64,000 nucleotides of DNA from Polyangiaceae bacterium (GTDB taxonomy: Bacteria > Myxococcota_A > Polyangia > Polyangiales > Houyiibacteriaceae): contig JALVDI010000386.1 in assembly GCA_027009115.1 (NCBI GenBank), forward strand, positions 6,700-70,699, read 5' to 3'. The notes below the pieces were generated by a model. It saw nothing but the letters and a program-made list of their open reading frames with translations, was not told the DNA's origin and searched no databases. Shown here one piece after another: positions 1-64,000 of the stretch. Made by a program: the position numbers and the translations under genes. Position 1 is the first letter of the stretch; every line of letters begins with the position of its first letter.

Positions 1-442
1 CCACCCCGGACTTGATCGAGAGGGCGTCGCGGTTGTCGTCCATGAAGACCCGCGCCAGCCAGAGGGGCACCTCGCCGGCGCGCTCGTGGATCTCCTTGGG
101 CACCGTCGCCGAAAGCACGCCGTACACGGTGAAGGGGTCCATCCCGTCAAGGGCCTGGTCGAGCGTGTCGCCCTTGCCGGCGAACTTGACGATGATCCGG
201 CCACCGCTCGCCTTGAACTCGAGCTGCGCCGTCGCGACGTACCAGCGCTCGGTCGCCTCATCCGCGACGCCCCGGTCCCACGGGCCCCGCGTGTACAGGG
301 CAGCCTGCACGCTGTCCAGCTTCAGCGGGAAGTCGTGCCGCGCCATGGCCGCGACCACGCGGCGGGTCCCCTCCATCTGGAGCGGGGTCTTCAGCACCAC
401 CACGTCCTGCCGCTTCTCCCACATGCCGTTTTCGACCTTCAT
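1..442 (-). CDS. Hypothetical protein, N-terminal part only (gene continues past left edge)
   Basis: My own minus-strand translation from ATG 440-442 (MKVENGMWEKRQDVVVLKTPLQMEG...) stays open to position 1. GGAGAGG lies just upstream, and there is an ATGA overlap with gene 439..753. The ORF is absent from the track because it is truncated. No domain recognised. Confidence 0.45.
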   Translation of the reverse strand, partial: MKVENGMWEKRQDVVVLKTPLQMEGTRRVVAAMARHDFPLKLDSVQAALYTRGPWDRGVADEATERWYVATAQLEFKASGGRIIVKFAGKGDTLDQALDGMDPFTVYGVLSATVPKEIHERAGEVPLWLARVFMDDNRDALSIKSGV

Positions 443-753
443 ACCTCTCCCCCTTTCACCCAGCGCTGCAACCGCTCGGCGGCGCGCTCGATGTTGCTTC
501 GCCCCACGGGGTTCGCGGAGTGGCTTACGATCCGGGGCAGCTCGCGCAGGTCATGGGCGACCACGTAGCGCTCGAGCCAGTTGATGAAGTCGTAGCCGGT
601 CTCCCCTTCCCCGAGGTCGTGGTCGAGGCTGATCTCCTCTACCCCCTCGAGGCCGTGGCCCTCCACCCACGCCCGGAGCTCCGCGGCGGTACGGAACAAC
701 CGGTATCCCGGGGGTGGTGTGCGCAGGTCATCGAGGAACAGCCGTAGACTCAT
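439..753 (-). CDS. cREC-like receiver-type domain protein
   Basis: Track ORF 439..819 trimmed to ATG 751-753 (MSLRLFLDD...), which has a GGGAGA SD. Motifs LFLDDxRxPP, SLDHDLG, TGYDFxxWL and SHSxNPxG fit the phage-associated cyclic-phosphate-processing receiver family as I remember it. Confidence 0.55.
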   Translation of the reverse strand: MSLRLFLDDLRTPPPGYRLFRTAAELRAWVEGHGLEGVEEISLDHDLGEGETGYDFINWLERYVVAHDLRELPRIVSHSANPVGRSNIERAAERLQRWVKGGEV

Positions 754-775
754 CGTGTCTCCCTTCTGCGCGTCC

Positions 776-805
776 ATTATACCGGACAGACGGGAAATCA
801 TGCAA
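776..805 (-). promoter_or_regulatory. Sigma-70-type promoter for the 753->1 genes
   Basis: The minus strand reads TTGCAT (800-805), 18 nt, TATAAT (776-781). The spacer ends in CCGTCTGTCCGG, a motif shared with other promoters in the window. Confidence 0.5.
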
Positions 806-925
806 GCATTTTGCGGCACCTTCCCCTTACCGGGTGTTGGCCGCGCCGGTTTTAGGGGGCATACAATCGGTGGGTCTGTACGTGCCGATGTACACGGCCT
901 GCATCCGTGCTAACATGAGGCATGC

Positions 926-945
926 GCGATAATGTCTATTATCGC
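926..945. promoter_or_regulatory. Perfect palindrome GCGATAAT-gtct-ATTATCGC upstream of the recombinase gene
   Basis: 8-bp arms at 926-933 and 938-945 with a 4-bp spacer, in the intergenic region between divergent genes. This is a candidate operator or recombination core. GCGATAAT recurs in a second palindrome at 27139-27153. Confidence 0.4.
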
Positions 946-1012
946 TTCGTACACCAGGCTCCGGCCCCGGGTTTTCTCGCTCTCCTTCCACCTTGGCCCC
1001 TAGGGTGGTCAC

Positions 1013-1972
1013 ATGGCTAGAGGCGGTTACCGCGGCGAGGCGTTTCCATGGGGGGCGGTCAAGCCCGAGCGGCGAGCTGAGAAGGTGCGCGCGATGCTCG
1101 AGGCCGGCGACCGGGCCGGCCTGTGGGCCCTGGTCAAGCACCACCTCATGACCTGGGGGCGTGCGGGCGCGGCGACGAGCCCCCACACCCTGCGCACCTA
1201 CCGCACCGGGCTGAACAGCTTCCTCGACTACCTGGCCGAGCTCGGGCTCGAGGGGGAGCTGCTGGCCGAGGCGGTCCTCGATCCGTCGGAGGACCTGGGG
1301 GCTGAGTACCTGCGCCACCTGCAGCGTCACCACGCCCCCGCCACCGTGAACAACCGCCGGGCGGCGGCGCGGGCCTTCTACCGGGCGCTGCAATGGGCCC
1401 GGGCCACGCAGACCAACCCCTTCGACCTGGCCCCGACCGTGCGGGACCCGACGCCGCGCCACGAGAAGCGCCGCCCCTACGAGGACGACGAAATCAAGCG
1501 GTTGACCCGAGAAGCGGACCCGCACGAGCGGGTCATGGTGCTGCTCGGGGCCCAGGGCGGGCTGCGCATCTCGGAGGCGGCGCGGCTTCGCTGGGACGAC
1601 GTGGACCTCGGGGCGAAGCGGATCACGATCCGGGACGGCAAGGGAGGGAAGACGGCGAGCGTCCTCATCCCCAAGGGGCTGCGCGCCGCGCTCCGCGCCC
1701 TTCGCAAGGCCGAACCCGAGGGCGAGTACGTGCTGCCCTGGCGTACGCCTGCGAGCATCCGGCGCCGGCTCAAAGCGCTGTGCGACCGGGCCGGCGTACG
1801 CTACAAGGGCTACCACGCCCTGCGGCACTACTGCGGCACCTACATCTACCAGCAGACGGGCGACCTGAACACGGCCGCCCGCCAGCTGCGGCACTCCCAG
1901 CTGCAGACGACCGCGATCTACGCAAAGTGGGCTGAGGAGATGGCGCGCGAGCTCCTGGACGGCTGGGACTAG
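1013..1972 (+). CDS. int: Tyrosine recombinase / integrase (XerC/D-Cre-like)
   Basis: 319 aa. The N-terminal SAM-like core-binding region is followed by a catalytic domain with LLGAQGGLRISEAARLRWDD (Arg I), HALRHYCGTY (H-x-x-R) and the C-terminal TTAIYAKW tyrosine. Confidence 0.9.
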   Translation: MARGGYRGEAFPWGAVKPERRAEKVRAMLEAGDRAGLWALVKHHLMTWGRAGAATSPHTLRTYRTGLNSFLDYLAELGLEGELLAEAVLDPSEDLGAEYLRHLQRHHAPATVNNRRAAARAFYRALQWARATQTNPFDLAPTVRDPTPRHEKRRPYEDDEIKRLTREADPHERVMVLLGAQGGLRISEAARLRWDDVDLGAKRITIRDGKGGKTASVLIPKGLRAALRALRKAEPEGEYVLPWRTPASIRRRLKALCDRAGVRYKGYHALRHYCGTYIYQQTGDLNTAARQLRHSQLQTTAIYAKWAEEMARELLDGWD

Positions 1973-1990
1973 GCCCGGCCACAAGGGAGC

Positions 1991-2015
1991 GGGCCGCCCC
2001 GCGGGGCGGCCCTTT
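1991..2015. terminator. Bidirectional intrinsic terminator between convergent genes
   Basis: GGGCCGCCC-cgcg-GGGCGGCCC forms a 9-bp GC stem followed by TTT. It sits between the int stop (1972) and the stop of 2037..2249. Confidence 0.6.
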
Positions 2016-2036
2016 GCGCAAGAACACCGTCGGCGT

Positions 2037-2249
2037 TCACGAGAAGGCGTCGAAGCTCTTGGCGTAGCGGTAGGGGTCGTCGAGCGGCGTGTTGCTCGAC
2101 ACGTACGAGACACCGAAGCCCTTGGTGACCGGGTACTTCTTGAGCAGGCGGCTGCGCACCGTCTTGCGGTCGCCGTTGACGGGCACCACGGCCACCTTGG
2201 AACCGTCCGAGGCCCGGGTCACCACGTAGTAGTCGTAGCTCTTGCTCAT
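2037..2249 (-). CDS. Hypothetical small protein (70 aa)
   Basis: ATG preceded by a GAGGGGG SD. Ordinary amino-acid composition (MSKSYDYYVVTRASDGSK...). Last gene of the leftward train. Confidence 0.55.
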   Translation of the reverse strand: MSKSYDYYVVTRASDGSKVAVVPVNGDRKTVRSRLLKKYPVTKGFGVSYVSSNTPLDDPYRYAKSFDAFS

Positions 2250-2305
2250 CTCGTACCCCCTCTCTGCATGTCCAGTATACCAGACACCGGCCCCGTCCGC
2301 AAGCG

Positions 2306-3106
2306 TCAGTTCTGCAGCTTGTGGGCGGGGAACTCGAGCCCGTACTTCTTGACCCGCGGCGGGGCCTTGGGGAAGTCGGGGCCGATCTTGCCGCCGTTGG
2401 CGTGGAGGTGGTCGCTGACCTGCTTCATGTACGCCACGCCCTCACGCTTGACGGCCTCGCGCTCGTGCGCGGGCACCAGCTTCCGCAGGTTGTCGTCCTT
2501 GTAGAAGTTGTCGTGGGCGTGGTCGGCCCAGACGTTCTGCCAGGGGTGCCGCAGCTGCACCTCGAGCCGCTGCCCCTTGTGCCCGATGCCGTTGAAGTGC
2601 ACCGAGCGGTAGCCGTCGCGCGAGCCGTCGTGCACCTCGTGCTCCAGCACCTTGAGGTGGGGGTGGGGGTTGTCCATCAGGCTCTTGAGGCGGCGGTGGG
2701 CCTCCTCGAAGTGGGCCGGGTCGTGCACGGTCACGCGCAGGCCCACGGTATCGCCCAGGCGGTTGAAGTGGCGCGGCTGCTTGCCCGGGCGCCCCATCTT
2801 CTCCGCGACCTTGTACGGCTCCTTGATGCGGCCGCCGATCTGCACGTTCAGCCCCTGCAGCACCTTTTCCAGGTGCGCCTTGGCGCGGTCGTGGGCCTCT
2901 TCGGCGATCGGATGCAGGTGCTCGGAGATGTGCTGCTGGACTTCCGGCGCGGTGTGCGGCACCCAGCGGCGCCCGCTGGGGGTCTTCACCCGCACCATCA
3001 TCCGGCCGCTGGGAAGCACGCGCATGGCGCTCGCGCCCTGGGCCTTGGCGAGGAGCGAGAGGGCCAGCTCGACGAGCGAAAAGGAAGACGCTAGGGTGCG
3101 ATCCAT
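2306..3106 (-). CDS. RelA/SpoT-domain protein (small alarmone synthetase / toxSAS-like nucleotide pyrophosphokinase)
   Basis: 266 aa. The ordered motifs RIKEPYKVAEKM, LGDTVGLRVTV, DGYRSVHFN and LEVQLRHPWQNVWADHAHDNFYK match the RSH synthetase-domain signature (RxKxxxSxxxK, DxxGxR, GYRSxH, EhQhRTxxQxxWAxxxHxxxYK). Confidence 0.7.
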   Translation of the reverse strand: MDRTLASSFSLVELALSLLAKAQGASAMRVLPSGRMMVRVKTPSGRRWVPHTAPEVQQHISEHLHPIAEEAHDRAKAHLEKVLQGLNVQIGGRIKEPYKVAEKMGRPGKQPRHFNRLGDTVGLRVTVHDPAHFEEAHRRLKSLMDNPHPHLKVLEHEVHDGSRDGYRSVHFNGIGHKGQRLEVQLRHPWQNVWADHAHDNFYKDDNLRKLVPAHEREAVKREGVAYMKQVSDHLHANGGKIGPDFPKAPPRVKKYGLEFPAHKLQN

Positions 3107-3138
3107 GGCCGCACCCTAGCGTCGGGGACGGTGGGTCG

Positions 3139-3504
3139 TTACGCTCCGACGGCGTTGGCCGGCCCCATGTCGGGGTCGTAGAGCACGTAACCCTCGCCGG
3201 ACGGCCAGTAGCTGTGCCCCTGGTAACGCTCGCCCCAGAGCGTCTTCTGCTCGGCGTGGTGCAGCGCGGCCAGGAAGAGCGACCACTCGTCGGGGTAGAG
3301 CTGTTCGAGCCGGGCCACGGTCTCCGGCTCGTCGTGGGGGTGGGGGAGATGCACCGACGGCAGCGTCTCCGCGTCCGTTTCCCGGCGCAGCCAGCGCTTC
3401 AGCGGCCACCAGTACATGCCGTAGGCCTTGTAGCTGCCAGGATCCCGCTGGAGCAGCTGCACCACCCCGCTCAGGGCTTCACGGTCCACCTTGCGCTTGC
3501 TCAT
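3139..3504 (-). CDS. Hypothetical protein (121 aa)
   Basis: ATGA overlap with the stop of the giant gene at 3501-3504. Trp/Tyr-rich, non-degenerate sequence. No domain recognised. Confidence 0.6.
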   Translation of the reverse strand: MSKRKVDREALSGVVQLLQRDPGSYKAYGMYWWPLKRWLRRETDAETLPSVHLPHPHDEPETVARLEQLYPDEWSLFLAALHHAEQKTLWGERYQGHSYWPSGEGYVLYDPDMGPANAVGA

Positions 3505-6500
3505 CGCGTCCTCCCCGTCATTTTATGGTAAAGCTCCACGAGCGAGGCCTTCACCAGGTACTCGGCCTGCTCGGGGCGCGGTATCGCGCGCCAATGCCGC
3601 TTGCCCAGCACCCGCTCGGCGTAGAAGGGCAGCGCACCGAGGGCGTCGTAGCCCAGGTCGCGCTCGCCGTGGTGTTTCCGCCACAGCTCGATGTCCTCGG
3701 GGGTGTTGGTGAGCAGCCGCTCGCCCTCTTCAAGCGGGATGCCGGGCTTGGCGTACGAGGCGGTGCGGTGCTCGGGGACGCCCTCGCGGTTGACGACCCA
3801 GGCCCCGATGCCGCCCCGGTCCTGCTTGGCCCACTCCTTGAGCGCTTCCTGGATCCGGTCGTGGTGCCGGCGCACCACGTCGGGGTGCACCTTCTGCAAG
3901 CCGGTGACGCCCACGTGCCGCAGCCGCTGCGCCAGCTCCTGCCCCAGGGTTTCGTCGTCCACCCGCGGGCGCGCGAAGATGTTGCCCAGCTCGGCCACGT
4001 CCTCGATCTTGTAGCTCGAGGGCTTGGGCTCGGAGCCGTAGCGCTGCAGCGGCACCAGCGGGGCGATCTGCATCGTCTTGGTGACGGGGCTGACCGAGAG
4101 GATGCGGAAGTGCCGCACGCCGCCGTCCTTGGTGTGCTGCTCGATGTGGCCGCCCTCCACGAAGACCTGGCCCGACGGGGCGATCACGAAGGGACGGCCC
4201 TCGCGGATCGCGTCCAGCTGGTCCTTGCTCACCTGCTCGTTGCGCTCGAGGTCGGACATGCGCGCCCGCCACTCGCCCTCGAGGCGCTTGAGCTTGCGGC
4301 TGCGCTCCTCCAGGCGCCGGTTCCACACGGCCACCTTCTCGGGGCTCCCCTCGGCGTGCGCCTTCTCCAGGTTGGCCTGCGCCTGAGCGACCAGGCCGCG
4401 CTGCTTCTGGACGGAGTGGTGCAGGATGCTCGCCTGCTGCAGCTTCTGGACGGTGGCCTGCCACGCGGCGGCCTTGGCCTCCTCGAGGCGCTTTTTCTTC
4501 TGCTTCTCCAGGATCGCCCGCACGTCGTCGGGGTTGTCGGCCGTCTGCATGAGCATCTGGGTGTAGGGGTCGTTCTCCGGGTCCATGGCGTCGGCGTTGC
4601 GGGCGCGCTCCTCGGTGCTGTTCCACAGGATGTCGGTCCAGCCCTTCTTACCGAGCATGGTGCCGTAGGTCATGGCGTCCACGGAGCCGCGCGCCAGCAG
4701 CACGTGGTTGCGCACCTTCTCCTGGGTGTTGCCCTGCCGTACGGCGCGGCCCAGGCGCTGCCAGTAGGTGCCCGGGTCCCAGGGGATGTCCAGGTGCACC
4801 ATGTCGGTCGTGCCCGTCTGCAGGTTGAACCCCTCGCCGATGACCCCGGTGGAGCCGATGACCACGCGGATCTTGCCGGCCTTGTAGGCGGCCTCGATGT
4901 CGGCGCGGGCGGCCGAGCTCTTGGCCGTCTTCGAGGTGACGACGGCGATCTGGTCTTCGGGCACGCCCGCCTCGATGAGGTGCTGCTTAAGCCGGGCGTA
5001 GGCGTTGGTGCGGCTCTCCTCGAGGTGCTTGGCGACCAGCTTCCGCAGCTTGGCGGTGGTCATGCCCTCATGGGGGAGCTTGTTGCGCTTGGCGTACTCG
5101 CGCAGGGCGTCCTCGCCCATGTCCTCGGCGGGGTTCTCGTCCATGGACGACTGCCCCAGGTCCATGAACATGACCACCTTCCCGCCCTCGCTGAGCGCCT
5201 GTTTGGCGATCTCGCCCGCCTTCTGGAAGCGCGGGTTGGGCAGGTGCCCCAGGCGCTCGGGGTCGTAGACCGCGGGGTCGAGGGTGAGGAAACGCATGCG
5301 CGCCAGGTAGGAGAAGAAGTGCTCGTCGCCTTCGGCTTCGCGGTTGGCCGCGGCGTGCTGGGCGGCGGCGGCCAGGGCGCGGTACTCCGTGTGCTGCTCG
5401 GGGTGCATCTCGAAGATGTGCTCGTGGTCCTCGCGCTCGGGGATCTTGAGACCCACCTCCTGCGCGGTGCGCCGGAAGATGTAGCGGTTCATCAGTCCCC
5501 GAAGCTCCCCCAGGTTCTTGAACCCGAGGACGGCGGTCCGCACCTCCACGCCGCCGGGCGTGGCCACCAGGGCATTGCCGATGTCCGTGTAGCGGCTGAT
5601 GAACGCCTCCGGGGTGGGCGCGATGCGGTCTACGGCGTCGGTGACGTAGCGCAGCATGTTGTAGACCTCGAGCGGCGAGTTTTTGGTCGGGGTGGCCGTG
5701 AGGGCGTAGATCCCGCTGCCGTCGTTGTGGTCGCGCACGTGCCGCGCCTTGATCAGCATGTCGAGCGCGCGCTGCGACTCCGAGCCGGCCCCCAAAAACT
5801 TCGGCGACTCGCCGAAGACCCGCGGCGCCGCATGCAGGTTCTTGTAGGCGTGGTGCTCGTCCGAGATGAGCGCGTCCACGCCCAGGTCCTCCCAATGCAC
5901 CGCCCGCACCTGGTCGCCGAAGAGCTTGGCCGTGGCCTTCTCCATGGCCTGCTGCATCTTGCCCACCCAGTCGCGCTCGCTGCGCTTCTTGCGCTTGTCG
6001 TGCTGCGCCTCCTCGAACTCGCGGGCGCGCACCACGTCGTCCTTGACGTAGCGCTCGAGGGTTTCGGGCCGTACCGGGATGGCACCGAACTTGTCGCGGG
6101 TGATGAGCACGCGGGTGATGCTGGGGTCCGCGGCGAGGCGCGCGAGCTTGGTGGCCACGTCCTTCATTTTGTCCTCGCGCCAGACCTTCTTCTTGGGATC
6201 AAAGGTCTCGCCGATGACCATCACGTGGTCCCCGGGGACGCCCCGGGCCACGTCCGCCCGGGACAGGGCGCGCAGCGCCGCGCGGAAGCGCTCGGGCTCG
6301 AGCCCGCTGGCCTTCTCGGCGTCGTTCAGGTTGATGAGGTCGCGCTCCTTGAGCAGATCGTAGACCTTCTGCGCGTCCGCGGCGGTCTGCTCGTCGGTGC
6401 CCTCGGGGACGGCGAACTCGCCCGTGATGTACCAGCGGCCGCTACCGAGCTCGGCGTAGCTGTTGCGCCAGTTGCCCATCAGGCTCTTGGGCATGACGTG

Positions 6501-9500
6501 CATGACCCGCTTGGCCCGGCCTTCGTGCTCGAGGAGCTGGGCTAGCGCGAGGCCGGCGTACGTCTTCCCGAGACCCACGTCGAGGGCCATGATCGAGTTG
6601 CCGGTGTCGAGGGCGTGCCGCACCGCCTCCGTCTGGAAGTCATGCAGCGGCGGACCCTTCCAGTCGGGGATGTCCAGCGCCTCGTTGCTGTACTTGGGCG
6701 GGATGTAGCTGTTGTAGGTGCGGTTGTAGCCCTCTTCGAGCTCTTCGCGGTAGTCGGAGCTGGCCGCCCACGCCTTGAACTGGTCGGCCCACTCCTGCTC
6801 CTGCTTGCGGGCCTCCTCGCGGTACTGCGCCTTGAGCGCGTCCAGCTCGGCGCGGGTCATGGTCCTCGTCTGCTCGGCCGTGAGGCGCCGCACCGGGGTG
6901 TCGAAGTTGAGGTACTTGACGAACTCCTTGACGTGGTCGGGGAGACTGTAGCCCTCGGCGTGCTCCACGATGAAGATGCCGGTGTCCGTACGCCGCACAT
7001 TGTACTGGCCGCCCGGGTCCACGACCTCGCCGATGAAGTCGCGCACCACCTCCGGGCGCACGTAGTGGTCGCGGGCCGTGATCTCGACCTCCTCGAGGGG
7101 CTTGCGGGGCAGCTTCTCGCGGAACTTCTTGGCCTGGGCCCGCAGGATCTCGCGTTCGGTGTTCGAGAGGCCCGGGGCCTCGGCGGCCCGCTCCAGCGCC
7201 TCGGAGCGCTCGTACACGTCCCCGACGTAGAACTCGTCGTCGGGAATCCAGCGCCCCGACTCGTCCATGGCGTAGCCGTTCTCGGCCAGCCACTCCATGG
7301 CCTGCGTGGTGCCCCAGCCTTTCCCCGCCAGCACCGAGGCCAAGCGGGTGGGGGTGAGGCGCCGCTGCCGCGCAAGGTGCGCCGCGACGGCGTAGGGGTC
7401 GGTGTAGTCCACCCCCTCGCCGCGCTCGCCCGTGACCGGGTTGAGCAGGTGCTCGGCCACGTCGCCCTTGGGCGTGACGGCGCTGAGCAGGTGGGCGAGG
7501 CTGTGCCGGCGTTTGAGCTCGCCGGCCAAGTGTTGGTGGGGGTTGCCGTACTCCTCCAGGTAGCGCTTCAGGGACTCGACCACCGCCTTACGGCGCGCCT
7601 CGGCGTCGGCCGGGCTGCCGTTGTTGAGCACGTGCACGTACTCGCGCAGCTCGTCGGCGATGCTGACCGCGGCCGCGAGGCGCGGGTCCTCGCCCTGGAT
7701 CGTGTGCCAGCGCCCGTTGCGGAAGACCAGGCGGCCGTCCTCGCTGACCGTCCCCTCCTCGACGCGGCCGCGCTCGAGGTTCGAGGCCGCGCTCGTGGCC
7801 CAGTCGCGGGCCGATGCGTACTCGTCCCCGTAGTGGCGCTCCAGCGCCGCCATGTCCGCCGGCTGTTCGTCGGTGGGGGCCTGGGCCAGGCGCTCGAGCA
7901 GCCCGGGCTCGAGCTCGCCCTCGATCTTCTTGTAGCCGTGGTACGTGGTCTCGCCGCTCCACGTCCCGAAGAGGTGGTCGTCGCGCAGGTGCAGCTTGCC
8001 GTCCAGGAAGTCGCGCGCGGCGTCCGTGAGCACGCCCGCCTTCTCCAGGGCCTCCTCGCCGTGGCGCTGCACCAGGCGCAGGAGGGTCATCCCCTCATCG
8101 TCCGGGCGCTTGCGCACCACCAGCACCACCGGGGGCACCCCCGAGTTGGACTCCTTGAAGACGCTGGAGGGGAGCTGGTAGGCCCCCAGGACCTCCGCCC
8201 GGGCCAAGAGGCGCCGGCGGAAGTCGCGGGTCGAGGGGTTCTCGACGGGTCCCGGGTTGATCAGGTGCACGCCCACGCCGCCGTCCTTGAGGCGGTCCAG
8301 GGAGGCGTCAATGAAATACTGCTCGGCCTTGGCGAGCCACGGCTTGCCCTTGCCGATCAGGCTGCCGCGGATGCCGTAGGGCGGGTTGGCGATCACCGCG
8401 TCGTAGGTGTGCTCCTGCCCTTCGCCCTGGTTGTACTCCTCGAAGGACAGGCCGGGGTAGACCTTGTGCCCCCGGGGCTCGTGCAGCAGCTTGCCGATCT
8501 TGCCCGATACCTCGGAGAGCTCGACGCCGGTCACGCGGGTGCCGTCGGGGGCGGTGTGCAGGAAGACGCCGTTGCCCATCGAGGGCTCGAGCGCGGTCTT
8601 GGGCTGGCCGGCCACGCGGTGCAGCAGGGCCCACATGGCGGCCGCCAGCGGCGCCGGGGTGTAGTGGGCGTTCAGGTCGCCCGTCAGGCCGCCCTCGCCG
8701 GTGTAGGCGGCCAGGACCTGGCGCTCCTCCTCGGTGGGCTCGCGCTTCTCGTCTTCCAGGCGCTCCAGCAGCTCCACGGCGCGCGCGTTGGCCTTGGTGC
8801 GCTGGGCAACCGTGGCCTTGGGCAGCAGCGCGAACCCGAACCGGGGAATACGCTTCAGGATCTCGCGCAGGGGGCGCGCGTAGTTGAGTCCGCGGCCTTC
8901 GGCTTCGGCCTGGGGCGGCTCCTCGGCGGCCGGCTCGGCCTCGGCCTCGGGCTCGGTCTCGGTCGGCTTGGCCTCGGGTTCGGGCTCCGGCTCGGCCTGG
9001 GGTTCGGCCGCTCCGGCTTCCGCCTCGGGCGCGGTCGGCTTGGCCTCGGGTTCGGGCTCCGAGGTGGCCTGGGGCTCGGGTTCGGTTTCCTGCCGGGGCG
9101 CGCTCGGGGCGCTTTCGGGTTCCTCGTCCACGCGGTGCCAGCGCCCGCCCTTGAGGCGGTACGTGTGGGCCCCGTCGGCGAAGACGACCGTCTTCTCGGC
9201 ACCCTCCCGCAGGTGCTGATCGGAAGGGTCGGCCGGCAGCTCCGCGGGGGCCGGTCCCGCGGTGTCGGGCACCGACGGCTCCACCTGCGGCGCGTTCTTG
9301 CCCTCCCAGCGCTCGCGCGGCACTTCATGGTAGAAGTGGTCGGTCAGGTTCTGGGCGAAGACCCGGGCGAACTGGGGGTCGCGTCCCCGCAGCTCGTAGC
9401 CGCGGATCGGGTCGTGCGTCGCCGTCTCCTCCAGCTCGAGGGCGCCGTCGGGAGCCACCTTGTACACCAGCTCGCCGTCGAGGTAGATGTCGCTCATTGG

Positions 9501-10523
9501 GTCGTCGGGGTCGGCGTGGCGGTAGTGGGTGAGGTACAGCCGCGGCGCGCCGTCCCGCCCCGGGTGGCGCTCGATGACCAGCGGCAGGAAGGGCGGGTTG
9601 GGGATGCGCAGGTGGTAGTCGCCGTCCTCGTCCCCCTCGCGCAGGACGTGCTCACGCAGGCCGGCCCGCTCCAGGAACTCCGCCACCGCCTTGGCGTCGG
9701 CGCTCTTCTGGCGGTCGGCGGGGGCGACGGCCGGCCCCGCGTCCTGTTCGGGCTCGGCCGGCTTGGGCGGCTCCAGCTCCCCGCGGCTGGCCAGGCGGGC
9801 CGCGGCCTCGACCTTCTTGGCGAGGGCGCCCGCCGTCTTGATCAGGTTCTCCGAGCCGTGGTCCACCCGTCCCCCGGCGTCGTAGGCGAAGCTGCTCGCG
9901 GCGTACAGGTCCTTCATCGCCGCCTGCAGCTTCACCAGCATGCGCTGCAGGCGCGACAACGGGTCGTTCCCGCGGGGCAGCTTGCGCGGGCGCAGCTTCT
10001 TGCGCTCCCACTTGGGGGCCGCGTTGGAGTCGAAAACGCGCTCCACCTCGCGCTCGAGCTCGTCCAGGGCGGCCTCGGGATCGCGGCGCAGGGTCGCTTC
10101 CCAGTCGTCCGGCGCCGGCCGCTCTTCGGGTTTGGCCTCGGGTTTGGCCTCGGTCTCGGTCGGCTTGGCCTCGGCCTCGGGCTTGGGGGCGGCGGCCTGC
10201 GGCTTCGGCTTCTGCGCGGCCTCCGCCTCGCCGTCCGCCTTCTCCCAGTACGTCTGCGTGTGAACCTTGCCGCTCTTCTCGCGCACCACCTTTTTGACCG
10301 GCTTGAGGTGCGCCTTGTCGTGCCGGCGGTCGAAGAGCGACGGCTGCTCGGGCTGGCGGCCCTGCCCGTCGAAGAGTGCGGGCTGGTCGGGGGGCGGCGC
10401 CTTGCGCCGGCGCGTCCCCGCAGAGCGCCGCGTGCGGCGCGCGGACCGGCTGGGGGCTGGAGGGAGGTTGAAGAGGGCCTGGGCCTGGGCTTTGATGAGG
10501 TCGTAAATCTCGCGTAGGGTCAT
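3501..10523 (-). CDS. Giant (2340 aa) N6-adenine DNA methyltransferase + SNF2-family helicase fusion (P1 DarB-like)
   Basis: Methyltransferase motifs: EPSMGNGVF (motif I) and AVIANPPYG (motif IV; NPPY at nt 8376-8387). Helicase motifs: ALDVGLGKT (nt 6561-6581), SDEHHAYKN, LTATPTKNSP, and FNLQ...HLDIPWDPGTYWQRLGRAVRQGN. The N-terminal third carries PEAKPTETE low-complexity linkers. The long C-terminal part looks coiled-coil. Confidence 0.9.
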   Translation of the reverse strand: MTLREIYDLIKAQAQALFNLPPAPSRSARRTRRSAGTRRRKAPPPDQPALFDGQGRQPEQPSLFDRRHDKAHLKPVKKVVREKSGKVHTQTYWEKADGEAEAAQKPKPQAAAPKPEAEAKPTETEAKPEAKPEERPAPDDWEATLRRDPEAALDELEREVERVFDSNAAPKWERKKLRPRKLPRGNDPLSRLQRMLVKLQAAMKDLYAASSFAYDAGGRVDHGSENLIKTAGALAKKVEAAARLASRGELEPPKPAEPEQDAGPAVAPADRQKSADAKAVAEFLERAGLREHVLREGDEDGDYHLRIPNPPFLPLVIERHPGRDGAPRLYLTHYRHADPDDPMSDIYLDGELVYKVAPDGALELEETATHDPIRGYELRGRDPQFARVFAQNLTDHFYHEVPRERWEGKNAPQVEPSVPDTAGPAPAELPADPSDQHLREGAEKTVVFADGAHTYRLKGGRWHRVDEEPESAPSAPRQETEPEPQATSEPEPEAKPTAPEAEAGAAEPQAEPEPEPEAKPTETEPEAEAEPAAEEPPQAEAEGRGLNYARPLREILKRIPRFGFALLPKATVAQRTKANARAVELLERLEDEKREPTEEERQVLAAYTGEGGLTGDLNAHYTPAPLAAAMWALLHRVAGQPKTALEPSMGNGVFLHTAPDGTRVTGVELSEVSGKIGKLLHEPRGHKVYPGLSFEEYNQGEGQEHTYDAVIANPPYGIRGSLIGKGKPWLAKAEQYFIDASLDRLKDGGVGVHLINPGPVENPSTRDFRRRLLARAEVLGAYQLPSSVFKESNSGVPPVVLVVRKRPDDEGMTLLRLVQRHGEEALEKAGVLTDAARDFLDGKLHLRDDHLFGTWSGETTYHGYKKIEGELEPGLLERLAQAPTDEQPADMAALERHYGDEYASARDWATSAASNLERGRVEEGTVSEDGRLVFRNGRWHTIQGEDPRLAAAVSIADELREYVHVLNNGSPADAEARRKAVVESLKRYLEEYGNPHQHLAGELKRRHSLAHLLSAVTPKGDVAEHLLNPVTGERGEGVDYTDPYAVAAHLARQRRLTPTRLASVLAGKGWGTTQAMEWLAENGYAMDESGRWIPDDEFYVGDVYERSEALERAAEAPGLSNTEREILRAQAKKFREKLPRKPLEEVEITARDHYVRPEVVRDFIGEVVDPGGQYNVRRTDTGIFIVEHAEGYSLPDHVKEFVKYLNFDTPVRRLTAEQTRTMTRAELDALKAQYREEARKQEQEWADQFKAWAASSDYREELEEGYNRTYNSYIPPKYSNEALDIPDWKGPPLHDFQTEAVRHALDTGNSIMALDVGLGKTYAGLALAQLLEHEGRAKRVMHVMPKSLMGNWRNSYAELGSGRWYITGEFAVPEGTDEQTAADAQKVYDLLKERDLINLNDAEKASGLEPERFRAALRALSRADVARGVPGDHVMVIGETFDPKKKVWREDKMKDVATKLARLAADPSITRVLITRDKFGAIPVRPETLERYVKDDVVRAREFEEAQHDKRKKRSERDWVGKMQQAMEKATAKLFGDQVRAVHWEDLGVDALISDEHHAYKNLHAAPRVFGESPKFLGAGSESQRALDMLIKARHVRDHNDGSGIYALTATPTKNSPLEVYNMLRYVTDAVDRIAPTPEAFISRYTDIGNALVATPGGVEVRTAVLGFKNLGELRGLMNRYIFRRTAQEVGLKIPEREDHEHIFEMHPEQHTEYRALAAAAQHAAANREAEGDEHFFSYLARMRFLTLDPAVYDPERLGHLPNPRFQKAGEIAKQALSEGGKVVMFMDLGQSSMDENPAEDMGEDALREYAKRNKLPHEGMTTAKLRKLVAKHLEESRTNAYARLKQHLIEAGVPEDQIAVVTSKTAKSSAARADIEAAYKAGKIRVVIGSTGVIGEGFNLQTGTTDMVHLDIPWDPGTYWQRLGRAVRQGNTQEKVRNHVLLARGSVDAMTYGTMLGKKGWTDILWNSTEERARNADAMDPENDPYTQMLMQTADNPDDVRAILEKQKKKRLEEAKAAAWQATVQKLQQASILHHSVQKQRGLVAQAQANLEKAHAEGSPEKVAVWNRRLEERSRKLKRLEGEWRARMSDLERNEQVSKDQLDAIREGRPFVIAPSGQVFVEGGHIEQHTKDGGVRHFRILSVSPVTKTMQIAPLVPLQRYGSEPKPSSYKIEDVAELGNIFARPRVDDETLGQELAQRLRHVGVTGLQKVHPDVVRRHHDRIQEALKEWAKQDRGGIGAWVVNREGVPEHRTASYAKPGIPLEEGERLLTNTPEDIELWRKHHGERDLGYDALGALPFYAERVLGKRHWRAIPRPEQAEYLVKASLVELYHKMTGRTR
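8953..8978. repeat. 26-nt exact repeat (second copy 10149..10174) inside Pro/Glu/Ala/Lys low-complexity linkers of the giant gene
   Basis: ctcggtctcggtcggcttggcctcgg occurs at both positions. It encodes EAKPTETE within two PEAKP-rich linker regions (about nt 8884-9110 and 10110-10229). Confidence 0.7.
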
Positions 10524-10753
10524 TCGGTCGCCTCCACCGCGCGGGCCGTCCCGCGCTCGAGCACGTGGCTCAGGTACTCGTCTTCCAGCGCGCTTCCCCG
10601 CGGGGCGCGGATGCCGTCGGCGGCCGCGCGGGCGGCCTCCTCGTGGCGCTCGGCCACGCGACGGGCGGCACCGCGCGCTGCGGCCTCCTCCACGTGGGCG
10701 CGCGCGATCTCGGCGCTGATCTCGGCCAGCAAGCGCTTGGCGTCGTCCTTCAT
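10520..10753 (-). CDS. Hypothetical small helical protein (77 aa) between the two giant genes
   Basis: Track ORF trimmed to ATG 10751-10753 (MKDDAKRLLAEISAE...), which has an AAGGTG SD 7 nt upstream. ATGA overlap with the giant gene start at 10520-10523. Confidence 0.55.
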   Translation of the reverse strand: MKDDAKRLLAEISAEIARAHVEEAAARGAARRVAERHEEAARAAADGIRAPRGSALEDEYLSHVLERGTARAVEATE

Positions 10754-10785
10754 GGTGCGCACCTTATCCGCCGTGGTGGTCAGTC

Positions 10786-13700
10786 CTACCCGAAAAGCGT
10801 TCCCTGCTGCGCCGCGGGGTTCGGCGCCGGCGGGGGCGGGGGCGTTGGATCGTCGTCGTCGTCGCGCTCAGGGCGGGACAGGCCGGCCAGCTGCAGCTGC
10901 AGCGCGAGGCCGGTGTCGTCCATGTGTTCGTACGGCCCCTGGAAGATCTGCCCCAGGAGGCGCTTGCGCTCGAGGCGTTCCAGGTTGGCGCGGTCGTGGT
11001 CGGTGTCCGTCATGAGGGTGTGGATCTCGATCGCCTTCTTCTGCCCGAGGCGGTCAATCCGCGCCGAGCGCTGCTCCCACGTCTTGTGCGTCATGGGCAG
11101 GTCGTAGTGCACCAGCCACTCGCCGCGGTGCTGCAGGTTCGCGCCGGTCGCGCCGGCGTCGGAGGCGACGATGATGTCCACCTCGCCGCGGTCGAAGCGC
11201 TGGCGGATGCGCGCCTTGTCCTGGGCGCTGTGCCCCCCGTGCAGGACGGCGACCTTGTGCCCGGCCCGCTCGAGGGCGGCGGCGATCTCGGCCACCGCCT
11301 TGCGGTTGTGGGCGAAGACCACGCCGCCCTTCCCGCGCCGCTGCTCCGCGAGCGAGAGCAGGTGCTGGATCTTGGCGTTGCGGTCGGCGGGGGCCTCGTT
11401 GATCACGCGCGCCTTCGCGGCCTCATGCAGCACCCCGAGGCTGCGGTTGAGTTTCTGGGCGACCTGCTCGTGCTGGGCCTCGGGGACGCCCTCGAAGCTG
11501 CGGGGCGAAAGGGCCCGCAAGGCCTCCAGGTCCACGTCGCCGCGGTCGCGGGCGCGCACGGCGCGCTGGTAGGCGGCGCGCACCTCTTCCAGCTGCGCCC
11601 GCTGCTCCGGGTGCAGCGGGATCGGGGCGTGCCCGCTGGGGGTGTCGCCGCGGGTGCCGTCCGCGCCCCAGACGACGCGCTTGGTCGTCCCCGAGGGCAC
11701 CACGTCGTGGTAGACGTAGCGGTCGGCCAGCCGCTTCAGCGCCTCACGTGCGGTCAGCGCGTCCACGCCGTAGCGGCGCCGGAACTCGGCCGCGTCGCCG
11801 AAGCGCTTGGGGTCGAGCTTCTTGAGCCAGTCGCCGATCTCGGAGGCGTCGTTCTTGACCGGGCTCCCGGTCATCAGGGTGCCGTACGGCGACAGGCTCA
11901 TCGCGGTGTCGAGCACGGCCGTGAGCAGCGACTCCGCCTTGCCCTGGCGGTTCAGGGCGTCGTGGGCCTCGTCCACGGCGACGTAATGCAGGGGGATCCC
12001 GTGGGCCTCCAGGGCCTCACGCATGAGGCGCTGGCGCTCCGGCAGGTCGGCCTCGAGGAAGCGGTCCTTGAACGCCTCGAGGTCCTCCCCGTGGTGCTCC
12101 GCCATCAGCTTGAGCATGTCGTCGCGGAAGGCCTGGTGGGTAACGGCCACCATGTGCACGTCGGGGGTGGCGTAGGCGGCCCGGCGCTCTTCGTGCGTGG
12201 CCTCGCGCGCGTGCCAGCGGAAGCGGCCGGGCTCGAGCACCCGGGCCATCTCCTCGCCGAACTGGTCGCGCACGATCGAGGGCACCACGAACAGGCCCTT
12301 CTTGGCCTCGCCGCGGTGGTGGAGCTCGGTGAAGGCCCCGATCGCCACCGAGGTCTTGCCGCTCCCCGTCCCCAGGAAGGCGGCGAGCTTGCGGCCTTCG
12401 ATAATGGCCTTTATCGCCCGCTGCTGCTTCACGTACTTGGTGCCCTTGCCCATGGTCACGGGGTACATCTGCACCGGGCTCATGCCCGCGTGGACGCTGC
12501 CGGCAACCTCCGGCATGAGGGCCGCCAGCCGCTTCTCGACGGCGGGGGGCAGGGCGTGCCGCTCGAGGTGCGGCACCGGGGCCTCGGGCTCGACCGCCTC
12601 GTCGCCGGCGTTGGCGAAGAGGCTGGCCTGCGCCATGCGCGCGGCGCGCTCTTCCTCCTTCTTCTTGCGCCACGCCTCGAGCAGCGACCCCTTCCCGCCC
12701 ATGTACGCGAAGCGGCCGCCCTGACGCTCCCGCAGGCTGTGCTGCTGGCGGGCGATCTCGTCCTTGAAGCGGCGGTACCCCTCGGGGTCGCGCACCGCCC
12801 ACAGGTGCTCGCCCCAGCGGTTCGCCTCCTTCGACAGGCGTAGGGGCTGGCCGGTGAGCTTGGCGTGGTAGTGGGCGTAACGGCTCGCCAGCGACCCCCT
12901 CATGTGCTCCTGCACCGCCTCGTAGGCGCGCTGCGGCCCGCCGATGCCCTCCACGAACTTGTTCCACTCGACGAGCTCCGCCTGGTCGCCCAGCGCTTCG
13001 GTGGCCACCCGCTGGCGGTCGCGGTGCCACTTCACCCAGTCCGGGTTCAAGGGGAGGTCGCTCGCCAGCCGGTCGGGGTAGGGGTTGCCCCGCAGGTTGG
13101 CCTTGCCGTCCTCGGTGAGGGTCACGCTGCCGTCGTCGTTTTCCACGTAGTCGCCGCGGCCCAGCCCCATCGCGCGCAAAGTCTCGGCGCGGAGGTCGGG
13201 GTCGGCGGCCACATGGTCACGGAACCGCAGCGTGATGGGGGCGTCGGGGTCTACGGGGGCCGGCTCTCCGAAGAGGCCGCCGTCCTGGGGCGCGCCCCAC
13301 TTCTCCGGCATGGGGTGCTTGGCCTCGTACTCGGCCAGGGCCTTGCGCACCGCGTTCTTGCGCGCGGCCAGCTCCTCGGGGCTCTTGCCCAGGATCTCGG
13401 TCAGGTAGTAGTGCCGCAGCGCACGCTGGTCGCGGTGGTCGAGCTCGCCCAGGGGCTTGAGGGCCACCTGCGTGCGCGGATCGGCGAGCACGCTCAGGTA
13501 GAGGGCCTTGCGGACCTCCGGGGTGTCGCCCACCGTCTGGCCGTAGAAGTCGGCCTCCCCGGGGTGCTCGCGCTCCACGAAGTCACGGGCCAGGCCGCGC
13601 AGCCGCTCATGGAGCTCGGGGTGCTTCTCCTGCAGGCGGTCGTAGTCCACCGGGATCGGTACCCGGTACTCCTCGCCCTTGCGGTTCTTGCGCACCTCCT

Positions 13701-16023
13701 CGCCCGCCCACGTAGGCAGCAGCTCCTCCAGGTGGCGGTCGTACTCCTCCATCTTCTCCGGGGGCACCCAGTCACGGATGAAGCTGCTCGAGGTGAGCAG
13801 GCGCTTGACCTCCGCCGGGGTCCACCCGTCGGCCAGGCGGCTGGCCACGGCCTCCTCCAACCCCGCGCGCACGTCGTCGCGGAAGTTGGGAGCGCGGGCG
13901 AGGCGGCGGGCCTTGGGGGGCTCCTGCTGGTCGAAGGCGCTGGCCGGGTAGCGGGCGAAGCCCGCCGGCAGCCAGTCCTCTTCGTCGTGGCGGCCGGCCT
14001 TGATCGCCTTGACCCGCTCGGCGGTCTCGCGTTCGGCGGGGTCGGCGTCGGGGGTCAGCCGGTCCATGCCCTGCCGGTTGAGCCGCACCCTGAAGCGGTC
14101 GTCGTCCCACTCGTAGGTGTAGTCGCCAGGCTCCAGGCCCAGGGCGCGCAGGGCCGGGATCACGTCGCGGGCGCTCTTGGAGAACTCCAGCTCGAGGTGG
14201 TCGGCCGGGGGCTGGCTGAGGGCGAGGTTGAGCGCCGCGGACGCCTCCAGCTTCCCGAGGGCGGTACCGAGGTGCCGGTGGGCCTCTTCGAGCAGGCGCC
14301 GCTTCCGGCGCACCAGGTCCATGACCGCCGCGGCGTCGGTGGTCGAGGTGATCGCCGGGATCTCGATCGCACGCGCGGCCTCGAGGGCCTTGGTGCCCCG
14401 CTCCATCGCCTCCTTGAGCATGGGCTCGAGGGTGCGGTCGTGGTGTTCGGCCAGGGCCTTGCGGACCTTGTCCAGCTCCTCCTCGCTCAGACCCCGGCGC
14501 AGCGCGTGCGCCGTGAGCTTGACCCCCGCGTCGAGACCCAGGGCATCGAGGGCGAGCCGGTCCAGGGTGTCGCGCCCGAGGACCGCGAGCGCCACGTTGC
14601 TCAGGTGGGCGTAGGCCCCGGCGGCGTGGTGCTTGTACAGGGCCTTGCGCAACTCGCCGTAGCTCCACCCGGGCTCGGCCGCCCGGTTCACGGTGTCCAG
14701 GAAGCTGCGGGTCAGGTCTTCCTTCGCCAGGTCGTCCACCCGGGCCGCGATCTCGCGCGCCAGGTCGGGGTCCACCTCCTCCGTGTGCACGAGCAAGGGG
14801 CTGCCGTCTTCACGCGCGTGGGCCTCCTCGAGGGCGCGCACCTCTTCCTCGCTGGCGTCGGGGTCGTGACCCAGCAGCGCGCGCCGCTTGGCGCGTTGCA
14901 GCTTGCGCAGTTGGCGCGCCGCGGCAAGGAAGGCACGCACGTCCTCGGCGTGCTGGCGCAGCTCCTCCGGCGTGGGGGCCTCCGGCTTGGGGGCGGCCTC
15001 CTCGAGGGCGGCGCCCGCCTCCTGCGCGAGGGGCTGGGCCGCGCGCATGCGCTCCCGGGCGGCGAGCACCCGGGCCTGGACCTCTGGCGCGTACTGCGCG
15101 AGCCGCGCCTGGAACGCCTCTTCGGCCTCGCGCTCGAACTCGTCCTGCGTGAGGCCCCGCTCCTCGGCCAGCTGGCGCATGGAGCCCCCGTAACCGCGGC
15201 TGGCCACCGGAGCCGTCTCCGCCCCGGGGATCTCGTCGGGTTCGATCTGCCCCCGCTCGCCCAGAACCGCGCTGCGTAGGTCGGGGTCGCGCACCAGGTG
15301 CTTGAGGACCTGGCGCTCGATCCGCTTGACGGCCTGGGTCGCGGCGCGAACGTGGCGCGCGGTGGCCAGGCCGGCGGCCAGGGAGGCCGCGTCGCCCTCG
15401 CCGGCCGCCTGCTGCGCGATGGTGCGCAGTTGCTCACGGGTCTCGTCGTCGAGCATGCGCTCGAGGTGCGGGTTTCCGGTGATCCGGGCGGCCGCGGCGA
15501 GCGCGGCCCGGTGCGCGGCCTCGATGTGCTCCTGCAGCCGCTGGGCCAGCTCCTTGCGCCGCTGGCGCTCCTCGGGGGGCACGTCCGGCTTGGGAGCGCG
15601 CTCTTGCTGGCGGCCGCGTCCGATCCGCGTCAGGCGCAACCCGTGCAAACCCTTGGGCCCCGAGACGACGTGGGCCGATCCGTCGGGGTTGACCTTGATC
15701 TTGACGTGGACGTAGTCGGGGTGGTCGGGTCCGTGGGGCTTCAGCGTGATCCAGCGCTCGTTGGGCCCTAGGTCGCCCCCGTCCGCCTTGTGCACCAGCT
15801 CGGCGGGCTCGAGCCAAAACACCAGCGCGAAGCCGTTTTCGTCGTAAGCCAGGTAGTAGCCCTTGGCCAGCGCACCCTTGGCCCGGGCAATGGCGATCCG
15901 TATCGCCTCTCCCTCGTCGTACCCCTCGCGAAGCAGCGCGTTGGCGATCCGCACCGCCCGGCGCCGCACGGGGGGCGCGAGGTGCTTCATGGCATCGGGA
16001 AAGCGTTCTGCGGTCCAGGGCAT
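10786..16023 (-). CDS. Giant (1745 aa) ChaB-domain + SNF2/DEAD-like helicase protein
   Basis: Track ORF 10786..16170 trimmed to ATG 16021-16023, which has a GGTGGGGG SD and does not overlap the upstream gene. The N-terminus MPWTAERFPDAMKHLAPPVRRRAVRIANALL...AIRIAIARAK is ChaB-like. The C-terminal helicase core has LGTGSGKTSVA, VAVDEAHDALN, IIVASDAGATGANLQ and WEQRSARIDRLGQKK (about nt 10990-12480). Confidence 0.85.
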   Translation of the reverse strand: MPWTAERFPDAMKHLAPPVRRRAVRIANALLREGYDEGEAIRIAIARAKGALAKGYYLAYDENGFALVFWLEPAELVHKADGGDLGPNERWITLKPHGPDHPDYVHVKIKVNPDGSAHVVSGPKGLHGLRLTRIGRGRQQERAPKPDVPPEERQRRKELAQRLQEHIEAAHRAALAAAARITGNPHLERMLDDETREQLRTIAQQAAGEGDAASLAAGLATARHVRAATQAVKRIERQVLKHLVRDPDLRSAVLGERGQIEPDEIPGAETAPVASRGYGGSMRQLAEERGLTQDEFEREAEEAFQARLAQYAPEVQARVLAARERMRAAQPLAQEAGAALEEAAPKPEAPTPEELRQHAEDVRAFLAAARQLRKLQRAKRRALLGHDPDASEEEVRALEEAHAREDGSPLLVHTEEVDPDLAREIAARVDDLAKEDLTRSFLDTVNRAAEPGWSYGELRKALYKHHAAGAYAHLSNVALAVLGRDTLDRLALDALGLDAGVKLTAHALRRGLSEEELDKVRKALAEHHDRTLEPMLKEAMERGTKALEAARAIEIPAITSTTDAAAVMDLVRRKRRLLEEAHRHLGTALGKLEASAALNLALSQPPADHLELEFSKSARDVIPALRALGLEPGDYTYEWDDDRFRVRLNRQGMDRLTPDADPAERETAERVKAIKAGRHDEEDWLPAGFARYPASAFDQQEPPKARRLARAPNFRDDVRAGLEEAVASRLADGWTPAEVKRLLTSSSFIRDWVPPEKMEEYDRHLEELLPTWAGEEVRKNRKGEEYRVPIPVDYDRLQEKHPELHERLRGLARDFVEREHPGEADFYGQTVGDTPEVRKALYLSVLADPRTQVALKPLGELDHRDQRALRHYYLTEILGKSPEELAARKNAVRKALAEYEAKHPMPEKWGAPQDGGLFGEPAPVDPDAPITLRFRDHVAADPDLRAETLRAMGLGRGDYVENDDGSVTLTEDGKANLRGNPYPDRLASDLPLNPDWVKWHRDRQRVATEALGDQAELVEWNKFVEGIGGPQRAYEAVQEHMRGSLASRYAHYHAKLTGQPLRLSKEANRWGEHLWAVRDPEGYRRFKDEIARQQHSLRERQGGRFAYMGGKGSLLEAWRKKKEEERAARMAQASLFANAGDEAVEPEAPVPHLERHALPPAVEKRLAALMPEVAGSVHAGMSPVQMYPVTMGKGTKYVKQQRAIKAIIEGRKLAAFLGTGSGKTSVAIGAFTELHHRGEAKKGLFVVPSIVRDQFGEEMARVLEPGRFRWHAREATHEERRAAYATPDVHMVAVTHQAFRDDMLKLMAEHHGEDLEAFKDRFLEADLPERQRLMREALEAHGIPLHYVAVDEAHDALNRQGKAESLLTAVLDTAMSLSPYGTLMTGSPVKNDASEIGDWLKKLDPKRFGDAAEFRRRYGVDALTAREALKRLADRYVYHDVVPSGTTKRVVWGADGTRGDTPSGHAPIPLHPEQRAQLEEVRAAYQRAVRARDRGDVDLEALRALSPRSFEGVPEAQHEQVAQKLNRSLGVLHEAAKARVINEAPADRNAKIQHLLSLAEQRRGKGGVVFAHNRKAVAEIAAALERAGHKVAVLHGGHSAQDKARIRQRFDRGEVDIIVASDAGATGANLQHRGEWLVHYDLPMTHKTWEQRSARIDRLGQKKAIEIHTLMTDTDHDRANLERLERKRLLGQIFQGPYEHMDDTGLALQLQLAGLSRPERDDDDDPTPPPPPAPNPAAQQGTLFG

Positions 16024-16082
16024 CGCCCCCACCGTAGCGGCGGGGGCGGTTGGGGTGCGGGCCCGGTCGGGGCGTCGTCGCG

Positions 16083-16847
16083 CTACGGCTGCCCAGCCAG
16101 CAGCGAGGCCCAGAAGTCCGCGATCGGGATGCGCCGGGTGACCCGGCCCGAGCCGTCGCACACGTGGCACTTCACCTCTTCGGGCTCGGGCTGGTCGTAG
16201 CCGTGCTCGGACCAGAACCTACGTACGAGCTCGTTCACCTGCTCCACGGTGAGCCCGTGACGCTCCTTTGGGGGGTGGGCGGCGTAGAAGGCCTCCCACA
16301 GGGGATGCGCGACGATCCCCTGCCCCCGGCACTCGTCGCACCTGGACTTGGTGACGACGTGGGTGACGGTGCCGCCGTAGGCGTCCTCGACCGCGCCCTT
16401 GACGGCTCGGACCGCGTCGTGCACGTCGCAGGCGTCTTCGTCGCGCGCTTGTCGCTCGAGCTCGGCCAGGGTCAGCCCATGCCGGCGCGCGAGCCAGTTG
16501 GCGAGTTTGCGGGGCATGGGGTTCCGGGTTTTTTCCGGGTCCACGAGCCCCGGGAGGTCGTCGAGGTCATAGGCGCCGAAAAAGTCCTCAAGCGGCTCGT
16601 TGAAGCTGGTCTCGCAACCGTACCCCACCTGGAGGTTCCAATCCACGAGCTCAGCGCAGCGGCCGCAGATCTTGTACGTGCTCCACTTGTGGCCGTCCTC
16701 GTCCAGAACGTCGTGGCGGTAGTAGGTGGCCTTCGGGGGAATCACGCCGCCGCACGAGCTGCACGTATGCTGCCGGCGCGCCTTCAGGCGCTGTTCCTTG
16801 TGGAGCCGTACGTCGCAGTTATCCGTGTAGACCGTCACAGTAGCCAT
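16083..16847 (-). CDS. Cys-rich protein with zinc-ribbon and DnaJ-type CxxCxGxG motifs
   Basis: Trimmed to MATVTVY (ATG 16847) behind an AAGGGGGGGG SD. It contains CSSCGG...CGRC plus CDECRGQG and CHVCDGSG. Confidence 0.6.
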   Translation of the reverse strand: MATVTVYTDNCDVRLHKEQRLKARRQHTCSSCGGVIPPKATYYRHDVLDEDGHKWSTYKICGRCAELVDWNLQVGYGCETSFNEPLEDFFGAYDLDDLPGLVDPEKTRNPMPRKLANWLARRHGLTLAELERQARDEDACDVHDAVRAVKGAVEDAYGGTVTHVVTKSRCDECRGQGIVAHPLWEAFYAAHPPKERHGLTVEQVNELVRRFWSEHGYDQPEPEEVKCHVCDGSGRVTRRIPIADFWASLLAGQP

Positions 16848-16861
16848 CCGTGCCCCCCCCT

Positions 16862-17227
16862 TCACGCCAGCGGCCGCCTCGGATCGCGCCCCCCGGCCGA
16901 TTCGGCCAGCGCCTCCGCCATCATCCCGGCGGTTTTCAGCAGCATCGAGGCGAACCGCAGCGCCTTAACCCGCGTCTCATCGCACGGGTCGTCACCCCCG
17001 AGCTCGTCCGCGGCGTCCAAGAACGCTGCGGAGGCGCGCGTGTAGGCTTCGGCCGCCCCGCGCATGAAGATCTCCAGCGTGCCAAGGTGGTCGCCCAGAA
17101 CAACGCCGGCGGGCACGAGCTCAGCGGCCACGTCCACCAGCTTCTCGGCGACCTCCTGCTCCATGCCACCGTGCTTGAGAATGTTGACGAGCGACGCCTT
17201 GCTTGCGCTCCCCTGTTCGGTCGTCAC
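16862..17227 (-). CDS. Hypothetical protein (121 aa)
   Basis: ATGA overlap with upstream gene 17224..18237. Acidic, helical composition. Confidence 0.55.
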   Translation of the reverse strand: MTTEQGSASKASLVNILKHGGMEQEVAEKLVDVAAELVPAGVVLGDHLGTLEIFMRGAAEAYTRASAAFLDAADELGGDDPCDETRVKALRFASMLLKTAGMMAEALAESAGGRDPRRPLA

Positions 17228-18237
17228 GCCACCACCTCCTCAGCCTCCGGGTACTCCTCGTACAGCCGCCCGTCCAGTTCCCGGCCGGCCGCCCTGCGAC
17301 CGACGCGCGACATGACGACCGGGCGGTCGAGGTCGGCCGTCCCCCCGAGCTCCACCGGGACAACCTGACCGTCCACGTCGAGCAGGAAGGGCGTCCGCGA
17401 GGGTGCCTCCCCCGGGGCGAACTCGCCCCATTGCTTGAAGAAGAAGGCGGCGCCGTACCGGTGCGCCTGGGTGCGCAGGGACCGCACCCAGGCCGGATGC
17501 ATGGGGCGCGCGCCGCGGCCGGTCTCGCCCCCCACGATCACCCAGCTCACCCGTCCCGGGAGCTGCTGGCCCGGGCGGTCCAGTCGCTCCCCGGTCAGCA
17601 CGTTGTACAGACCGCCCCCGTCCCGGTCGTCGGCCTGCACGTGGTCCAGCCACAGGCTGCCCAGCAACGGCTCGGCGCTGACGAACCGCACGAGCGGCAC
17701 CGGGCTGCGGATGCTGGCCAGGTCGAGGGCCCGCTGCGCGAACTCCTGCCGCCCCACCGACACGCCGAACCAGATTGAGGCGGCCCCAATCGGCGCGACG
17801 CGGTGCTCCAGGAACTCGTCGAACCAGGTCTCCAGGATGTCCCGCATGCGCCTGGACCGCTTGGTCAGCACCATGAAGCGGTGCGGCTTCTGACCGGCGT
17901 GGACGCGGTTCGCGTTAACCTGCTCCATAGTGTTCAGGATCCGCAGGATGGTGCGCGCGGGCAGGTCCTCATGGAAGAGGTCGCCCATCGAGCAGCAAAA
18001 CACGGCCCGGGGCGCGCGCCACCGCGCGGGGACGCTCAGGCGGTCCTCCAGGAACTGCACTTCGGTAAACGGGCGGCCGTACTGCGCCGGGGCCCCCCTC
18101 CACTCCCCCCGCTTCCAGGCGCGGTGCCGCTTCGTATGCAGGCGCTCGGCGTAGCAATGCTTGCACTCGGTGCTGACCTTGGTGCAGCCCACCACGGGGT
18201 TCCAGGTCTCCTCCGCCCATTCGATCTTCGTTGGCAT
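17224..18237 (-). CDS. Phage Gp37/Gp68 family protein (DUF5131)
   Basis: The N-terminus MPTKIEWAEETWNPVVGCTKVSTECKHCYAE is the hallmark IxWxxxTWNPxxGCxxxSxGCxxCYA signature of this family. 337 aa. Confidence 0.8.
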   Translation of the reverse strand: MPTKIEWAEETWNPVVGCTKVSTECKHCYAERLHTKRHRAWKRGEWRGAPAQYGRPFTEVQFLEDRLSVPARWRAPRAVFCCSMGDLFHEDLPARTILRILNTMEQVNANRVHAGQKPHRFMVLTKRSRRMRDILETWFDEFLEHRVAPIGAASIWFGVSVGRQEFAQRALDLASIRSPVPLVRFVSAEPLLGSLWLDHVQADDRDGGGLYNVLTGERLDRPGQQLPGRVSWVIVGGETGRGARPMHPAWVRSLRTQAHRYGAAFFFKQWGEFAPGEAPSRTPFLLDVDGQVVPVELGGTADLDRPVVMSRVGRRAAGRELDGRLYEEYPEAEEVVA

Positions 18238-18249
18238 GATGCCCCCCTT

Positions 18250-18504
18250 CTACCTTTCCGTCAGCGGGACCAACGCCGTGACCTTCCGGGTTTCGTAGTC
18301 CACGTGTACGAAGTCGAGGGCGCTGAAGTGTTCCCGCACCACCTGCGCGATCCGGTCGAGAACGTCGGCCGTCGAGGCGTCGAACATGACCTGCTCGTCG
18401 TGCTCGTCCACGAGCGTGGGCACGTTCGTCACGATGAGGACGGGACCGCCGTCGGGCAGCTGCCACGCGTGCACCGTGCGCTCCTCGCGCAGGCTAGCGT
18501 GCAT
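18250..18504 (-). CDS. Hypothetical protein (84 aa)
   Basis: Trimmed to ATG 18502-18504 (MHASLREERTVHAWQLPDGG...), preceded by GAGGGAGG. Confidence 0.5.
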   Translation of the reverse strand: MHASLREERTVHAWQLPDGGPVLIVTNVPTLVDEHDEQVMFDASTADVLDRIAQVVREHFSALDFVHVDYETRKVTALVPLTER

Positions 18505-18736
18505 CGCCCTGACCTCCCTCACCCGCCTCGGGAAACAGCTCCACCGTCACCACCGCGCGCATTCCGACGGCGAGCTCCCGCACCGCGCCTTCGTCCGTGG
18601 GGATGGTGGCGATCACGCGGTCGTGTTCGTCGGTCAGCACGAGCTCGGGGTCGCCGTTGCACCCCTCGATGACCTCGGACAGGCGCGCGGGGATGACGTA
18701 CGTGGTCGGGGTCGGTTTAGTCTTGGTCCTGGTCAC
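18494..18736 (-). CDS. Hypothetical protein (about 80 aa, GTG start)
   Basis: Only the 3' part of track ORF 18494..18886 has protein-like composition (TYVIPARLSEVIEGCNGDPELVLTDEHDRVIATIP...). GTG at 18734-18736 is preceded by GGGAGGAGGAG. Confidence 0.45.
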   Translation of the reverse strand: MTRTKTKPTPTTYVIPARLSEVIEGCNGDPELVLTDEHDRVIATIPTDEGAVRELAVGMRAVVTVELFPEAGEGGQGDAR

Positions 18737-19010
18737 GCTGCTCCTCCTCCCGCTGCATGGCGACCCGCAGGCTGCGCAGGGCCGTCTCGGTCGCGCGCAT
18801 CTGGCCGTAGGTGTCCGCGGCCAGCTCGCGCGCCACCGTGAGGGCTGACTGCACCTCCGGGCCCCGGGTTCCTTCCGTGGCCGCATCGGCGACCCGGATC
18901 GCGTCGAGCGCGCGCTCGATCGCTTCCTTACCGCGCGTGCGCAGCTCCTCCTCGGCCCGCAGCAGCATGCGGTGCGCGTCGGTGAAGCTGGTCGGTTCGT
19001 GCTTGGTCAT
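18717..19010 (-). CDS. Hypothetical coiled-coil protein (97 aa)
   Basis: Trimmed to ATG 19008-19010 (MTKHEPTSFTDAHRMLLRAEEE...) behind an AAGGAGGG SD. The upstream part of the track ORF is an Arg/Gly-rich shadow of the overlapping HTH gene. Confidence 0.5.
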   Translation of the reverse strand: MTKHEPTSFTDAHRMLLRAEEELRTRGKEAIERALDAIRVADAATEGTRGPEVQSALTVARELAADTYGQMRATETALRSLRVAMQREEEQRDQDQD

Positions 19011-20106
19011 CCCTGCCCTCCTTTCTGTCGCTGCTCTTTCGGCGGCTCCGCCGCGTACGCCACTCCACGTAGGCCCGCCACGCCTCCGGGGAACAGTAGC
19101 GGACGGGCGTGGCCTTCGGGTCGTCGGGCTGACGCACGGGCACCGTCTTGTGCCCGTAACGGCGCAGCCAGTTGTGGGTAGCGCCCACGCTCCACCCGTT
19201 CCGCTCGGCCTCCTCCGACACGTGCACCCAGCCCTCCGGTGGGCGCTCGAGGATGCCCGCCTCCCACCGCTCACGCCACTCCACGTAAGCCTGCCAAGAC
19301 TCCGGCGGGCAGTAGCGGGAAGGAGCGACCCGCGCATCGGGCTGGCGCGCCAGCACCGTGGGGTGCCCATACCGGCGGAGCCAGTTCTGGACCGCGCCTG
19401 CGCTCCATCCCCTCCGCTCGGCCTCTTCCGACACGTGCACCCAGCCCTCCGGTGGGCGCTCGAGGATGTCCTTGTACTCGATGATCTGGGCGGCGTCCAG
19501 CGGTGCGTACCAGTTGACGCGCCGCCCGCCCGCGCGCGGATCGGGTGCCACGCGCGCCTGAATGCCCAGCGCCTTAGCGCGCGAGAGCACCGTCCGGGTG
19601 TGCAGCCCGGTGCGGCGCGCGATGTCGGCCAGCGACAGCCACCCCTCGGGGATGGAGCGCCGTCGCAGGTACGCCTGGAACAAATCGGGCTCGAAGTACA
19701 GCCGCCCCTTGTACTTCACCGCGCGCAGCTCCCCCCGGCGCGCCGCGGCGGTCAAGGTGTCCACGTGCTGCCCCGAAAGCTCCTGGGCCCGCTGGCTGGT
19801 GAGCCAGCGGGCGGGGCGCTTGGCCACGCGGGGCACGCCGTCGTTGTCCAGGTACTCCTTGGCCACTTCGGCGCGCACGTACGCGCACTTCCCGACTTTG
19901 CGGTAGTACGGGCATCGGGTGTAGTTGCGTTCCAGGCGCCACTCGCGGAACGCCGCGTGGCTGACCCCGGCTTCACGCAGCACCCATTGGACCGGTACGA
20001 AGATCCCGCTGCGGCGCCCGCACAGATCTTCCGGCGGAGCCGGGCACGGCTTCCGGCGACCATCGGACCGGCGGTCACGCATCGAAGAGCGGCTGCGAGC
20101 CGTCAC
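18928..20106 (-). CDS. Multi-HTH DNA-binding protein with tandemly duplicated excisionase/MerR-type (HTH_17-like) modules
   Basis: Two near-identical 71-aa modules are present: ILERPPEGWVHVSEEAERRGWSAGAVQNWLRRYGHPTV...YVEWRERW and ILERPPEGWVHVSEEAERNGWSVGATHNWLRRYGHKTV...YVEWRTRR. Three more diverged copies lie upstream, for example WLTSQRAQELSGQHVDTLTAAARRGELRAVKYKGRLYF. The start may instead be the Met at 20082. Confidence 0.65.
   Translation of the reverse strand: MTARSRSSMRDRRSDGRRKPCPAPPEDLCGRRSGIFVPVQWVLREAGVSHAAFREWRLERNYTRCPYYRKVGKCAYVRAEVAKEYLDNDGVPRVAKRPARWLTSQRAQELSGQHVDTLTAAARRGELRAVKYKGRLYFEPDLFQAYLRRRSIPEGWLSLADIARRTGLHTRTVLSRAKALGIQARVAPDPRAGGRRVNWYAPLDAAQIIEYKDILERPPEGWVHVSEEAERRGWSAGAVQNWLRRYGHPTVLARQPDARVAPSRYCPPESWQAYVEWRERWEAGILERPPEGWVHVSEEAERNGWSVGATHNWLRRYGHKTVPVRQPDDPKATPVRYCSPEAWRAYVEWRTRRSRRKSSDRKEGRDDQARTDQLHRRAPHAAAGRGGAAHAR
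19057..19468. repeat. Tandem direct repeat, two units of about 200 bp (period 213-216 bp), inside the multi-HTH gene
   Basis: The 37-mer cacgtgcacccagccctccggtgggcgctcgaggatg occurs at 19219-19255 and 19432-19468. acgccactccacgta occurs at 19057 and 19273. The intervening sequence is clearly homologous. Confidence 0.8.
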
Positions 20107-21373
20107 GTCGCGCCACCTCCTCCCCCGCCTCGGCGGCCGTCACCAGGGCCTCCAGCCGGTCCAGGTCGTAGGCGTCCTCACTCGTCTTCGGGGGTATGAG
20201 GGCCGGGTCCACGGCCGCCAGCCGCCCGATCAGCTCGCGCCAGCGGGCCACGACCTTCTCGGCGGTCTGGACGGTGTGCGCGGCCATCTCCTCATCGGCA
20301 CGCTCCAGCAGCTCCTTGAGGCTGTCCGTGGCGCCGCCCGTCGCGTACGCGATCAGCCACGCACGCCCCGGGCGCTCCCGGTACGGGGTGCCCTGCGTGA
20401 CGGCGTAGTAGCGCTTGCGCCAGTCGTCGGGGTTGAACCCTCGTTCCACCCGCAGGAGCTGGGCGTCGCTGACCTCCAGACCCTCGTCTTCGTCGCCGGC
20501 GATGAGGGTCGTCTCGCTCACGGGCGGCGGGGGTTCGAGCGTGAGCGCCTGCGCCTCCTGGGTCGCCGCCTGCACGATGGTCGAGAACACCCGGCTGGTG
20601 AGGCGCATGGCCTTCGGGTCCGGGGTGCTCATCCGCAGCCCCCAGATGGGTGCGTTGAACCGCCCACCGTCAGGGGTGGTTGTGTTCTCGATCTTGGTGT
20701 AGAGCTCGAAGGGAATGCCCGCGATGCGCCCCCGCGTGATCTGGGCCGTCTGGTTGATCATGCTCAGGATGTTCCGGGCTCCGCGCGAGCTGGTGGTGCG
20801 CAGGCGGTAGTACCCGTAGCCGTCCGGGAAAACGATCATGGGGCGGCCGTCCTCATCCCACTCGGCGAGCAGGAAGTAGACGAACGTGGCCACCTTGCAC
20901 TCCCGTACGGTGCGCTCGTATTCGGGGGTGCCTTTGAGGTACACCTCCCGTTTGTTGGCCCCCCGGATCACGGTGATCTGCTTGTCGTCACCGTAGGCGG
21001 CGAGCTTGGTTGCCGTGTAGTACACGTAGCGCTGGTGAAAGAACAGCGACGGGCGGTCGAACGGAAACGTGATGATGAGCGACTTACCGCCGCGGCGCTT
21101 CAGCGCCTCCACCAGGCCTGGGGCGCGCTCCGCGCCGTGCACGATGATCTTGCCGTCGCGGGACACGCGCGGGCGGCCGTCGCCCGTGCGCTCCCCGAGG
21201 CTGATCGTCGCCATTGCGTCGAGGTGGTAAGCCACGTCCTGCACGTCCATGGCGTACTGGTCCAGGACCGTGGCGGGCTCGGGGGTGTAGGGCGGCAGCA
21301 CCAGGTCTGGCGCGCCGTCGTCCTGGGGCTCCGCCGGAACCGCGTGTACGAGCTCTCCTGCGATGGGTTTCAT
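20075..21373 (-). CDS. Hypothetical protein (432 aa)
   Basis: Clean protein-like composition and operon position. It ends in ...GSQPLFDA. No domain recognised. Confidence 0.7.
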   Translation of the reverse strand: MKPIAGELVHAVPAEPQDDGAPDLVLPPYTPEPATVLDQYAMDVQDVAYHLDAMATISLGERTGDGRPRVSRDGKIIVHGAERAPGLVEALKRRGGKSLIITFPFDRPSLFFHQRYVYYTATKLAAYGDDKQITVIRGANKREVYLKGTPEYERTVRECKVATFVYFLLAEWDEDGRPMIVFPDGYGYYRLRTTSSRGARNILSMINQTAQITRGRIAGIPFELYTKIENTTTPDGGRFNAPIWGLRMSTPDPKAMRLTSRVFSTIVQAATQEAQALTLEPPPPVSETTLIAGDEDEGLEVSDAQLLRVERGFNPDDWRKRYYAVTQGTPYRERPGRAWLIAYATGGATDSLKELLERADEEMAAHTVQTAEKVVARWRELIGRLAAVDPALIPPKTSEDAYDLDRLEALVTAAEAGEEVARRDGSQPLFDA

Positions 21374-21437
21374 ACGTCCTCCTTTCCGTTGGTCTGCGTG
21401 TGCTGGGGGTGGACGGTGGGGGCGCGGCCGGGCGGCG

Positions 21438-21788
21438 TCATGCGAGCATGCCCCGGCAACGGCGTCTCAGGCACCGCGCCAGCGACCGCAGCACCGACTC
21501 CCGGTCGCGCTGGCGGTTGGTCTTGCAGATACGCCCGTCGCGGGCCTCGGCCTCGCCGTAGTAGCCGAGCTCCGTGTCGTAGCGCACGAAGTGACGGCGG
21601 GAAAGCGCGCGCACCTCCGCCTCGTGCGGGTTGGTGCCGATCCGGGCGTCGGCGAAATCCTGCGCCAGCTCGCGCAGCTCCTCATGCGTTCCCCGGGCGC
21701 GGTAGGTCCAACCCTGTTCCGTGGACCACAGCACCAGGGTCGCGTCGTTCCGAGGGCCCGTAATGGCCCACCCGATCGCCAGACCCAT
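21438..21788 (-). CDS. Hypothetical protein (116 aa)
   Basis: Trimmed to MGLAIGWAITGPRN (ATG 21786-21788). 1-nt TGATG overlap with the upstream gene. Confidence 0.5.
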   Translation of the reverse strand: MGLAIGWAITGPRNDATLVLWSTEQGWTYRARGTHEELRELAQDFADARIGTNPHEAEVRALSRRHFVRYDTELGYYGEAEARDGRICKTNRQRDRESVLRSLARCLRRRCRGMLA

Positions 21789-22213
21789 CACTCGACCTCC
21801 CCGAACCCGAAGTCGCGCTCCATCGTGCGGCGCTCCAGGTCCTTCTTCCATTGCTCCCAGACGTTGAGAGCGCGCTTGCGGGCCTTGGGCGCCTCGACGA
21901 AGCCCACGACCCGGATGGTGAGCAGGTCCTCCTCCGGGCGCTCGATGGCGACGCGGATGCCGCCCTGCCGCAGGCGCTCCACCAGCGCCTCGATCTGCTT
22001 CACGCGCTCGGGGCCCTCCTCCCGGCGAACCACCAACCCGCCGGTGCTGTAGAGCATCCCCGCGTCGTGCTCCTCGAGCACATGCTCATAGGCCGCGAAC
22101 TTGGCGAAACACTTCGGCCCCAGGGCCCCGATGCCGGGAATCTCCCGCCCCTGGCCCTTGAGCAAGCGCCCGCACGCGGCACAACGGTCTCCGGCTTTTC
22201 TGGGTGTCTTCAT
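21788..22213 (-). CDS. Hypothetical protein (141 aa), first gene behind an internal promoter
   Basis: Trimmed to MKTPRKAGDRCAACGR (ATG 22211-22213), with a GGGAGG SD 5 nt upstream. Confidence 0.55.
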   Translation of the reverse strand: MKTPRKAGDRCAACGRLLKGQGREIPGIGALGPKCFAKFAAYEHVLEEHDAGMLYSTGGLVVRREEGPERVKQIEALVERLRQGGIRVAIERPEEDLLTIRVVGFVEAPKARKRALNVWEQWKKDLERRTMERDFGFGEVE

Positions 22214-22233
22214 GGCAACCTCCCACGTGTCCA

Positions 22234-22262
22234 GTTTATCGGACACGCGAGAAAGCTGTCAA
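22234..22262 (-). promoter_or_regulatory. Sigma-70-type promoter
   Basis: The minus strand reads TTGACA (22257-22262), 17 nt, ATAAAC (22234-22239). It is embedded in CTTGACAGCTT and has GACAGACAG (22273-22281) just upstream. The same 11-mer and upstream motif occur at 26873-26894. Confidence 0.45.
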
Positions 22263-22280
22263 GCTGTACACCCTGTCTGT

Positions 22281-23303
22281 CTACTTGCTGGCCGCGGCGA
22301 TCAGCGCCTGCAGCTTCTCCTCGAAGTCGGGGTCCGCCTCAGCGCCGCGGTCGGTCGGGGTGCCGGCGTGCGTGACCAGGATCCAGCGGCAACGGCAATG
22401 CGGGTGCAGCGGGATGGCCGCGTGTTCGACGGGGTCGCGGCGGCCGATCGGGTTCTTGCCCACCCATACGTCGAGCTTGGGGTCGCCCGGGCCTGGGTGC
22501 ACCACCGTGAACCGCCGACCATGCAGCGCCCGGCACTTGTCGCAGGCGTCCCGGGCGGCGCTCCACTCCACCAGAGCCCCCTCGGGCAGGGCGGCGATGA
22601 AGCCGGCCGAGCGGTTGCGCGCCGTCTCGGTGAGGGCGACGCGCCGCCAGTCCCGGTTGAGGACTCCGAAGCGGTCGGCAAGTGCCCGGGCCAGGTCTAT
22701 GGGCTGGCGCCGGTCCTCCTCCCACGCGTAGATCGTCTGCAGGATGGCGTGCCGAGTCTGGTCGTCCAGGAAGCGCACGTGCTCGGCAGCGCGCGCCCGC
22801 GCGAACTCGATGCGCGCCGCGTGGCGCTCGCCCAGCAACCCCGTGTAGCGCTCGAGCATCACCTCGGGCCGCACTCGCAGGGCGTAACCGCCCTGCACCA
22901 ACCCGACGATGTAGCTCGCCACGGCGCGCTGCTGCGCGCGTGTCTCGAGCTTGCCCCGCCCGTACCACTCCTCGGTGATCACGCGTACGAGGTCCCGGTA
23001 AGCCTCCGGGGGCACGTCCCCGGGGGCGTAGCCGGCCAGGCGCTCCTGGAAGAGGCGCTGCGCGCGCTCAAGGGCGCGCCGGCGCGCCTCGGCCTGGCTC
23101 GCCTTGGCCAGGGTCTCGACGTGGTACGTGGACCGGATGAGGTCGGCCGGCAGGCTGGGCAGCCCGAGCACCCGGTGCAGGTCGCGGTGGACATGGTACA
23201 GGTACGTGGTCCCCAAAGCGGTCATGGACCGCTCGAGGGCTGCCACCAGCGGGTCGGGGTCCGGGCTCCAAACGTCGCGCTCGGAGGCGGCCGCGGGCCT
23301 CAT
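22281..23303 (-). CDS. Head morphogenesis protein, MuF / SPP1 gp7 family
   Basis: 340 aa. RVALTETARNRSAGFIAAL and the C-terminal IPLHPHCRCRW match the MuF-domain signature (xxTExxRAxNxG ... PPxHxNCRC). It lies downstream of the portal. Confidence 0.8.
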   Translation of the reverse strand: MRPAAASERDVWSPDPDPLVAALERSMTALGTTYLYHVHRDLHRVLGLPSLPADLIRSTYHVETLAKASQAEARRRALERAQRLFQERLAGYAPGDVPPEAYRDLVRVITEEWYGRGKLETRAQQRAVASYIVGLVQGGYALRVRPEVMLERYTGLLGERHAARIEFARARAAEHVRFLDDQTRHAILQTIYAWEEDRRQPIDLARALADRFGVLNRDWRRVALTETARNRSAGFIAALPEGALVEWSAARDACDKCRALHGRRFTVVHPGPGDPKLDVWVGKNPIGRRDPVEHAAIPLHPHCRCRWILVTHAGTPTDRGAEADPDFEEKLQALIAAASK

Positions 23304-23878
23304 GCCTCTCCCCCATCGGGCACCCGCACCAGGCGGCCCTTGCGGGCGATCTCGACCAGCGTGCGCAGCTCCCGGCTCCGTGCCTCCGGCAGCGGCTCGC
23401 CCATGACGACGCGCCCTCGGAGCCTCCCCTCACGCGCCAGTCGGACGAAGGTCTCGGCGGGGATGCGGGTCATCCCCCCGTAGTAGCTCCGGGGGATGTG
23501 GGCGAGGTAGGCGGCCTTTGCCTCCCGTGCCGATCGGAACCCCAGCATTACCTTGTCCTCGTCGTGCTCCCCGGTGTCGGGCCGGACCTGGTGCACCACG
23601 TAGACGTAGCGCGCGTTCTCGTAGGGGCCTACGTACACGTCGAGGTGATCCGGCCGCTTCTTGCCCGGCTCGCGGTCCACGCCTTCCGTGCCGCGGATGT
23701 AGCCGTAGTCGTAGCGCATGAGGGTCTTGCCCTCACGCCCGTTTTCGTCGCGCCACGGGCGGTACTGCCCCTTCTTGGCCTCGATGCTGATCTCCAGCCC
23801 GCGCCAGCGGCGCCGGCCGGCGAGTGGGTACCCCGTCGCGTGCGCCTTGGCGAGACGCACCACCAGACGCGGCATCAT
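23300..23878 (-). CDS. Hypothetical protein with inorganic-pyrophosphatase-like motif
   Basis: 192 aa, between portal and MuF, with ATGA-type overlaps on both sides. YDYGYIRGTEGVDRE...DHLDVYVGP resembles the family-I PPase core NYGFIPxTxxxDGDPxDVLV. Confidence 0.55.
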   Translation of the reverse strand: MMPRLVVRLAKAHATGYPLAGRRRWRGLEISIEAKKGQYRPWRDENGREGKTLMRYDYGYIRGTEGVDREPGKKRPDHLDVYVGPYENARYVYVVHQVRPDTGEHDEDKVMLGFRSAREAKAAYLAHIPRSYYGGMTRIPAETFVRLAREGRLRGRVVMGEPLPEARSRELRTLVEIARKGRLVRVPDGGEA

Positions 23879-25713
23879 TCGACCTCCTCCGGCCAGTCCT
23901 CGATGGCCGTCACGCTCACGGCCTTGGCGGCCAGGTCCTCATCGCCGCGGCCCGGAGCCCTGGGGACATGGTGCTCGAGGGCCCACTCCTCCTCATCGGG
24001 TGACGCGGGGCCCTCCTCTCCCCCGGCACCTTCGGGCGGCGCGCCTTCGCCCTCCTCTTCCGCCGGGGGCATACCCTCCTGCTCGGCCCCCGGCGGCACC
24101 TCGCCCCCCTGCGGCTCCGGGGGAACGCCCTGCGCCTGAGCCTGCTCCTGCTGCTCCTGCTGCAGCGCGAGCTGGTACACCGAGAGCAGCGCCGGGTTCA
24201 TGGGCGCGTTCGCCAGGATCGGCGACTCGGGCTCGGACTCGCCGCGGCTGCGGCGGAACTCGCCCAGCGTGAGCATCTTCTCCTCGTCAGCCTTGGCGAG
24301 CTGCTGGTCCTGCTCGAGCCCCGTCCAGTAGAGCTCGACCTCCGGGTCCACCGTGTACAGGATCTCGTTCAGCGTCTGCCCCAGGAACTGCAGCAGGGGC
24401 CACAGGCCCTTGTCCTTCGAGCTCGCCAGCCGCTCCTCGGTGTCGGAGCCTGAAAGCGTTGAGGGCCGGGCCGAAAACGACTCGAAGTTGATCTCCTCCG
24501 GGTCCATCCCGTAGAGCGCCGCCTTGATCGCTACCAGGAACGTCATCCAGCGGGCAAAGTACATTTCGTTGAAGTCCTGCCCGATGGGCACGAAGCTCAC
24601 GCCCGCGTTCTGCGCGTCGCTGGAGATCATCACCGGCATCCGCCAGCGGTTGCTGAGACCGGTGACGTAGGCGTCCCACTCCATGCGGAACTGCTCGATG
24701 TCCTGCTCGTTGAAGTCCCCCCAGACCGTGAGGACGCCCTTGGGGATGGAGTTATGCGTGAAGCCGCGCAGGTTGAGCGTCAGGGCGTTGACGAAGCCGG
24801 TCACGATACGGATCAGGTCCTCCGGCTCGGGCTGCCCGTACCCGAGCGCCAGGGCCTCCGAGCGCGGCCGCCTGACGCGGTAGAGCAGGTCGTCGTGCGT
24901 GTACCACGCCTGGACGCGCCCCTCGTGCGCCAGGATCGCCACGACCTCGGTAGGGTCGGGGATGTCCAGGCCGTACCGCTGGTGCAGGCTGGGCGGCTCG
25001 CGGTCCGTGGCGCCGTAGTTGGGGTCCACCAGGTAGACCATCCCGCCGTCCACATGCACCCAGCCGTGCGTGCGACCCGACGGGGTGGGGATCAGCTCGA
25101 CCGGTGCCGCGTCGAGCGTGAGGGAGTCCTGAAGGTGTTTCGAGGTCCAGTCCCAGAGGTTGTCGCGCCGCAGCGCGCGGCGCTTGCGGGGGTCGAACTC
25201 CGCCCCCGCGTTGAGGACGTACTGCTCGAGCCACGAAATCCGCGCACGGTCTTCTGGGGTGGTCTTGCGGTGCCGGTCGCGGAAACGGATGCGGTACCCC
25301 GGCTTCCACTCTTGCAGCGAGGGGCGCAGGAAGCGCTGGACCTGCGAAATGCGGGTCCAGATCACGCTTTTCAGGACCGGGTCCTCGCGTACGATGCTGC
25401 GCAGCTGCGGCCAGTCCAGGCCCACGGGGCGCACCAGCCACACCGTGCGCGCGTTGGGGTCCTCGAGGTCGAGGGACACCCGCGCCATGCGCTGCAGTTT
25501 CTGGCCGGGGATCTCCTTCGGGGCGAAGGCCTGCGCCCACCGCATGACCTCGTTTACGGGTACAGCTTTCGCCATGGGGGCAAGCTCTCGGGCAGCCGCC
25601 GCAACGGCCTCGGCGCGTTCGTCGGCGGGCGCGTCCGGGGTCGCGGCCACGCGGGCCGCGCCCAGGTACTCCTTCGTGGGGTCGTACAGGCGGCGCGCCT
25701 TGGGCTTCTTCAT
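23875..25713 (-). CDS. Portal protein
   Basis: About 612 aa, with an acidic Glu/Gln-rich C-terminal tail, directly upstream of the MuF-like gene. ATG 25713 has an AGGGTG SD. The track start at 25722 is a GTG. The call rests on size, synteny and overall character, not on a diagnostic motif. Confidence 0.65.
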   Translation of the reverse strand: MKKPKARRLYDPTKEYLGAARVAATPDAPADERAEAVAAAARELAPMAKAVPVNEVMRWAQAFAPKEIPGQKLQRMARVSLDLEDPNARTVWLVRPVGLDWPQLRSIVREDPVLKSVIWTRISQVQRFLRPSLQEWKPGYRIRFRDRHRKTTPEDRARISWLEQYVLNAGAEFDPRKRRALRRDNLWDWTSKHLQDSLTLDAAPVELIPTPSGRTHGWVHVDGGMVYLVDPNYGATDREPPSLHQRYGLDIPDPTEVVAILAHEGRVQAWYTHDDLLYRVRRPRSEALALGYGQPEPEDLIRIVTGFVNALTLNLRGFTHNSIPKGVLTVWGDFNEQDIEQFRMEWDAYVTGLSNRWRMPVMISSDAQNAGVSFVPIGQDFNEMYFARWMTFLVAIKAALYGMDPEEINFESFSARPSTLSGSDTEERLASSKDKGLWPLLQFLGQTLNEILYTVDPEVELYWTGLEQDQQLAKADEEKMLTLGEFRRSRGESEPESPILANAPMNPALLSVYQLALQQEQQEQAQAQGVPPEPQGGEVPPGAEQEGMPPAEEEGEGAPPEGAGGEEGPASPDEEEWALEHHVPRAPGRGDEDLAAKAVSVTAIEDWPEEVE

Positions 25714-25743
25714 ACCGGACACCCTAGGTGCTGCGGCCGTCGG

Positions 25744-26334
25744 TCAACGCATCCGCACTACCGTGAGGACGTTGCCGGCGCGGTCCACGAACAGGCCGTA
25801 GCGCACACCGCTCACGACGACCGTCCAAACGCCCTCCGCGGGGGGCTGTGGGCGCACGCGCTCCGCCTCGGCCACGGTAGCCGGGATGGCGTCGCGCAGC
25901 AGCCCCTCCAGCTCCTCCTCCGCGGCGCGCAGGGAGCCGCGCCCACCGAGCACGCGCTGGCGGTAACGCACCACCGCATGCCGGGTCAGGCGCGCCGGCG
26001 GGACCACGATCCTGGGCTCGGGGGCAGGGGCATGCACCACCAGGGTGTGGCGGTCGCGCACGGCCACGACCTGCGCCACCCGGTTGGCGGGCAGCGTGTA
26101 CCGGCCCGAGTTGTGCACCTCCAGGACGGCCTCCGCGTCCCCGTCGTAGGGATGCAGGTCCATGCCCGCAATCGCGCCGTCGGCGTCGTAGAACGGCGTG
26201 GCCACCACACGGTCGTTGCCGCGCAGGGAAACCCGCGAGCGAAGCTCGAACGGGCCCATGCGGTAGGTGTACAAGCGCCCCCTGCCGCGGTGCGCTCGCG
26301 GGACTCCACGGACCTCGACGGGTACGGCGATCAT
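25744..26334 (-). CDS. Hypothetical protein (197 aa)
   Basis: Track ORF 25744..26568 trimmed to MIAVPVEV (ATG 26332-26334). ATGA overlap with the upstream gene. Confidence 0.55.
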   Translation of the reverse strand: MIAVPVEVRGVPRAHRGRGRLYTYRMGPFELRSRVSLRGNDRVVATPFYDADGAIAGMDLHPYDGDAEAVLEVHNSGRYTLPANRVAQVVAVRDRHTLVVHAPAPEPRIVVPPARLTRHAVVRYRQRVLGGRGSLRAAEEELEGLLRDAIPATVAEAERVRPQPPAEGVWTVVVSGVRYGLFVDRAGNVLTVVRMR

Positions 26335-26846
26335 TGCGCCATCACCTCCAGGTAGCCCCGCTTGACCCCGTACGCCAGCGCCGGCTCGTGCGGCGCGACG
26401 AGCACGTCCACGGTGCGCCGCCACCGCGGCGCCATGGTGTCCCACACCACCGCCTCGACGACGGTGCCGTCCTCCATGACGACCTTCACCCGCGCGCCGC
26501 AGCCGAGCTGCCGGAACAGGTCGCGCGATACCGCCACCTGGGTCCAGGGACTCCGCGTCGGCCCGCACGCGGAGTATTCCGGGTCGTGGTCCGTCTGCGA
26601 GGGGACCGCCTGGTAAAAGCTAATGCGCCGGACCTCGATCCGGCGCGTCGGGTCGTCCACGTCGGGGGGCGTGGCGGGTGGCTCCGGGACGGGAACCAGG
26701 GTGATGACGGTCGTGCTGTCGCCCGCCGCCTTGGTCCTGTCCGGGACCATCGCGAGCAGGGCCGATAGGAACGAGAGAATGGACACGGCCAGCACGACCA
26801 GAACCAGGAGGGCCAGAAGTCGGAGGGTGTACAGTAGGTTGTCCAT
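26331..26846 (-). CDS. Membrane-anchored 3D-domain (RlpA/MltA-like double-psi beta-barrel) protein, putative cell-wall hydrolase
   Basis: N-terminal TM helix (LLYTLRLLALLVLVVLAVSILSFLSALLAM). The C-terminus FYQAVPSQTDHDPEYSACG...QVAVSRDLF..GARVKVVMEDGTVVEAVVWDTM...VDVLV fits the 3D-domain pattern (TAY...QTD...G...VAVD...G..V.....G...V.D.G...IDV). Confidence 0.6.
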   Translation of the reverse strand: MDNLLYTLRLLALLVLVVLAVSILSFLSALLAMVPDRTKAAGDSTTVITLVPVPEPPATPPDVDDPTRRIEVRRISFYQAVPSQTDHDPEYSACGPTRSPWTQVAVSRDLFRQLGCGARVKVVMEDGTVVEAVVWDTMAPRWRRTVDVLVAPHEPALAYGVKRGYLEVMAQ

Positions 26847-26851
26847 GATTC

Positions 26852-26894
26852 TAGACTAACGAGCAAGCATTCAAGCTGTCAAGGTTGTCTGTCC
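26852..26894 (-). promoter_or_regulatory. Candidate promoter of the 3D-domain/portal operon
   Basis: The minus strand reads GGACAGACAA-CCTTGACAGCTT, then 17 nt, TTAGTC, 7 nt and ATG 26846. The -35 context is identical to that at 22253-22263. The -10 is weak. Confidence 0.35.
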
Positions 26895-27067
26895 GCTTCC
26901 TCTACCCCTCGCGTTTGGCCACCCACCACCGCCGCAGCTACGCTGGGGGTGTGGCAGGGGCCCTACCCCCCTACGCCGAACCCGTGGCTGGATACCACGT
27001 TGCCGCCTGGCTGACCCCCAGGCCGGATAGGCGCAGGGGCGAACGGGCCCCGCCAACCCTGTAAAGG

Positions 27068-27089
27068 CGGCCCGCCTTGCGGCGGGCCG
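27068..27089. terminator. GC-rich hairpin terminator downstream of gene 27157..27597
   Basis: CGGCCCGCC-ttgc-GGCGGGCCG. On the minus strand it is followed by CCTTTAC. Confidence 0.5.
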
Positions 27090-27101
27090 TTCCGGCTGTG
27101 G

Positions 27102-27136
27102 CCTTACATGGGCTAGGCCTCGGCGTGTAAGGTTTC
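27102..27136. repeat. Conserved hairpin element, copy A (inverted copy B at 39141..39179)
   Basis: ccttacatgggctaggcctcggcgtgtaaggtttc aligns with the reverse complement of 39143-39179 (ccttacacccgcagggcctcggggtgtaaggttcc) at about 28 of 35 positions by my hand alignment. The CCTTACA/TGTAAGG stem and GGCCTCGG loop core are identical. Confidence 0.6.
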
Positions 27137-27156
27137 AGGGGCGATAATCGCCCTTA

Positions 27157-27597
27157 TCAGACCAGGGACACCTCAATCACCGTCCACTCCCCCTCGGCCC
27201 AGGGCCGCTCGGACGCTTCGCGCAACGCCCGCGACTTGGGGCTCTCCCACAGGACCGGCTGCCCTTCGTCGTCAAGCGGGCGGCGGTCCACCACCCAGAT
27301 CGGGGTTCGGCCGTTGCGCAAAAGCGCCAGCGCCACCGAGGACGCGGTCTGCTCCTCGACGGGGCCGATCACCTCGTACCCCTCCCCCTCCTGGCAGCGC
27401 ACCGCGACGTACTGGGCCGGCTCGGCGTCGAAGCCGGGCTCCAGGAGCTCGGAGCAGCCGCTCTCCCAGCGGTACAGGGGGCCGCGGGGGTACTCGAACA
27501 CATGCCTCACCGGCGGGAGCTCGGGGTGAAAGCGAAGGCTCCGGCGCGTGAAAAAGACCCTCCCGCTTATCTTGCGTCTGTCTCGTTTGCCGTCCAC
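27157..27597 (-). CDS. Hypothetical protein (146 aa, GTG start)
   Basis: Best-composed of three overlapping track ORFs. The start codon is GTG (27595-27597), 6 nt after a TAGATT -10 box. Confidence 0.45.
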   Translation of the reverse strand: MDGKRDRRKISGRVFFTRRSLRFHPELPPVRHVFEYPRGPLYRWESGCSELLEPGFDAEPAQYVAVRCQEGEGYEVIGPVEEQTASSVALALLRNGRTPIWVVDRRPLDDEGQPVLWESPKSRALREASERPWAEGEWTVIEVSLV

Positions 27598-27603
27598 GCC
27601 TGC

Positions 27604-27633
27604 AATCTAGCCCAGCGCCTAGGCATCTGTCAA
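27604..27633 (-). promoter_or_regulatory. Leftward promoter of a back-to-back pair
   Basis: The minus strand reads TTGACA (27628-27633), 18 nt, TAGATT (27604-27609). Confidence 0.55.
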
Positions 27634-27639
27634 CCCCCG

Positions 27640-27669
27640 TTGACAAACCGCTGCATCTGTGCGTAGGAT
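27640..27669 (+). promoter_or_regulatory. Rightward promoter of a back-to-back pair (replication operon)
   Basis: TTGACA (27640-27645), 18 nt, TAGGAT (27664-27669), with ATG 27679 only 9 nt after the -10. The two -35 boxes form the palindrome TGTCAA-cccccg-TTGACA. Confidence 0.55.
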
Positions 27670-27678
27670 GGTCTCGCA

Positions 27679-28113
27679 ATGGAGACAAACGTCAAAGCGT
27701 CGGAAAATAGTCGCACTCCAACTGCGGCGATTCGTGTTACCGGGGTCAGACCCGGCCCCGACCTGCAGATGCGCGTCGGCCCACACGCCGGCTTCACCGC
27801 CATCGCACGGCGTGACCTGGGGCGCTACTACGCGCTGCTCGACCACGTGCGCGACGGCATGCGTGGGCGCTTCACCGCCGATGAACTCGACGCGCTCGCG
27901 GACCACCTCACCGCGACGCCCATGTTGGACCTCCCCGAAGCGCTGGCCGTCGTGCCCCACATTCTACTGGAGGCCGCCGAACGCGGCCTGCTCGACGAAG
28001 GCCTAGCCGAGCGGGTGCGGCAACTGACCCACGCGGAGCGCTGGGCGCTCGTGGACGCGGCCGAGGTGGTGTCCTCCGGCACGGCCTCCTGGGCCGATCT
28101 AGGGATGGTCTGA
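27679..28113 (+). CDS. Hypothetical regulator-like protein, paralog of 37522..37983
   Basis: IARRDLGRYYALLDHVRDGMRGRFTADELDALADHL and RVRQLTHAERWALVDAAE align with IARRDLARYYSMLERAMRGLRDRFSVAELEALAYAL and RVRELSLAERYALVDAIG in the other protein. Confidence 0.65.
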   Translation: METNVKASENSRTPTAAIRVTGVRPGPDLQMRVGPHAGFTAIARRDLGRYYALLDHVRDGMRGRFTADELDALADHLTATPMLDLPEALAVVPHILLEAAERGLLDEGLAERVRQLTHAERWALVDAAEVVSSGTASWADLGMV

Positions 28114-28115
28114 TC

Positions 28116-29123
28116 ATGGGCAGCCTCCACGACGGCCGAATCAAAAACTTCTGGTGGGGACCCAACGCCCTGGTAGACGACGGGCATCTCGAGCGCATGG
28201 GTCCCCACGCCGTTTCGGTGTACGTGGCGCTGCTGCGCTACTCGGACAACGACCGCCGCTCGTGGCCCAAGGTCGAAACCCTGGAGCGCCTGACCGGCAT
28301 CTCTCGCGCCCAGGTCTACCGCGCGCTCGCGCGCCTCGAAGAGCTGGGCTACGTATCCCGCGAGCGTGACGGCCGGCGCAACGTCTACCATCTGCTGCAG
28401 CTCCCCACGGCATCCCCCGCCGACCCGCCCGTGAAACAGGTCTCAGGCAGAGACGTTTCCAGCGAAAAGGTCTCAGAGGGAGACCCTTCGGGGGAAAGGG
28501 TCTCAGACAGAGACAAAAAGGGTCTCAGACAGAGACGTGTAAGGTCTCAGACAGAGACGTATGGTGACACCGAGAGCGCGCGTCCTGGACGGGAAAAACT
28601 CCCCCAAAATGCAGGCCGAAGAAAACAAATAGAAAAAGACCTAGGGAAGAAAACAACACAAGAAGAAGAAGAAGAAGAAGCGGCCGCTCACGAAAATCTC
28701 AGAAAGGAACCGCCCCCCTACGCCTCGGTGTTCGCCACCCCGGCCGCGATGAAGGACGCGGTGTTGCATGCGGCGCTGCGCGGTGCCCCCGAGCGCCGCA
28801 TCCGTATGCTGGCGGACCTCGTCGAGGCTGGGGTGTGGGAAAAGTTGCGCGCGCTCGCGCGCGAAAACCGCCGCGGCGCGCGCGCGTGGCACGACTGGCT
28901 CGATCAGCTGTCGCGGCAGCTCGAGGGCCGGCCGGACGGCCTCGAGCGGCTGCGCCAGGCTCTCGAGGCGCTTACCCCGGACATCGAACGCCCCTTTGCG
29001 TGGGTGACGCGGTTCCTGAGCACCGAGGCCCCGACGCCGGCGCCTAAGCGGGCGCCGGCGCGGAACGCAGGCGTAGGCGACGGCGTGGAAGTGGACATGC
29101 GCGGTGTGTACATGGAGGACTGA
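28116..29123 (+). CDS. Replication initiator with N-terminal winged-HTH (lambda O-like organisation)
   Basis: wHTH segment: SWPKVETLERLTGISRAQVYRALARLEELGYVSRERDGRRNVY. The gene contains the iteron array and A/T-rich tract and is followed by a DnaC-like loader. Confidence 0.7.
   Translation: MGSLHDGRIKNFWWGPNALVDDGHLERMGPHAVSVYVALLRYSDNDRRSWPKVETLERLTGISRAQVYRALARLEELGYVSRERDGRRNVYHLLQLPTASPADPPVKQVSGRDVSSEKVSEGDPSGERVSDRDKKGLRQRRVRSQTETYGDTESARPGREKLPQNAGRRKQIEKDLGKKTTQEEEEEEAAAHENLRKEPPPYASVFATPAAMKDAVLHAALRGAPERRIRMLADLVEAGVWEKLRALARENRRGARAWHDWLDQLSRQLEGRPDGLERLRQALEALTPDIERPFAWVTRFLSTEAPTPAPKRAPARNAGVGDGVEVDMRGVYMED
28439..28558 (+). repeat. Five iterons GGTCTCAGACAGAGAC (putative replication origin)
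   Basis: Copies lie at 28439-28454 (GGTCTCAGGCAGAGAC), 28469-28484 (GGTCTCAGAGGGAGAC), 28499-28514, 28521-28536 and 28543-28558 (the last three exact). Spacing is 30, 30, 22 and 22 bp. Each unit is itself a dyad, GTCTC-N5-GAGAC. Confidence 0.8.
28593..28680 (+). other. A/T- and purine-rich tract next to the iterons (candidate DNA-unwinding element), ending in a (GAA)7 run
   Basis: gggaaaaactcccccaaaatgcaggccgaagaaaacaaatagaaaaagacctagggaagaaaacaacacaagaagaagaagaagaagaag is conspicuously AT-rich in a GC-rich genome. It is still in frame within the initiator gene. Confidence 0.6.
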
Positions 29124-29124
29124 C

Positions 29125-29916
29125 ATGGGCGACGCCCCGGAGAAGGATCAGGAGAACCCCTTTCTGGCGCTGGTCGAGGAAATCCGCTCGAAGAACCCGC
29201 CGGCGGCGCGGGTCGAGTCCGACCACGAGTGCTTCGACGGGATGGTCGAGGACGACAAGGGCCGCTGGGTGCCGTGCCCGGTGTGCAAGGCGCGGCGCGA
29301 CGAAGCCATGCTGCGCATGCGCCTCCAGTCGTCGGGGATCGCGGAGCGCTACCTCGACGTGGGCTGGGACGACCTCGAGATGCTGCCGCCCTTCCCGCTG
29401 GTGCGAAGCGTGGCCGAGCGCATCGGCGACCTGATCCACGCCGGCGAGTCCGCGGTGTTTACGGGGCCGGTGGGGACGGGCAAGACCCAGGCCGGGCTGC
29501 TCCTGGTGCGGGCTGCGGTGCGCGCCGGGTTCGAGGCGCGGGTCGTCAACGTCGGCTGGCTGGGGGTTGAGGTGCGCTCCACCTGGAACGGCGGTGAGGG
29601 CATCACGGAAAACGAGGCCGTGCGCCTCATGGCTCAGCCCGACCTGCTGCTGCTCGACGACGTGGGGGCCGGCGAAACCCGCAACGCCGAGCTCGAGCGC
29701 CGCCTCCTCTACCTCGCCCTCGAGGCGCGGAACCAGAACCGGCGCCCGACGATCATCACGACCAACCTCGGGGTTGGGTCAAAATCGGCCTCGCGCGCCA
29801 CATTGGAGCAGTACCTTGGAGGGCGGATATGGGACCGCCTCAAGCCGCTCCGGGTGGTGGCCTTCAAGCACGGGAAAAACTTCAGGGAGCGGGAGATTAG
29901 CGTATGGGCAAACTGA
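29125..29916 (+). CDS. DnaC/IstB-like AAA+ helicase loader
   Basis: Trimmed to MGDAPEK (ATG 29125) behind GGAGGA. Walker A is FTGPVGTGKTQAG, Walker B is LLLLDDVGAGE, followed by RRPTIITTNL. The N-terminal Cys cluster is CFDG...CPVCKARR. Confidence 0.8.
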   Translation: MGDAPEKDQENPFLALVEEIRSKNPPAARVESDHECFDGMVEDDKGRWVPCPVCKARRDEAMLRMRLQSSGIAERYLDVGWDDLEMLPPFPLVRSVAERIGDLIHAGESAVFTGPVGTGKTQAGLLLVRAAVRAGFEARVVNVGWLGVEVRSTWNGGEGITENEAVRLMAQPDLLLLDDVGAGETRNAELERRLLYLALEARNQNRRPTIITTNLGVGSKSASRATLEQYLGGRIWDRLKPLRVVAFKHGKNFREREISVWAN

Positions 29917-31334
29917 GCTATGACGACCTGGTCGATCCGGCCCGCTGGGACGTGGTGGGCTACGAGATCGGCTTGGATGACCTGGGCGAGTTTGAACCCG
30001 ACGACATCGTGCGCAGCCGTCGCGCTCAGCTGCTGATGCGTCAGGAACGTTATGAAGAAGCGCTCCTCGAGCTCGACCGCGTAGAGGGACCTCCGGGATC
30101 GGGGTTGCGCCGGCTGGCGCGGCTGGGCCTTGGGCTCTACGAGCGGGTGCTGCAATCCGAACCCACGCCCGCGGAAACCCTGAACCCCATCGAGCTCGAG
30201 GAGCAGTTCTACTTCGCCTTTGCCCGGGCGGGTGCGGCCAGCCAGCTCGGCAAGCTGGACCTGGCGCTGCAGCACAACGCCGTGGCGGAGTTCATCGCCC
30301 GCACCCTGCGCATGGAGCGCCGTCTCCACGTCGTTCATGCGGACATCCTGCGCATTCGCAACCTGATGGGCGACCCCCAGCCCGAGGAAATGGCCGGACT
30401 CTACGCGATCATGGGGCGCTGGAACCGGCGCCTGAGCCTGTGGGGGCGGCGCACCCTCGTGGAGATGCACCTGGCGCGCGGGGACTACACCAGGGCGCAC
30501 CGTGACGCTCGGGGCGATTCGGCCCTCGAGGCGTTCACCGGCATGCTGGCCTGCGACGGAACCGCGCGCCCCAGCAACGGCGATCACGGGGCCATCGCCA
30601 ACATCGCGCAAAGCGTTCTGGGCGGCCACTACCTGCCCGATGACGTTGCCTCGCAGCCGTACAGCGACTACGCCCGGGTGATCCGCGCCTACGGGCTGCT
30701 GCGCCGGGGGCATCCGACGGCCGCCATGCGCCACCTGGGACCCAAGCCCCCGGGCTTCCCCGACCAGCGCGTCTACTGGGGCGGGGTCGCGCTGCTGGCG
30801 CTGGCGCACGCCGGCAGCAGCGGACTTCCCCCGTTCGACCCCCTGTCCATCGCGGACGTAGTGCACGAGGGCGTGGCGAGGATGATCTCCACCGACGGAG
30901 TGGTGTGCGTGATGCGGCGGTACATGCCCGACGCCCTGGCCGCCCTGGCCGTGCATCCCGAGACCCACCCGCACCTGGCCGGCGGGCTGGCCGAAGTACC
31001 CCTGCTGGTCGGTGGGTGGGTGGAATACCGCGGCGACCGCGTCAAGGTCCCCCCCACCCTTGGCGAGGCTGCGATCTTGCGCGCGCTGGGCGTGTCCAAC
31101 GGCCGCCTGCCTACGGTCCACGCCGCCCAGGAGTCACGCTACCGGTCGTACCTTGGGCGGATGGGGCTGTCCCCGGACGAAGTCGTGAACGTGGGCGTGC
31201 TCTACCGCCTAGCGCGCACCATGGAGGGCATCGCCAACGGCGACAACGTGCGAAGCGCCCGCGCGTGGCGGCGCGTCGCCGAAGAGCTGGCCTCCAAGGC
31301 CCCGGTCTTGCAGTCCTACGACACCGGGCACTAA
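29904..31334 (+). CDS. Hypothetical helical-repeat protein (476 aa)
   Basis: The ATG overlaps the end of the loader gene by 13 nt. Leu/Ala/Arg-rich helical composition. No catalytic motif recognised. Confidence 0.65.
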   Translation: MGKLSYDDLVDPARWDVVGYEIGLDDLGEFEPDDIVRSRRAQLLMRQERYEEALLELDRVEGPPGSGLRRLARLGLGLYERVLQSEPTPAETLNPIELEEQFYFAFARAGAASQLGKLDLALQHNAVAEFIARTLRMERRLHVVHADILRIRNLMGDPQPEEMAGLYAIMGRWNRRLSLWGRRTLVEMHLARGDYTRAHRDARGDSALEAFTGMLACDGTARPSNGDHGAIANIAQSVLGGHYLPDDVASQPYSDYARVIRAYGLLRRGHPTAAMRHLGPKPPGFPDQRVYWGGVALLALAHAGSSGLPPFDPLSIADVVHEGVARMISTDGVVCVMRRYMPDALAALAVHPETHPHLAGGLAEVPLLVGGWVEYRGDRVKVPPTLGEAAILRALGVSNGRLPTVHAAQESRYRSYLGRMGLSPDEVVNVGVLYRLARTMEGIANGDNVRSARAWRRVAEELASKAPVLQSYDTGH

Positions 31335-31343
31335 GGTGCAGGC

Positions 31344-31442
31344 ATGAAAAAGTACAGAAAGTACCTCCCCGCGCTTTTGGTCCTCGGAATCCTGCTTTGG
31401 GCCGCCATCGCCAACGCTGACCCCTGTCCGGGTTGCGTGTAG
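31344..31442 (+). CDS. Possible 32-aa membrane/secreted peptide MKKYRKYLPALLVLGILLWAAIANADPCPGCV
   Basis: My own translation (below the track length cutoff). AAGGTG SD 5 nt upstream. It has a basic N-terminus, a hydrophobic helix, A-x-A and a C-terminal CPGC. Confidence 0.35.
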   Translation: MKKYRKYLPALLVLGILLWAAIANADPCPGCV

Positions 31443-31513
31443 CGCCTCTGGGTGTTAGTCGAGTGTTACCAAAAGCCACCCATTCCCGGTAAGGGGCGCG
31501 GTAAAATCCGAAC

Positions 31514-31705
31514 ATGGCATTGACTATGAAAACACCCACTCAGCAGGAGGCCCGAAACCGGCTCATCAAGGCCACGGAGGGCGACCTGGACAGCGAAATC
31601 GCCGCGTTTTCGATCATCGCCAAAGCCAACGAAATCGGCCAGCTGCTCCAGCAGCTGGCCCCCGAGGCGCGCGAGACCGCGCGCGAGCTTCTAAGAGCCT
31701 TGTAG
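31514..31705 (+). CDS. Hypothetical small protein (63 aa), apparently leaderless
   Basis: TAAAAT (31502-31507) lies 6 nt before ATG 31514 and there is no SD. The 3' end overlaps the convergent RHH gene by 15 nt. Confidence 0.45.
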   Translation: MALTMKTPTQQEARNRLIKATEGDLDSEIAAFSIIAKANEIGQLLQQLAPEARETARELLRAL

Positions 31706-32116
31706 CGTCTTCTGGCCCTTCGGGGCCGCACGCAAGGCCCGATCCAGGGCCGTGAGGATCACGCTGTTCTGCGTGATCTTTTCTTTGCGGGACTGGTTCA
31801 GCCGCTCCACCGTGTCGTGGAGGACCCGGACCAGCTCCACGGGCAGCCGTTGGCTGCGCACCGGGTCGTACGGACGCGGGTTACGCCAGTACCGGGGCAG
31901 CGCGTCCGGGCGGCGCCGCGCCTCCCGCAGGAAGGCGGCGAGCGCGCGCTCAACGTAGCCCTGGATCGTGAGCCCTTCGGCCATGGCCGCGATCTTCAGC
32001 TCCTGGTACATGTCGTCCGGCATTTTGTAGGACACGATCCGCCGCAACTGCTGTTTCGGGCCGACCGGCTTCGCGCTGTGCTCCATCAGCCCCTCGTACT
32101 GGTGTTTGTTGGGCAT
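31691..32116 (-). CDS. Tandem ribbon-helix-helix protein, ParG-like centromere-binding candidate
   Basis: AGGAGGAG SD. There are two RHH-like segments: RIVSYKMPDDMYQELKIAAMAEGLTIQGYVERALAAFL and QRLPVELVRVLHDTVERLNQSRKEKITQNSVILTALDRAL. It lies immediately downstream of parA. Confidence 0.55.
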   Translation of the reverse strand: MPNKHQYEGLMEHSAKPVGPKQQLRRIVSYKMPDDMYQELKIAAMAEGLTIQGYVERALAAFLREARRRPDALPRYWRNPRPYDPVRSQRLPVELVRVLHDTVERLNQSRKEKITQNSVILTALDRALRAAPKGQKTLQGS

Positions 32117-32127
32117 GGCTCCTCCTG

Positions 32128-32925
32128 TTAGCGGCTGGGCACCAGCTCGGCCCGTTCCGCGACCCAGTCCCCCAGCGCCATGTAGTCAATCGCGCCCGGG
32201 GACCGGGGCTTGTACTCGAAGATGGTCAGCCCGCGCTCCGGCGCTTCGGCGAGGTGGACGTTGCGCCGGATGTGACCGGCGTAGGTGGGCCCGTAGGCCT
32301 CCTGCAGGTCGGGCACGAGGTTGCGGGACAGACGTTCGCGTCGGTCGATCATCGTGGCCAGCACGCCCATCAGCGCCGGCGCGTAACCGAGGCGGTCGCG
32401 CATGGCGCGCAGGCGCGTTCGCAGCCCCTCCACCCCGGCCCGGGTGGCCGCACCGGGGGCCACGGGCACGATGACGGCGTCGGCCGCGTAGAGGGCGAGC
32501 AGGCTGGCCAGGTTGACGGTGGGGCCCACGTCTATGATCACGAGCTGGTAGCGGTCGCTGACCTCCTTAAGCCGCTCGGCCAGGATCATGTGCCGGTCTT
32601 CGCGGCCGGCGATCTCGAGCTCGGCTTGGGCGATGCGGGGGTTGTTGGGGATGAGGTCGAGCCCGTCGCGCACGTTCAGGGTGATGAGCTCGTCGGCGGG
32701 GCGGTAGGTCGGGTCGAGCGGGTCCGAAAACACCAGCATCTCGTACATCCCCGCGCGGTCCTCCCCCTCCGTGGTGAACCCCAGGAACATGCCCGCCTGC
32801 CCCTGCGAGTCCATGTCCACGAGCAGCACCTTGCCTACGCGGTCGGCCAGGTAGGCCGCAAGGTTGACCGCGGTGGTGGTCTTCCCCACCCCGCCCTTTT
32901 CAGCAGCGATAGCCAGGACCATCAT
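32128..32925 (-). CDS. parA: ParA/Soj-family partition ATPase
   Basis: Deviant Walker A VLAIAAEKGGVGKTTTAVNLAAYLA, plus VLLVDMDSQG and YQLVIIDVGP. 265 aa. Confidence 0.9.
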   Translation of the reverse strand: MMVLAIAAEKGGVGKTTTAVNLAAYLADRVGKVLLVDMDSQGQAGMFLGFTTEGEDRAGMYEMLVFSDPLDPTYRPADELITLNVRDGLDLIPNNPRIAQAELEIAGREDRHMILAERLKEVSDRYQLVIIDVGPTVNLASLLALYAADAVIVPVAPGAATRAGVEGLRTRLRAMRDRLGYAPALMGVLATMIDRRERLSRNLVPDLQEAYGPTYAGHIRRNVHLAEAPERGLTIFEYKPRSPGAIDYMALGDWVAERAELVPSR

Positions 32926-33563
32926 GACACCCGCTTAGGCCGCACCCACGTCACCACACCAATCACCTTGTCGCTCGGCTTGGGCGGCGGGGCCTCTTCG
33001 TCGTCGTACACGTAGCCGCCCTTGGTGGCCCACACGGCCTCGAGGCCGCTACCCAGCCGCTCGAGCACCACGAGGTCGCCCTCTTCGATCCGCTCGGTCG
33101 CCCGCACCCCCACCGGCTCGTTGAGCGGCAGACAGGCGATCCTGCCCGACGTGGGAACGAAGAGCAGGTCGCAGGGCAGCGCCGGCTCCTCGCGCCGCGC
33201 GGCGGGGCCCTGGGCGGACTCCCCCTCGAGGTAGACGGGCACCGTCACGGCGACCTTGGCCGCCGGTTCGCCGTTGGCGGGCGCCACCACGGCGAGCCCG
33301 GTCTCCTCCACGAACCCCTGGTAGTCCCCGTCCCACAGGAGGGCGACCAGGGTACGCAGCCGGGCCGGCGAGAGGGTGCGCACGGCTACGTCGGGCTGCG
33401 TGATCAGCGTATGCAGCGTCGGGCGCGACACGCGCTCGTAGATACCGGGTTCGCGCTCGGCCAGGTCCTGGCTAAGCGCGTCCACGTCCCGCAGGCTCAG
33501 CTTGCGGGCCTTCATCCGCTGGTGTATCGCGTCCGAAAGAGACTTGGTTTTGACTGCTCCCAC
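32922..33563 (-). CDS. cI-like repressor candidate (N-terminal HTH, C-terminal beta-rich domain)
   Basis: GTG start at 33563. The N-terminus SLSDAIHQRMKARKLSLRDVDALSQ is XRE-type HTH-like. The gene is divergent from a cro-like gene and has an ATGA overlap with parA. The C-terminus (EEGDLVVLERL...VIGVVTWVRPK) is reminiscent of an S24/LexA-like fold, but I could not locate a Ser/Lys dyad. Confidence 0.55.
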   Translation of the reverse strand: MGAVKTKSLSDAIHQRMKARKLSLRDVDALSQDLAEREPGIYERVSRPTLHTLITQPDVAVRTLSPARLRTLVALLWDGDYQGFVEETGLAVVAPANGEPAAKVAVTVPVYLEGESAQGPAARREEPALPCDLLFVPTSGRIACLPLNEPVGVRATERIEEGDLVVLERLGSGLEAVWATKGGYVYDDEEAPPPKPSDKVIGVVTWVRPKRVS

Positions 33564-33613
33564 CTAACTCCACCCCCGTAAATGCGTGTGCCTCTTCCCT
33601 CCGTATAGTGCTT

Positions 33614-33642
33614 ATTGTAGTCCAGAATATTGGATAACGCAA
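33614..33642 (-). promoter_or_regulatory. Promoter of the cI-like/parA/RHH operon
   Basis: The minus strand reads TTGCGT (33637-33642), 17 nt, TACAAT (33614-33619). Confidence 0.55.
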
Positions 33643-33644
33643 AT

Positions 33645-33697
33645 GGACAGACAGCACGGCTGGCCAGCTTGCCCCCTTGTCCGTCTGTCTGTAAAAT
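33645..33697 (+). promoter_or_regulatory. cro-side promoter flanked by inverted ACAGACAG / CTGTCTGT repeats
   Basis: TTGCCC (33669-33674), 17 nt, TAAAAT (33692-33697), with ATG 33705 lying 7 nt after the -10 (leaderless). GGACAGACAG at 33645-33654 and CTGTCTGT at 33685-33692 bracket the -35 box. Confidence 0.55.
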
Positions 33698-33704
33698 GAG
33701 ACAC

Positions 33705-33908
33705 ATGGAGACGATCCGCCTCAGCGAAATCCACACGCGCCTGAGCGAGCTGTCCGGCGAGCAGATCCTCGAGCTCGCTCGCCGAACCGGCATCGGCCGC
33801 TCGACCCTGTACCAGTACCGCGCCAGCCCGGAGGCGCTGAAGCGGGCTCGAGGCTCCACCCTGCTGGCCATCCAGAGGGCCCTGGATGAGGTGCGCGATG
33901 CTGCCTAG
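33705..33908 (+). CDS. Cro-like small HTH protein (67 aa)
   Basis: Trimmed to METIRLSEIHTRLSELSGEQILELARRTGIGRSTLYQYR (HTH). It is divergent from the cI-like gene. Confidence 0.55.
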   Translation: METIRLSEIHTRLSELSGEQILELARRTGIGRSTLYQYRASPEALKRARGSTLLAIQRALDEVRDAA

Positions 33909-34551
33909 GGACCTGGACCCGTGGGGCGAGTGGCGCAACCCGGGCCTGAACCCCGACGTGGCCGAGTTCCTGGTGACCCACCGACCCACCTACGCGCAGT
34001 CGGTGGGTTTCATCCGAGCGGAGCGGCCGCGCGAGAACAATCATGAGGCCACCGCGTGGTGGAGCACCACCCCTGCCCGCGCGCACCTCATCAACGCGCT
34101 GCTGCGCCGGGGCGATCGCACCGTCGAGGCGGTCGAGCGGGAGCTGGGCATCCCCTCGTCCAAGATTTACTACTACCTGCGCGAGTTCCGCATGGCCTTC
34201 CAGCCCCGTCCGGGCTCGTCGGTGGTCATCATCGGCTACAGGGGCGAGTTCTACGAGGGGTGGGTGCTCAAGGACTACGGGAACGGCCGGGCGCGCCTGG
34301 TCGTGCCCGAGCACGGGGCGGTGGTCGAGGGCGAATGGAGCCGCACCAACCAGGCGTTCCGTTTGTCGCAGCCGTTACCGCGCACGGTGCCGCTTCGTGC
34401 CGCGGCGGAAAGCATGGGCGTCAAGGACTCCACGCTGCGCAAAGCCCTCAAGGCGCTGGGGGTGCCGGTCTACCAGCGGGCCCCTGTGCCGCTGCTCCAG
34501 CGCATGCTGCCTGAGCGAGCCCGCTACCTGGGAGGGCTATGGGGGAGCTAA
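33898..34551 (+). CDS. Hypothetical DNA-binding protein (two HTH-like segments)
   Basis: ATG 33898 behind GAGGTG. HTH-like segments: RTVEAVERELGIPSSKIYYYLREF and AAESMGVKDSTLRKALKALGV. Confidence 0.55.
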   Translation: MLPRDLDPWGEWRNPGLNPDVAEFLVTHRPTYAQSVGFIRAERPRENNHEATAWWSTTPARAHLINALLRRGDRTVEAVERELGIPSSKIYYYLREFRMAFQPRPGSSVVIIGYRGEFYEGWVLKDYGNGRARLVVPEHGAVVEGEWSRTNQAFRLSQPLPRTVPLRAAAESMGVKDSTLRKALKALGVPVYQRAPVPLLQRMLPERARYLGGLWGS

Positions 34552-34754
34552 TCGCGCTCATCGAGCGGCTGGATCTGGCCAATGGGCTGCCCTACCTGCT
34601 GGCGGCGCGCGCCGGTGAGCTAGATAACCCGCCGTTGATCTGGCTCCTGTGGGAAGTGGAGGGCCTGGTCGAGGGGTCCAAGCTCACCGCGAAGGGTGAG
34701 AAGGTGGTGCACCACCTTCTCGGGCTGGCCGATGCCCTGGACATAGCCATCTGA
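34539..34754 (+). CDS. Hypothetical protein (71 aa)
   Basis: Overlaps the upstream gene by 13 nt. Ordinary composition. Confidence 0.5.
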   Translation: MGELIALIERLDLANGLPYLLAARAGELDNPPLIWLLWEVEGLVEGSKLTAKGEKVVHHLLGLADALDIAI

Positions 34755-34781
34755 GACGGACAAGCAAGCAAGGGAGACTGC

Positions 34782-35252
34782 ATGTACATTCAACGGGACA
34801 GACGCACCGGGGAGCTGGGGCTCGTCCTGTGCGCTGCGGTGCTGGTGCTCACCCGCTACCGCTACGGGGGCGAGTATTGGCACATGGACATGAACGGCCT
34901 CGGCCTCGCGGCGCTTTGGCGGGCGCGGGAGCTGGAGCAGGCCGGCTACTACGTGCACCTCCGCCCAACCCGCACGGTGGTGCCCTCGCGCTGGCTGCTC
35001 GTAGCCCAGCTGCTGCTGGCGGCTTGGGTCGAGCGCGTCAGCGACCGAATCGGCCGGTGGGCAGAGGCCATATGGCACCGCAGCTGGAAGCACCACGTCC
35101 GGGCCGGCCGGCAGCTGGCACGCCGGGTCGCCTCGAGGTTGTGGCGGCGCGTGCGTGCGGCGGCCGGGGTGGCGCTTGGAGAACGACTCGAGCGCGCGGC
35201 GCCGAAACCGCGGGCATGGCCGCGGTACCGGAAGCCCTGGAAGCGGTGGTAG
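34782..35252 (+). CDS. Hypothetical protein, probably membrane-associated (156 aa)
   Basis: AAGGGAGA SD. It has hydrophobic segments (LGLVLCAAVLVLT, WLLVAQLLLAAWV) and a basic Trp/Arg-rich tail. Confidence 0.45.
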   Translation: MYIQRDRRTGELGLVLCAAVLVLTRYRYGGEYWHMDMNGLGLAALWRARELEQAGYYVHLRPTRTVVPSRWLLVAQLLLAAWVERVSDRIGRWAEAIWHRSWKHHVRAGRQLARRVASRLWRRVRAAAGVALGERLERAAPKPRAWPRYRKPWKRW

Positions 35253-35275
35253 GGAAGAGGGACAGGCAAGCCAGC

Positions 35276-35305
35276 TTGACGGCTTTGTCAGCCGTCCGGT
35301 ATCCT
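35276..35305 (+). promoter_or_regulatory. Candidate promoter upstream of 35333
   Basis: GGACAGGCAAGCCAGC-TTGACG (35276-35281), 18 nt, TATCCT (35300-35305). The spacer ends in CAGCCGTCCGG, like other promoters here. Confidence 0.4.
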
Positions 35306-35332
35306 AGACACGCAAGGCGAGGAGGTTAAGCC

Positions 35333-35587
35333 ATGAAGACACCCGAAGCAGTTCTCCAGCACGCACCCGCCGCCGCTCACGGCGCCGCGTCGGCGGCCGT
35401 GACGCTCTTGCCGGCTGACGGCTGGCGCGCCGTCTATGAAGGCGGGGACGCGCGACCGTTGGTAGCTTGGCGCTTCGTCGGAGACCGCGGCGAGGGCATC
35501 GTGCTCAACGAAGCGGGGGAGACGGTAGCGGCCCCGATGCTCCCGGGGTTCAAACGCTACCTGTACGTCCAGCGGAGGAGCGCATGA
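35333..35587 (+). CDS. Hypothetical protein (84 aa)
   Basis: GAGGAGG SD. ATGA overlap with dnaN. Confidence 0.5.
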   Translation: MKTPEAVLQHAPAAAHGAASAAVTLLPADGWRAVYEGGDARPLVAWRFVGDRGEGIVLNEAGETVAAPMLPGFKRYLYVQRRSA

Positions 35588-36654
35588 AGTTCGCCCAGGC
35601 CGTCTCACTCCTGGCGGGCCTCGTGCCTACCCGCGCCAGCAACCCGGCGCTGGGCCACATCCACCTCGATACCAAAGACGGGGTGCTCGTCGGCCGCGCG
35701 TCCAACGGGGAAGTGGACCTCGAAATCATGACGACGGAGGCGGCCCTCGAGCTGGATCCGGGCGGGGTGCTGGTGCCCCCGGCGGGGTTTGCGCGGTTTG
35801 TCGCTAGCCTGAAAGAACCTGCGCTGGGATACGACCCCGAGACGCGCGAGCTGGTCGTCAGCGGCGGCGCAGCCTCGGCCCGTTTCCGCACCGGCCGCGC
35901 CGACGACTTCCCCGAGATGCGCGCCTTTGGGGGCGAGGTTCCGCGCGTGCGCATCCCTGCCGGCGAGCTTCGCCGGGCGCTGTCCGTGCGCTTCGCAAGC
36001 TCGGCCGAAGACTACCGCGCGATCTTCCGCGGGGTGCAGTTCGAGTTCCGCGAGAAAGGCTTCCGCACCGCGGCCTCGGACGGGTTCCGCCTCGCGGTCT
36101 ACGACTTCCCCGAAAGCGAGGGCGAGGTCGAACGCCTGTTCGTCATCGCCCGAAAGTCGCTCGACGTGCTGAGCAAGCTCCTTCCCGGGGACGAGTCGCC
36201 CGTAGAGGTGGCCGTCCAAGGCCCGCAGGTGCAGTTCGTGTGGGAAGGCGTGCGCCTGGTCCTCACGGCCATGGAGGGGCAGTTTCCCGACTACGAGCGG
36301 GTCGTGCCCAAGGAGATCACCCACACCATCGAAGCGCCGCGTGACGACCTCCTGACCGCGCTCAAGCGGCTGGCGCCGCTCACGGACCCGAACACGGCCC
36401 GGGTGGACGTGCGGTTCGAGGACGGGGCCGCCACACTCACCGCCGAGGGCGACTACGGTAAGGCCAACGACCGGGTGGAGCTCCTGGCGGTCCAGGGCGA
36501 ACCCGTCCTGCAGTCGTACAACCTGCATTACCTGCAGGAGGCGCTGCAGCACGTGGACACCGATCGTGCCACCCTCGAGCTCAGCGGTCCCGTGACCCCT
36601 GCGGTCATCCGCGGAGAAAGCACCTGGAGCATCGTGGTACCGCTGCGAACCTAG
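35584..36654 (+). CDS. dnaN: DNA polymerase III beta sliding clamp homolog
   Basis: Trimmed to MKFAQAVSLLAGLVPTRASNPALGHIHLDTKDGVLVGRASNGEVDLE. The 356-aa length and the internal ...FRTAASDGFRLAV... and ...FPDYERVVP... motifs are typical of DnaN. Confidence 0.8.
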   Translation: MKFAQAVSLLAGLVPTRASNPALGHIHLDTKDGVLVGRASNGEVDLEIMTTEAALELDPGGVLVPPAGFARFVASLKEPALGYDPETRELVVSGGAASARFRTGRADDFPEMRAFGGEVPRVRIPAGELRRALSVRFASSAEDYRAIFRGVQFEFREKGFRTAASDGFRLAVYDFPESEGEVERLFVIARKSLDVLSKLLPGDESPVEVAVQGPQVQFVWEGVRLVLTAMEGQFPDYERVVPKEITHTIEAPRDDLLTALKRLAPLTDPNTARVDVRFEDGAATLTAEGDYGKANDRVELLAVQGEPVLQSYNLHYLQEALQHVDTDRATLELSGPVTPAVIRGESTWSIVVPLRT

Positions 36655-36684
36655 CGGTTAACCGGCCGTCCTACCCTCCTAGGG

Positions 36685-36724
36685 CGGTACCCCCGCGGTT
36701 CCTACCGTGGGGGTACCGTTTGTT
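36685..36724 (+). terminator. Intrinsic terminator after dnaN
   Basis: CGGTACCCCC (36685-36694), 14-nt loop, GGGGGTACCG (36709-36718), followed by TTTGTT. Confidence 0.6.
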
Positions 36725-36790
36725 ACCGCTACCCATGTACCGCTCGAGGCCGGAAAAACTCCCACGGTATCGACGCGTACGGTAGGTGCG

Positions 36791-37525
36791 ATGGGTGACC
36801 GTTCCGACGACTACATCCAGCTCCCCAACGGCGGGCGGGCGCTGCGCTGCAAGGCCACCCTCAAGAACGGCAAGCGCTGCTCCAACCCGGCCCGCAAGGG
36901 CTTCGAGGTCTGCTGGAAGCACGGCGCCGGATCGGGCAAGCGCGAAAAGGAGGGCACGCGTAAGCCCCCGGGCCGGCCGCCCGTGCATGGCCTCTACTCC
37001 AAGCACGGGCTCACCTCGATCCGGGAGCTGCGGGATCAGCTGCTCGAGCTCGGGGGAGAGCTCGACAACACCGACGCGGCGCTGGCCACCCTCAAGGCCA
37101 CCCTCGAGTGGCTGCTCAGCCTCGCGGACAACCAGAAGGACAAGGCGGAGAAGTTCGAGAAGCTGGCCGATACGCTCGCCGCGGCGGCCTCGGAGGCGAG
37201 GTCGTACGGCGACGTGGAAACGGCCGTCGAGCTGGGTCGGGACGTGCGCGCGGCCCTGCGGCTCGCCACCGAGCTGTCGTCCTGGACGGACCGCCTCGTC
37301 GAGGCCGCCCTCAAGGTGATCAACGCGGTCAAGCAGCGCGCCGAAACCCGGGCCAAGCTGGCCGAAACCAGGGCGCTCGAGCAGTTCGTCAAGCTGGCCG
37401 CGGGCGTCCGCGACATCGTTTGGGACCTGATGGACGAGGAAACCCTGAACGTCTTCGAGGACCGCTTGCGCCGGGAGCTGCTGGCCCCGAAGCGCCTGCA
37501 GCTCCCGGAACGCACGCAGGACTAG
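36791..37525 (+). CDS. Hypothetical protein with Cys-rich HGGxSTG-like N-terminus and coiled-coil C-terminus
   Basis: Trimmed to MGDRSDDY (ATG 36791), because the track start at 36707 lies inside the dnaN terminator. The motif is RCKATLKNGKRCSNPARKGFEVCWKHGAGSGKR. Confidence 0.55.
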   Translation: MGDRSDDYIQLPNGGRALRCKATLKNGKRCSNPARKGFEVCWKHGAGSGKREKEGTRKPPGRPPVHGLYSKHGLTSIRELRDQLLELGGELDNTDAALATLKATLEWLLSLADNQKDKAEKFEKLADTLAAAASEARSYGDVETAVELGRDVRAALRLATELSSWTDRLVEAALKVINAVKQRAETRAKLAETRALEQFVKLAAGVRDIVWDLMDEETLNVFEDRLRRELLAPKRLQLPERTQD

Positions 37526-37983
37526 CTCGAGCGCAGACCCAAACCGACCCAGCCCTCCTCGCCGCGTTGGTCACGCGGGAGCTCCAGGTACTGGCCGATC
37601 GCGTCCACCAGCGCGTAGCGCTCCGCCAGGCTCAGCTCCCGGACCCGCCGCAGCAGGCCCTCGCAGTCGTCCAGTCCGGCCTGCTCGCACAGGCGCTCGT
37701 GCTGCTCGGCCTCCTCGACCGTCGCCGGCACTAGGTAGATCAGCTCGGGAGCCTCCACGGACGCCATCGAGCTGAGGGCGTACGCCAGCGCCTCGAGCTC
37801 AGCAACGGAGAAGCGGTCGCGCAACCCGCGCATGGCGCGCTCGAGCATGGAGTAGTAGCGCGCGAGGTCGCGGCGCGCGATCTCAGTCGGGGTGGCGGAG
37901 CGCGCCCGCTGGACCAGGTCGGCCCCCGGACGCACGTCCGGGCTCAGCGACGTGTTAACCCGCAAGGCGTTTTTCATGGGCAT
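37522..37983 (-). CDS. Hypothetical regulator-like protein, paralog of 27679..28113
   Basis: See the paralog alignment under 27679..28113. GGAGGTG SD. The N-terminal ALRVNTSLSPDV could be an RHH beta-strand. Confidence 0.65.
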   Translation of the reverse strand: MPMKNALRVNTSLSPDVRPGADLVQRARSATPTEIARRDLARYYSMLERAMRGLRDRFSVAELEALAYALSSMASVEAPELIYLVPATVEEAEQHERLCEQAGLDDCEGLLRRVRELSLAERYALVDAIGQYLELPRDQRGEEGWVGLGLRSS

Positions 37984-38001
37984 TTCAGCACCTCCGCCGC
38001 C

Positions 38002-38031
38002 ATCCTAGCACGGTACGCGGACCGCGCGCAA
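38002..38031 (-). promoter_or_regulatory. Leftward promoter of second back-to-back pair
   Basis: The minus strand reads TTGCGC (38026-38031), 18 nt, TAGGAT (38002-38007). The spacer contains GCACGGTACGCG (38009-38020). Confidence 0.55.
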
Positions 38032-38036
38032 TAGGA

Positions 38037-38065
38037 TTGCAAGGGTACGCGTACCGTGCTACAAT
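38037..38065 (+). promoter_or_regulatory. Rightward near-consensus promoter of second back-to-back pair
   Basis: TTGCAA (38037-38042), 17 nt, TACAAT (38060-38065). The spacer contains the 12-bp palindrome GGTACGCGTACC (38044-38055) and CGCGTACCGTGC (38048-38059), which is the inverted partner of 38009-38020. Confidence 0.65.
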
Positions 38066-38085
38066 ACGGGTGTGGGAGGTATGCG

Positions 38086-38760
38086 ATGAAGAAAGCGGAA
38101 ATGAGCGCGAAACTGTTGGCGGCCCTGAGCGAGCTCGGTGACTCCTTGGCCCCGCTGCACGTGATGCTTGGCAACGAGCTCGAGCCCCGCCCGGCCTACC
38201 TGTTCCTCGGCGAGGACGAGGTGGGGTTCCGGGTGGCGTACTCCGACGGTACGCCGGAGGCCGTCTGGAACGGCCGCGTCCGTGAGTGGTCGCTCCACCC
38301 GCGGCTCTCCGCGGACGCCCTGCGCCGGTTGGCCGAAGACGACCGCGTGCTGTCCCTGCTCGAGCGCGTGGCGGCCGGCCTCAGCGTGGAGTGGGACGGC
38401 AGCAACCGCGTGGGCCGCCTCTCGCCCGACGCCGCGGCCGCCGAGGAGGAGCTGGGCGACCTGCTCGAGCGCGAGTACGGGCTCGACGGCGACCTGGTGC
38501 CGTCCTACGACGCCGATGAGGTTGTCTGGGGCGTGAACGTGCCGTCGCGCGAAAAGCTCGCTGAGGTCTGGCCCCCGGAAAAATCCCTCGACGAGGCCGT
38601 GAGTGCGCTGGAAGAGCTGGCCCGGTCTGAGGGCTTTCTCGTCCGCGGCGACCTCGAGCGGGTGCTCCTGGACGCCCTGGAATCGCTGGGCGACGAAGAC
38701 CCCGACGCCCTCACGGGCGAGCACCGGCGGGAGTACGAAGCGCGCTTCGCCGCGGCCTGA
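38086..38760 (+). CDS. Highly acidic hypothetical protein (224 aa)
   Basis: Trimmed to MKKAEMSAKLL (ATG 38086) behind GGGAGG. Asp/Glu-rich throughout (for example DAAAAEEELGDLLEREYGLDGDLVPSYDADE). Confidence 0.6.
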   Translation: MKKAEMSAKLLAALSELGDSLAPLHVMLGNELEPRPAYLFLGEDEVGFRVAYSDGTPEAVWNGRVREWSLHPRLSADALRRLAEDDRVLSLLERVAAGLSVEWDGSNRVGRLSPDAAAAEEELGDLLEREYGLDGDLVPSYDADEVVWGVNVPSREKLAEVWPPEKSLDEAVSALEELARSEGFLVRGDLERVLLDALESLGDEDPDALTGEHRREYEARFAAA

Positions 38761-38778
38761 TCCGGTCTCGACTCCTCA

Positions 38779-38804
38779 AAGGCCGCCCTGGGAAGGGCGG
38801 CCTT
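38779..38804. terminator. Hairpin terminator after 38086..38760
   Basis: AAGGCCGCCC-tgggaa-GGGCGGCCTT, a perfect 10-bp stem. Confidence 0.6.
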
Positions 38805-38894
38805 GCTCATGGGCCCGCCACCGGGACGGCTTTGTGCGCGTGTGGGGCGCAGCTTCCATTGTTCACCGGCCTTTACTAAAATCTATATCGGTAC

Positions 38895-39077
38895 TCAAAA
38901 ATGTATCAAAAGCCAAAATACAAGAAGAGCAATCGTAAGGAAAATCAGACCCGTAAGCCCTGTCCAGACCGCCACCCTGGCCTCTTCGAGCGCGTGTCGC
39001 TCCTGCTGCAGATAGCGCGCCTGGTGGTGGCCCTCCTGCAACTCCTGCTGCGCTGATGGTCTGGTGTTACAGACCAC
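38895..39077 (-). CDS. Possible small tail-anchored membrane peptide (60 aa from GTG, or 26 aa from internal GTG)
   Basis: C-terminal TM segment TGLTGLIFLTIALLVFWLLIHF, encoded in an unusually AT-rich patch. An alternative GTG (VAVWTGL...) lies behind GAGG. No strong SD at the long start. Confidence 0.3.
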   Translation of the reverse strand: MVCNTRPSAQQELQEGHHQARYLQQERHALEEARVAVWTGLTGLIFLTIALLVFWLLIHF

Positions 39078-39105
39078 GCAGCAAGCATGTTGGCTGGACC
39101 GTCTA

Positions 39106-39137
39106 ATATTCCCGCTAATAGAAATAAACGGGAATAT
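39106..39137. repeat. Inverted repeat ATATTCCCG / CGGGAATAT with A/T-rich 14-nt spacer
   Basis: Arms at 39106-39114 and 39129-39137. It lies in the noncoding region upstream of the RuvC-like/terminase genes. Confidence 0.5.
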
Positions 39138-39140
39138 CCC

Positions 39141-39179
39141 GGAACCTTACACCCCGAGGCCCTGCGGGTGTAAGGTTCC
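39141..39179. repeat. Conserved hairpin element, copy B (14-bp perfect stem)
   Basis: GGAACCTTACACCC (39141-39154), 11-nt loop, GGGTGTAAGGTTCC (39166-39179). Its reverse complement matches copy A at 27102-27136. Confidence 0.6.
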
Positions 39180-39235
39180 CGCCCTGGGCGTCCCGGGCGG
39201 CCGCTTCTGACCGCCCCCGCGCCTAGCGTGGGGGT

Positions 39236-39754
39236 ATGAGCCCTGCGCATCGCATCTACGCCGTGGACCCCGGGGGCACCACCGGGCACGCCGTCGTCGA
39301 AGGGGGAACCGTGCGTATGGCGGGCGCCGTCCCGCGCTCCGACGCCCTCGAGGTCCTGACGGCCGCCTTCGTGGACTACCGCCCGCACCTGGTGGTGCTC
39401 GAGGGCTGGGAGAATCAGGGCCGCCGCCCGAACATCCACGCCGCCTACGCCAATCAGGTCCTGGGGTACGTCAAGGCCCTAGCCCACGTCTACAAGGTGC
39501 CGCTCGTCGAGACCTACGCCTCGGTCTGGAAGCCCGCCATGCGGGCCGGCGCCATGGCGATCCCCGGGGACCGCTACGGGGTGCCGACGGTGCGCAAGGA
39601 AAGCCGGGCGCTCGCCCTGCGGCTCGCCCTCGAGCTCGGCGGCTGGCCGGCGGACACCTTCGAGGGCCTGCCCCGGCGCGACTGGCCGCACGTCATTGAC
39701 GCGCTCGCCCTGGCCGTCTGGGGGTGGAAGTATGGCGCCCGCCCTCGAGCCTGA
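39236..39754 (+). CDS. RuvC-like Holliday junction resolvase
   Basis: IYAVDPGGTTGHAV (first Asp), HLVVLEGW (Glu) and HVIDALALAVWG (C-terminal Asp). 172 aa. GGGGG SD. Confidence 0.7.
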   Translation: MSPAHRIYAVDPGGTTGHAVVEGGTVRMAGAVPRSDALEVLTAAFVDYRPHLVVLEGWENQGRRPNIHAAYANQVLGYVKALAHVYKVPLVETYASVWKPAMRAGAMAIPGDRYGVPTVRKESRALALRLALELGGWPADTFEGLPRRDWPHVIDALALAVWGWKYGARPRA

Positions 39755-41753
39755 GTTTGCACGCGCGGCGAGCGAGGTCCTGTTTCGCCCGCCGCCGGTC
39801 TTCAGCGCCGATGAGCTCGAGACCCTAGCCGGCTTCGCGCACGCGTCGGGGATCCGCCCCGAGGGGGTCGGGGGGCCGCGGTTCTCCCTCGAGGGGCGCC
39901 CCTACCTGGAAGCGCTGTACGGCGAGCGCCGGGACAAGCCGTTCACCCGGCTGGTGATCATGAAGGCCGCCCAGATGGGCCTCACCGTGAAGCTGCTGTA
40001 CCGCGCCGGCTGGCTCACCGCGGACGCGAACACCCGCTTCAACGTCGCCCTCATGTTCCCGACGCTCGAGGCCGTCCTCGACCTGCACAAGTCGCGTTTC
40101 CGGCCGATGATGCAGTCGTCGAGCAAGATGATGAAGCTGATCGGGGACGTGGACGCCGTGGGCCTGGTGCGCGTCGGGGTTTCCACGATGCGCTTCCGCG
40201 GCATGCGCTCGGGGATCGGGGTGGACTCCTTCCCGGCGGACGCCCTGCTCTTCGACGAGGTGCGCCTCATGGACCTGGCCACCATCGAGCGCACCTTCGT
40301 GCGCGTCTCGGCCTCGAGGTTCGAGTGGGAGGGCCGCCGCGGGCTGATCGAGCTGAACTCCACCGCCGGTTTCCCGGGCATGGACATAGACCGCTGGTTC
40401 CAGCGCTCGACCATGAACTACTGGCGGACGCCCTGCCCCAACCCCGCCTGCAAGCTCCACCACGAGGGGATCGTCATGCCCCTGCGCTGGCCGGACGTGG
40501 TGGGCCGGGACGGCTCGAGGCTCTACTACCAATGCCCCGAGTGCAAGACCGAGATCACCGACGACGTGCTGCTCAAGCACGGGTTCTACGTGCCCGAAAA
40601 CCCCGGCGCCGAATGGGAGGGCTACCAGTTTTCGCAGATCCTGCGGGGCAACCGCTACCTGCCCGAGCTGTGGGCGGCCTGGGAGCGTGGCGACAACCTG
40701 CCCGAGTTTTACAACTCGCGCCTCGGGCTGCCCTACCGCGACCCCGACGCCGTGCCGGCGCCGCGCGAGACCGTCGAGGCCTGCATGGACCCCGAGTACC
40801 GCTGGCCCGACCCCGAGGACCTGAAGGGGGAGTGGGTGGCCGTGGGCGTAGACCAGCGCGCCCCCGAAAAGCACGCCGTCGTCTACAAGCTGGGCCACGG
40901 GAGCACCTTCGACCTGGTGCACCTTGAGGTCCTGGAGGTCAGCGGTGAGGACGCCGTGCGCGCGCTCGAGCTCCTGGCCCGCCGCTGGCACGCCAAGATC
41001 GTGGTGATTGACGGCGAGCCCTCCTACGACCTGGCCGTCGGCCTCGCCCGCCGCCTGCCCAAGGGGGTGGTCTGGCTGGCGGACTACGCGGACTCGCCCC
41101 ACGCGATCACGTGGAAAGACGAGCGCACCCGCAAGGACATCCAGAAGTCCACCGGTGAGGTCAAGTACGAGTACCGGGTGCTGCTGGACCGCTACAAGGC
41201 CCTCGACTGGGCCCTCACGCAGTTTCAGCGGCGCCGCATCCGCGTGCCCGTGGACTTCTACGAGAAGCACCAGACCCGGCGCATCGGCGGGGTGGCGCAG
41301 AAGTGGCCGGTGGCGAAGGAGTACGTGACCCACCTCGAGAACATTGCCCGGGCCACCATCCCGGTCTACCGCACGCTGCCCACCGGCGAGCGCGTGCACT
41401 CCGGCGAGGTGCGCCAGATCTACCGCCACCTGGCCCTCGACCCCCACTTCGCCCACGCCCACGTCTACGCCCTCGTCGGGCTGGCCCGCCGGATGGGGGA
41501 CACGACCATCCACATGGGGGCCGAGGCCTCGCTCAAGCCCCCGTCGCCGCTCGAGGCCGCCACCCCCCAAGGCCTGAGGCCGGGCGACCTGGCGCTCGAG
41601 CGTCAGCGGGCGCTCAGCCGCACCTGCGGGGTCTGCCGCTACTACTCCGCGCTGTCGGGGGGCAAGGGGCGGTGCAATCACCCCAGCAACGCCGCGATCA
41701 ACCTGCGGGTGGGCGAAAGCGACCCCCATTGCCCGCTGTGGCGGCGCAAGTAG
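39732..41753 (+). CDS. terL: Terminase large subunit, lambda GpA-like
   Basis: ATG 39732 behind GGGGGTGGAAG (the track start at 39696 is also possible). It has VIMKAAQMGLTVK (GpA-type Walker A), ADALLFDEV (Walker B) and the Cys cluster CPNPACK...YYQCPECK. About 674 aa. Confidence 0.8.
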   Translation: MAPALEPEFARAASEVLFRPPPVFSADELETLAGFAHASGIRPEGVGGPRFSLEGRPYLEALYGERRDKPFTRLVIMKAAQMGLTVKLLYRAGWLTADANTRFNVALMFPTLEAVLDLHKSRFRPMMQSSSKMMKLIGDVDAVGLVRVGVSTMRFRGMRSGIGVDSFPADALLFDEVRLMDLATIERTFVRVSASRFEWEGRRGLIELNSTAGFPGMDIDRWFQRSTMNYWRTPCPNPACKLHHEGIVMPLRWPDVVGRDGSRLYYQCPECKTEITDDVLLKHGFYVPENPGAEWEGYQFSQILRGNRYLPELWAAWERGDNLPEFYNSRLGLPYRDPDAVPAPRETVEACMDPEYRWPDPEDLKGEWVAVGVDQRAPEKHAVVYKLGHGSTFDLVHLEVLEVSGEDAVRALELLARRWHAKIVVIDGEPSYDLAVGLARRLPKGVVWLADYADSPHAITWKDERTRKDIQKSTGEVKYEYRVLLDRYKALDWALTQFQRRRIRVPVDFYEKHQTRRIGGVAQKWPVAKEYVTHLENIARATIPVYRTLPTGERVHSGEVRQIYRHLALDPHFAHAHVYALVGLARRMGDTTIHMGAEASLKPPSPLEAATPQGLRPGDLALERQRALSRTCGVCRYYSALSGGKGRCNHPSNAAINLRVGESDPHCPLWRRK

Positions 41754-41757
41754 CCGA

Positions 41758-41800
41758 ACAGACGAACGCCCGGGCCAGCATACGAGCCCGGGCGTCTGTC
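41758..41800. terminator. Bidirectional hairpin between convergent terL and the minus-strand late genes
   Basis: CGCCCGGGC (41767-41775), 10-nt loop, GCCCGGGCG (41786-41794). The stem is extended by ACAGA/TCTGT with a bulge. Confidence 0.55.
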
Positions 41801-41814
41801 TAACCTACGTGCCG

Positions 41815-42615
41815 CTATGCGCCGGCCAGGTAGTCCTCGACCGGTCCGAAGAGCTCGTCGCCGGCCGCCTTGAGCTCGACGAGGGACGCGGCCCTCACCG
41901 TGTGGTCGGGCTCCACCGCGTCCACCATGCGCTCGCTGGCGTGCTTCTGCGCCTCGGGATCCAGGACCTCCGGGGCGTTGTCCCGCACCACCCGCACCAC
42001 CTCGCCCAGGCCGGGCGGGGGGAGAAGGCCGCCCTCCTCGTCCCAGGTATGGGTGAGCGCGTGCCGCACCACGTCCAGCGTGGGACCGTCGTGCTGCTCG
42101 TAGTAGGCCCGCATGCGCTCCACGTCGCCCTGGATCGCGTACGCCTCGTTCGGGAAGCGCACATCCGTCACGGCCACCCGCCCGCCGGCGGCGAGCACCC
42201 GGCGCGCCTCGGTGAGGGCCGGGACCAGCCAGAGGCCCGGGTCAATGCTGCGGCCGATCTCGGTGCCCAGGTGCTGCAGCAGGCGCCGCTCCCGCGGGGC
42301 CTTGTTCGCGCCGAAGTAGGCGTAGTAGCGCTCGAGCACCATCGAGAGCGTGGGCTTGAGGTAGATCCCGACGATCTCCCGCGGCTCGGGGGCGCGGCCC
42401 TCGTCCTTGGCGACCTTCTTGGTGTACGCGGCCACCTGCTCCGCCAGCCCCGGCGTGACCATGGGCACCGTCAGCCCCTCGAGCACCAGCGCCAGACCCT
42501 TCAGGGGGTCGGCCAGGGCGATGCGGGTGTAGCCCCGAGGGGCCAGCACCATGCCGTAGAAGCTGTCCTTGCCCGCGCGCGCTTTGCCGGTGATGCCGAT
42601 CAGTCTTGGTTTCAT
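41815..42615 (-). CDS. Deoxynucleoside monophosphate kinase-like P-loop protein
   Basis: Track ORF 41815..43011 trimmed to MKPRLIGITGKARAGKDSF (ATG 42615, ATGA overlap). It has a P-loop plus the VTDVRFPNEA motif typical of phage dNMP kinases. Confidence 0.65.
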   Translation of the reverse strand: MKPRLIGITGKARAGKDSFYGMVLAPRGYTRIALADPLKGLALVLEGLTVPMVTPGLAEQVAAYTKKVAKDEGRAPEPREIVGIYLKPTLSMVLERYYAYFGANKAPRERRLLQHLGTEIGRSIDPGLWLVPALTEARRVLAAGGRVAVTDVRFPNEAYAIQGDVERMRAYYEQHDGPTLDVVRHALTHTWDEEGGLLPPPGLGEVVRVVRDNAPEVLDPEAQKHASERMVDAVEPDHTVRAASLVELKAAGDELFGPVEDYLAGA

Positions 42616-43262
42616 GCGTTCCTCCCGTGCTGTCCGCGTTTGTTGCCGTACCCGAGCGGGTCGCGCCGCTCGCGGTAGTCCAGGGGTAGGCGCTCGAGCA
42701 GACCGCGCAGCGCCTCCCAGCTGCCCGCCCGCAGCACCCACGGCTCCGTGAGGCTGCGGTTGTAGCGGTGCTCGATCAGGATCGGGGTGAGGCCGGCCTC
42801 GGCGAACTCGCGGGCCTCCCGGGGGCTGTCCTCGACCAGGATCGAGACCCCGAGGCGCGCGGCCACCTCCGCCTTGGTCTCGGGGCGCTCCACGTGATGC
42901 ACGGGGCGCATGGGGAAGCCGCGCTCGCGCAGCCACTCCAGGGTCACGTCCCGGGTGTGGGGCTTGCGCCGGGTGATGTAGGCGGTGAGCAGCTTGCGCC
43001 GCGCGAGCCATTGGGCGGCCTCGAGGGCGTGCGGCATGGGATGGGCTTCCCGGTAGGTCTCCGGGTCGCCGTAGATCTCCGAGAGGATCCGCTCCGCCTC
43101 CGGGGTCCGTACGCGCTCGGGGAACTCGGCCAGCACGTCGTCGTAGTGCTCGGGGTCCCAGTAGCGCACGTCCGCGGGCTCGAGCCCCAGCCGCTCCACT
43201 AGGCGCCGCATGACGACGGGGGTGAGGTTGGCGACCACGCCGTCGAGGTCGAGGGCGATCAT
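42612..43262 (-). CDS. HAD-superfamily 5'(3')-deoxyribonucleotidase-like phosphatase
   Basis: MIALDLDGVVAN (DxDxV nucleophile motif), ...YITRR (Thr/Ser motif II region), and ILVEDSP late Asp motif. Confidence 0.6.
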   Translation of the reverse strand: MIALDLDGVVANLTPVVMRRLVERLGLEPADVRYWDPEHYDDVLAEFPERVRTPEAERILSEIYGDPETYREAHPMPHALEAAQWLARRKLLTAYITRRKPHTRDVTLEWLRERGFPMRPVHHVERPETKAEVAARLGVSILVEDSPREAREFAEAGLTPILIEHRYNRSLTEPWVLRAGSWEALRGLLERLPLDYRERRDPLGYGNKRGQHGRNA

Positions 43263-43603
43263 GCCTGCACCCCCGAGGGGGCCGGCGCCGCCTGCGCGCC
43301 GTGGACGAGAACCAGGGCGGGGGTGGTGCCCATGCTCGAGGTCAGCCCGATCATGTCGGGGGCCAGCGCCCGCACCAGCTCGAGGTTTTCCATGACCAGC
43401 TCGTCGTAGGCCGCGGCGGCCCGGTAGAGGGCGTTCGTGTTGTTCAGGTGTTCCGAGCTGGGGTAGTTGGGATCGGCGTGGGCCTTCAGGAAGGTGCTAC
43501 GGATGCCCAGGTAGGTACGGGCGCGCCGGCCCAGCTCCCGGACGATCCACGCTTCGGGGTAGAGGCCCAGGGCGGCTCGCAGCCGGTGGTACGCCTTCTT
43601 CAT
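43259..43603 (-). CDS. Hypothetical protein (114 aa)
   Basis: ATGA overlaps on both sides. No domain recognised. Confidence 0.55.
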   Translation of the reverse strand: MKKAYHRLRAALGLYPEAWIVRELGRRARTYLGIRSTFLKAHADPNYPSSEHLNNTNALYRAAAAYDELVMENLELVRALAPDMIGLTSSMGTTPALVLVHGAQAAPAPSGVQA

Positions 43604-45060
43604 GCGGTCTCCTTTCGGGGCTCGAGCCCGTCCCCGTCTGCGAAGAACGGGAACATGGCCACGTAGCCGCGTTCACGGTGGAATACGTGCGCCTCGGCCG
43701 AGCGCAGGTTGGCGATGAAGCCCTTCTTGTGGTGCCAGGCGTCCGTCGCGGAGAGGGACGGCAGCACGCGCACGCGCACCCCGCCGTTCTCGGCGAGGGG
43801 CTGGAACGCCGCCTCGCTCTTCCGGTGCAGGTGCCCCACGTGCCACTCGCGGTAGCGGGTCTGCGACCAGTCCTCGGGGCGCTCGTTCGCCATGATGAGG
43901 GGCAGGTCGCGGTGCTTCTCCTCGTTGCCGTGGGTGTAGCCGATCAGCACCCGCCCCCAGCGCAGGTACTTGCGCGGGGTGGCGCCATTGTCCACGTGCA
44001 CGTCCTCCGTGGCGCGGTAGTAGGCCCGCAGCACCTCTCCGAGGTAGAAGGTGCGCTGGTGGTCGTGGTTGCCCGGCACCATGAGCAGCCGCACCGGGGC
44101 GATGGCCCGGGCGCGGTCAATCAGGTCGGTAATGAGCAGGTCCACCACCCGCCGGAAGGCGGTCTGCCAGCGGGTGTCCACGTCCACCCGCGTGCCCTTC
44201 GTGGTGGTGTTGTCGAGGGTGTCTATGTGGAAAAGGTCGTTGCCCAGGGGGATGACGATCTCGTCCAGGGGGTAGAGGGCGGCCTGCTCGAGCAGGTACT
44301 CGACGGCCTCCTTCCACACCGCGATGGCCCGCTTGGTGTCGTAGGCGTTCCCCGTCTCCTCGGCCGCGGCCAGCTTGCCCACGTGCAGGTCGTAGACGCT
44401 GATCTCGGCGAGGTACCCCGAGTTGCGCTCGAGCCGGCGGACGCGTACCGGGGGTTGCCCCGTGGGTCGGGGTACGGCCCGGGCGGCCAGGTCCTCGATC
44501 AGCCCCTCGAAGATGGCCTTGAGGTCCACGTCCCGCTTGCGCCGCAGCCAGACCTTGATCTGCCACAGGGGAGCCTTCTTGATCTCGCCCTCGTCTTCGA
44601 TGATGCCGCTCATGCGGCTGTCTTCCCACTCGAGGGACTTCTTGGTCTTGGCCCGCCCCATCTCCCAGGTGTTCACGACGTAGCGCTCGACCTCCCACAC
44701 GTCGGGGTCCACCTGGGCGATCCGCAGCACGTCCTCGAGGCTGAGCGGCCGCTCGCCCTTGTAGGCCAGGGTCGCGTTGCCGGTGGCCGTCTCCTCGAAG
44801 CGCACGTCGGGGCGCTTGGGCTCCTGGACCTTGGGCGGCTCCGGGGGGCGCTTGGGGGCCGGCGCCGGCATGCCCTCGGGGGTGTAGGCGGTCACGAAGT
44901 GGTAGAGCTCCCGGGAGCGGTAGTAGGTGAGCTCGTGGCCGATGGAGGCCAGGTGGTTCTTCAGGTACTGGGGCCCGTGGCCCGGGTTGGCCTCGAGGTA
45001 GGCCCGGGCGGCGGCCTCGAGCTCGGGGGTGAGCCACTTGGGGCGCTTGGGTCCGGCCAC
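43600..45060 (-). CDS. Calcineurin-like metallophosphoesterase
   Basis: The ordered motifs SVYDLHVGK, PLGNDLFH, MVPGNHDH, GYTHGNE and WHVGHLHRK follow the DxH / GD / GNH[DE] / H / GHxH pattern. Confidence 0.7.
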   Translation of the reverse strand: MAGPKRPKWLTPELEAAARAYLEANPGHGPQYLKNHLASIGHELTYYRSRELYHFVTAYTPEGMPAPAPKRPPEPPKVQEPKRPDVRFEETATGNATLAYKGERPLSLEDVLRIAQVDPDVWEVERYVVNTWEMGRAKTKKSLEWEDSRMSGIIEDEGEIKKAPLWQIKVWLRRKRDVDLKAIFEGLIEDLAARAVPRPTGQPPVRVRRLERNSGYLAEISVYDLHVGKLAAAEETGNAYDTKRAIAVWKEAVEYLLEQAALYPLDEIVIPLGNDLFHIDTLDNTTTKGTRVDVDTRWQTAFRRVVDLLITDLIDRARAIAPVRLLMVPGNHDHQRTFYLGEVLRAYYRATEDVHVDNGATPRKYLRWGRVLIGYTHGNEEKHRDLPLIMANERPEDWSQTRYREWHVGHLHRKSEAAFQPLAENGGVRVRVLPSLSATDAWHHKKGFIANLRSAEAHVFHRERGYVAMFPFFADGDGLEPRKETA

Positions 45061-45449
45061 TACCTACCCCCCAGGCGTGCGAAGGCGCGGAACACGTAGG
45101 TGCCTGCGGGGCGGTACTGGGCCTCGAGCCCCAGCGTCACGCGGGGGCCGTCCGCTAGGGCCTGCACCCCCACCCAGGAGCGCTCGAGCGCGCCCGGGTA
45201 GAAGGCTAGCTGGGGCATGAGGTAGGCGTCCACGTCCCAGCTCGAGCCCAGCCAGTAGTAGGCGTCCAGGCGCACGTAGTGGCCCGAGAACGGTGCGCGG
45301 TCGGCTGAGGGCTCCGTCGCGGCCGGCGCGGGGCCGCTCCACTCCCAACCGAGCTCCACGTCCCAGCCGGTCCAGCCGGTGCCGCCGGCGCCGGTGGCGA
45401 AGGCGAGTCCGGCGGCCAGCACCAGGGGAGCGATAAGGTGCTTTATCAT
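45060..45449 (-). CDS. Secreted beta-rich protein with signal peptide (outer-membrane-protein-like moron)
   Basis: Trimmed to MIKHLIAPLVLAAGLAFATGAGG (ATG 45447-45449). The mature part is rich in Trp/Tyr/Gly and ends ...YVFRAFARLGGR. It has its own TAGAAT box (45457-45462) 7 nt before the ATG and no SD. Confidence 0.55.
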   Translation of the reverse strand: MIKHLIAPLVLAAGLAFATGAGGTGWTGWDVELGWEWSGPAPAATEPSADRAPFSGHYVRLDAYYWLGSSWDVDAYLMPQLAFYPGALERSWVGVQALADGPRVTLGLEAQYRPAGTYVFRAFARLGGR

Positions 45450-45605
45450 GCGTCTTATTCTACAGACGGGCACGGGTGGGGTAGAGAAAGGGCCTAACGG
45501 TTCAGTAACAGACCCGGGGAATAGCAGAGGCGGCGGGCTCGAGCCCGCCACCGGTCTACCTGCGCAATCCTCGCCGTCGGGGTCGCCGGCGCACCTGCCC
45601 CGCCC

Positions 45606-45878
45606 CTAGGTAGGCGGCGCGCCGGACTTCTCGAAAAAACCCGTGGCGTTGAAAAAAGCGACGACGGCGCGGATGACCATGCGCGCGATGATGTCGTAGC
45701 TGTCGCGGAAGGCCTCCGGGAGCATTTCCGGGGGGAAGAGCTCCCGCATCTGCGCCACCGCCTTGTCCTCCTTTGCCTTGCCCTTCTCACCGGTCCCCTC
45801 GGCGGTGAGCTCCACCAGGGTGACGGCGAGGCCGGCCGCCTGAATGATCGCCTGCAGGATCGAGAGCAGCTTCTTCAT
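45606..45878 (-). CDS. Small membrane protein, LL-H-type holin-like
   Basis: Trimmed to MKKLLSILQAIIQAAGLAVTLV (ATG 45878) behind GGAGGT. One N-terminal TM segment, then TGEKGKAKEDKAVAQM. It lies directly downstream of the lysozyme-like gene. Confidence 0.45.
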   Translation of the reverse strand: MKKLLSILQAIIQAAGLAVTLVELTAEGTGEKGKAKEDKAVAQMRELFPPEMLPEAFRDSYDIIARMVIRAVVAFFNATGFFEKSGAPPT

Positions 45879-45897
45879 CGTTACCTCCGCGGCCACC

Positions 45898-46629
45898 CTA
45901 GGCGCTGGGGCGGTCGGGGTCCTCCCACCACTTGCGCCAGTAGCTGATGCCGAAGTCGCGCTCGAGCTCGTAGCGCCGGCCGTGCACGGTGCCGCGGCCC
46001 ACGGCGATCGTGAGCTTGCGGCTCAGCACGTCGTCGCGCCAGCGGGGGTTGGCGCTGTCGGCCACCACCTGGGCCAGCAGCTTGAGGCGCTGCCACTCCA
46101 TGGGGTAGCGCGTCCCCGCCCCGAGGCGGCGCCGGTAGCGGCGGATGTGGTCGCGGCGCGGCGCGCCGTTCTGCACGGCGATGTCCACCCCGAGGGCGTA
46201 GGCGCGCTCGGTCGTGAACCCCAGGGCCTCCACGAGCCTCCGGCCGCGGTCCAGGTACGGCTGGGCGGCCTCGCGGAACGCCTGCTGGGTGCCGGGCAGC
46301 TCCTCGAGGCGGTGGAAGGCGTTGCGCCACTCCCACGTCGGCCGGCCGCGGCGGTCCAGGATACGCGCCCGGGCGAAATCCACGAGCGCCGCGTTGCCGC
46401 GCCGGGCGGCCTCGACGAACTCCTCGCCCATGATGCGGGCGGCCTGCTCGGGCTCGAGCTCGACGATGCGCGCCAGCACCGGGCCCAGCGTCCCCTGCCC
46501 GAGGTTCCATTGCAGCGGCCCCCAGGAGAGCACCTGGCCGTCGAAGTCGCCGGCCAGGTGCCCCCCCTCGAACGCGTGCACCATGCGGAGCACGCGGGTC
46601 TGGAGGGTGGGGTGGGGTTTGCGGTTCAT
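45898..46629 (-). CDS. Putative endolysin (lysozyme-like)
   Basis: AFEGGHLAGDFDGQVLSWG has Glu, Asp at +9 and Ser/Thr near +14, close to T4-lysozyme E11/D20/T26 spacing. The gene sits between two holin-like genes. Confidence 0.45.
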   Translation of the reverse strand: MNRKPHPTLQTRVLRMVHAFEGGHLAGDFDGQVLSWGPLQWNLGQGTLGPVLARIVELEPEQAARIMGEEFVEAARRGNAALVDFARARILDRRGRPTWEWRNAFHRLEELPGTQQAFREAAQPYLDRGRRLVEALGFTTERAYALGVDIAVQNGAPRRDHIRRYRRRLGAGTRYPMEWQRLKLLAQVVADSANPRWRDDVLSRKLTIAVGRGTVHGRRYELERDFGISYWRKWWEDPDRPSA

Positions 46630-46634
46630 GGACG

Positions 46635-47126
46635 TTAGAGCATGCCGATGACGCCGTAGTTGCCGCCGCCGGCAACGATCGGACCGGGCATTTCGCTCGG
46701 ATCGGCGGGCTCGAGCTGCAGGGTGAAGGCGATGTCGCCGATGGACGTGTCGGCCGTCGCGGGGGCGGTGATGACGAGGGTGTCGCCGGGGGCGAGGTAC
46801 ACGTCCCCCATGGGGAAGTCGAACGCGCCGTCCGACTGCCCGGCGAGGAGGGCCGCCGCGATCGAGCCGCTGCCGCCCGAGATGTCGGCTACCCAGTCGG
46901 CCGCCGGGGGCAGGTCGGCGTAGAGCCGGTGGTTGCCGTTCGCGGGGATCTTGACGTGCTCGGCCGCCACGTAGATGAACAGGACGGCGTCGGCGGCGGG
47001 GGTGCCGGGTACGAAGACGCGAAGCTCGCTGGGGCCGCTGCCTAGGTCGGCGAGCTCCGACGCCTGCTCGAGCTGCTTGAGAAAGCGGGTGTTGGTACCG
47101 GGTAGGTGTCTGCGCTCCTTTGCCAT
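46635..47126 (-). CDS. Hypothetical protein sharing a C-terminal-type module with tail fibre 47640..48509
   Basis: GDVYLAPGDTLVITAP resembles GMVYLAPGDRLRITYA in the fibre C-terminus. Confidence 0.5.
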   Translation of the reverse strand: MAKERRHLPGTNTRFLKQLEQASELADLGSGPSELRVFVPGTPAADAVLFIYVAAEHVKIPANGNHRLYADLPPAADWVADISGGSGSIAAALLAGQSDGAFDFPMGDVYLAPGDTLVITAPATADTSIGDIAFTLQLEPADPSEMPGPIVAGGGNYGVIGML

Positions 47127-47156
47127 GCCGCCACCGTAGAAACGGTGGCGGTAAGG

Positions 47157-47606
47157 CTACACGTCGGACCTGGGCGCGCGCTCGCGCAATAGGGACTCGA
47201 GCCGTTGCAGGATGGGGAGGTCGGGGTAGATGCGCTGCAGGTTCTCCAGGATGGACAGCGCCTCGGTGACGATCAGCATGCCCAGGCCCACGCCGGTGAA
47301 GAGGGCCCCCATGCCGATGCCGCGCTCGGCGAGGTTGATGGCGGCGAGCGCCGTCCCGTAGACCACGAGCTTGGCCCCCGTCTTGGTGGCCATGATGGCG
47401 CTGGTGATGTGGTGCCCGCGGTAGCGGGCGGCGATCACCCCCGTCAGAAAGTCGAGGGCCACGAGCGCCCCCAGGATGCCGTACGCCTCACGCCACGGCG
47501 AGTAGATCCAGATCACCAACCCCACGAGCAGCTTGACGATGAGGAGGTCGGTGAGGCGGCTCAGGATGTCGGCGATCGAGAGAAAGAAGGTCGTGAGGCG
47601 TTCCAT
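47157..47606 (-). CDS. Holin (Phage_holin_4_1 / TcdE-like family)
   Basis: Three or four hydrophobic helices. ALDFLTGVIAA, KTGAKLVVY and IVTEALSILENL match the family signature (D..TG, KK..., E.xSIxEN). Confidence 0.65.
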   Translation of the reverse strand: MERLTTFFLSIADILSRLTDLLIVKLLVGLVIWIYSPWREAYGILGALVALDFLTGVIAARYRGHHITSAIMATKTGAKLVVYGTALAAINLAERGIGMGALFTGVGLGMLIVTEALSILENLQRIYPDLPILQRLESLLRERAPRSDV

Positions 47607-47639
47607 GCCCGCACCCTCGAACCCGTAGCCGTCAGACGG

Positions 47640-48509
47640 CTAGAGCGGGACCACCGTGGCGTTGGGGGCGGTGGTGGCGTAGGTGATGCGCAGACGGTCC
47701 CCGGGGGCGAGGTAGACCATGCCGGCCGTGACTCCGAGGTCGTAGTACGTCGCGCCGTCGCGGCTGAACTCGAGCAGGCTCGGGTCGCCGCCCTGCACGA
47801 TCACGGCCACGGGGTTGGTCCCGGGGTTCTGGTACTCGAAGGGGCTGGCGCCCACCGTGAGCGCAGAGGGGGCGGTGGCCGTGTCCGTGAGGGCGTAGCG
47901 GGCGTCGCCTTCGGCCTGGGTCAGGTACTGGGGGTGCGGGTCGGCGTCGGCGACGTGGGCGTCCAGCGCCGCCTGGTCGGCCTTGCCGTCGAGCTGGGTC
48001 TGGATGGGGCCGGTGACGCCGTCGAGGTAGCCGAGCTCGGTCGCGTCCACGCCCGCGGGCCAGTCGCTGATCTCGGCGAGGGGGTGGGTGTGGGCCTCCG
48101 GGGCGAAGGTGGTGGGCTTGTTCTGCACGTCGTCCCAGCCGATGCCGTCGCCGGCGGGGTCGGCCGTCGCCGCCCAGGACTCGAGCGTGTCCATGCGGTC
48201 CGAGAGCGACCCCACGGCGGCGTTCAGGGCGTCCAGGTCCACGGCCTCGAGGGCGCTCAGGCGCGCGTCCGCGTTGACGGCCTCGAGGGCGTCCAGGCGG
48301 GCTCCGATGTTCAGGGCCTCGAGGGCGGCCACCCGCGGGGCCAGGCCCCCGGTGCCGCCCAGCTCCTGCACCATGCGGTAGAGGATCGCGTCGTTGGTGA
48401 TCAGGTCCTGGAACTGCGGGTTCCAGGTGTCCGGGTGCGCGGGGTCGGTGGTCTCGAGCGCGCGTACGCGGTCGGTAAAGGTGCCGTTTTCGTTGCCGAT
48501 CAGGTCCAT
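47640..48509 (-). CDS. Tail fibre protein (paralog 1)
   Basis: The N-terminus is homologous to 48518..49537 (TTDPAHPDTWNPQFQDLITNDAIL vs TTDPVHPSTINPQLLQLVTNDAVL). It has RLDALEAVNADARL-type repeats and a distinct C-terminal domain. Confidence 0.7.
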   Translation of the reverse strand: MDLIGNENGTFTDRVRALETTDPAHPDTWNPQFQDLITNDAILYRMVQELGGTGGLAPRVAALEALNIGARLDALEAVNADARLSALEAVDLDALNAAVGSLSDRMDTLESWAATADPAGDGIGWDDVQNKPTTFAPEAHTHPLAEISDWPAGVDATELGYLDGVTGPIQTQLDGKADQAALDAHVADADPHPQYLTQAEGDARYALTDTATAPSALTVGASPFEYQNPGTNPVAVIVQGGDPSLLEFSRDGATYYDLGVTAGMVYLAPGDRLRITYATTAPNATVVPL

Positions 48510-48517
48510 GGGTTCTC

Positions 48518-49537
48518 CTACTGCTGCTCAAGGGTGATGAGGAGGGTCGCGTCGAGGAAGATTTCCACGTGCCCCGAGGGGTGGTTGTCGCCGGGCCACT
48601 TGGTGTCACGGAAGGCGCGGACCCAGATCATGCGGCTGGGAAGAAGCGGGCTCACGGTGGTCGGGTCAATCTCAGCCTGGACGTGGTGGTCGGTCTTCGC
48701 GCCCTCGCCGGTGGAGCGGTTGACGATGGTCTGGGCCCCCGAGGTGGTGCTGGGTGCGCCTTCGTCCCCGGGGTCGTTCCAGCGGCTGACGACGCCCTTC
48801 GGGCTCGCGTTGCCGTCCACGTTCCACCAGGCCTGCGCCTTGTAGCGGAAGTCGCCCTGGTTGGACTGCGCGATGTACTTGTACCGCAGCATGAGCGGCA
48901 CGGCGTGCACCACCTTGAGGCCGTACATCATGGTCTGCAGTTGCCAGCGGTCGCTGACGCCGCTGTCGAACATGATGGCCGCCGCGCGCAGCTGCACGCT
49001 CAGGGGCTCCATGCGCCAGAGGTTCTTCCCGTTGCTGGTGCCGATCTTGGTCAGGATGATGTGGGTGCCGTTCCAGGACTTGAGCCAGCGCGAGCCCACG
49101 GCCGCGTCGGCGGGGGGATCGCTGGTGTAGACCGTGATCGCCAGGGTGGCCTGCTCGAGGGCGTCCAGCCTGGCGTCGGCGTTGACGGCCTCGAGGGTGG
49201 ACACGCGGGAACCCAGGGTGATGATGGACTGCTCCACGGTCCCCAGGCGGGCGTCGGCGTTGACGGCCTCGAGCGCGTCCAGGCGCGGCCCGGCGCCGAT
49301 GCTTTCGAGGGCGTCGAGGCGAGAGCCGGCGTTCACCGCCTCGAGCGCGCTCACGCGGCCGGGCAGGGCCAGCACCCCCGCCGCCTCGATGATGTCCAGG
49401 CGCTTCTTGAGCACCGCGTCGTTCGTCACCAGCTGCAGCAGCTGGGGGTTGATCGTCGAGGGGTGCACGGGGTCGGTCGTCTGGATCTCGTAGAGGTCCA
49501 GCGCGATGGTCCCGTTGGGGTCGCCGGTGAGTGCCAT
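48518..49537 (-). CDS. Tail fibre protein (paralog 2)
   Basis: Shared N-terminus. It carries six approximately 12-aa repeats (RVSALEAVNAGS, RLDALESIGAGP, RLDALEAVNADA, ...) and a unique C-terminal domain of about 200 aa. Confidence 0.7.
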   Translation of the reverse strand: MALTGDPNGTIALDLYEIQTTDPVHPSTINPQLLQLVTNDAVLKKRLDIIEAAGVLALPGRVSALEAVNAGSRLDALESIGAGPRLDALEAVNADARLGTVEQSIITLGSRVSTLEAVNADARLDALEQATLAITVYTSDPPADAAVGSRWLKSWNGTHIILTKIGTSNGKNLWRMEPLSVQLRAAAIMFDSGVSDRWQLQTMMYGLKVVHAVPLMLRYKYIAQSNQGDFRYKAQAWWNVDGNASPKGVVSRWNDPGDEGAPSTTSGAQTIVNRSTGEGAKTDHHVQAEIDPTTVSPLLPSRMIWVRAFRDTKWPGDNHPSGHVEIFLDATLLITLEQQ

Positions 49538-49562
49538 GACTGCACCCTAGGCGTGGGCGCGG

Positions 49563-50288
49563 TCAGGCGGAGTTGAGCACCCAGTTGCCGTTGAGGATGC
49601 GCGTACCGTCGAGCGGGATGGTGCTCGAGCCCATGACCTCGTAGTGGGGGAGGGTGCCGGCGGGGCGGAAGCGGTCCACGATGGAACGCACCACGGCGAG
49701 GTCGTAGGGGCCGCCCTCGAGCCGCACGATCAGCACCCCGAGGTAATACTTCAGGTTCTCGTACGGCCCGCCGGGGTTGAAGCGCACGCTCCCGTCCCAG
49801 GTCTGCACGCCGTCCCAGCGGCGGATGGTGTACCCGCCCTTGGTCTCCACCGTGGTCCAGTCGAAGACGGTGGCCGTGGTGCCCGGGAAGGCGCGCTCGA
49901 TGGCCTGTTCGATGGCCTCCGGGGTGGTGCGCGGCAGGCGCAGCTCGCCCAGGATGCGCTCGCGCAGGGTCTCGTCGGTCTCCCCGGGGAAGCGGGGCTC
50001 GAGCCCGTAGAGGCGCGCGTGGAAGTCCAGCCACTCCCACGTCGCCAGCTGCACGTCGAGCTGGCCGAGGGCGCTCAGGTCCACCCGCTGCAGGCCGGCG
50101 TCGAGCGCGTCCATGAGGTCCGCGGTGACGCCGCGCAGCGGCAGCCAGGGGGGCAGGCGCCAGACCCTCCCCGAGCTCGCGCCGCCGTCCGCCGCCCCCG
50201 TGGGGGGCTGCAGGGGCAGGGTGACGACCACATGGTCCTGTCCGGGACCCGTGAGGGGGTTGGGGTCGGGGTTGAAGGTCTGCGCCAT
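49563..50288 (-). CDS. Tail/baseplate-associated protein (P2 gpI / Mu gp48-like?)
   Basis: Position within the tail module. The segment GETDETLRERILGELRLPRTTPEAIEQAIERAF resembles the ...ETDxxLRxRI...GT... segment of that family. Confidence 0.4.
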   Translation of the reverse strand: MAQTFNPDPNPLTGPGQDHVVVTLPLQPPTGAADGGASSGRVWRLPPWLPLRGVTADLMDALDAGLQRVDLSALGQLDVQLATWEWLDFHARLYGLEPRFPGETDETLRERILGELRLPRTTPEAIEQAIERAFPGTTATVFDWTTVETKGGYTIRRWDGVQTWDGSVRFNPGGPYENLKYYLGVLIVRLEGGPYDLAVVRSIVDRFRPAGTLPHYEVMGSSTIPLDGTRILNGNWVLNSA

Positions 50289-50314
50289 GTCCGTACCCTA
50301 GCGTCCGTGACCGG

Positions 50315-52555
50315 CTACATGTACTGGTAGCCGTCGGCCGGAGCGTCGCCCGAGGGTCCGTCCTCGAGGTTGCTCAGCTCCACGTGCAGGTACACCTCGT
50401 CCACGTTGGGCACCAGCGGGAACGAGAACTCGTGGATGGTCTGCGGGTTCAGGGACTCGAGCACGCTCCCGATCTGGTTCCCGTCCTTGTCGGTGACGAA
50501 GAGCAGCACCCCCTCCGGGCGGCTGAGCTCCACCTCGACGTGGGCCGTGAACGTCTGCGGGTCGTAGTTGCGGGTCACGCGGACGATGTGCCCGCCGGCG
50601 TACCCTTCCTGCAGGGCGGCGATGAAGTCGGGCTCGAGGTCGGCGTAGTAGCTCGCCTGCTTCTGGGCGCGGTCGAAGGTGAACCCGAACGGCTCGGCCA
50701 GCGGGTAGATGCGGTCGCGGTAGACGTAGATCACCCCGGACTCGTAGACGCGGGTGAAGAAGTCGCCCTCGAGCGCGCGCAGCTGCTGGGCCAGCGCGTC
50801 GAGGTACTGGGTGCGGGTGACGTAGCTGGGGTCGCGGATGGCCGGGTAGCTGGTGAGGTCGTTGAAGTAGGTGCTGTCCCCCAGGTCGTAGGTCTCCTGC
50901 AGGGCCGAGGTCACGGCGTAGGAGTAGACCGCGGTGAGGAAGCTGTCCTTGAGCGAGCTCAGGGCGGCGGCGTCGAGCTGGGGGTCGTAGCTGAACTTGA
51001 AGAGGCTCACGCCCACGTCGTAGAGCTCGCGGTAGCCGTCGGCGCGGCCGGTGTCGTAGACCGTGGTCACGGCGCCGTTGCGCTCGCCCTCGAGGTAGGT
51101 GGTGTAAGCGGCGTCGTCGAGGCCGGCCGTGTTGTCCGCGTCGTAGCTGTACGCGGGGTACTGGGCGGCGATGTAGTCGAGGAAGAAGCGCAGACCGGCG
51201 ATCTTGCCCGTGGCTTGCATCTTGTCCTTGTACGGCGCGGCCTGGTCGCGGTACTGGGTCTGGTACCCGGCGTCCCCGGGCTCGAGCGCGGGGTCCACGC
51301 TCACGCGCCAGTCATAGCCGTCCGCGAGGCCCTGGTCGTAGATCTCCTGCGCGGCTCGAGCGAAGCCGGCCTCGTAGACGTGCTTGGCGACGGCGTCCGC
51401 CTGGCCGGAGGTGGTGCTGGTCGGCCAGGCCGTCGCCCCCTCGGGGAGGCCGCCGGTGATCTCCGCGTCGTGGGCGGCCTGGTAGACCTCGCCGTAGGCG
51501 CGGTCGTACCCCGCGGCGTCGCCGTCCCCCTGGATCTGGGCGATGAAGCTCGACTTGAGCCCCGAGAGGTAGGTCCCGTCCTGGCTGGTGGTGTCGTAGG
51601 TGAACGCGGGGTAGGCGCCGTACACGTCGTGGTAAGCCCCGACGCCGCCCGCCTGGTACACCTCGTCGGCCGCCGGCACCGCAAGGTTCTTGTAGTAGTT
51701 GGGGTCGGTGTTGGCGCCGTCGTAGGGCGACGCGCCCTTGGCGACCATGGCGTCGAGGAAGCGCTTGGACGTGTCAATGCTCGAGCGGTCGGCGATGGCC
51801 TGCACCATGGCCTGACGGGTGGCGTCGGTGTCCCAGTCGGGGCCCGCCAGCACCGCGGCCGAGTCGAAGCCGTAGGGGTCGGCGAGCGGGTAGATGGCCT
51901 GCGCGAAGGCGAGACGGCCGTCCGCGACCCCGGTCTGGTAGCTGCCGCCCATCACATCGTCGGTGGGGGAGGCGTACGTGGAGAGCGCTGTGGTGGCCAC
52001 GTCGCCGTCGTAGTCGCGGGCGTACTTGGTCATGCCGGCCCGCACCACGATCCGGTAGAGGCCGTCCTGCCGGGGGAAGTCCATGGTCAGGGTCTTGGAG
52101 CCGGTGCCGTCCGCCCCGTCGCCGGCGGTGATGAGCCCGGTCTCGTTGCCGTTGGCGTCGAGGCCCTTGAGGAACATGCTGATGGACCCCGGCTTGTCCA
52201 GGACCACGGTCAGCCGGGACGTGTCGGCGTCGAGCGGGGTGACCTCGAGGCTGAGCACCGCGGGCTCGAGCGCCGCCACCAGGCCCGCCCGCAGCGAGAG
52301 GGCCTTGCGCAGCGCCACGGCGGGGTAGAGGGTGGGCTGCGTCGGCGGCGATGCGTAGAGCCACGCCAGCTTCGCCACCCCGTCGCCGGTGAGGTGGCGA
52401 AAGGCCAGGTGGAAGGTGGTGCCCGTCCCGTCGTCCATGAGGCCGGGCGTGCTGGCGTTGCGCCAGTAGCGCGCCTGCGTCCGCACGCGCGGGCTGGCGA
52501 ACGGGCGCTGCGCGAGCAGGTCGGCGTCGGTCAGGTTCTGGCTCCAGAGAGGCAT
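50315..52555 (-). CDS. Large distal tail / fibre protein (746 aa)
   Basis: Tail-module position. It has many degenerate Y-D/E-x-G-x-A-D-G-Y type repeats. Confidence 0.6.
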   Translation of the reverse strand: MPLWSQNLTDADLLAQRPFASPRVRTQARYWRNASTPGLMDDGTGTTFHLAFRHLTGDGVAKLAWLYASPPTQPTLYPAVALRKALSLRAGLVAALEPAVLSLEVTPLDADTSRLTVVLDKPGSISMFLKGLDANGNETGLITAGDGADGTGSKTLTMDFPRQDGLYRIVVRAGMTKYARDYDGDVATTALSTYASPTDDVMGGSYQTGVADGRLAFAQAIYPLADPYGFDSAAVLAGPDWDTDATRQAMVQAIADRSSIDTSKRFLDAMVAKGASPYDGANTDPNYYKNLAVPAADEVYQAGGVGAYHDVYGAYPAFTYDTTSQDGTYLSGLKSSFIAQIQGDGDAAGYDRAYGEVYQAAHDAEITGGLPEGATAWPTSTTSGQADAVAKHVYEAGFARAAQEIYDQGLADGYDWRVSVDPALEPGDAGYQTQYRDQAAPYKDKMQATGKIAGLRFFLDYIAAQYPAYSYDADNTAGLDDAAYTTYLEGERNGAVTTVYDTGRADGYRELYDVGVSLFKFSYDPQLDAAALSSLKDSFLTAVYSYAVTSALQETYDLGDSTYFNDLTSYPAIRDPSYVTRTQYLDALAQQLRALEGDFFTRVYESGVIYVYRDRIYPLAEPFGFTFDRAQKQASYYADLEPDFIAALQEGYAGGHIVRVTRNYDPQTFTAHVEVELSRPEGVLLFVTDKDGNQIGSVLESLNPQTIHEFSFPLVPNVDEVYLHVELSNLEDGPSGDAPADGYQYM

Positions 52556-52565
52556 GCGCTACTCC

Positions 52566-54707
52566 TTACGGCTCCGTGTGGAAGCAGACGCTCCAGGGGC
52601 TGTTCCCGTCGGCTCGGCTGATGAAGGTCACCAGGTCCTCCGAGCCGTCGCTGTTGGCGTAGCTGTTGCCGGCCGCCACGTCCTTCGTCGGCCGCATGAC
52701 GGTCCGCTCGAGGGGCAGGCTGAAGCGGTAGGGCCGGTCCATCCAGGCCGGGAAGCGCCCCTGCACGTCGGGCTCGAACTCGAGCGTGGGGGCGGACTTG
52801 GCGGTGGTGTACCGCTTCCGGGTGCCGCTGAACCAGCCGGGGAGCGGCGAGAGCTGCCATACCTGCCCCGCCTCCACGCTGGCGAGCGCCACGTCCACCC
52901 CGAGGGGGAGGCAGGCGCCGTAGGCCCACTTACCGTTGCTGCTGTTCTCGGTGGACTCCGTAGGCGCGACCTCGTAGAGCTGGGGGTTGGGGCTGCTGTC
53001 GCCCGGGGAGCGGGTGACCATCATCAGCCCTTCCCCGAAGGCGCTCGTGCCGCTCGTGGGGGTGTCGCCCACCTCGAACTCGAGCCACAGGCTGAGGCTC
53101 ATGTGCACCGCGGCGTTGTTGGGGGCGATGGTGAAGTCGGCGCCGGTCACGTTGAGCACGGTCGAGCCCTGGACCCAGGCGGTGTCGTCGCTCAGGTCGC
53201 GGCAGACCACCGGCCCGAGCATGCGCGCGCCGGTGCCGATGGGGCTGCGCACCGTCGGCACGCCGCGGTAGCTTTGGGTCTTCACGTTGGTGGGAGGCAC
53301 GAGCAGGTAGTAGCCGGGGGCAAGGTCCAGGTTCAGGTCCTCGGCGAGCAGCGACCCCGAGCTGCTGCTGCCGTCGCCGACCATGGGAACGTCGGCCACC
53401 TTCTGCTCGTAGACCAGGTCGCCGTTCGTGAGGCTGACCTTGTAGAGGCGGAAGGTGTAGGTGTTCGAGTAGCTGCCGTACACCAGGTCGAGCCGCGCCT
53501 GCGTGAGCTTGCGGTTCTGCCCCTCGACCTTGAAGAGCAGCCCGACGTGCTGGGGGGCGCGGGTGAGGCTCGTGACGTTGCTCGCGTCGGCCTCGAGCCA
53601 GCGCGCGCGCTCGCGGCGCTCGGGGATCGTGGTGGGCGCGGCGGGGAAGACGCTTTTGTCCACCCGGTCGGCGTGGATGTGGATGGTGCTCGAGCCCGCC
53701 TGCGCGCTGCGCAGGAAGAAACCGCGGTGGTCGCCGTTGGAGGCGAGCAGCACGCTGAGGTCGGCACCGTAGGAGTAGTGCTTGACCACCGCGTAGGTGG
53801 GCAGGTGCTCGTTGACCACGCCGATCTGCTGGAGGCCGTCGTCGCGGAAGGCGTTGAAGAGGTGGCCGAAGAGCTGGGTGGGCCGCCAGTAGCTCGTCGA
53901 GGAGGGGACGCTCGATTCGTAGTTGAGGTAGGGCGGCAGGAGCAGCACCCGCGGCCGGTAGGCGTCCTGGATGGGCAGCGGGCGCATGTAGCCGTGGGCG
54001 TAGCCCGCCCCGTCGAGGAAGCGGAACTCGAACAGCGGGCCGTCGAGGTTGGGCCCCTGCACGCCGAAGGCGTCGGGGGTCACGATGTACTCGATCTGGT
54101 CAATGCGCAGAATGACGTTCTTGGCGTAGATGAGGGCGTGCGTCGCCACTTCGGCGACACCGCTCAGGGCGTCGGGGTGGCTCCAGAGGGTGGTGTAGGA
54201 CTGGCCCACGGTGTAGCTCGAGCCCCAGGCCGGATCTTTGAGGCTGGCGGCGCGGGTGGAGCTGGTGATCTGGGAGGGATTGGTGCTGACGGCCCCCTCG
54301 ACCACGTGCATCTCGATGTCCGTGAAGGCGCCGGTGGTGGCCCCGTCGGCGCGGTAGACCGGGGTGAAGGTGATGCGGAACGCCTTGAGGCCGGGCAGGT
54401 AGAAGAGCAGCGGCCAGCGGTGCCGGCCGTCCTGCGTGGGGTAGACGTAGGCCTTGCCGGCGAGGTTGTCCACCCAGTCCACCGCGGTCACGTTGGTCAC
54501 CGAGGACGGCGCCGTCACGCTGCCGTCGGGGCGGACCGCGATGGGGCTCGCCTCGGTGTCGGTGGCCTGCTGGGCGGTGAAGCGGTAGCCGCCCTGGATG
54601 CTGACTTTACCGGTCCCCCACCCGAGGGTGTCGAAGGCGGTCTTGTACTGGTCGGCCAGCTGACCGATCGTGAAGGGGGATGCGAGGTTGGCGGAATACT
54701 TGGGCAT
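52566..54707 (-). CDS. Large distal tail protein (713 aa)
   Basis: Tail-module position. Beta-rich Ser/Thr/Gly/Tyr composition. Confidence 0.6.
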   Translation of the reverse strand: MPKYSANLASPFTIGQLADQYKTAFDTLGWGTGKVSIQGGYRFTAQQATDTEASPIAVRPDGSVTAPSSVTNVTAVDWVDNLAGKAYVYPTQDGRHRWPLLFYLPGLKAFRITFTPVYRADGATTGAFTDIEMHVVEGAVSTNPSQITSSTRAASLKDPAWGSSYTVGQSYTTLWSHPDALSGVAEVATHALIYAKNVILRIDQIEYIVTPDAFGVQGPNLDGPLFEFRFLDGAGYAHGYMRPLPIQDAYRPRVLLLPPYLNYESSVPSSTSYWRPTQLFGHLFNAFRDDGLQQIGVVNEHLPTYAVVKHYSYGADLSVLLASNGDHRGFFLRSAQAGSSTIHIHADRVDKSVFPAAPTTIPERRERARWLEADASNVTSLTRAPQHVGLLFKVEGQNRKLTQARLDLVYGSYSNTYTFRLYKVSLTNGDLVYEQKVADVPMVGDGSSSSGSLLAEDLNLDLAPGYYLLVPPTNVKTQSYRGVPTVRSPIGTGARMLGPVVCRDLSDDTAWVQGSTVLNVTGADFTIAPNNAAVHMSLSLWLEFEVGDTPTSGTSAFGEGLMMVTRSPGDSSPNPQLYEVAPTESTENSSNGKWAYGACLPLGVDVALASVEAGQVWQLSPLPGWFSGTRKRYTTAKSAPTLEFEPDVQGRFPAWMDRPYRFSLPLERTVMRPTKDVAAGNSYANSDGSEDLVTFISRADGNSPWSVCFHTEP

Positions 54708-54716
54708 GGGTCTCTC

Positions 54717-56687
54717 CTAGGGCTTGACGAGGAGCAGGTGCGCCTCGGCCTGGTTCGAGTAGATCGTCTGCCGCCAGACGAAGACGTAACGGTTGCCGTC
54801 CTCGGCGAGCCAGCTGTCGCCCAGGTTGGCCGAGAAGGCCGCGTCGCGCGCGAGGTAGACGTTGGCGAGGCGGCCGCGGTTGGAGGCTACGCTGTCCGAA
54901 CGGGCGACGTGGGTCTCGGTGAGGGCCATTCGGTCGAGCAGCCGCGTGCCCAGCGCGACCTCGTAGTAGGGCACCGCAGGCTGGCCGGCGTCGTAGGCGT
55001 TGTTCCACCCGGGCGGGGTGTGGAAGTTGGGACCCCAGGCCAGCTGGTAGGACTTCGCCAGCGGCCCGGTGGCGGCCACGACGTAGCCCACGCGGTCGTC
55101 GGGGACGAGCAGCCCCCAGCGCGCCCAGGCGCTACCGTCGTCGGCCGACGAGGGGGGGTCCAGGAAGTCCGCGATGACGACGGGGGCTTTGTACGCGCCG
55201 GCCTGGTAGAAGGCCAGCGCCAGCCCCTGCGCGTTGCCGATGGCGTCAATGAAGAGGTCCTCGTCCTGGGTCATGGCCAGCGTGATCGCGCCCAGGCTTG
55301 CATGCGGCCGCACGTACGAGGTCGAGGCGGTCGAGCTTTGGCTGTTGTCGAAGATGTCGCCGTTGGCCCCGCCGTACCACTTCAGCGCCACGGCGTCGCC
55401 GTGCTCGAAGCCGGAAGCGGCCACCGTGGTGGCGACCTTGAGCTTGAAGGAGGGGGCGCCGGCGTCCACGACGCGCCACGCCAGCGCCTTGTTGTGGCCG
55501 GCCCCGGAAGTGGCGTTGGTGTCCGCGCGAAGCAGCCCCCCGATGGGCTTGTGCCGCACCCACACTCCGTGCACCTCGAACTTGAGGTGCGACGTGTAGT
55601 TGGAGTAGCGCACCACCGAGAAATACTGCACGCCCAGCCCCGGCTCGCGCGGCTCGAGGAGGAGGAGCAGGGGGTGCTGCGCGTTCCCTGCGTACCACTC
55701 GGGAACGATGACCGCGGTTTGGTCGGAGCTGGTCGAGACGGGAGAGCTCCAGTTCCGGCGCGTGTGGTCGTAGAGGGAGACCCCCGTCCAGTCGGGGCGG
55801 GCGTCCAGCTTGAACGCCACCGCGCTTCCCGGGAGCGCCAGCGCGAGCATGGAGGCGTAGTTGTTGGTGCTGTCGATCGTCTCGTCCACAGCCACCGGGG
55901 TCGGCAGGGGGTGGTAGACCCAGAAGCGCGGGGGCTGCCAGGCGGTCGCGGTCGCGCCCTTCTCCAGCTGCGGGAAGGCGAGGCGCAGGCCCCGCTCACG
56001 CTGGGTCCCGTCCCACGATCCGCGGCCGCCCAGGTGGATGTACACGACGCCGCTCGAGCCCGTGGTGAAGGTGATGACCTTGCGCGCCCACACCCCGAGG
56101 CCCGCGGTCAGCCCGTCGGCGTCCTGGAAGAGGTCGTAGGCGGCCGTGCCGCTGCTCCCGGTGCCCGCGTCCACGTACAGGCTCCAGTCGGCGCTGCCCA
56201 GCTTCTTGTAGTAGAAGCTGAACGTGTAGGTGGTGTTGGGCTCGAGGCCAAACTCCCACCAGAGCACGTTGTCGTTGTTGTAGTTCCACAGGTCGGCCGA
56301 GCCGCCCTTGTACCAGGCGGGCGGCGCCGGCTCGCTGGGCAGGTCGGCGGTCGCCCCGTAGTTTTCTCCGATCAGGCGCACGCTGTAGGCCTTGCGCGGC
56401 GTCCAGTTCTTCGCCGCGCCCGGGGTGGGGTCGAACCCGCTGGTGCGGTCGAAGACGGTCAGGGAGAAGTTGGCGGGCCCGACCGCGAAGAAGGTGTGGT
56501 CGGGGTGGTCGAGCAGGTTGGGGCTGCCGTTGTCCAGGTCGGTGTCGCTGGGGAAGTAGGCGCTTTGCAGACCCACGCCGGCCGCGACCTCGAGCAGGCG
56601 GCTGGTGAACACCTCGGCGGGGTCGCCGTAGGTGTCGTCCGGCGACTTCTTGAAGGGAGCGGGTACGTACTTCGACGACTGGGGCAT
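54717..56687 (-). CDS. Large distal tail protein with carbohydrate-binding-module-like region (656 aa)
   Basis: It lies directly downstream of baseplate J. The segment ...WWEFGLEPNTTYTFSFYYKKLGSADWSLYVDAG... looks like a CBM/jelly-roll domain. Confidence 0.6.
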   Translation of the reverse strand: MPQSSKYVPAPFKKSPDDTYGDPAEVFTSRLLEVAAGVGLQSAYFPSDTDLDNGSPNLLDHPDHTFFAVGPANFSLTVFDRTSGFDPTPGAAKNWTPRKAYSVRLIGENYGATADLPSEPAPPAWYKGGSADLWNYNNDNVLWWEFGLEPNTTYTFSFYYKKLGSADWSLYVDAGTGSSGTAAYDLFQDADGLTAGLGVWARKVITFTTGSSGVVYIHLGGRGSWDGTQRERGLRLAFPQLEKGATATAWQPPRFWVYHPLPTPVAVDETIDSTNNYASMLALALPGSAVAFKLDARPDWTGVSLYDHTRRNWSSPVSTSSDQTAVIVPEWYAGNAQHPLLLLLEPREPGLGVQYFSVVRYSNYTSHLKFEVHGVWVRHKPIGGLLRADTNATSGAGHNKALAWRVVDAGAPSFKLKVATTVAASGFEHGDAVALKWYGGANGDIFDNSQSSTASTSYVRPHASLGAITLAMTQDEDLFIDAIGNAQGLALAFYQAGAYKAPVVIADFLDPPSSADDGSAWARWGLLVPDDRVGYVVAATGPLAKSYQLAWGPNFHTPPGWNNAYDAGQPAVPYYEVALGTRLLDRMALTETHVARSDSVASNRGRLANVYLARDAAFSANLGDSWLAEDGNRYVFVWRQTIYSNQAEAHLLLVKP

Positions 56688-56696
56688 GGCGTCTCC

Positions 56697-57758
56697 TTAG
56701 CTGGTGCTACCCTCGAGCACGCCCACCACGGCGCGCTCGCCGGGGGCGACGGGCACGTCGGCCGCGGGTTCGATGAGGGTGATCTCGCGCACGTCGGGAT
56801 GGGCCACGGTGAGGGCGGCGATGAGGTTTTCCCGGCTCAGCTTCTGCCCGATCTGCAGGTCGCGCACGTGCTGGCGGGCGGCCTCGTAGCAGGCGGCCAG
56901 GGCCTCGTCGCTGCCGTCCACCTGGAAGCGGATGTCCACGTACTTCGGTGCCGCGGCGATGACCTCGAGGGACACCCCGGCGGGGCGTCCGGCGTCGAGC
57001 GCGGTGCGCAGGTAGTCCACCATCTCGGGGGTGACGCTGGCCGAGCCGTTGTCCACGTACAGGCGCACCACCGCCGGCGGGAGGCTGGGGTCGCGGGTGA
57101 TGTCGCGCGCGAGCACCTGGGTTACGCGCTCGCCCGCGGGGCTGGTGGCCTCGAGCGCGGCGGCCTCGAGGGACTGCAGGGTACCCTTCTGCAGGCCGGT
57201 AAAGAAGCGGGCGAAGCGGGCGATCTGGTCTTCGAGGGCTTCCTCGTCACGGCCGCCTACGGCGGGCTGGGGGTTGGTCACCTGCTCCACGCCCGGGATG
57301 AGGTCCACGAGCTCGGTCACGGTGCCCGCGGGCACGTTGCCGGCGGAACCCGGCTCGACGGCGCGCGCCGGCACGTCCACAAAGGTCTCGTTCAGGGGGA
57401 TGGTGGCGTCGCTGGTCGTCTCGAAGCGAACCCCGCTGGGCGTCTGGGCCCGGGTGCCCGCGGGGATGAGGTACGGCTCGGGGGCCGCGCTCGAGCGCGA
57501 GAAACGCAGGGTGGTCACGGCGGCTACGGCGGTCTCGCGCGGCAGCCCGAAGGCGCGGAACGCGGCCTCGGGTACGGCGCGCTCGAGCTCCTGGTCGAAG
57601 CGGGCGGTAAGGTCCTCGATCTCGAACCCCACGGCCTCGAAGATGGTGCGCAGCACGTCCCCCTCGACCGCGCTCGGTTGGATCCCGGTACGGTAGAAGA
57701 ACCACCGCAGCATGTCCAGGGTGGCTTCGTCGAGTGGGGTGTACGTCGCGTTCGGCAT
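56697..57758 (-). CDS. Baseplate J-like protein (Mu gp47 / P2 gpJ family)
   Basis: EPGSAGNVPAGTVTELVDLIPGVEQVTNPQPAVGGRDEEALEDQIARF matches the family hallmark (G..GN......I....GV..V.N.....GG.D.E.D..LR.R). 353 aa. Adjacent to the gp25-like gene. Confidence 0.8.
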   Translation of the reverse strand: MPNATYTPLDEATLDMLRWFFYRTGIQPSAVEGDVLRTIFEAVGFEIEDLTARFDQELERAVPEAAFRAFGLPRETAVAAVTTLRFSRSSAAPEPYLIPAGTRAQTPSGVRFETTSDATIPLNETFVDVPARAVEPGSAGNVPAGTVTELVDLIPGVEQVTNPQPAVGGRDEEALEDQIARFARFFTGLQKGTLQSLEAAALEATSPAGERVTQVLARDITRDPSLPPAVVRLYVDNGSASVTPEMVDYLRTALDAGRPAGVSLEVIAAAPKYVDIRFQVDGSDEALAACYEAARQHVRDLQIGQKLSRENLIAALTVAHPDVREITLIEPAADVPVAPGERAVVGVLEGSTS

Positions 57759-58135
57759 TATCCCTCCACGATGATCGTCATGTTCAGGTCGTCGCCCTCG
57801 ACGGGCTCGACCGTGACGGTGATCTCAAGCGCTCCGTCGGATCGGTACTGGGCGGTGCTGGCGCGAACGGACCGCACCCGCGGATCGGCTTCCAGGGACA
57901 CCTTAGCCTCGAGGGCCGCCAGGCGCGCCCGCCACTCCTCGGCCACCTCGCCCACGTAGTCGCGCAAGCGGCTGCCGTACTGCGGGTGCGCCGGCAGCTC
58001 GCCCGGGTAGGTGATGAGGCGGCGGTACAGGGCCTTCGCCAGCTGCTGGGCGCCGCCCTCCATGGCGGGCCTCGAGCCCTCCATGATGAGGACCAGGTCC
58101 TTGCTGTCCCAGCCCAGGTCGCGCTGGGCGCTCAT
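57758..58135 (-). CDS. Baseplate wedge protein, GPW/gp25-like
   Basis: Trimmed to MSAQRDLGWDS (ATG 58135, ATGA overlap). LAKALYRRLITYPGELPAHPQYGSRLRDYVGE fits the gp25 signature. Confidence 0.65.
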   Translation of the reverse strand: MSAQRDLGWDSKDLVLIMEGSRPAMEGGAQQLAKALYRRLITYPGELPAHPQYGSRLRDYVGEVAEEWRARLAALEAKVSLEADPRVRSVRASTAQYRSDGALEITVTVEPVEGDDLNMTIIVEG

Positions 58136-58764
58136 GTTCCACCTCCGAGGCGCACCTGCTGGCGCCATGCCCACCCGAGGGTGAGCTCCACGCGGACGTT
58201 TTCGCCGGCCTCCCAGCGGAAGAGGCCGCGGAAGGCCACGTACTGCAGGAAGGGCAGCTGCACCCCCAGACCCCAGTCGAGACCGCGGGCCTCGGCGCGG
58301 ACGGCCAGGCTGAGCAGGCGGTCCACCAGGCGGTAGCTCACCCGCAGCGAGGCGTCCACGGCCACCTCATTGCGGGCGCTCGTGAGCGCGGTGATGGCTG
58401 TGGCCAGGTCGCGCGTCTCGAGGGTCAGGCCCGCCCCGGCGCCGAAGACGAGCTCGGGGGGCTGCCCGCTGCGAAGCTCCAGCGAGGCGTCGGTCATGAG
58501 CGAGGCCATGGCGCTCAGGATGCCCTGGGCCTCGGTGTTGGTCACGGAGCCCGCCGCCTGCGTGAGGAGCTGCGCGGCGGCCTCGAGCTTGACCGCCCCC
58601 GTCAGCCGCACGCGGCCGCTCCGGTCGCTACGGAGGCCCAGGGCCGCGCGTGCGCGGGTGCGGGCCTGTGCCCGGGGGACGACGGCGGCCTCCACCGCGG
58701 CGGCGGTCTCGGGGCTGGTGGACGTGGGGCAGAGACTGCACTTAGGCACCGGCCACCTCCTCAC
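58132..58764 (-). CDS. Hypothetical baseplate-module protein (210 aa)
   Basis: Operon position only. Confidence 0.5.
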   Translation of the reverse strand: MRRWPVPKCSLCPTSTSPETAAAVEAAVVPRAQARTRARAALGLRSDRSGRVRLTGAVKLEAAAQLLTQAAGSVTNTEAQGILSAMASLMTDASLELRSGQPPELVFGAGAGLTLETRDLATAITALTSARNEVAVDASLRVSYRLVDRLLSLAVRAEARGLDWGLGVQLPFLQYVAFRGLFRWEAGENVRVELTLGWAWRQQVRLGGGT

Positions 58765-59371
58765 GCTCCGCGCAGAACGCGGCGATGACCTGCTCGGGAT
58801 CGGCCTCGAGCCCGCCGGATACCGTGTCGGCGGCCGCCTGCGGCGGGCCTACGGGACGCAACCCCTTGAGCTTGAGGGTCCAGCGCTCGACGAGGGGGGA
58901 GGCGTTCGAGCGCTGCCCGAGGGGGACGAGCAGCGGCACGACCTCCCAGCTGTGGCCCTGGTAGGTGTCGTGCCACTCGAGGGTGAGCAGGGGCTGCTGC
59001 GCCCGGGCGCGCTCGCGGTTGGTCTCCAGGTAGTAGCGGATGTAGGCCTCGAGCGCCCGCTGCGCGGTGTAGGCGTCCAGGGTGACGCCCTCGACGCTGC
59101 GCGCCGAAAGCAGGAACTGGCCCTCGATGTCCCATTGGGGCGGGGCCGCCCCCTGCTCGTCGGCCACCGCGCCGTAGGGCGTGTCCATCACGCCGATGCG
59201 GGTCGGCTGATTGACCCGGATGGACTGCGGGGGGATCGGCAAGGGAAACACCCCGTCCCGCCCGGCGACGGGGTGGCCGGGCACGGGATGGGCGGCGCCG
59301 TTCTCGCGGATGCGCAGGATGAACGCCGCCTCCTGCAGGCGCTGGCGGTGGGTCGAGGTCGGGTGCGCCAT
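58742..59371 (-). CDS. Hypothetical baseplate-module protein (209 aa)
   Basis: Operon position only. Confidence 0.5.
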   Translation of the reverse strand: MAHPTSTHRQRLQEAAFILRIRENGAAHPVPGHPVAGRDGVFPLPIPPQSIRVNQPTRIGVMDTPYGAVADEQGAAPPQWDIEGQFLLSARSVEGVTLDAYTAQRALEAYIRYYLETNRERARAQQPLLTLEWHDTYQGHSWEVVPLLVPLGQRSNASPLVERWTLKLKGLRPVGPPQAAADTVSGGLEADPEQVIAAFCAEREEVAGA

Positions 59372-59404
59372 GTCTGCACCCTAGGTCCCCGTGCGGTGGG
59401 TAGC

Positions 59405-60418
59405 CTATTCGGACTTGGCCTTGCTCGAGCCGCTGGTGATGGTGCCGGTGGCCGTGCCCGAGACCGTGCCCCCCGAGGTGCAGGGGAGGGCCGCAATCGT
59501 GACCTCCACGCTGTCCCCGACCCGGGCCAGGGGTACGCCGCCCTCGCCCGCGAGCAGCACCTCCGGGGCGTCCAGCACGATCTTGGCGGGGTCGCTGACC
59601 GTGGTCACGCCGGCCTCGTCGTCGAGCAGCACCTTGCGCCCGCCCTTGGTCATGACCTCGGCGAAGCCGTCCCCGTCGTCGAGCGTCACGGCGTGCCCGC
59701 CCGCGGTGCGCAGGCGTACGGCCGCCTTGGTTCCGTCGCCCCGGGCCGTCACGTCGCCGGTCTCGGGGTCGCGGGCCGCTTCGGTGTCGTCGTCGAGCTC
59801 GAGCGTGTGCCCGCCCGCGGTGCGTACCCAGAGGCTGCCGTCGGCGCTGAGGTGCACCTCGGCGCCGCTCGAGTGCCGCAGGTAGAGGTCCACCGGGGGA
59901 CTTTCCGGCGGGGACCAGGCCGCGCGCTCCGGCGGGTTCCAGGGACGGGAGGGGCGGCGGGTGACGAACCGCTCCCAGAGGCGGCCCAGCCAGCTTCGGT
60001 TGCCGATCTGGCCGTCCTTCTTGCTCAGGACCTGCAACGCGGTCCCGTCGGGCCAGACCGTCTCGCTCGAGCCGTCGCCCTCGGTGATCGTATACCGCCC
60101 GGAAGGGTGCTGCTCGAGGCGGGCGTGGGGGTCGCGCTGCATGAGCTCGTTGGGGACGGCGTTCCAGGCCCGGTCGGGAAGGGCGGCGATCCAGACCCCT
60201 GAGCGCTCGTCGTCGGCGTAGAACGCCACCAGGCCCCAGTCTCCGGGCTGGGGCAGCTCGAACTGCCCGCTTTCCGGGTGCGCCGGCGCGGCCAGGCTGG
60301 CGACGCGTACCCGCACCCCCTTACCCGACAGGGCGACCATGTGGGGAAAGACGACGCTCACCGCGTACTCCCCGGGGTGCACGTCCACGACCTGCGCGAG
60401 CTGAATGCCCTTGATCAT
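59405..60418 (-). CDS. Baseplate central spike (gpV / Mu gp45 / VgrG-like)
   Basis: N-terminal OB-fold pattern (GIQLAQVVDVHPGEYAVSVVFP...PQPGDWGLVAFYADDERSGVWIAAL), followed by beta-helix-like repeats (GGHTLELDDD, GGHAVTLDDGDG, GGRKVLLDDEAG). Confidence 0.7.
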   Translation of the reverse strand: MIKGIQLAQVVDVHPGEYAVSVVFPHMVALSGKGVRVRVASLAAPAHPESGQFELPQPGDWGLVAFYADDERSGVWIAALPDRAWNAVPNELMQRDPHARLEQHPSGRYTITEGDGSSETVWPDGTALQVLSKKDGQIGNRSWLGRLWERFVTRRPSRPWNPPERAAWSPPESPPVDLYLRHSSGAEVHLSADGSLWVRTAGGHTLELDDDTEAARDPETGDVTARGDGTKAAVRLRTAGGHAVTLDDGDGFAEVMTKGGRKVLLDDEAGVTTVSDPAKIVLDAPEVLLAGEGGVPLARVGDSVEVTIAALPCTSGGTVSGTATGTITSGSSKAKSE

Positions 60419-60445
60419 GCCCCCACCGTAGCGGCGGGGGCGGTG

Positions 60446-60901
60446 TTAGGGGCTTATCCTGCAGGCAAAGAGCAGCAACCCGGAGCCTTCGTAAGCGGCG
60501 AGGCCGATTGCGGCAAGGTGGCGCGTCGAACCCTGCGCGAACACGCCGAACGCTCCTGTATCGGCTTTCGGAAAGTAAAGGGGGAAGGCGTCCACGTTCC
60601 ATTGCCCCACCCAGCCAGCTTCGGCAATGGAGCGCGCCACCTCTTTGGCGATGGTGAGGATACGCTCGTTGTCCCGCTCGGGCCATGCGTACAGCTCGCC
60701 TTCTTCGCAGCGTTGCCCCTGGTACATGAGCACCGACGCCTGGAAGGCCAGCAAGGATTTCTGCGCGCCATAGACGGAGGACGATTCAGGGTGCGGGGGC
60801 GTTGGCCACCGCACCCCGAGCAGGGGAGAGTAGGCGCCGGCCGCGGCCAGCGCGAAGGCGGCGAGCAACCCGGCCGCCGCAAGGGTCCACGCGCGTTTCA
60901 T
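60446..60901 (-). CDS. Secreted protein with signal peptide inserted in the tail operon (moron)
   Basis: MKRAWTLAAAGLLAAFALAAAGA signal-like N-terminus. The codon third positions are visibly less GC-rich than in flanking genes. Confidence 0.55.
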   Translation of the reverse strand: MKRAWTLAAAGLLAAFALAAAGAYSPLLGVRWPTPPHPESSSVYGAQKSLLAFQASVLMYQGQRCEEGELYAWPERDNERILTIAKEVARSIAEAGWVGQWNVDAFPLYFPKADTGAFGVFAQGSTRHLAAIGLAAYEGSGLLLFACRISP

Positions 60902-60910
60902 GGGGTCAGT

Positions 60911-62314
60911 CTACCGCGTCTCCCGGCGCGCGAAGGGTCGCGCGTAGATGTCGCTGCCCACCCGCACAGGCTCGAGCCCCTGCACGAACCAGTCGGCGTC
61001 CCGGTAGACCCCGACCGGCAGACCGCGCTCGACGGCCAGGCTCATCGAACCGCCGCGCTCGGGCTGCCACGTCAGCTGACGGCCGCGCACGTGGTACTCG
61101 GCCAGCTCCTCAGCGTCCCACAGGCTCGGCGCCCGCACGCGTTCGCCGGGGCGGATCCAGGGGTAAAAGGGAGCCTGCAGGGTGCCGCTCATCATCTCGT
61201 GCAGGCGGTTCCATTGCCCCGCGAGCCGGTAGGTGAGCGCGAACATGAAGTCGGCCACCGTGCTGCGGTCGAGGCCGTCGTTGAGCACGAGGTGGGTGCG
61301 GATGTTCATGGGCCGGTACCCGAAGCGCTGGATGGAAGCGCGGTGCGCCACCACGGCCCCGAGCCCGAAGAGGAACTGGTCGTCGCTGAACGAGAGCGCG
61401 GGGTAGGCCATGAAGAAGTTGCGCACGGCGGTGTCGGTGCGCGCCCGGCTTTGCCCGCGCACCAGGTGCAGGTCGTGGTCCAGGGTGTGCAGCGGCAGCG
61501 CCTGCCACGCCGTAAGGACGCCGCGGCCGCCGGGGTCGGCGTACGGGTAGGGGGCCGCGCGCCAGCGTACGGTCGTCGCGCCCTCCTCGTCCCCGGGGGC
61601 GCTCGAGGCGCGGTGCCGCCAGCGCCCCCGCAGCTCCCCGGCCTTCGCCGTGGTGACGTACAGCTCGTGGAAGGGGTAGTCCAGGATGCGGCTGATGATC
61701 TCGAGGTGGGTTCCCTCGGCCGCGGTGAGCTCGGTGAAGAGCGGCCCCACGGCCTCGAGCCCGTCAAAGTCCAGGTGCACCAGGTCGCCGAGGCTGCGCC
61801 CCTGATGGCGGTACATGGCGTTGTGGAAGGCCACCCGGGTGAGGTAGCGGAAGGCCACCTCGGCGGGCACGCCGCTCATCTCGGCCGTCGTGAGCCGGCT
61901 TTGCACGGGCTGCCACCCCTCGACCGAACCCAGGTACATCCATTGCCGTACCGCGTCCTGCGCCAGGATGTGGGCCATGGAGGCCACGGTCAGCTGCACC
62001 GTGGCCTGGAGGCCGTCGCTGACGGCCTCGGTGTCGGCCACCGCGATTACGGGCCCGTGCAACAGGGGCTCCCAGCCGCCCCGGCTGCCGGTCCACGCGT
62101 ACGCCTCGATCGTCACCAGGTCGCCCACGCGCACGAGCGCGGTGTAGGGACGCCGCGACCGGCCGCTCAGGGTGCGGTAGCGGGGGAGGGTGACGCTGCC
62201 CTGGGGCAGGGCCTCCTGGCCTACGCCGTCGGAGACCTGCACGCCCAGGACGTGCTCGGTGAGCTCGAGCTCGCCGTCGTCGGTCAGCACGCGCACGCGA
62301 ACGTCCGAGACCAT
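60911..62314 (-). CDS. Tail/baseplate hub-region protein (467 aa)
   Basis: It lies between the tape measure and the spike, where Mu gp43/gp44 or P2 gpD homologs sit. No motif recognised. Confidence 0.55.
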   Translation of the reverse strand: MVSDVRVRVLTDDGELELTEHVLGVQVSDGVGQEALPQGSVTLPRYRTLSGRSRRPYTALVRVGDLVTIEAYAWTGSRGGWEPLLHGPVIAVADTEAVSDGLQATVQLTVASMAHILAQDAVRQWMYLGSVEGWQPVQSRLTTAEMSGVPAEVAFRYLTRVAFHNAMYRHQGRSLGDLVHLDFDGLEAVGPLFTELTAAEGTHLEIISRILDYPFHELYVTTAKAGELRGRWRHRASSAPGDEEGATTVRWRAAPYPYADPGGRGVLTAWQALPLHTLDHDLHLVRGQSRARTDTAVRNFFMAYPALSFSDDQFLFGLGAVVAHRASIQRFGYRPMNIRTHLVLNDGLDRSTVADFMFALTYRLAGQWNRLHEMMSGTLQAPFYPWIRPGERVRAPSLWDAEELAEYHVRGRQLTWQPERGGSMSLAVERGLPVGVYRDADWFVQGLEPVRVGSDIYARPFARRETR

Positions 62315-62317
62315 GGT

Positions 62318-64000
62318 CTACGCCCCCCGGTGGTTCTGGGGCACGGCCGCCCCCAGGATCATTTCAAGCCCTTCACGGATGCGGTCGGCCTGGGGCCCGC
62401 TCACGCCCTCCACGCGGATGTTCTCGAGCCCGCGCACCTCGACGAGCACCCGCCGCTCCTGCGGCTCGGTGGTGCTGCCTTGCGGGCGGCCCAGGTACTG
62501 CTCGAAGAGCTTCTGCCAGTCCAGCGGGTCGGTGACCGGCTTGCCCCCGCGGATCATCTCCATGTGGAGGTGGGGCCCGGTCGCCGCCCCCGTCTGCCCC
62601 TCGAGCCCGATCCGGTCGCCGGCGCGCAGGCGCTGCCCTTCCTTGAGGTCGGTCGCCTGCAGGTGGGCGAACCGGGCCTGGGTGCCGTCCCCGAGGTCGA
62701 GGATCACGTAGGTGCCGTAGCCCTTGGGGTCCTTCCCGACCTTGGCCACGGTGGCCCGGGCAAAGGGGTTGACGATCGGGTCGCCCCCGACCCCGGGCTT
62801 GCCGATCGAGAAGTCGTAACCGGTGTGGCGGCGGGGCAGCGCGTCGGGGTCCACGCCCCGGGCGCGTAGCTGCGCGCGGGTGGCGGCGTCGTACTCGGCC
62901 CCCGGGGCGAGGGTGACGGCCACGCCCTCGGGGGAGAGCATCCCCAAGGCCCCGGCGCCGGCGGGGCGGCCGGGTGCTTCCCCGGGCACGTAGGCCCCGG
63001 TGGGGATCTCGCCGGCGAAGCCGCTCATGTCGGCGTCGGAGGAGAGGGAGCGGTCGCCGAAGCCGCGCGAGAAGCGCGAGAGGCCGATCGAGAAGCGGCC
63101 GTGTACCGAGCGCAGGCCGGCCTCGAAGTTACCGGTGAGCTCGAGGCTCGCCAGGCTGCGCAGCCCGCGGGCCTCCTCGCCCAGAGCCCCCAGCTGGCGC
63201 GACTGCCAGTAGAAGCGGTTGGCCCCCTGCACGTCCTCGGCCAGGTCCTGCCCCTCGGCGAAGACGGGGGCGCGTTCGGCCGCCTGGGTCACGAAGGCCT
63301 CGAGCCCGCCGGCGCCCAGGATGGTCAGCAGCTGCTCGTTGTCCACCCCGTACTGCTGCAGCAACGCCGCCTGCAGGGACAGACCCTGCGGTGAGCCCCC
63401 CAGGTTGCGCTGCAGGCGCCGGACCATCGCCGCCAGCTTCTCGGGCGCGCGCCCCTCAGCCAAGGCGCGCAGCGCGATCGGCAACGCCTGGATGGGGTTG
63501 GCCCGGGCCAGCTGCTCGTAGCCTCGAGCGGTGGCCCCGGAAAGGCCCAGCTCCTCGGCGGTGGGCAGCTCGCCGCCCATGGCGTCCAGCATGAGCATCT
63601 GCAGCCCGAAGTCGCCCTCCGCGGCGAGGGCCGATTTGATCCCCGACTGCGCCTGCGCCCCCGCCTGCCCCTGGAGCAGCCGGTTGCCGGTCTGGGCGAG
63701 CGCCTGCTGCAGCGCGGCGTTGAAGGCCAGGGTGCCCTGGGTGGCCTGCACGCCGCGGGCGGCGCTTTCCTGGGTGACGCGCAGGATGGCCTGCAGCGTG
63801 TCGGACTTGCTCACCCCGAGACGCACCCCCTCGGCGAGGGCCAGCTTCAGGGTCTCGAGCGGCTGCCCCATCTGGCCGCGGGCAAAGGTGCCGCTCATCC
63901 CCAGCTGGTGCATCAGCTGGGCGGTCTGCTCCTCGCCGATGCCGGTGGTGGCCGAAAACTGCAGCAGCGAGTACACGTCGCCGCGCATCCCGCCCGGAAG
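62318..64000 (-). CDS. Tape measure protein, C-terminal part, with M23 (LytM) peptidase domain; gene continues past right edge
   Basis: Ala/Gly/Gln/Leu-rich helical body. The C-terminal region (about nt 62480-62780) reads HTGYDFSI...GYGTYVILDLGDGTQARFAHL...GDRIGLEGQTGAATGPHLHMEM (HxxxD ... HxH M23 motifs). The reading frame is open to the window edge. Confidence 0.75.
   Translation of the reverse strand, partial: LPGGMRGDVYSLLQFSATTGIGEEQTAQLMHQLGMSGTFARGQMGQPLETLKLALAEGVRLGVSKSDTLQAILRVTQESAARGVQATQGTLAFNAALQQALAQTGNRLLQGQAGAQAQSGIKSALAAEGDFGLQMLMLDAMGGELPTAEELGLSGATARGYEQLARANPIQALPIALRALAEGRAPEKLAAMVRRLQRNLGGSPQGLSLQAALLQQYGVDNEQLLTILGAGGLEAFVTQAAERAPVFAEGQDLAEDVQGANRFYWQSRQLGALGEEARGLRSLASLELTGNFEAGLRSVHGRFSIGLSRFSRGFGDRSLSSDADMSGFAGEIPTGAYVPGEAPGRPAGAGALGMLSPEGVAVTLAPGAEYDAATRAQLRARGVDPDALPRRHTGYDFSIGKPGVGGDPIVNPFARATVAKVGKDPKGYGTYVILDLGDGTQARFAHLQATDLKEGQRLRAGDRIGLEGQTGAATGPHLHMEMIRGGKPVTDPLDWQKLFEQYLGRPQGSTTEPQERRVLVEVRGLENIRVEGVSGPQADRIREGLEMILGAAVPQNHRGA

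Follow-up and report, generated by a model that had tools for sequence, protein, structure and literature searches.

A synthetase-only RelA/SpoT homologue and its conserved small partner beside DarB- and Ulx-like genes of a Lalka-like phage

Phage-borne enzymes of the RelA/SpoT homologue (RSH) type are known either as toxSAS toxins or as toxin domains at the C-terminus of head proteins. Both phage-type polyvalent proteins and MuF toxins are known to include RelA/SpoT domains (PMC5512222, PMC5576092), and solo versions of polyvalent-protein domains were predicted by Iyer et al. 2017 (PMC5512222). The MuF-associated Apk2 enzymes carry the signatures GxN in syn3 and YH in syn4, and their immunity proteins are IapK and Aph1 (PMC12226406). 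toxSAS toxin-antitoxin pairs have likewise been described on phages (PMC7229694), and the DarB and Ulx proteins of phage P1 are packaged in virions (PMC11437467). Here we compare with these systems an RSH gene and its neighbours in a stretch of 64,000 nucleotides, the whole of which was analysed and is called the window below (Table 1).

Table 1. Genes and putative signals of the RSH locus, with positions in the window
Feature	Position	Strand	Remarks
RSH synthetase-only protein	2306..3106	-	266 aa, ATG start, pI 9.9; Pfam PF04607
Candidate immunity/neutralising protein	2037..2249	-	70 aa, conserved ORF directly 3' of RSH
Ulx-like anti-restriction protein	3139..3504	-	121 aa; phrog_1629, E 3.4e-9
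DarB-like polyvalent protein	3501..10523	-	2340 aa; phrog_11801 E 3e-223, phrog_10089 'DarB-like antirestriction'
Helicase	10786..16170	-	1794 aa, upstream of DarB-like gene
Xer/Cre-like tyrosine recombinase	1013..1972	+	Pfam Phage_integrase and SAM-like N-terminal domain; NCBIfam XerA/XerC-like
MuF-like minor head protein	22281-23303		Separate gene from RSH
Putative sigma-70-type promoter of the 70-aa ORF	2274..2302	-	Sequence reading and comparison of relatives
15-bp GC-rich hairpin at the RSH start	3087..3123	-	Terminator scan, RNA folding; followed by UUCCUUUUCG
GC-rich palindrome GGGCCGCCCCGCGGGGCGGCCC	1991..2012	.	Between the convergent 70-aa ORF and recombinase gene; probable bidirectional terminator

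The first-pass annotation had taken the locus for phage-borne, which is borne out by genes for TerL, portal, MuF-like minor head, baseplate wedge and tape-measure proteins, the latter with an M23 domain. The window also contains a ParA-like partition gene. It represents a Lalka-like myophage or plasmid-prophage, some 80 kb long, of a heat-loving bacterium, probably Oceanithermus. Part of its helicase gene can be aligned with Thermus phage Lalka at 76% nucleotide identity. The DarB-like protein, which combines an N6-adenine methyltransferase and a SNF2-type helicase in one polypeptide, is 52% identical over 1472 aa to its Lalka8 counterpart, and the 121-aa protein is 44% identical (E 3e-25) to the annotated Ulx-like protein of Lalka8. 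As had been noted, a recombinase gene adjoins the RSH cassette; it is Xer-like and convergent with it. No tRNA gene (a possible attachment site) and no hydrolase gene were found in the window, and a megablast of positions 1-12000 against plasmids matched nothing.

The four synthetase motifs first quoted for the RSH ORF are all present in the translation, in the same order. The ORF has the strong coding signature expected in a genome of 69-70% GC (GC3 0.96). Pfam returned RelA_SpoT (PF04607) on residues 92-205 with 55.5 bits (E 8.2e-15; gathering threshold 27 bits), spanning profile positions 1-111 of 113; the match lies far beyond chance. The protein was rightly described as lacking hydrolase, TGS and ACT regions, since Pfam and NCBIfam detected no HD, TGS or ACT domain in it, RelA_SpoT is its sole Pfam match and its length is too small for these domains. 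The motifs run R-x-K...K, D-x-x-G-x-R, G-Y-x-S-x-H, E-x-Q-x-R and H...Y-K, with syn3 (GYRSVH) and syn4 (EVQLRH) showing the SxH and LR of the guanosine/RSH type. Across an alignment of 16 sequences the ATP-binding R93, K95 and K103, the catalytic D119 and E182, and also G122, R124, Y166, R167, H170, Q184, H198, Y202 and K203 are invariant; the catalytic residues of this stand-alone synthetase domain are intact, and the degeneracy that was considered at the outset is absent. A start at M28 instead of M1 was rejected, residues 12-27 being conserved at the protein level in P0002.

In the AlphaFold2 model of the RSH protein (pLDDT 89.2, pTM 0.82), residues 11-50 form an N-terminal helix and three-stranded sheet, 54-82 a long helix and 88-202 the RSH core, and residues 205-265 make up a helical C-terminal tail that is conserved. 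Foldseek matched this model to RelQ (5dec), CapRel (7ztb) and RelP (6ewz) with E about 1e-8 and probability 1.00; polyvalent proteins of the DdrB-like and ART-PolyVal kinds are among its viral fold matches. In a profile search of the PDB the best solved structures were RelP, RelQ and Thermus Rel, which are bona fide (p)ppGpp synthetases (E 1e-5 to 1e-3 for RelP and RelQ), whereas the match to FaRel2 (E 0.014) was confined to the 54 residues 170-223, and neither CapRel nor Tas1 was detected at E <= 10. The protein is very basic, with a net charge of +13.5 (pI in Table 1), and its dN/dS with respect to the relative L015 is 0.10. Judged from sequence and model, it looks like a catalytically competent RelA/SpoT homologue that has the synthetase domain alone, a 3'-pyrophosphokinase of the small-alarmone-synthetase type.

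The RSH clade is rare and restricted to phages. Searches by tblastn against phage and plasmid collections gave remote matches only (26-30% identity), with no mycobacteriophage PhRel-type match among 50,697 phage records. No identical protein was recorded among the contigs searched, a scan of species-representative genomes contained no relatives, and viral and metagenome scans contributed only L015/L016 and L017 as new ones. The nearest outgroups are genes located between portal/MuF and prohead protease, or fusions to portal, MuF or polyvalent proteins. For example, L010 has the order portal-MuF, RSH, 79-aa ORF, HD_4 small alarmone hydrolase, S78 protease and capsid gene, and L012-14 have portal, RSH, 80-aa ORF and an ART-PolyVal/MuF protein. 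Second-tier homologues are fused with portal, portal-MuF, InPase, RadC/JAB, 2H phosphoesterase or SAM lyase. A PRDxxG(K/R)(F/W) motif lies N-terminal of the RSH domain in 17 of the 153 proteins scanned; it is absent from the window clade and was rejected as a common packaging signal.

Both small ORFs that had been noticed at the flanks of the RSH gene have a strong coding signature (GC3 0.96 for the 70-aa ORF and 0.91 for the 121-aa ORF). They had been called unannotatable, which holds for the 70-aa ORF but not for the 121-aa ORF, a Ulx-like member of phrog_1629. The suggestion that one of them is the partner of the enzyme similarly holds for the former, which is conserved with RSH, and not for the latter, which is the partner of DarB. 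The 121-aa ORF was rejected as an antitoxin because it is Ulx-like and is present in Lalka without RSH. The gene upstream of RSH is variable: in another relative with RSH (L003/L004) an unrelated ORF takes the place of the Ulx-like one. The 70-aa ORF starts 56 nt downstream of RSH. A KYP-containing homologue of about 70 aa lies directly downstream of RSH in L015, L009, L001, L002, L017 and L012-14, with a partial copy in L003; in L008 the contig ends after RSH, with the ribosome-binding site and start codon still visible. The pairing is found in every lineage with downstream sequence, over a range of RSH identity from 87% to about 25%, and the first-pass concern that RSH might stand without conserved neighbours in relatives is not borne out. 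Such a conserved small neighbour is what one would expect if the genes formed a toxSAS or toxin-immunity pair.

The predicted fold of the 70-aa protein is beta-beta-alpha-beta (AlphaFold2 pLDDT 84), and G26, K38-Y39-P40 and P55 are invariant in its family. It evolves fast, with a dN/dS of 0.98 in the comparison with L015 that gave the much lower value for RSH. It has no match in Pfam, NCBIfam, PHROG or PADLOC, a profile search recovered nothing beyond its own input sequences, and a fold search of the PDB gave no significant match (best E 0.2), whether to a known immunity or antitoxin protein or to any other. Resemblances to the antitoxins ATfaRel2 (E 1.7) and Dmd (E 0.85) were set aside as non-significant. 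In the gene-order comparison the 70-aa ORF, the sole co-varying neighbour, is the conserved partner of RSH, and its product is a candidate immunity or neutralising protein.

Lalka phages carry Ulx without RSH, and in Lalka8, which has DarB as well, ulx is directly followed by the integrase gene; since these phages do without the cassette, it is accessory. In L015 an inverted recombinase and two small genes come after the cassette, and then the genes of the prohead protease, the scaffold and the major capsid protein, and in L002 the prohead protease comes directly after it, so that the cassette lies inside a late/head gene block and not at its end. The earlier placement of RSH at the end of a giant-protein operon is therefore correct in part: the gene does follow the helicase and DarB-like genes on the - strand, but it is not simply their last cistron, with a hairpin at its start and a 70-aa ORF that appears to have its own promoter.

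The putative promoter of the 70-aa ORF consists of a -35 TTGCGG (2302..2297), a 17-nt spacer and a TG-extended -10 TATACT (2279..2274). The ribosome-binding site GGGGGT (2260..2255) lies downstream of it. In L015 both hexamers are unchanged and the spacer has diverged. An equivalent -10 occupies the same site in L001 (TGcTATAAT), L017 (TGcTATACT), L003 (TATACT) and the outgroup L012 (cATACTGGAC), and it is the sole -10-like element common to the window and L015 over 8.7 kb of the - strand. A sigma-70 consensus scan at default stringency reported no promoter, this one included. No promoter-like site for RSH was found in the same 8.7 kb by the scan or the comparison with L015, although RSH may have a weak or non-consensus promoter. 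The RSH AUG (3106) lies within the 7-nt loop of the hairpin, and a ribosome-binding-like AGGGUG lies within its 5' arm. The 15 bp are perfectly paired, with -30.7 kcal/mol (z = -4.4), and none of 200 shuffled sequences is as stable. In L015 this hairpin is preserved: one A:U pair has become G:C by a double change, and one G:C pair has become G:U. The analogue in L001 is weaker, and in L002 a separate hairpin of 13 bp lies 5' of the start codon. Judged by sequence, the structure resembles a terminator or attenuator and would at the same time mask translation initiation. The palindrome downstream of the 70-aa ORF is probably a bidirectional terminator, and a hairpin of differing sequence (GGGCCGTCC-gtaa-GGACGGCCC) occupies its position in L015. 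Rfam gave no credible match around the cassette.

We consider the pair best explained as a late-expressed, probably virion-delivered effector and its immunity protein, which would make it an analogue of MuF-Apk2/IapK in split form, and assign this reading a probability of about one half. RSH would be transcribed only within the late transcript carrying the helicase, DarB-like and Ulx-like genes, and its translation would be held low by the hairpin masking the ribosome-binding site and start codon. The enzyme would be loaded into the capsid like the adjacent DarB and Ulx homologues and would enter the next host with the DNA. There, with ATP as donor, it would pyrophosphorylate a purine 3'-OH, either that of GTP/GDP or ATP, which yields an alarmone, or that of the tRNA CCA end, and would thereby transiently block host growth or translation. 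The 70-aa protein, made from its own promoter and probably in lysogens too, would neutralise RSH in the producing cell and in cells already carrying the phage. The genomic setting fits the idea of an injected enzyme raised in the first-pass annotation: DarB-like and Ulx-like genes adjoin RSH, head genes lie 3' of the cassette in relatives, and the nearest outgroups have RSH next to or fused with portal or MuF. Against this reading, the RSH of the window has no fusion to MuF or portal and no PRDxxG(K/R)(F/W) motif, a terminator-like hairpin separates it from the Ulx-like gene, and the variable region beside a recombinase is a typical 'moron' site of lysogen-expressed defence genes. The accessory nature of the cassette, a syn3 and syn4 of the guanosine/RSH and not the Apk2 type, the possibility of a weak or non-consensus RSH promoter and the lack of a significant structural match for the 70-aa protein weigh in the same direction.

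The pair may instead be a classical toxSAS toxin-antitoxin moron on a (plasmid-)prophage, with both genes expressed in the lysogen and the 70-aa protein as a labile or sensor antitoxin; freed RSH would then make infections by other phages abortive, or would kill cells from which the plasmid-prophage has been lost. The phd/doc module of P1 is an addiction module of the latter kind. We regard this explanation, the main rival, as unlikely. The conserved pairing, the position in a variable region beside the recombinase, the absence of the cassette from Lalka and the insulation of the cassette from the late operon by the hairpin all agree with it, as does a weak hit on the PADLOC defence candidate PDC-S33 (E 5e-9). 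The dN/dS of the 70-aa protein recalls the hypervariable sensor or antitoxin parts of CapRel-type systems, the ParA-like gene suggests a plasmid-prophage that could profit from an addiction module, and phage-borne pairs of this type exist (PMC7229694). However, a promoter-like element is seen for the small ORF only, and the RSH start codon sits inside a hairpin that needs transcription from the upstream late genes. The order RSH, small ORF, prohead protease and capsid gene is moreover common to outgroups in which RSH lies between portal/MuF and protease, RSH is no closer to characterised toxSAS than to housekeeping small alarmone synthetases in the PDB profile search, and PhRel genes of mycobacteriophages went unmatched in the phage collection.

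RSH as a non-toxic, unpackaged (p)ppGpp synthetase, produced late or at low level, which reprograms host transcription and metabolism or biases the lysis-lysogeny decision, appears distinctly improbable; the 70-aa ORF would then be a regulator or an unrelated gene. Its syn3 and syn4 follow the guanosine-type RSH consensus and not that of Apk (PMC12226406), the best profile structures are genuine synthetases, and the small alarmone hydrolase downstream of RSH in L010 points to a nucleotide product. On the other hand, strict pairing with a small protein under its own promoter and masked translation are what would be expected of a dangerous enzyme, and the basic character of RSH and its affinity with virion-fused RSH domains fit an effector better.

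A bolder variant of virion delivery, which we hold to be a long shot, would make RSH a hitherto unrecognised third member of a counter-defence package of Dar type that is delivered in the capsid. Injected together with DarB and Ulx, RSH would transiently turn ATP or GTP into 3'-pyrophosphorylated nucleotides (or pyrophosphorylate some other 3'-OH) and starve or jam NTP-dependent host defences. Restriction of types I and III and further ATP-driven systems would be affected in this way while DarB methylates the incoming DNA, and the 70-aa protein, fast-evolving and separately transcribed, would represent an off-switch or immunity factor of a new kind. Finally, a decaying or catalytically dead RSH fold kept for a structural or binding role is hardly credible, as nothing specific favours it beyond the extreme rarity of the clade, for which alone it was raised, and the invariant catalytic residues, the low dN/dS of RSH and the confident fold prediction all oppose it.

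Read as an effector and its immunity protein, the locus is a compact and separable version of such systems, a solo enzyme whose dedicated partner belongs to a family of small proteins not described before. It offers a clear regulatory layout, with a masked start codon for the putative toxin and a separate promoter for the partner, and it directly adjoins DarB/Ulx anti-restriction genes. Related phages can be cultivated on Thermus thermophilus, which is genetically tractable. The locus could reveal whether such enzymes are injected, which targets they pyrophosphorylate and whether they help in counter-defence, and it would supply a thermostable RSH and candidate inhibitor pair for biochemistry.

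Among the known systems, the housekeeping RelQ/SAS1 and RelP/SAS2 are the best profile and fold matches of the window RSH and share its syn motifs. They are only about 18-19% identical to it, however, and differ from it by its additional N-terminal beta-sheet and C-terminal tail, its phage context, its partner ORF and its very basic pI. To our knowledge, none of the known Dar components is an RSH. The Dar system of P1 and its Lalka counterpart (PMC11437467) are paralleled by DarB-like and Ulx-like genes in the same order immediately 5' of RSH, whereas Lalka8 runs from ulx to the integrase gene where the window has RSH. The polyvalent-protein RelA/SpoT modules (PMC5512222) resemble the locus in that RSH adjoins a DarB-like methyltransferase-helicase polyvalent protein and that second-tier homologues are RSH fused to InPase, RadC/JAB, 2H or SAM lyase domains; unlike them, RSH itself is a single domain with a dedicated small partner, and it is the neighbouring DarB-like protein that qualifies as polyvalent.

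With the toxSAS enzymes FaRel, FaRel2, PhRel, PhRel2 and CapRel (PMC7229694, PMC11782079, PMC9712102) the window RSH shares the synthetase-only architecture, a small neighbour and carriage on a phage or prophage. Its model matches CapRel (7ztb) as well as RelQ, and its basic charge would suit a tRNA-binding toxSAS. On the other hand, it falls in none of the named subfamilies by PDB profile and phage tblastn, its pair has no antitoxin of the zinc-finger, Panacea or hydrolase type, and it appears to depend on late-operon transcription. The likeness to MuF-Apk2 (PMC5576092, PMC12226406) lies in an RSH-fold enzyme encoded in the head/packaging block of a temperate phage with a small ORF immediately 3', in the portal-MuF-RSH fusions among the outgroups, and in the order RSH, small ORF and HD_4 of L010, which mirrors apk2-iapK-aph1. 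In contrast to that system, the window RSH is a separate single-domain gene without MuF fusion or accompanying hydrolase gene, and its partner shows no similarity to known families in searches of Pfam, NCBIfam, PHROG and PADLOC. Its syn3 and syn4 have SxH and LR in place of the GxN and YH of Apk2, so it is not an Apk2 orthologue. Phage RSH-type effector systems are already known; the RSH family of the window and its partner are previously undescribed.

The 266-aa protein encoded by the RelA/SpoT homologue (RSH) gene of the window is, on profile evidence, a synthetase-only RSH. The four synthetase motifs quoted in the first-pass annotation are all present in order, and RelA_SpoT is the sole Pfam match (residues 92-205, E 8.2e-15, 55.5 bits for a cut-off of 27 bits), in agreement with the claimed lack of hydrolase, TGS and ACT regions; the NCBIfam matches, all partial and below threshold, are to the synthetase portion of long RelA/SpoT proteins. 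This gene and its two small neighbours are well supported, as their high third-codon-position GC (0.91, 0.96 and 0.96 for the 121-, 266- and 70-aa ORFs) and low second-position GC are typical of genuine coding sequence where the window GC is 69-70%. Relatives are rare: only five other members of the clade (P0002-P0005 and an ORF of locus L017) came out of 5.8 billion clusters searched by word index, 1.84 billion representatives scanned in full by HMM, and a metagenome scan.

Features of the window, and of the related loci L015 and L010, with their coordinates
Feature	Coordinates	Strand	Remark
Conserved ORF	2-~445	-	~211 aa, start only
cREC_REC gene	439-819	-	
Tyrosine recombinase	1013-1972	+	Xer/Cre-like
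GC-rich palindrome	2012-1991		
Small ORF (partner)	2037-2249	-	70 aa
RSH	2306-3106	-	266 aa
RSH-start hairpin	3123-3087	-	15 bp
Ulx-like ORF	3139-3504	-	121 aa
DarB-like gene	3501-10523	-	2340 aa
Helicase	10786-16170	-	1794 aa
phrog_2045 protein	17224-18237	-	337 aa
MuF/gp7-like minor head protein	22281-23303		
Portal	23875-25722		phage head gene
ParA-like partition protein	32128-32925	-	
Large terminase	39696-41753		phage packaging gene
Baseplate wedge	56697-57758		
Tape-measure protein	62318-63988		M23 peptidase domain
L015 small ORF	10857-11072		71 aa
L015 cREC_REC gene	12337-12666		
L015 conserved ORF	12642-13277		~211 aa
L010 HD_4 hydrolase	11384-11848		

The window is phage DNA, and in addition to the structural and packaging genes of the table it carries an exonuclease, a DnaC-like loader, a beta-clamp and a ParA-like partition protein. 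Part of the helicase gene is 76% identical to DNA of the Thermus myophages Lalka8, Lalka27a and Lalka27b, the 2340-aa protein shares 52% identity with the Lalka8 “DarB-like anti-restriction protein”, and one member of the 90%-identity cluster containing the RSH is recorded as an Oceanithermus sp. hypothetical protein; contigs of this cluster measure 79-81 kb. The element therefore probably represents an entire Lalka-like phage or plasmid-prophage, with a host among the Thermales. The co-occurrence of the ParA-like protein and the recombinase, with no tRNA gene or attachment-site fragment detected in the window, suggests a P1-like plasmid-prophage lifestyle. The helicase is a homologue of Lalka gp42, which lies inside the tail/baseplate module in Lalka, whereas here it immediately precedes the DarB-like gene; the lineage of the window has brought the two giants next to each other. 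Between the head genes and this helicase lies a 337-aa protein with a strong phrog_2045 match (E 1e-82) and a Cys-rich N-terminus (CxxxxxxCxxC), which may resemble the Gp37/Gp68-type phage protein family.

In L015, the genes run in the order helicase, 80-aa ORF, DarB-like, Ulx-like, RSH and small ORF, followed by the recombinase (opposite strand), cREC_REC, a 211-aa ORF, prohead protease, scaffold-like protein and major capsid protein. The left end of the window holds the same cREC_REC gene and the start of the 211-aa ORF, and in L002 a prohead protease gene comes directly after the small ORF. The cassette formed by RSH and small ORF is thus embedded in a late/head gene block and not, as first proposed, at an operon end; the adjacent recombinase gene is confirmed, as a convergent Xer-like tyrosine recombinase. 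The cREC_REC gene (“cyclic-phosphate processing receiver”, PF20274, E 6e-25) and the ~211-aa ORF, conserved in L015 and L009 between recombinase and prohead protease, may together serve as accessories in RNA repair or counter-defence.

The 121-aa ORF upstream of RSH had been considered unannotatable; it matches phrog_1629 (“Ulx-like anti-restriction”) and is 44% identical to the annotated Lalka8 Ulx-like protein. In Lalka8, the DarB-like and Ulx-like genes are followed directly by a convergent integrase, with no RSH (PMC11437467), and in another RSH relative (L003/L004) the ORF upstream of RSH is unrelated to Ulx. Of the two flanking ORFs suggested as partner, only the downstream one is therefore retained, being conserved with RSH.

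A homologue of the small ORF follows RSH wherever downstream sequence exists, which answers the earlier concern that the gene might occur in relatives without conserved neighbours. It encodes 71 aa in L015 (RSH 87% identical to that of the window), 70 aa in L009 (near-identical), 67 aa in L001 (60%) and 69 aa in L002 (40%), where it overlaps the RSH stop codon; it is present with its KYP motif in L017 (41%), partial at a contig end in L003 (43%), and 80 aa long in L012-14, with an outgroup RSH. In L008, a ribosome-binding site and start codon occupy the equivalent position before the contig ends, with no ORF to compare. Compared in pairs, the small proteins are modestly similar (E 4e-12 to 5e-4) and are consistent in position, length and pattern, with G26, K38-Y39-P40 and P55 invariant. 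The structure model of the small protein, of good confidence (pLDDT 84), is a beta-beta-alpha-beta unit, for which a fold search gave no significant structural neighbour (best E 0.2) and profile searches of Pfam, NCBIfam, PHROG and PADLOC no family assignment. Between the window and L015 it is 66% identical with a dN/dS of 0.98, a noisy value from a single short pairwise comparison, versus 0.10 for RSH, 0.10 for Ulx and 0.05 for the recombinase. Its dS (0.30) is also below that of these neighbours (0.62-0.84), and together the values suggest fast protein evolution or a differing recombination history of this short segment. Such divergence fits a rapidly evolving antitoxin, sensor or immunity protein.

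The gap from the RSH stop codon (2306) to the small-ORF start (2249) contains TTGCGG, a 17-nt spacer and a TG-extended TATACT, then a strong ribosome-binding site (GGGGGT). Both hexamers are kept in L015, where the spacer has diverged, and -10 counterparts lie at the equivalent position in L001 (TGcTATAAT), L017 (TGcTATACT), L003 (TATACT) and the outgroup L012 (cATACTGGAC). This is the sole -10-like element common to the window and L015 over 8.7 kb of this strand. From these conserved elements, the small ORF is very likely a separate transcription unit; no promoter-like site was seen ahead of RSH in the promoter scan or the 8.7-kb comparison. The RSH AUG is placed in a hairpin loop; the stem pairs perfectly, its 5' arm includes a ribosome-binding-like AGGGUG, and a U-rich stretch comes after it (-30.7 kcal/mol, z = -4.4; none of 200 shuffles as stable). 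In L015 the pairing is preserved, with one A:U pair turned into G:C by a compensatory double substitution and one G:C pair into G:U; the analogue in L001 is weaker, a separate 13-bp hairpin stands just ahead of the start in L002, and no such structure is present in L003 or L008. The hairpin might act as terminator or translational mask, or be the point of coupling to the end of Ulx translation 16 nt upstream. A palindrome also separates the small ORF from the recombinase, replaced in L015 by a hairpin of other sequence. RSH would be expressed by read-through from the DarB/Ulx transcript with throttled translation, and its partner independently, an asymmetry expected of a harmful enzyme and its neutraliser.

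We favour, with a probability of about 0.5, a late-expressed and probably capsid-delivered RSH effector with its cognate immunity protein. The data bear out the identity and integrity of the enzyme, the pairing, the regulatory elements and the gene context, whereas toxicity, neutralisation, packaging and substrate are inferred. A conventional toxSAS toxin-antitoxin moron, acting in abortive infection or plasmid-prophage addiction, is a weaker but serious contender: it would fit the variable region occupied by the cassette, the insulating hairpin, the absence from Lalka, the PADLOC PDC-S33 similarity and the ParA-type lifestyle, but not the lack of a visible RSH promoter or the conserved head-module gene order.

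The enzyme looks active from its alignment and model. Sixteen sequences, more distant homologues included, share ATP-binding R93/K95/K103, D119-x-x-G122-x-R124, Y166-R167-x-x-H170 of GYRSVH, E182-x-Q184 and H198...Y202-K203. The AlphaFold2 model is confident (pLDDT 89.2, pTM 0.82); it predicts an RSH core, an N-terminal helix with a three-stranded sheet and a C-terminal helical tail, and matches RelQ/SAS1, RelP/SAS2 and the tRNA pyrophosphokinase CapRel alike (E about 1e-8). The protein is strongly basic (pI 9.9, net charge about +13). Among solved structures, the best relatives by sequence profile are genuine (p)ppGpp synthetases, with FaRel2 marginal and CapRel and Tas1 undetected. The syn3 SxH and syn4 LR are of guanosine/RSH type, those of (p)ppApp-making Apk2 toxins being GxN and YH, and these motifs by themselves do not fix specificity (PMC12226406); GTP/GDP, ATP/ADP or tRNA-CCA may be the acceptor. 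A benign (p)ppGpp synthetase reprogramming the host, close to what the profile matches describe, is unlikely beside the probably throttled start and independent partner. More doubtful still is a role of RSH as third functional arm in an injected counter-defence package of Dar type, and with so many invariant residues a pseudo-enzyme is highly improbable.

Second-tier homologues (E 1e-20 to 1e-8) have a C-terminal extension in common with the window RSH, and the two closest, both in head-assembly modules, also have its GLEFP..K(L/I) tail. Of these two, P0012 lies in the order portal-MuF fusion, RSH, 79-aa ORF, HD_4 small alarmone hydrolase, S78 prohead protease and capsid, and P0018 in the order Mu-type portal, RSH, 80-aa ORF, ART-PolyVal/MuF protein and protease. 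Long members bear the RSH domain at the C-terminus of a portal or portal-MuF protein (P0014, P0098, P0119), InPase-containing polyvalent proteins (P0029, P0031, P0050), a 2H phosphoesterase-domain protein (P0128) or a SAM lyase-domain protein (P0106), and viral fold matches include DdrB-like and ART-PolyVal proteins and a Tas1-like protein. These are architectures of phage-type polyvalent proteins and MuF polymorphic toxins, whose RelA/SpoT modules are predicted to be packaged and injected (PMC5512222, PMC5576092). The motif PRDxxG(K/R)(F/W), absent from the window clade, precedes the RSH domain in 17 of 153 proteins scanned (P0008, P0011, P0012, P0017 and others, including portal fusions) and may serve as linker, processing or packaging motif. 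Finally, two second-tier proteins, P0006 and P0015, are Cys-rich, with RSH-like domains duplicated in tandem and a hydrophobic segment at the N-terminus (in P0006 at the C-terminus as well); their composition looks AT-rich, which suggests a source outside phages, possibly eukaryotic or secreted.

RSH toxins of phages, the immunity genes that go with them and RSH modules inside virion proteins are already established. New here are an RSH clade that is rare, belongs to thermophile phages and falls outside the subfamilies characterised so far, its solo architecture with a link to DarB/Ulx, a partner family not described before, with a putative promoter of its own, and a hairpin masking the RSH start codon. 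A small immunity ORF lies behind 89% of MuF toxin genes (PMC5576092), and Apk2 has two neutralisers, IapK and the hydrolase Aph1 (PMC12226406). The apk2-iapK-aph1 layout is mirrored in the outgroup phage L010 by RSH, a 79-aa ORF and an HD_4 small alarmone hydrolase, a kind of gene not found in the window. On the favoured reading, the window RSH and its small ORF would correspond to MuF-Apk2/IapK in split form and would accompany the DarB/Ulx counter-restriction proteins.

Follow-up and report, generated by a model that had tools for sequence, protein, structure and literature searches.

A DarB-like methyltransferase-helicase and an Lvh-like giant helicase, each with a small partner gene, in a head-associated gene train of a Lalka-like phage

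Two giant ATPases, each accompanied by a small partner, are encoded side by side within the window, the stretch of 64 kb of DNA analysed here in its entirety, and are probably packaged into the capsid and co-injected; their genes would form the last part of a late, head-associated operon. One is a DarB-like methyltransferase-SNF2 protein of 2340 aa whose gene is followed by a Ulx-like gene; the other is a helicase of 1745 aa homologous to Lvh, the "large virionic helicase" of Thermus phage Lalka, and its gene is followed by one encoding 77 aa. An earlier note on this DNA had held the two-helicase composition to be undescribed. Both proteins have, in fact, been described for Lalka, the DarB-like one as Gp2 (Viruses 2024 and bioRxiv 2026 papers), and their adjacency occurs in deposited genomes such as that of Bordetella phage PHB04, where the arrangement is present though not discussed. 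Taken alone, the locus adds a further DarB-Ulx plus Lvh set, carried by a thermophilic Lalka-like phage, to known families and does not found a new one.

Layout of the leftward gene train

The train runs from portal to hairpin as follows, all features lying on the minus strand:

23875..25722 (-), portal protein gene, the first recognisable gene of the train (PHROG portal families at 2e-20 and others; 71% identity to the Lalka8 portal)
23300..23878 (-), stand-alone InPase-domain protein, 192 aa (Pfam PF18823 at 5e-34)
22281..23303 (-), MuF-like minor head protein, 340 aa, with no effector domain fused (PHROG_115 minor head protein, 2e-11; Pfam Phage_Mu_F, 8e-4, sub-threshold; 47% identity to the Lalka8 minor head protein)
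10786..16023 (-), Lvh-like giant helicase, 1745 aa (57% identity to the Lalka 'putative helicase'/Lvh; Pfam domains; AF2 model)
10520..10753 (-), small helical partner, 77 aa, directly after the helicase gene (HMM match, 2.6e-7; 42% identity to Lalka8_41)
3501..10523 (-), DarB-like methyltransferase-SNF2 protein, 2340 aa (phmmer against P1 DarB, 7e-99; PHROG_11801, 3e-223; PHROG_10089 'DarB-like antirestriction', 1e-83)
3139..3504 (-), Ulx-like gene, 121 aa (PHROG_1629 'Ulx-like anti-restriction', 3.4e-9; 44% identity to Lalka8_1)
3087..3123 (-), terminator-like hairpin in the sequence, with a 15-bp stem and a T-rich tail, closing the transcription unit

The genes of the train overlap or are closely spaced, and the hairpin lies 3' of the Ulx-like gene. 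Both giant ORFs and the 77-aa gene exist as the earlier note described them, in one train with the portal and MuF-like genes; the giants are strongly coding (GC3 of 0.94-0.95) and together occupy 12.5 kb, or 19.6% of the window, in agreement with its estimate of about a fifth. Between the MuF-like and helicase genes lie those for an HTH protein, a Gp3-like protein, a DUF5131 protein and a zinc-ribbon protein, which are non-structural in appearance. An integrase (1013..1972) and ParA mark the element as temperate. Protease and major capsid genes, which flank the module in most relatives, were not found in the window, nor was a Cas12r/TnpB homolog seen there.

The two giant proteins, their partners and their relatives

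The following domains were delimited within the two giants:

7929..8726 (-), DarB-like protein, N6-adenine methyltransferase domain with motif I EPSMGNGVF and motif IV NPPY (Pfam, PHROG, motif alignment; 34% identity to P1 DarB aa 47-325)
4524..6647 (-), DarB-like protein, SNF2-type ATPase core (Pfam SNF2-rel_dom and Helicase_C; motif alignment with P1, PHB04 and Lalka8)
9507..9689 (-), DarB-like protein, DUF6908 domain in an N-terminal extension that P1 DarB does not have (Pfam PF21849, 1.6e-6 for the full-length protein, 4e-8 when the segment is taken alone)
15874..16023 (-), Lvh-like protein, head domain, aa 1-50, a lineage-specific two-helix module that carries no name and also exists as a stand-alone small protein
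10924..12456 (-), Lvh-like protein, helicase core, aa ~1190-1700, with GTGSGKT, DEAH, TGSP and QRSARIDRLGQ (Pfam; motif columns invariant in the alignment of helicase homologs, A1)

The DarB-like protein shares with P1 DarB an N6-adenine methyltransferase with an SF2/SNF2-type ATPase behind it in a single chain of over 2000 aa, a gene near that of the portal and, as in P1, a ulx homolog immediately downstream, here translationally coupled to it by a 4-nt overlap of its start with the DarB-like stop. Homology covers the methyltransferase and both helicase lobes, with three co-linear tblastn segments at 29-34% identity, while the closest relatives are the Lalka DarB-like proteins (Gp2, 52% identity). 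The catalytic motifs quoted in the earlier note are all present and intact (EPSMGNGVF at aa 646, NPPY at 713, DVGLGKT at 1315, DEHH at 1555, TATP at 1609 and QRLGRAVRQG at 1922), and line up with their counterparts in P1 DarB, Lalka8 and PHB04. Differences from P1 include a canonical NPPY where P1 has NVPF, a lineage-specific C-terminal region of 330 aa, and an N-terminal extension of about 560 aa, composed of Q-x-x-L-F peptides, low-complexity linkers and DUF6908, in place of the 30-residue capsid-targeting sequence of P1. The latter is absent from the DarB-like protein; the two N-termini are unrelated, and a different signature is conserved here. Used as a query, the N-terminal 570 aa returned no homologs, the low-complexity linkers having probably swamped the word index.

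The Lvh-like helicase is 57% identical to Lalka Lvh over 98% of its length. Like Lvh, it joins a long non-enzymatic N-terminal region to a C-terminal SF2 helicase, with homology running full length in alignment A1, and is encoded among structural or late genes, on the strand and in the train of the portal and MuF-like genes. Specifically, the N-terminal head is followed by a small beta domain, a helical region of about 1000 aa and a C-terminal SF2/SNF2-like ATPase. The profile searches proposed in the earlier note recovered SNF2-rel_dom and Helicase_C on both giants (3.7e-12 and 4.1e-10, respectively, on the DarB-like protein, with N6_Mtase at 6.5e-4 falling just under cut-off; Helicase_C at 2.2e-14 on the Lvh-like protein, plus DEAD, ResIII and SNF2-rel_dom). 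A helicase core is present in the second giant, as had been claimed, but its designation as SNF2 is only partly secure: SNF2-rel_dom reaches 28.1 bits, above its cut-off of 24.9, but DEAD and ResIII do as well or better, motif VI reads QRSARIDRLGQ (the SNF2-type pattern being R..R.GQ), and PDB matches of the core are generic SF2 proteins, RecQ and RapA included, with RapA-like similarity in the C-lobe. Structure prediction, also proposed in that note and run on the helicase, gave a usable AF2 model of the N-terminal 1190 aa (pLDDT 76) for which Foldseek returned no significant fold match in the PDB (best E 0.59) or BFVD, and no named polyvalent-protein domain was matched in the 1100-aa N-terminal region.

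The N-terminus of the helicase had been described as ChaB-like, an identification that the searches do not support and that is rejected here. Pfam PF06150 (ChaB) matched neither the isolated N-terminus (E<=1), five head sequences (E<=10) nor 40 family members, and the solved ChaB structure 1SG7 was matched by neither single sequence nor profile; hhalign of the head with E. coli ChaB gave a weak co-linear alignment with a pairwise E of 0.02 and a probability of 2-4%. The head is found in only 4 of 15 aligned helicase homologs. Its family comprises 456 clusters of small stand-alone proteins, often followed by DUF2188; a viral protein of 51 aa superposes on the head at 1.8 A, and a contig scan with a single sequence returned a stand-alone head homolog as its sole match.

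The 77-aa gene, which reads 80 aa from an upstream GTG and whose stop overlaps the DarB-like start, is newly assigned here, by sequence, to a conserved small-protein family trailing the helicase gene in parallel to DarB-Ulx: it is matched at 2.6e-7 by an HMM that has PHB04 gp023 as its seed and excludes the window's lineage, and in 36 loci a member of the family comes directly behind the helicase gene.

A survey of 79 viral contigs carrying the helicase gene places that gene, co-oriented, in the head-morphogenesis block, usually between portal/MuF and the prohead protease. The protease lies downstream in 53 of the 79 loci, at a median gap of 623 bp, and an InPase gene upstream in 47. Pairing with a DarB-type gene is not unusual, such a methyltransferase gene lying within 10 kb of the helicase gene, and always on the same strand, in 36/79 loci. 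The usual order puts DarB-Ulx first; the window's order, with the helicase before the DarB-type gene, is found in 6 of those 36, and the same gene order as the window is seen in L005 and in L007, a Deinococcus contig. In L007, TIR-domain genes lie between the two giants.

Comparison with the two nearest kinds of locus reveals both likenesses and differences. The Lalka phages hold the closest relatives of both giants, the same Ulx-like gene, the same small gene after the helicase and the same helicase head, and much of the remaining window is syntenic with them at 40-72% identity; there, however, the giant genes lie about 30 kb apart, with Lvh between tail and baseplate genes, whereas here the helicase adjoins the DarB-like gene and a 151-aa signal-peptide ORF occupies the Lvh slot. 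The PHB04-like myophages, namely Bordetella phage vB_BbrM_PHB04 and about 70 IMG/VR contigs, carry homologs of both giant families and both small partners in a co-oriented head cassette of portal, MuF, InPase, DarB-like, Ulx, helicase, small partner, protease and capsid genes. They differ in that DarB-Ulx usually precedes the helicase, an order reversed in the window, and in that their helicases do not have the N-terminal head; identity is 30-40%.

Virion delivery and the alternatives to it

In Lalka27a the homologs of both giants, Gp2 and Lvh, are late-gene products detected by mass fingerprinting in purified virions (bioRxiv 10.64898/2026.04.20.719267), and virion delivery of the pair is thereby supported by homology. 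Likewise, P1 DarB and Ulx are head proteins, DarB being present at about 40 copies per virion and bearing an N-terminal capsid-targeting sequence (PMC9024508, PMC12810830), and DarB protects incoming DNA in cis against type I restriction by EcoB and EcoK (PMC12810830, PMC5512222). An adenine methyltransferase plus SWI2/SNF2 dyad, with DarB as archetype, figures among the polyvalent proteins predicted to be delivered with invading DNA (Iyer et al., 2017), and the InPase domain is typical of such virion-delivered proteins and considered virion cargo (PMC5512222); the window holds both the methylase-helicase dyad and an InPase domain, but with InPase, helicase and DarB-like modules on separate genes rather than fused. 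The comparison with MuF-linked cargo made in the earlier note is a loose one, since the giants are separate genes and the 340-aa MuF-like protein has no extra domain. Of the anti-restriction pair proposed there, delivery is upheld by homology and context, and an anti-restriction role may be proposed, by homology, for the DarB-like protein alone.

Under the proposed mechanism, the element, probably a Lalka-like temperate myophage or prophage from the Deinococcus-Thermus group, would load both giants into the capsid during prohead assembly as two pairs, the Lvh-like helicase with the 77-aa protein and the DarB-like protein with Ulx, the small proteins presumably aiding incorporation, the part that Ulx plays for DarB in P1. 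Homologs of Hdf, DarA, DdrA and DdrB were not matched in the window at E<=1 by tblastn or phmmer, and without this P1 packaging scaffold, incorporation must work differently from P1. On infection, the DNA would be ejected together with both giants. The SNF2 motor of the DarB-like protein would then track the incoming genome, leading to adenine methylation or to a block in cis of translocating type I restriction complexes, while the Lvh-like protein may act on the same DNA as a second tracking motor, one without a methylase, directed at other host factors. The capsid as the location of the helicase is not certain, given that the Lalka helicase gene sits in a tail/baseplate cluster. The non-structural appearance of the genes separating MuF from the helicase, and the lack of protease and major capsid genes in the window, also count against the packaging reading. 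A literature search found no virion proteomics for PHB04 or Mecenats66.

It is unlikely that the second helicase is instead an ordinary intracellular enzyme of replication, recombination or transcription that acts unpackaged after infection, leaving the DarB-like protein as the only cargo. In isolate genome papers its homolog is placed among replication genes (Mecenats66 paper), PHROG_62 carries the label 'DNA helicase', RecQ and RapA are among its PDB matches, the window also encodes other replication proteins (a beta-clamp, a DnaC-like loader and ParA), and the Q-x-x-L-F motifs would also fit a replisome-associated helicase. Against this stand the presence of the Lalka27a homolog in virions, the position of the gene between portal/MuF and protease/capsid, not in replication modules, in most of the 79 loci, and an 1100-aa non-enzymatic N-terminal region atypical of replicative helicases.

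Comparably improbable is that the giants serve mainly as an ejection or internalisation machine, pulling the genome in at the expense of ATP or remodelling it for early transcription, with anti-restriction as a side effect. Two DNA translocases arriving with the DNA, the RapA-like C-lobe of the helicase and the fact that Lalka phages have no RNA polymerase or DNA polymerase of their own would suit such a machine, but darB is reportedly dispensable for P1 infection of non-restricting hosts, and the DarB-type gene, being missing from about half of helicase-bearing loci, is accessory. Least plausible is a prophage-borne defence or exclusion system of the DISARM, BREX or type I R-M kind that shields the lysogen: such systems are known to combine adenine methyltransferases with SNF2 helicases (PMC5512222), the element is temperate and TIR-domain genes separate the giants in L007, but the homology is specifically to P1 DarB and Ulx, neither a nuclease nor a PLD or specificity subunit turned up among the profile matches of neighbouring genes, the giants share a transcription unit with portal and MuF and lie inside the head modules of many phages, and the Lalka27a homologs are virion proteins.

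Q-x-x-L-F peptides and a possible link to the sliding clamp

Both giants carry short conserved peptides for which Pfam holds no named domain and which, to date, have not been reported:

10332..10385 (-), DarB-like protein, disordered N-terminus with Q-P-x-L-F-D peptides at aa 47-51 and again at 60-64, behind which lies a basic HLKPVKKVVREKSGKVHTQTYWEK segment (shuffle test; conserved signature)
12616..12630 (-), Lvh-like protein, internal Q-A-S-L-F peptide (aa 1132-1136) at a helix end, then a low-pLDDT linker before the helicase core
10792..10806 (-), Lvh-like protein, C-terminal Q-G-T-L-F peptide (aa 1740-1744 of 1745) after an acidic, proline-rich tail (sequence; enrichment)

The two DarB-like copies compare with 0.058 expected in shuffles (P 0.0017), and there are none in the other 1700 aa. 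The same composite N-terminal signature is found in Lalka8, L005, L007 and 24 PHB04-like proteins. The disordered N-termini of DarB-like proteins hold between one and three copies, which read QPALFD and QPSLFD here and, in the PHB04 clade, QLALFD (residues 9-14). In the helicases, Q1132 and L1135 are nearly invariant in alignment A1, the internal Q-x-[AGS]-L-F being aligned in 12 of 15 homologs with QALLL in two more. Many Lvh-family helicases have a second copy at the extreme C-terminus behind an acidic tail (QLSLF-COOH in a Deinococcus homolog, QGTLFG-COOH here), a feature that Lalka-lineage proteins do not share; C-terminal Qxx[LM][FLI] is enriched at the ends of helicase genes (22/83, versus 4/2022 other ORFs, P 9e-29).

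The peptides of both giants resemble the beta-clamp-binding consensus Q-phi-x-[L/M]-[F/L] (PMC11139829), with P, G or A at position 2 in the window's copies, and are candidate clamp-docking sites. That both virion-delivered ATPases dock on the bacterial beta sliding clamp through them is a tentative proposal, more doubtful than delivery itself, and the main alternative is that the peptides are capsid-loading signals. Two further ideas were rejected: the N-terminal signature is confined to DarB-like giants and a few fragments and is not a generic head-module signal, and a phage-encoded clamp is not the general partner, as among helicase-carrying isolates only the Lalka lineage has one.

Taken together, the recurrence data indicate that the large 'helicase', for which a replication role is the usual annotation, belongs to the conserved head-module genes of many uncultured myophages, with a small partner of its own and often a neighbouring DarB-Ulx cassette, and its annotation should change accordingly. 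The ChaB label is dropped from the head of the window's helicase. The question of how DarB protects DNA dates from the 1980s, and the peptides resembling clamp-binding motifs in both giant families could explain how injected motors find and hold DNA; if the proposal is true, the host's clamp or the phage's own would tether these anti-defence motors to DNA or replisomes, which would give a phage anti-restriction methylase a logic like that of DNMT1 and PCNA, and the mechanism of DarB a concrete handle.

Relatives of the two giant proteins

Because the G+C content of the window is ~70%, long spurious ORFs are abundant within it; GC3 in both giant ORFs is 0.94-0.95, the codon-position signature of genuine genes. 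Both ORFs, and every motif quoted for them in the earlier note, have been borne out, and the motifs align with their equivalents in P1 DarB, Lalka8 and PHB04. Likewise confirmed is their placement in one leftward gene train with the portal gene and a MuF-like gene at its head.

Features of the leftward train (window coordinates)
3123-3087, minus strand: terminator-like hairpin directly after the Ulx-like gene (15-bp stem, 10 G-C pairs, T-run)
3139..3504, minus strand: Ulx-like gene, 121 aa, matching PHROG_1629 at 3.4e-9 and 44% identical to Lalka8_1
3501..10523, minus strand: DarB-like ORF, 2340 aa
10520..10753, minus strand: 77-aa gene between the giants (80 aa from an upstream GTG)
10786..16023, minus strand: Lvh-like helicase ORF, 1745 aa from the ATG of the earlier note
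16083..16865, minus strand: Cys-rich zinc-ribbon protein, MuF-helicase interval
17224..18237, minus strand: DUF5131 protein (1e-73)
18928..20106, minus strand: HTH_17 protein containing a 213-bp tandem duplication (19057-19468)
20075..21373, minus strand: Gp3-like 'recombination directionality factor-like' protein, MuF-helicase interval

In tblastn searches of deposited phages, the DarB-like protein comes closest, at 52% identity, to the 'DarB-like anti-restriction proteins' encoded by Thermus phages Lalka8, Lalka27a and Lalka27b, and P1 DarB is also retrieved. Direct comparison with P1 DarB gives a phmmer E-value of 7e-99, with co-linear segments across the methylase and both ATPase lobes. 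PHROG matches are to a 'DNA methyltransferase' family (3e-223) and a 'DarB-like antirestriction' family (1e-83), and Pfam matches are to SNF2-rel_dom, Helicase_C, DUF6908 and, at a borderline level, N6_Mtase. The methylase begins at residue 47 in P1 DarB but at about residue 575 in the window protein, whose N-terminal extension consists of low-complexity Pro/Glu/Ala linkers and DUF6908. No homolog of P1 Hdf, DarA, DdrA or DdrB was detectable in the window.

The second giant shares 57% identity with the Lalka 'putative helicase' across 98% of its length, with more distant relatives in Thermus phages Cumys and phiMa, Bordetella phage PHB04 and Morganella phage Mecenats66. Pfam matches comprise DEAD, ResIII, SNF2-rel_dom and Helicase_C. 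The SNF2 label previously given to this protein draws support from the SNF2-rel_dom match and an SNF2-like motif VI (QRSARIDRLGQ), but the ATPase C-lobe matches generic SF2 proteins (RecQ, DEAD-box proteins, RapA, ISWI), and its placement in a family is less certain than that of the DarB-like protein. An AlphaFold2 model of residues 1-1190, built with 16 homologs (mean pLDDT 76, pTM 0.43), runs from a two-helix head through a low-confidence small beta domain to long helical bundles with small alpha/beta inserts, and Foldseek returned no significant match to it in the PDB or BFVD.

Many further genes match Lalka8 at 40-72% identity, and the window is thus read as a diverged Lalka-like temperate element, encoding an integrase (1013..1972), ParA, a beta-clamp and a DnaC-like loader. 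The integrase is of the tyrosine type (1013-1972, plus strand), the ParA-like partition ATPase lies at 32128-32925 (minus strand), and iteron-like 22-30-bp tandem repeats (AAAGGGTCTCAGACAGAGAC...) are found at 28433-28558, near the DnaC-like loader gene; integrase, ParA and repeats together suggest lysogeny or plasmid maintenance and an origin region. Three consecutive large tail-region ORFs of 746, 713 and 656 aa (50315-56687, minus strand), for which no PHROG or Lalka8 match was found except a weak tail hit, may be lineage-specific host-range or fibre genes, and two genes near them hold similar 36-bp tandem repeats (48229-48331, 49243-49349).

Iyer et al. 2017 (PMC5512222) described the adenine-methylase/SWI2-SNF2 dyad, for which DarB is the archetype, and counted InPase among virion-cargo domains. 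In P1, the head proteins include DarB, packaged at about 40 copies and carrying an N-terminal 30-residue sequence sufficient for capsid targeting, and Ulx, which 'aids DarB localization' (PMC9024508); packaging requires Hdf and DarA, and protection against EcoB and EcoK has been linked to Ulx, DarB and DdrB (PMC12810830). The 2024 description of the Lalka phages noted DarB and Ulx homologs and proposed their packaging into virions (PMC11437467). According to a 2026 preprint, purified Lalka27a virions contain the DarB homolog, Gp2, as a minor component; a second protein of 1715 aa, the large virionic helicase (Lvh), is reported as virion-associated and presumably injected (bioRxiv 10.64898/2026.04.20.719267). 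Since the giants are homologous to these experimentally characterized virion proteins (Lalka27a Gp2 and Lvh, P1 DarB), the virion delivery proposed in the earlier note is supported; an anti-restriction role would, by homology, apply to the DarB-like protein only.

A recurrent head-module cassette and its small partner genes

The pairing of two giant helicases, which the earlier note did not recognize as described, is a recurrent and conserved head-module cassette rather than a peculiarity of the window, as it is shared by IMG/VR loci, by L005, a close relative, and by a Deinococcus contig. A scan of IMG/VR with the helicase family alignment yielded 79 loci, in which neighbors no more than 10 kb away from the helicase gene were counted. 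Of these 79, 36 have a DarB-type methylase domain nearby, invariably on the same strand (upstream in 30, downstream in 6); among the 45 loci with 8 kb or more on each flank, 25 have it. Prohead protease lies downstream of the helicase in 53/79 loci, at a median gap of 623 bp, and InPase precedes it in 47/79. The PHB04 cassette runs portal, MuF, InPase, methylase, Ulx, helicase, small genes, protease, capsid. The window arrangement, with the helicase ahead of DarB-Ulx, is seen again in L005 (a contig of 80.7 kb and about 80% nucleotide identity) and in the Deinococcus cellulosilyticus contig, L007. Lalka8 has about 30 kb between the two genes, and its helicase gene sits between those of a tail and a baseplate protein. 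The window homologs of these neighbors (60911..62314 and 59405..60418) enclose only a 151-aa signal-peptide ORF, and hence the window helicase, with the small gene after it, lies elsewhere in the genome than in Lalka. The 151-aa ORF (60446-60901, minus strand), with its N-terminal signal-peptide-like segment, fills the slot where Lalka phages carry Lvh and a small partner.

The 77-aa gene overlaps the start of the DarB-like gene, whose stop is overlapped by the Ulx-like start. Given these overlaps and the hairpin after Ulx, the helicase, 77-aa, DarB-like and Ulx-like genes close a long leftward transcription unit that starts at or before the portal gene. The hairpin (3087-3123, minus strand) overlaps the start annotated for the following ORF (2306..3106), and the MuF-helicase interval (16083-22246, minus strand) holds genes unexpected in a head operon.

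The 77-aa protein resembles Lalka8_41, the product of the gene after Lvh (42% identity across 43 aa). From the first ORF after the helicase at all loci, a partner HMM was built iteratively from PHB04 gp023, with window, L005 and Lalka8 sequences excluded. In a database of about 80 sequences it retrieves the window protein (E = 2.6e-7), that of L005 (2.6e-5) and Lalka8_41 (4.3e-5), reaching 36 loci in total with the common motif (D/E)xxYxxLxxERGxL. Giant helicase and putative small helical partner thus form a conserved gene pair, parallel to DarB-Ulx; by that analogy, the 77-aa protein may act in incorporation or chaperoning. In locus L008, an InPase protein has a partner-like segment fused at its C-terminus (16887-17072).

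In the Deinococcus contig, the DarB-like gene (L007:17442-24524) is interrupted precisely at helicase motif II (DEGH|C...HN|C) by an intein that has a DUF559/Vsr-like endonuclease, and two TIR-domain genes (15027-16308) lie between it and the helicase gene; an intein (PF14890) is also present in the helicase homolog P0016.

The helicase head

Residues 1-50 of the helicase (15874-16023, minus strand) are confined to the Thermus-phage lineage, and family members outside it begin at a conserved ERWITLKPHGPDH...NPDGTAHV core. The ChaB-like label formerly given to this head is supported by no test: Pfam and the PDB, including 1SG7, gave no ChaB match, and the hhalign alignment, though co-linear, was only weak (E 0.02, probability 2-4%). 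With this exception the earlier observations stand, and the reading placed on them has partial support. The head is a self-contained module: a stand-alone 63-aa homolog occurs in a proteobacterial MAG, and a 51-aa viral protein superposes on the head model at 1.8 A. An exhaustive HMMER search yielded 456 representative clusters of this unnamed family, mostly proteins of 55-130 aa, with the consensus MPWxxxxYPxSMKNLxPxVRxKAIEIANALLxEGYDEGxAIxIAIAxAK; longer members have DUF2188 after the head, a fusion frequent in cellular genomes. A sequence of this family is found at locus L004 (10001-10190).

Candidate clamp-docking peptides

The disordered N-termini of DarB-like proteins contain Q-x-x-L-F peptides followed by a basic segment, and copies also occur in the helicase.

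Q-x-x-L-F copies in the window
10332-10385, minus strand: QPALFD (residues 47-52) and QPSLFD (60-65), then HLKPVKKVVREKSGKVHTQTYWEK, DarB-like protein
10792-10806, minus strand: QGTLFG*, extreme C-terminus of the helicase
12616-12630, minus strand: QASLF, internal helicase copy in a linker about 70 residues before Walker A

The two copies in the window DarB-like protein compare with 0.058 expected in shuffles (P = 0.0017), and the other 1700 residues hold none. The N-terminal signature is shared by the Lalka8, L005 and L007 proteins, the second site in L005 being the hexameric QPALPF, and 24 distinct PHB04-like proteins have a near-invariant N-terminus (M-I-I-L-F-x-K-S-Q-L-A-L-F-D-x-P-V-H-V-x-x-H-V-R-K-D-G-x-V-V-x-P-H-x-R-I-Q-K) with more QxSLFD, TLDLF or xDMF copies further downstream. 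P1 DarB has no copy. Across the two giant families, such peptides were noted in the window, at locus L003, in L005 and L007, and at about 24 other loci. In the helicase family the internal copy is conserved (Q1132 and L1135 nearly invariant), with QALLL in its place in the Lalka lineage, and many members finish in Q-x-[SAG]-L-F-COOH behind an acidic run (e.g., Deinococcus QLSLF*, window QGTLFG*). This ending is found in 22/83 helicase-overlapping ORF ends versus 4/2022 other ORFs (Fisher P = 9e-29).

Beta-clamp-binding motifs follow Q-phi-x-[L/M]-[F/L], with QLxLF the strongest form, and usually sit in C-terminal tails, disordered N-termini or loops with acidic flanks (PMC11139829). The peptides of both giants match this consensus, in the window with Pro, Gly or Ala at position 2, although such short motifs carry little information. 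Literature searches found no paper connecting clamp-binding-type motifs with DarB or virion helicases. Alternatively, the N-terminal copies may belong to a capsid-targeting signal such as the one in P1; the C-terminal helicase copy is argued not to be a packaging signal, because Lalka-lineage Lvh is packaged without it. Judged from these sequence patterns, docking of both giants on the beta-clamp through the candidate peptides is a tentative reading, possible rather than probable. The element has its own beta sliding clamp gene (35467-36654, plus strand), though Lalka phages have no recognizable DNA polymerase, and the Deinococcus clamp gene (L007:6187-7275) lies inside a co-oriented portal-MuF-helicase train.

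Taken together, the locus adds to the known kinds, DarB-Ulx and Lvh, and the comparative results worth pursuing are the head-module cassette, the small partner family and the clamp-binding-like peptides.
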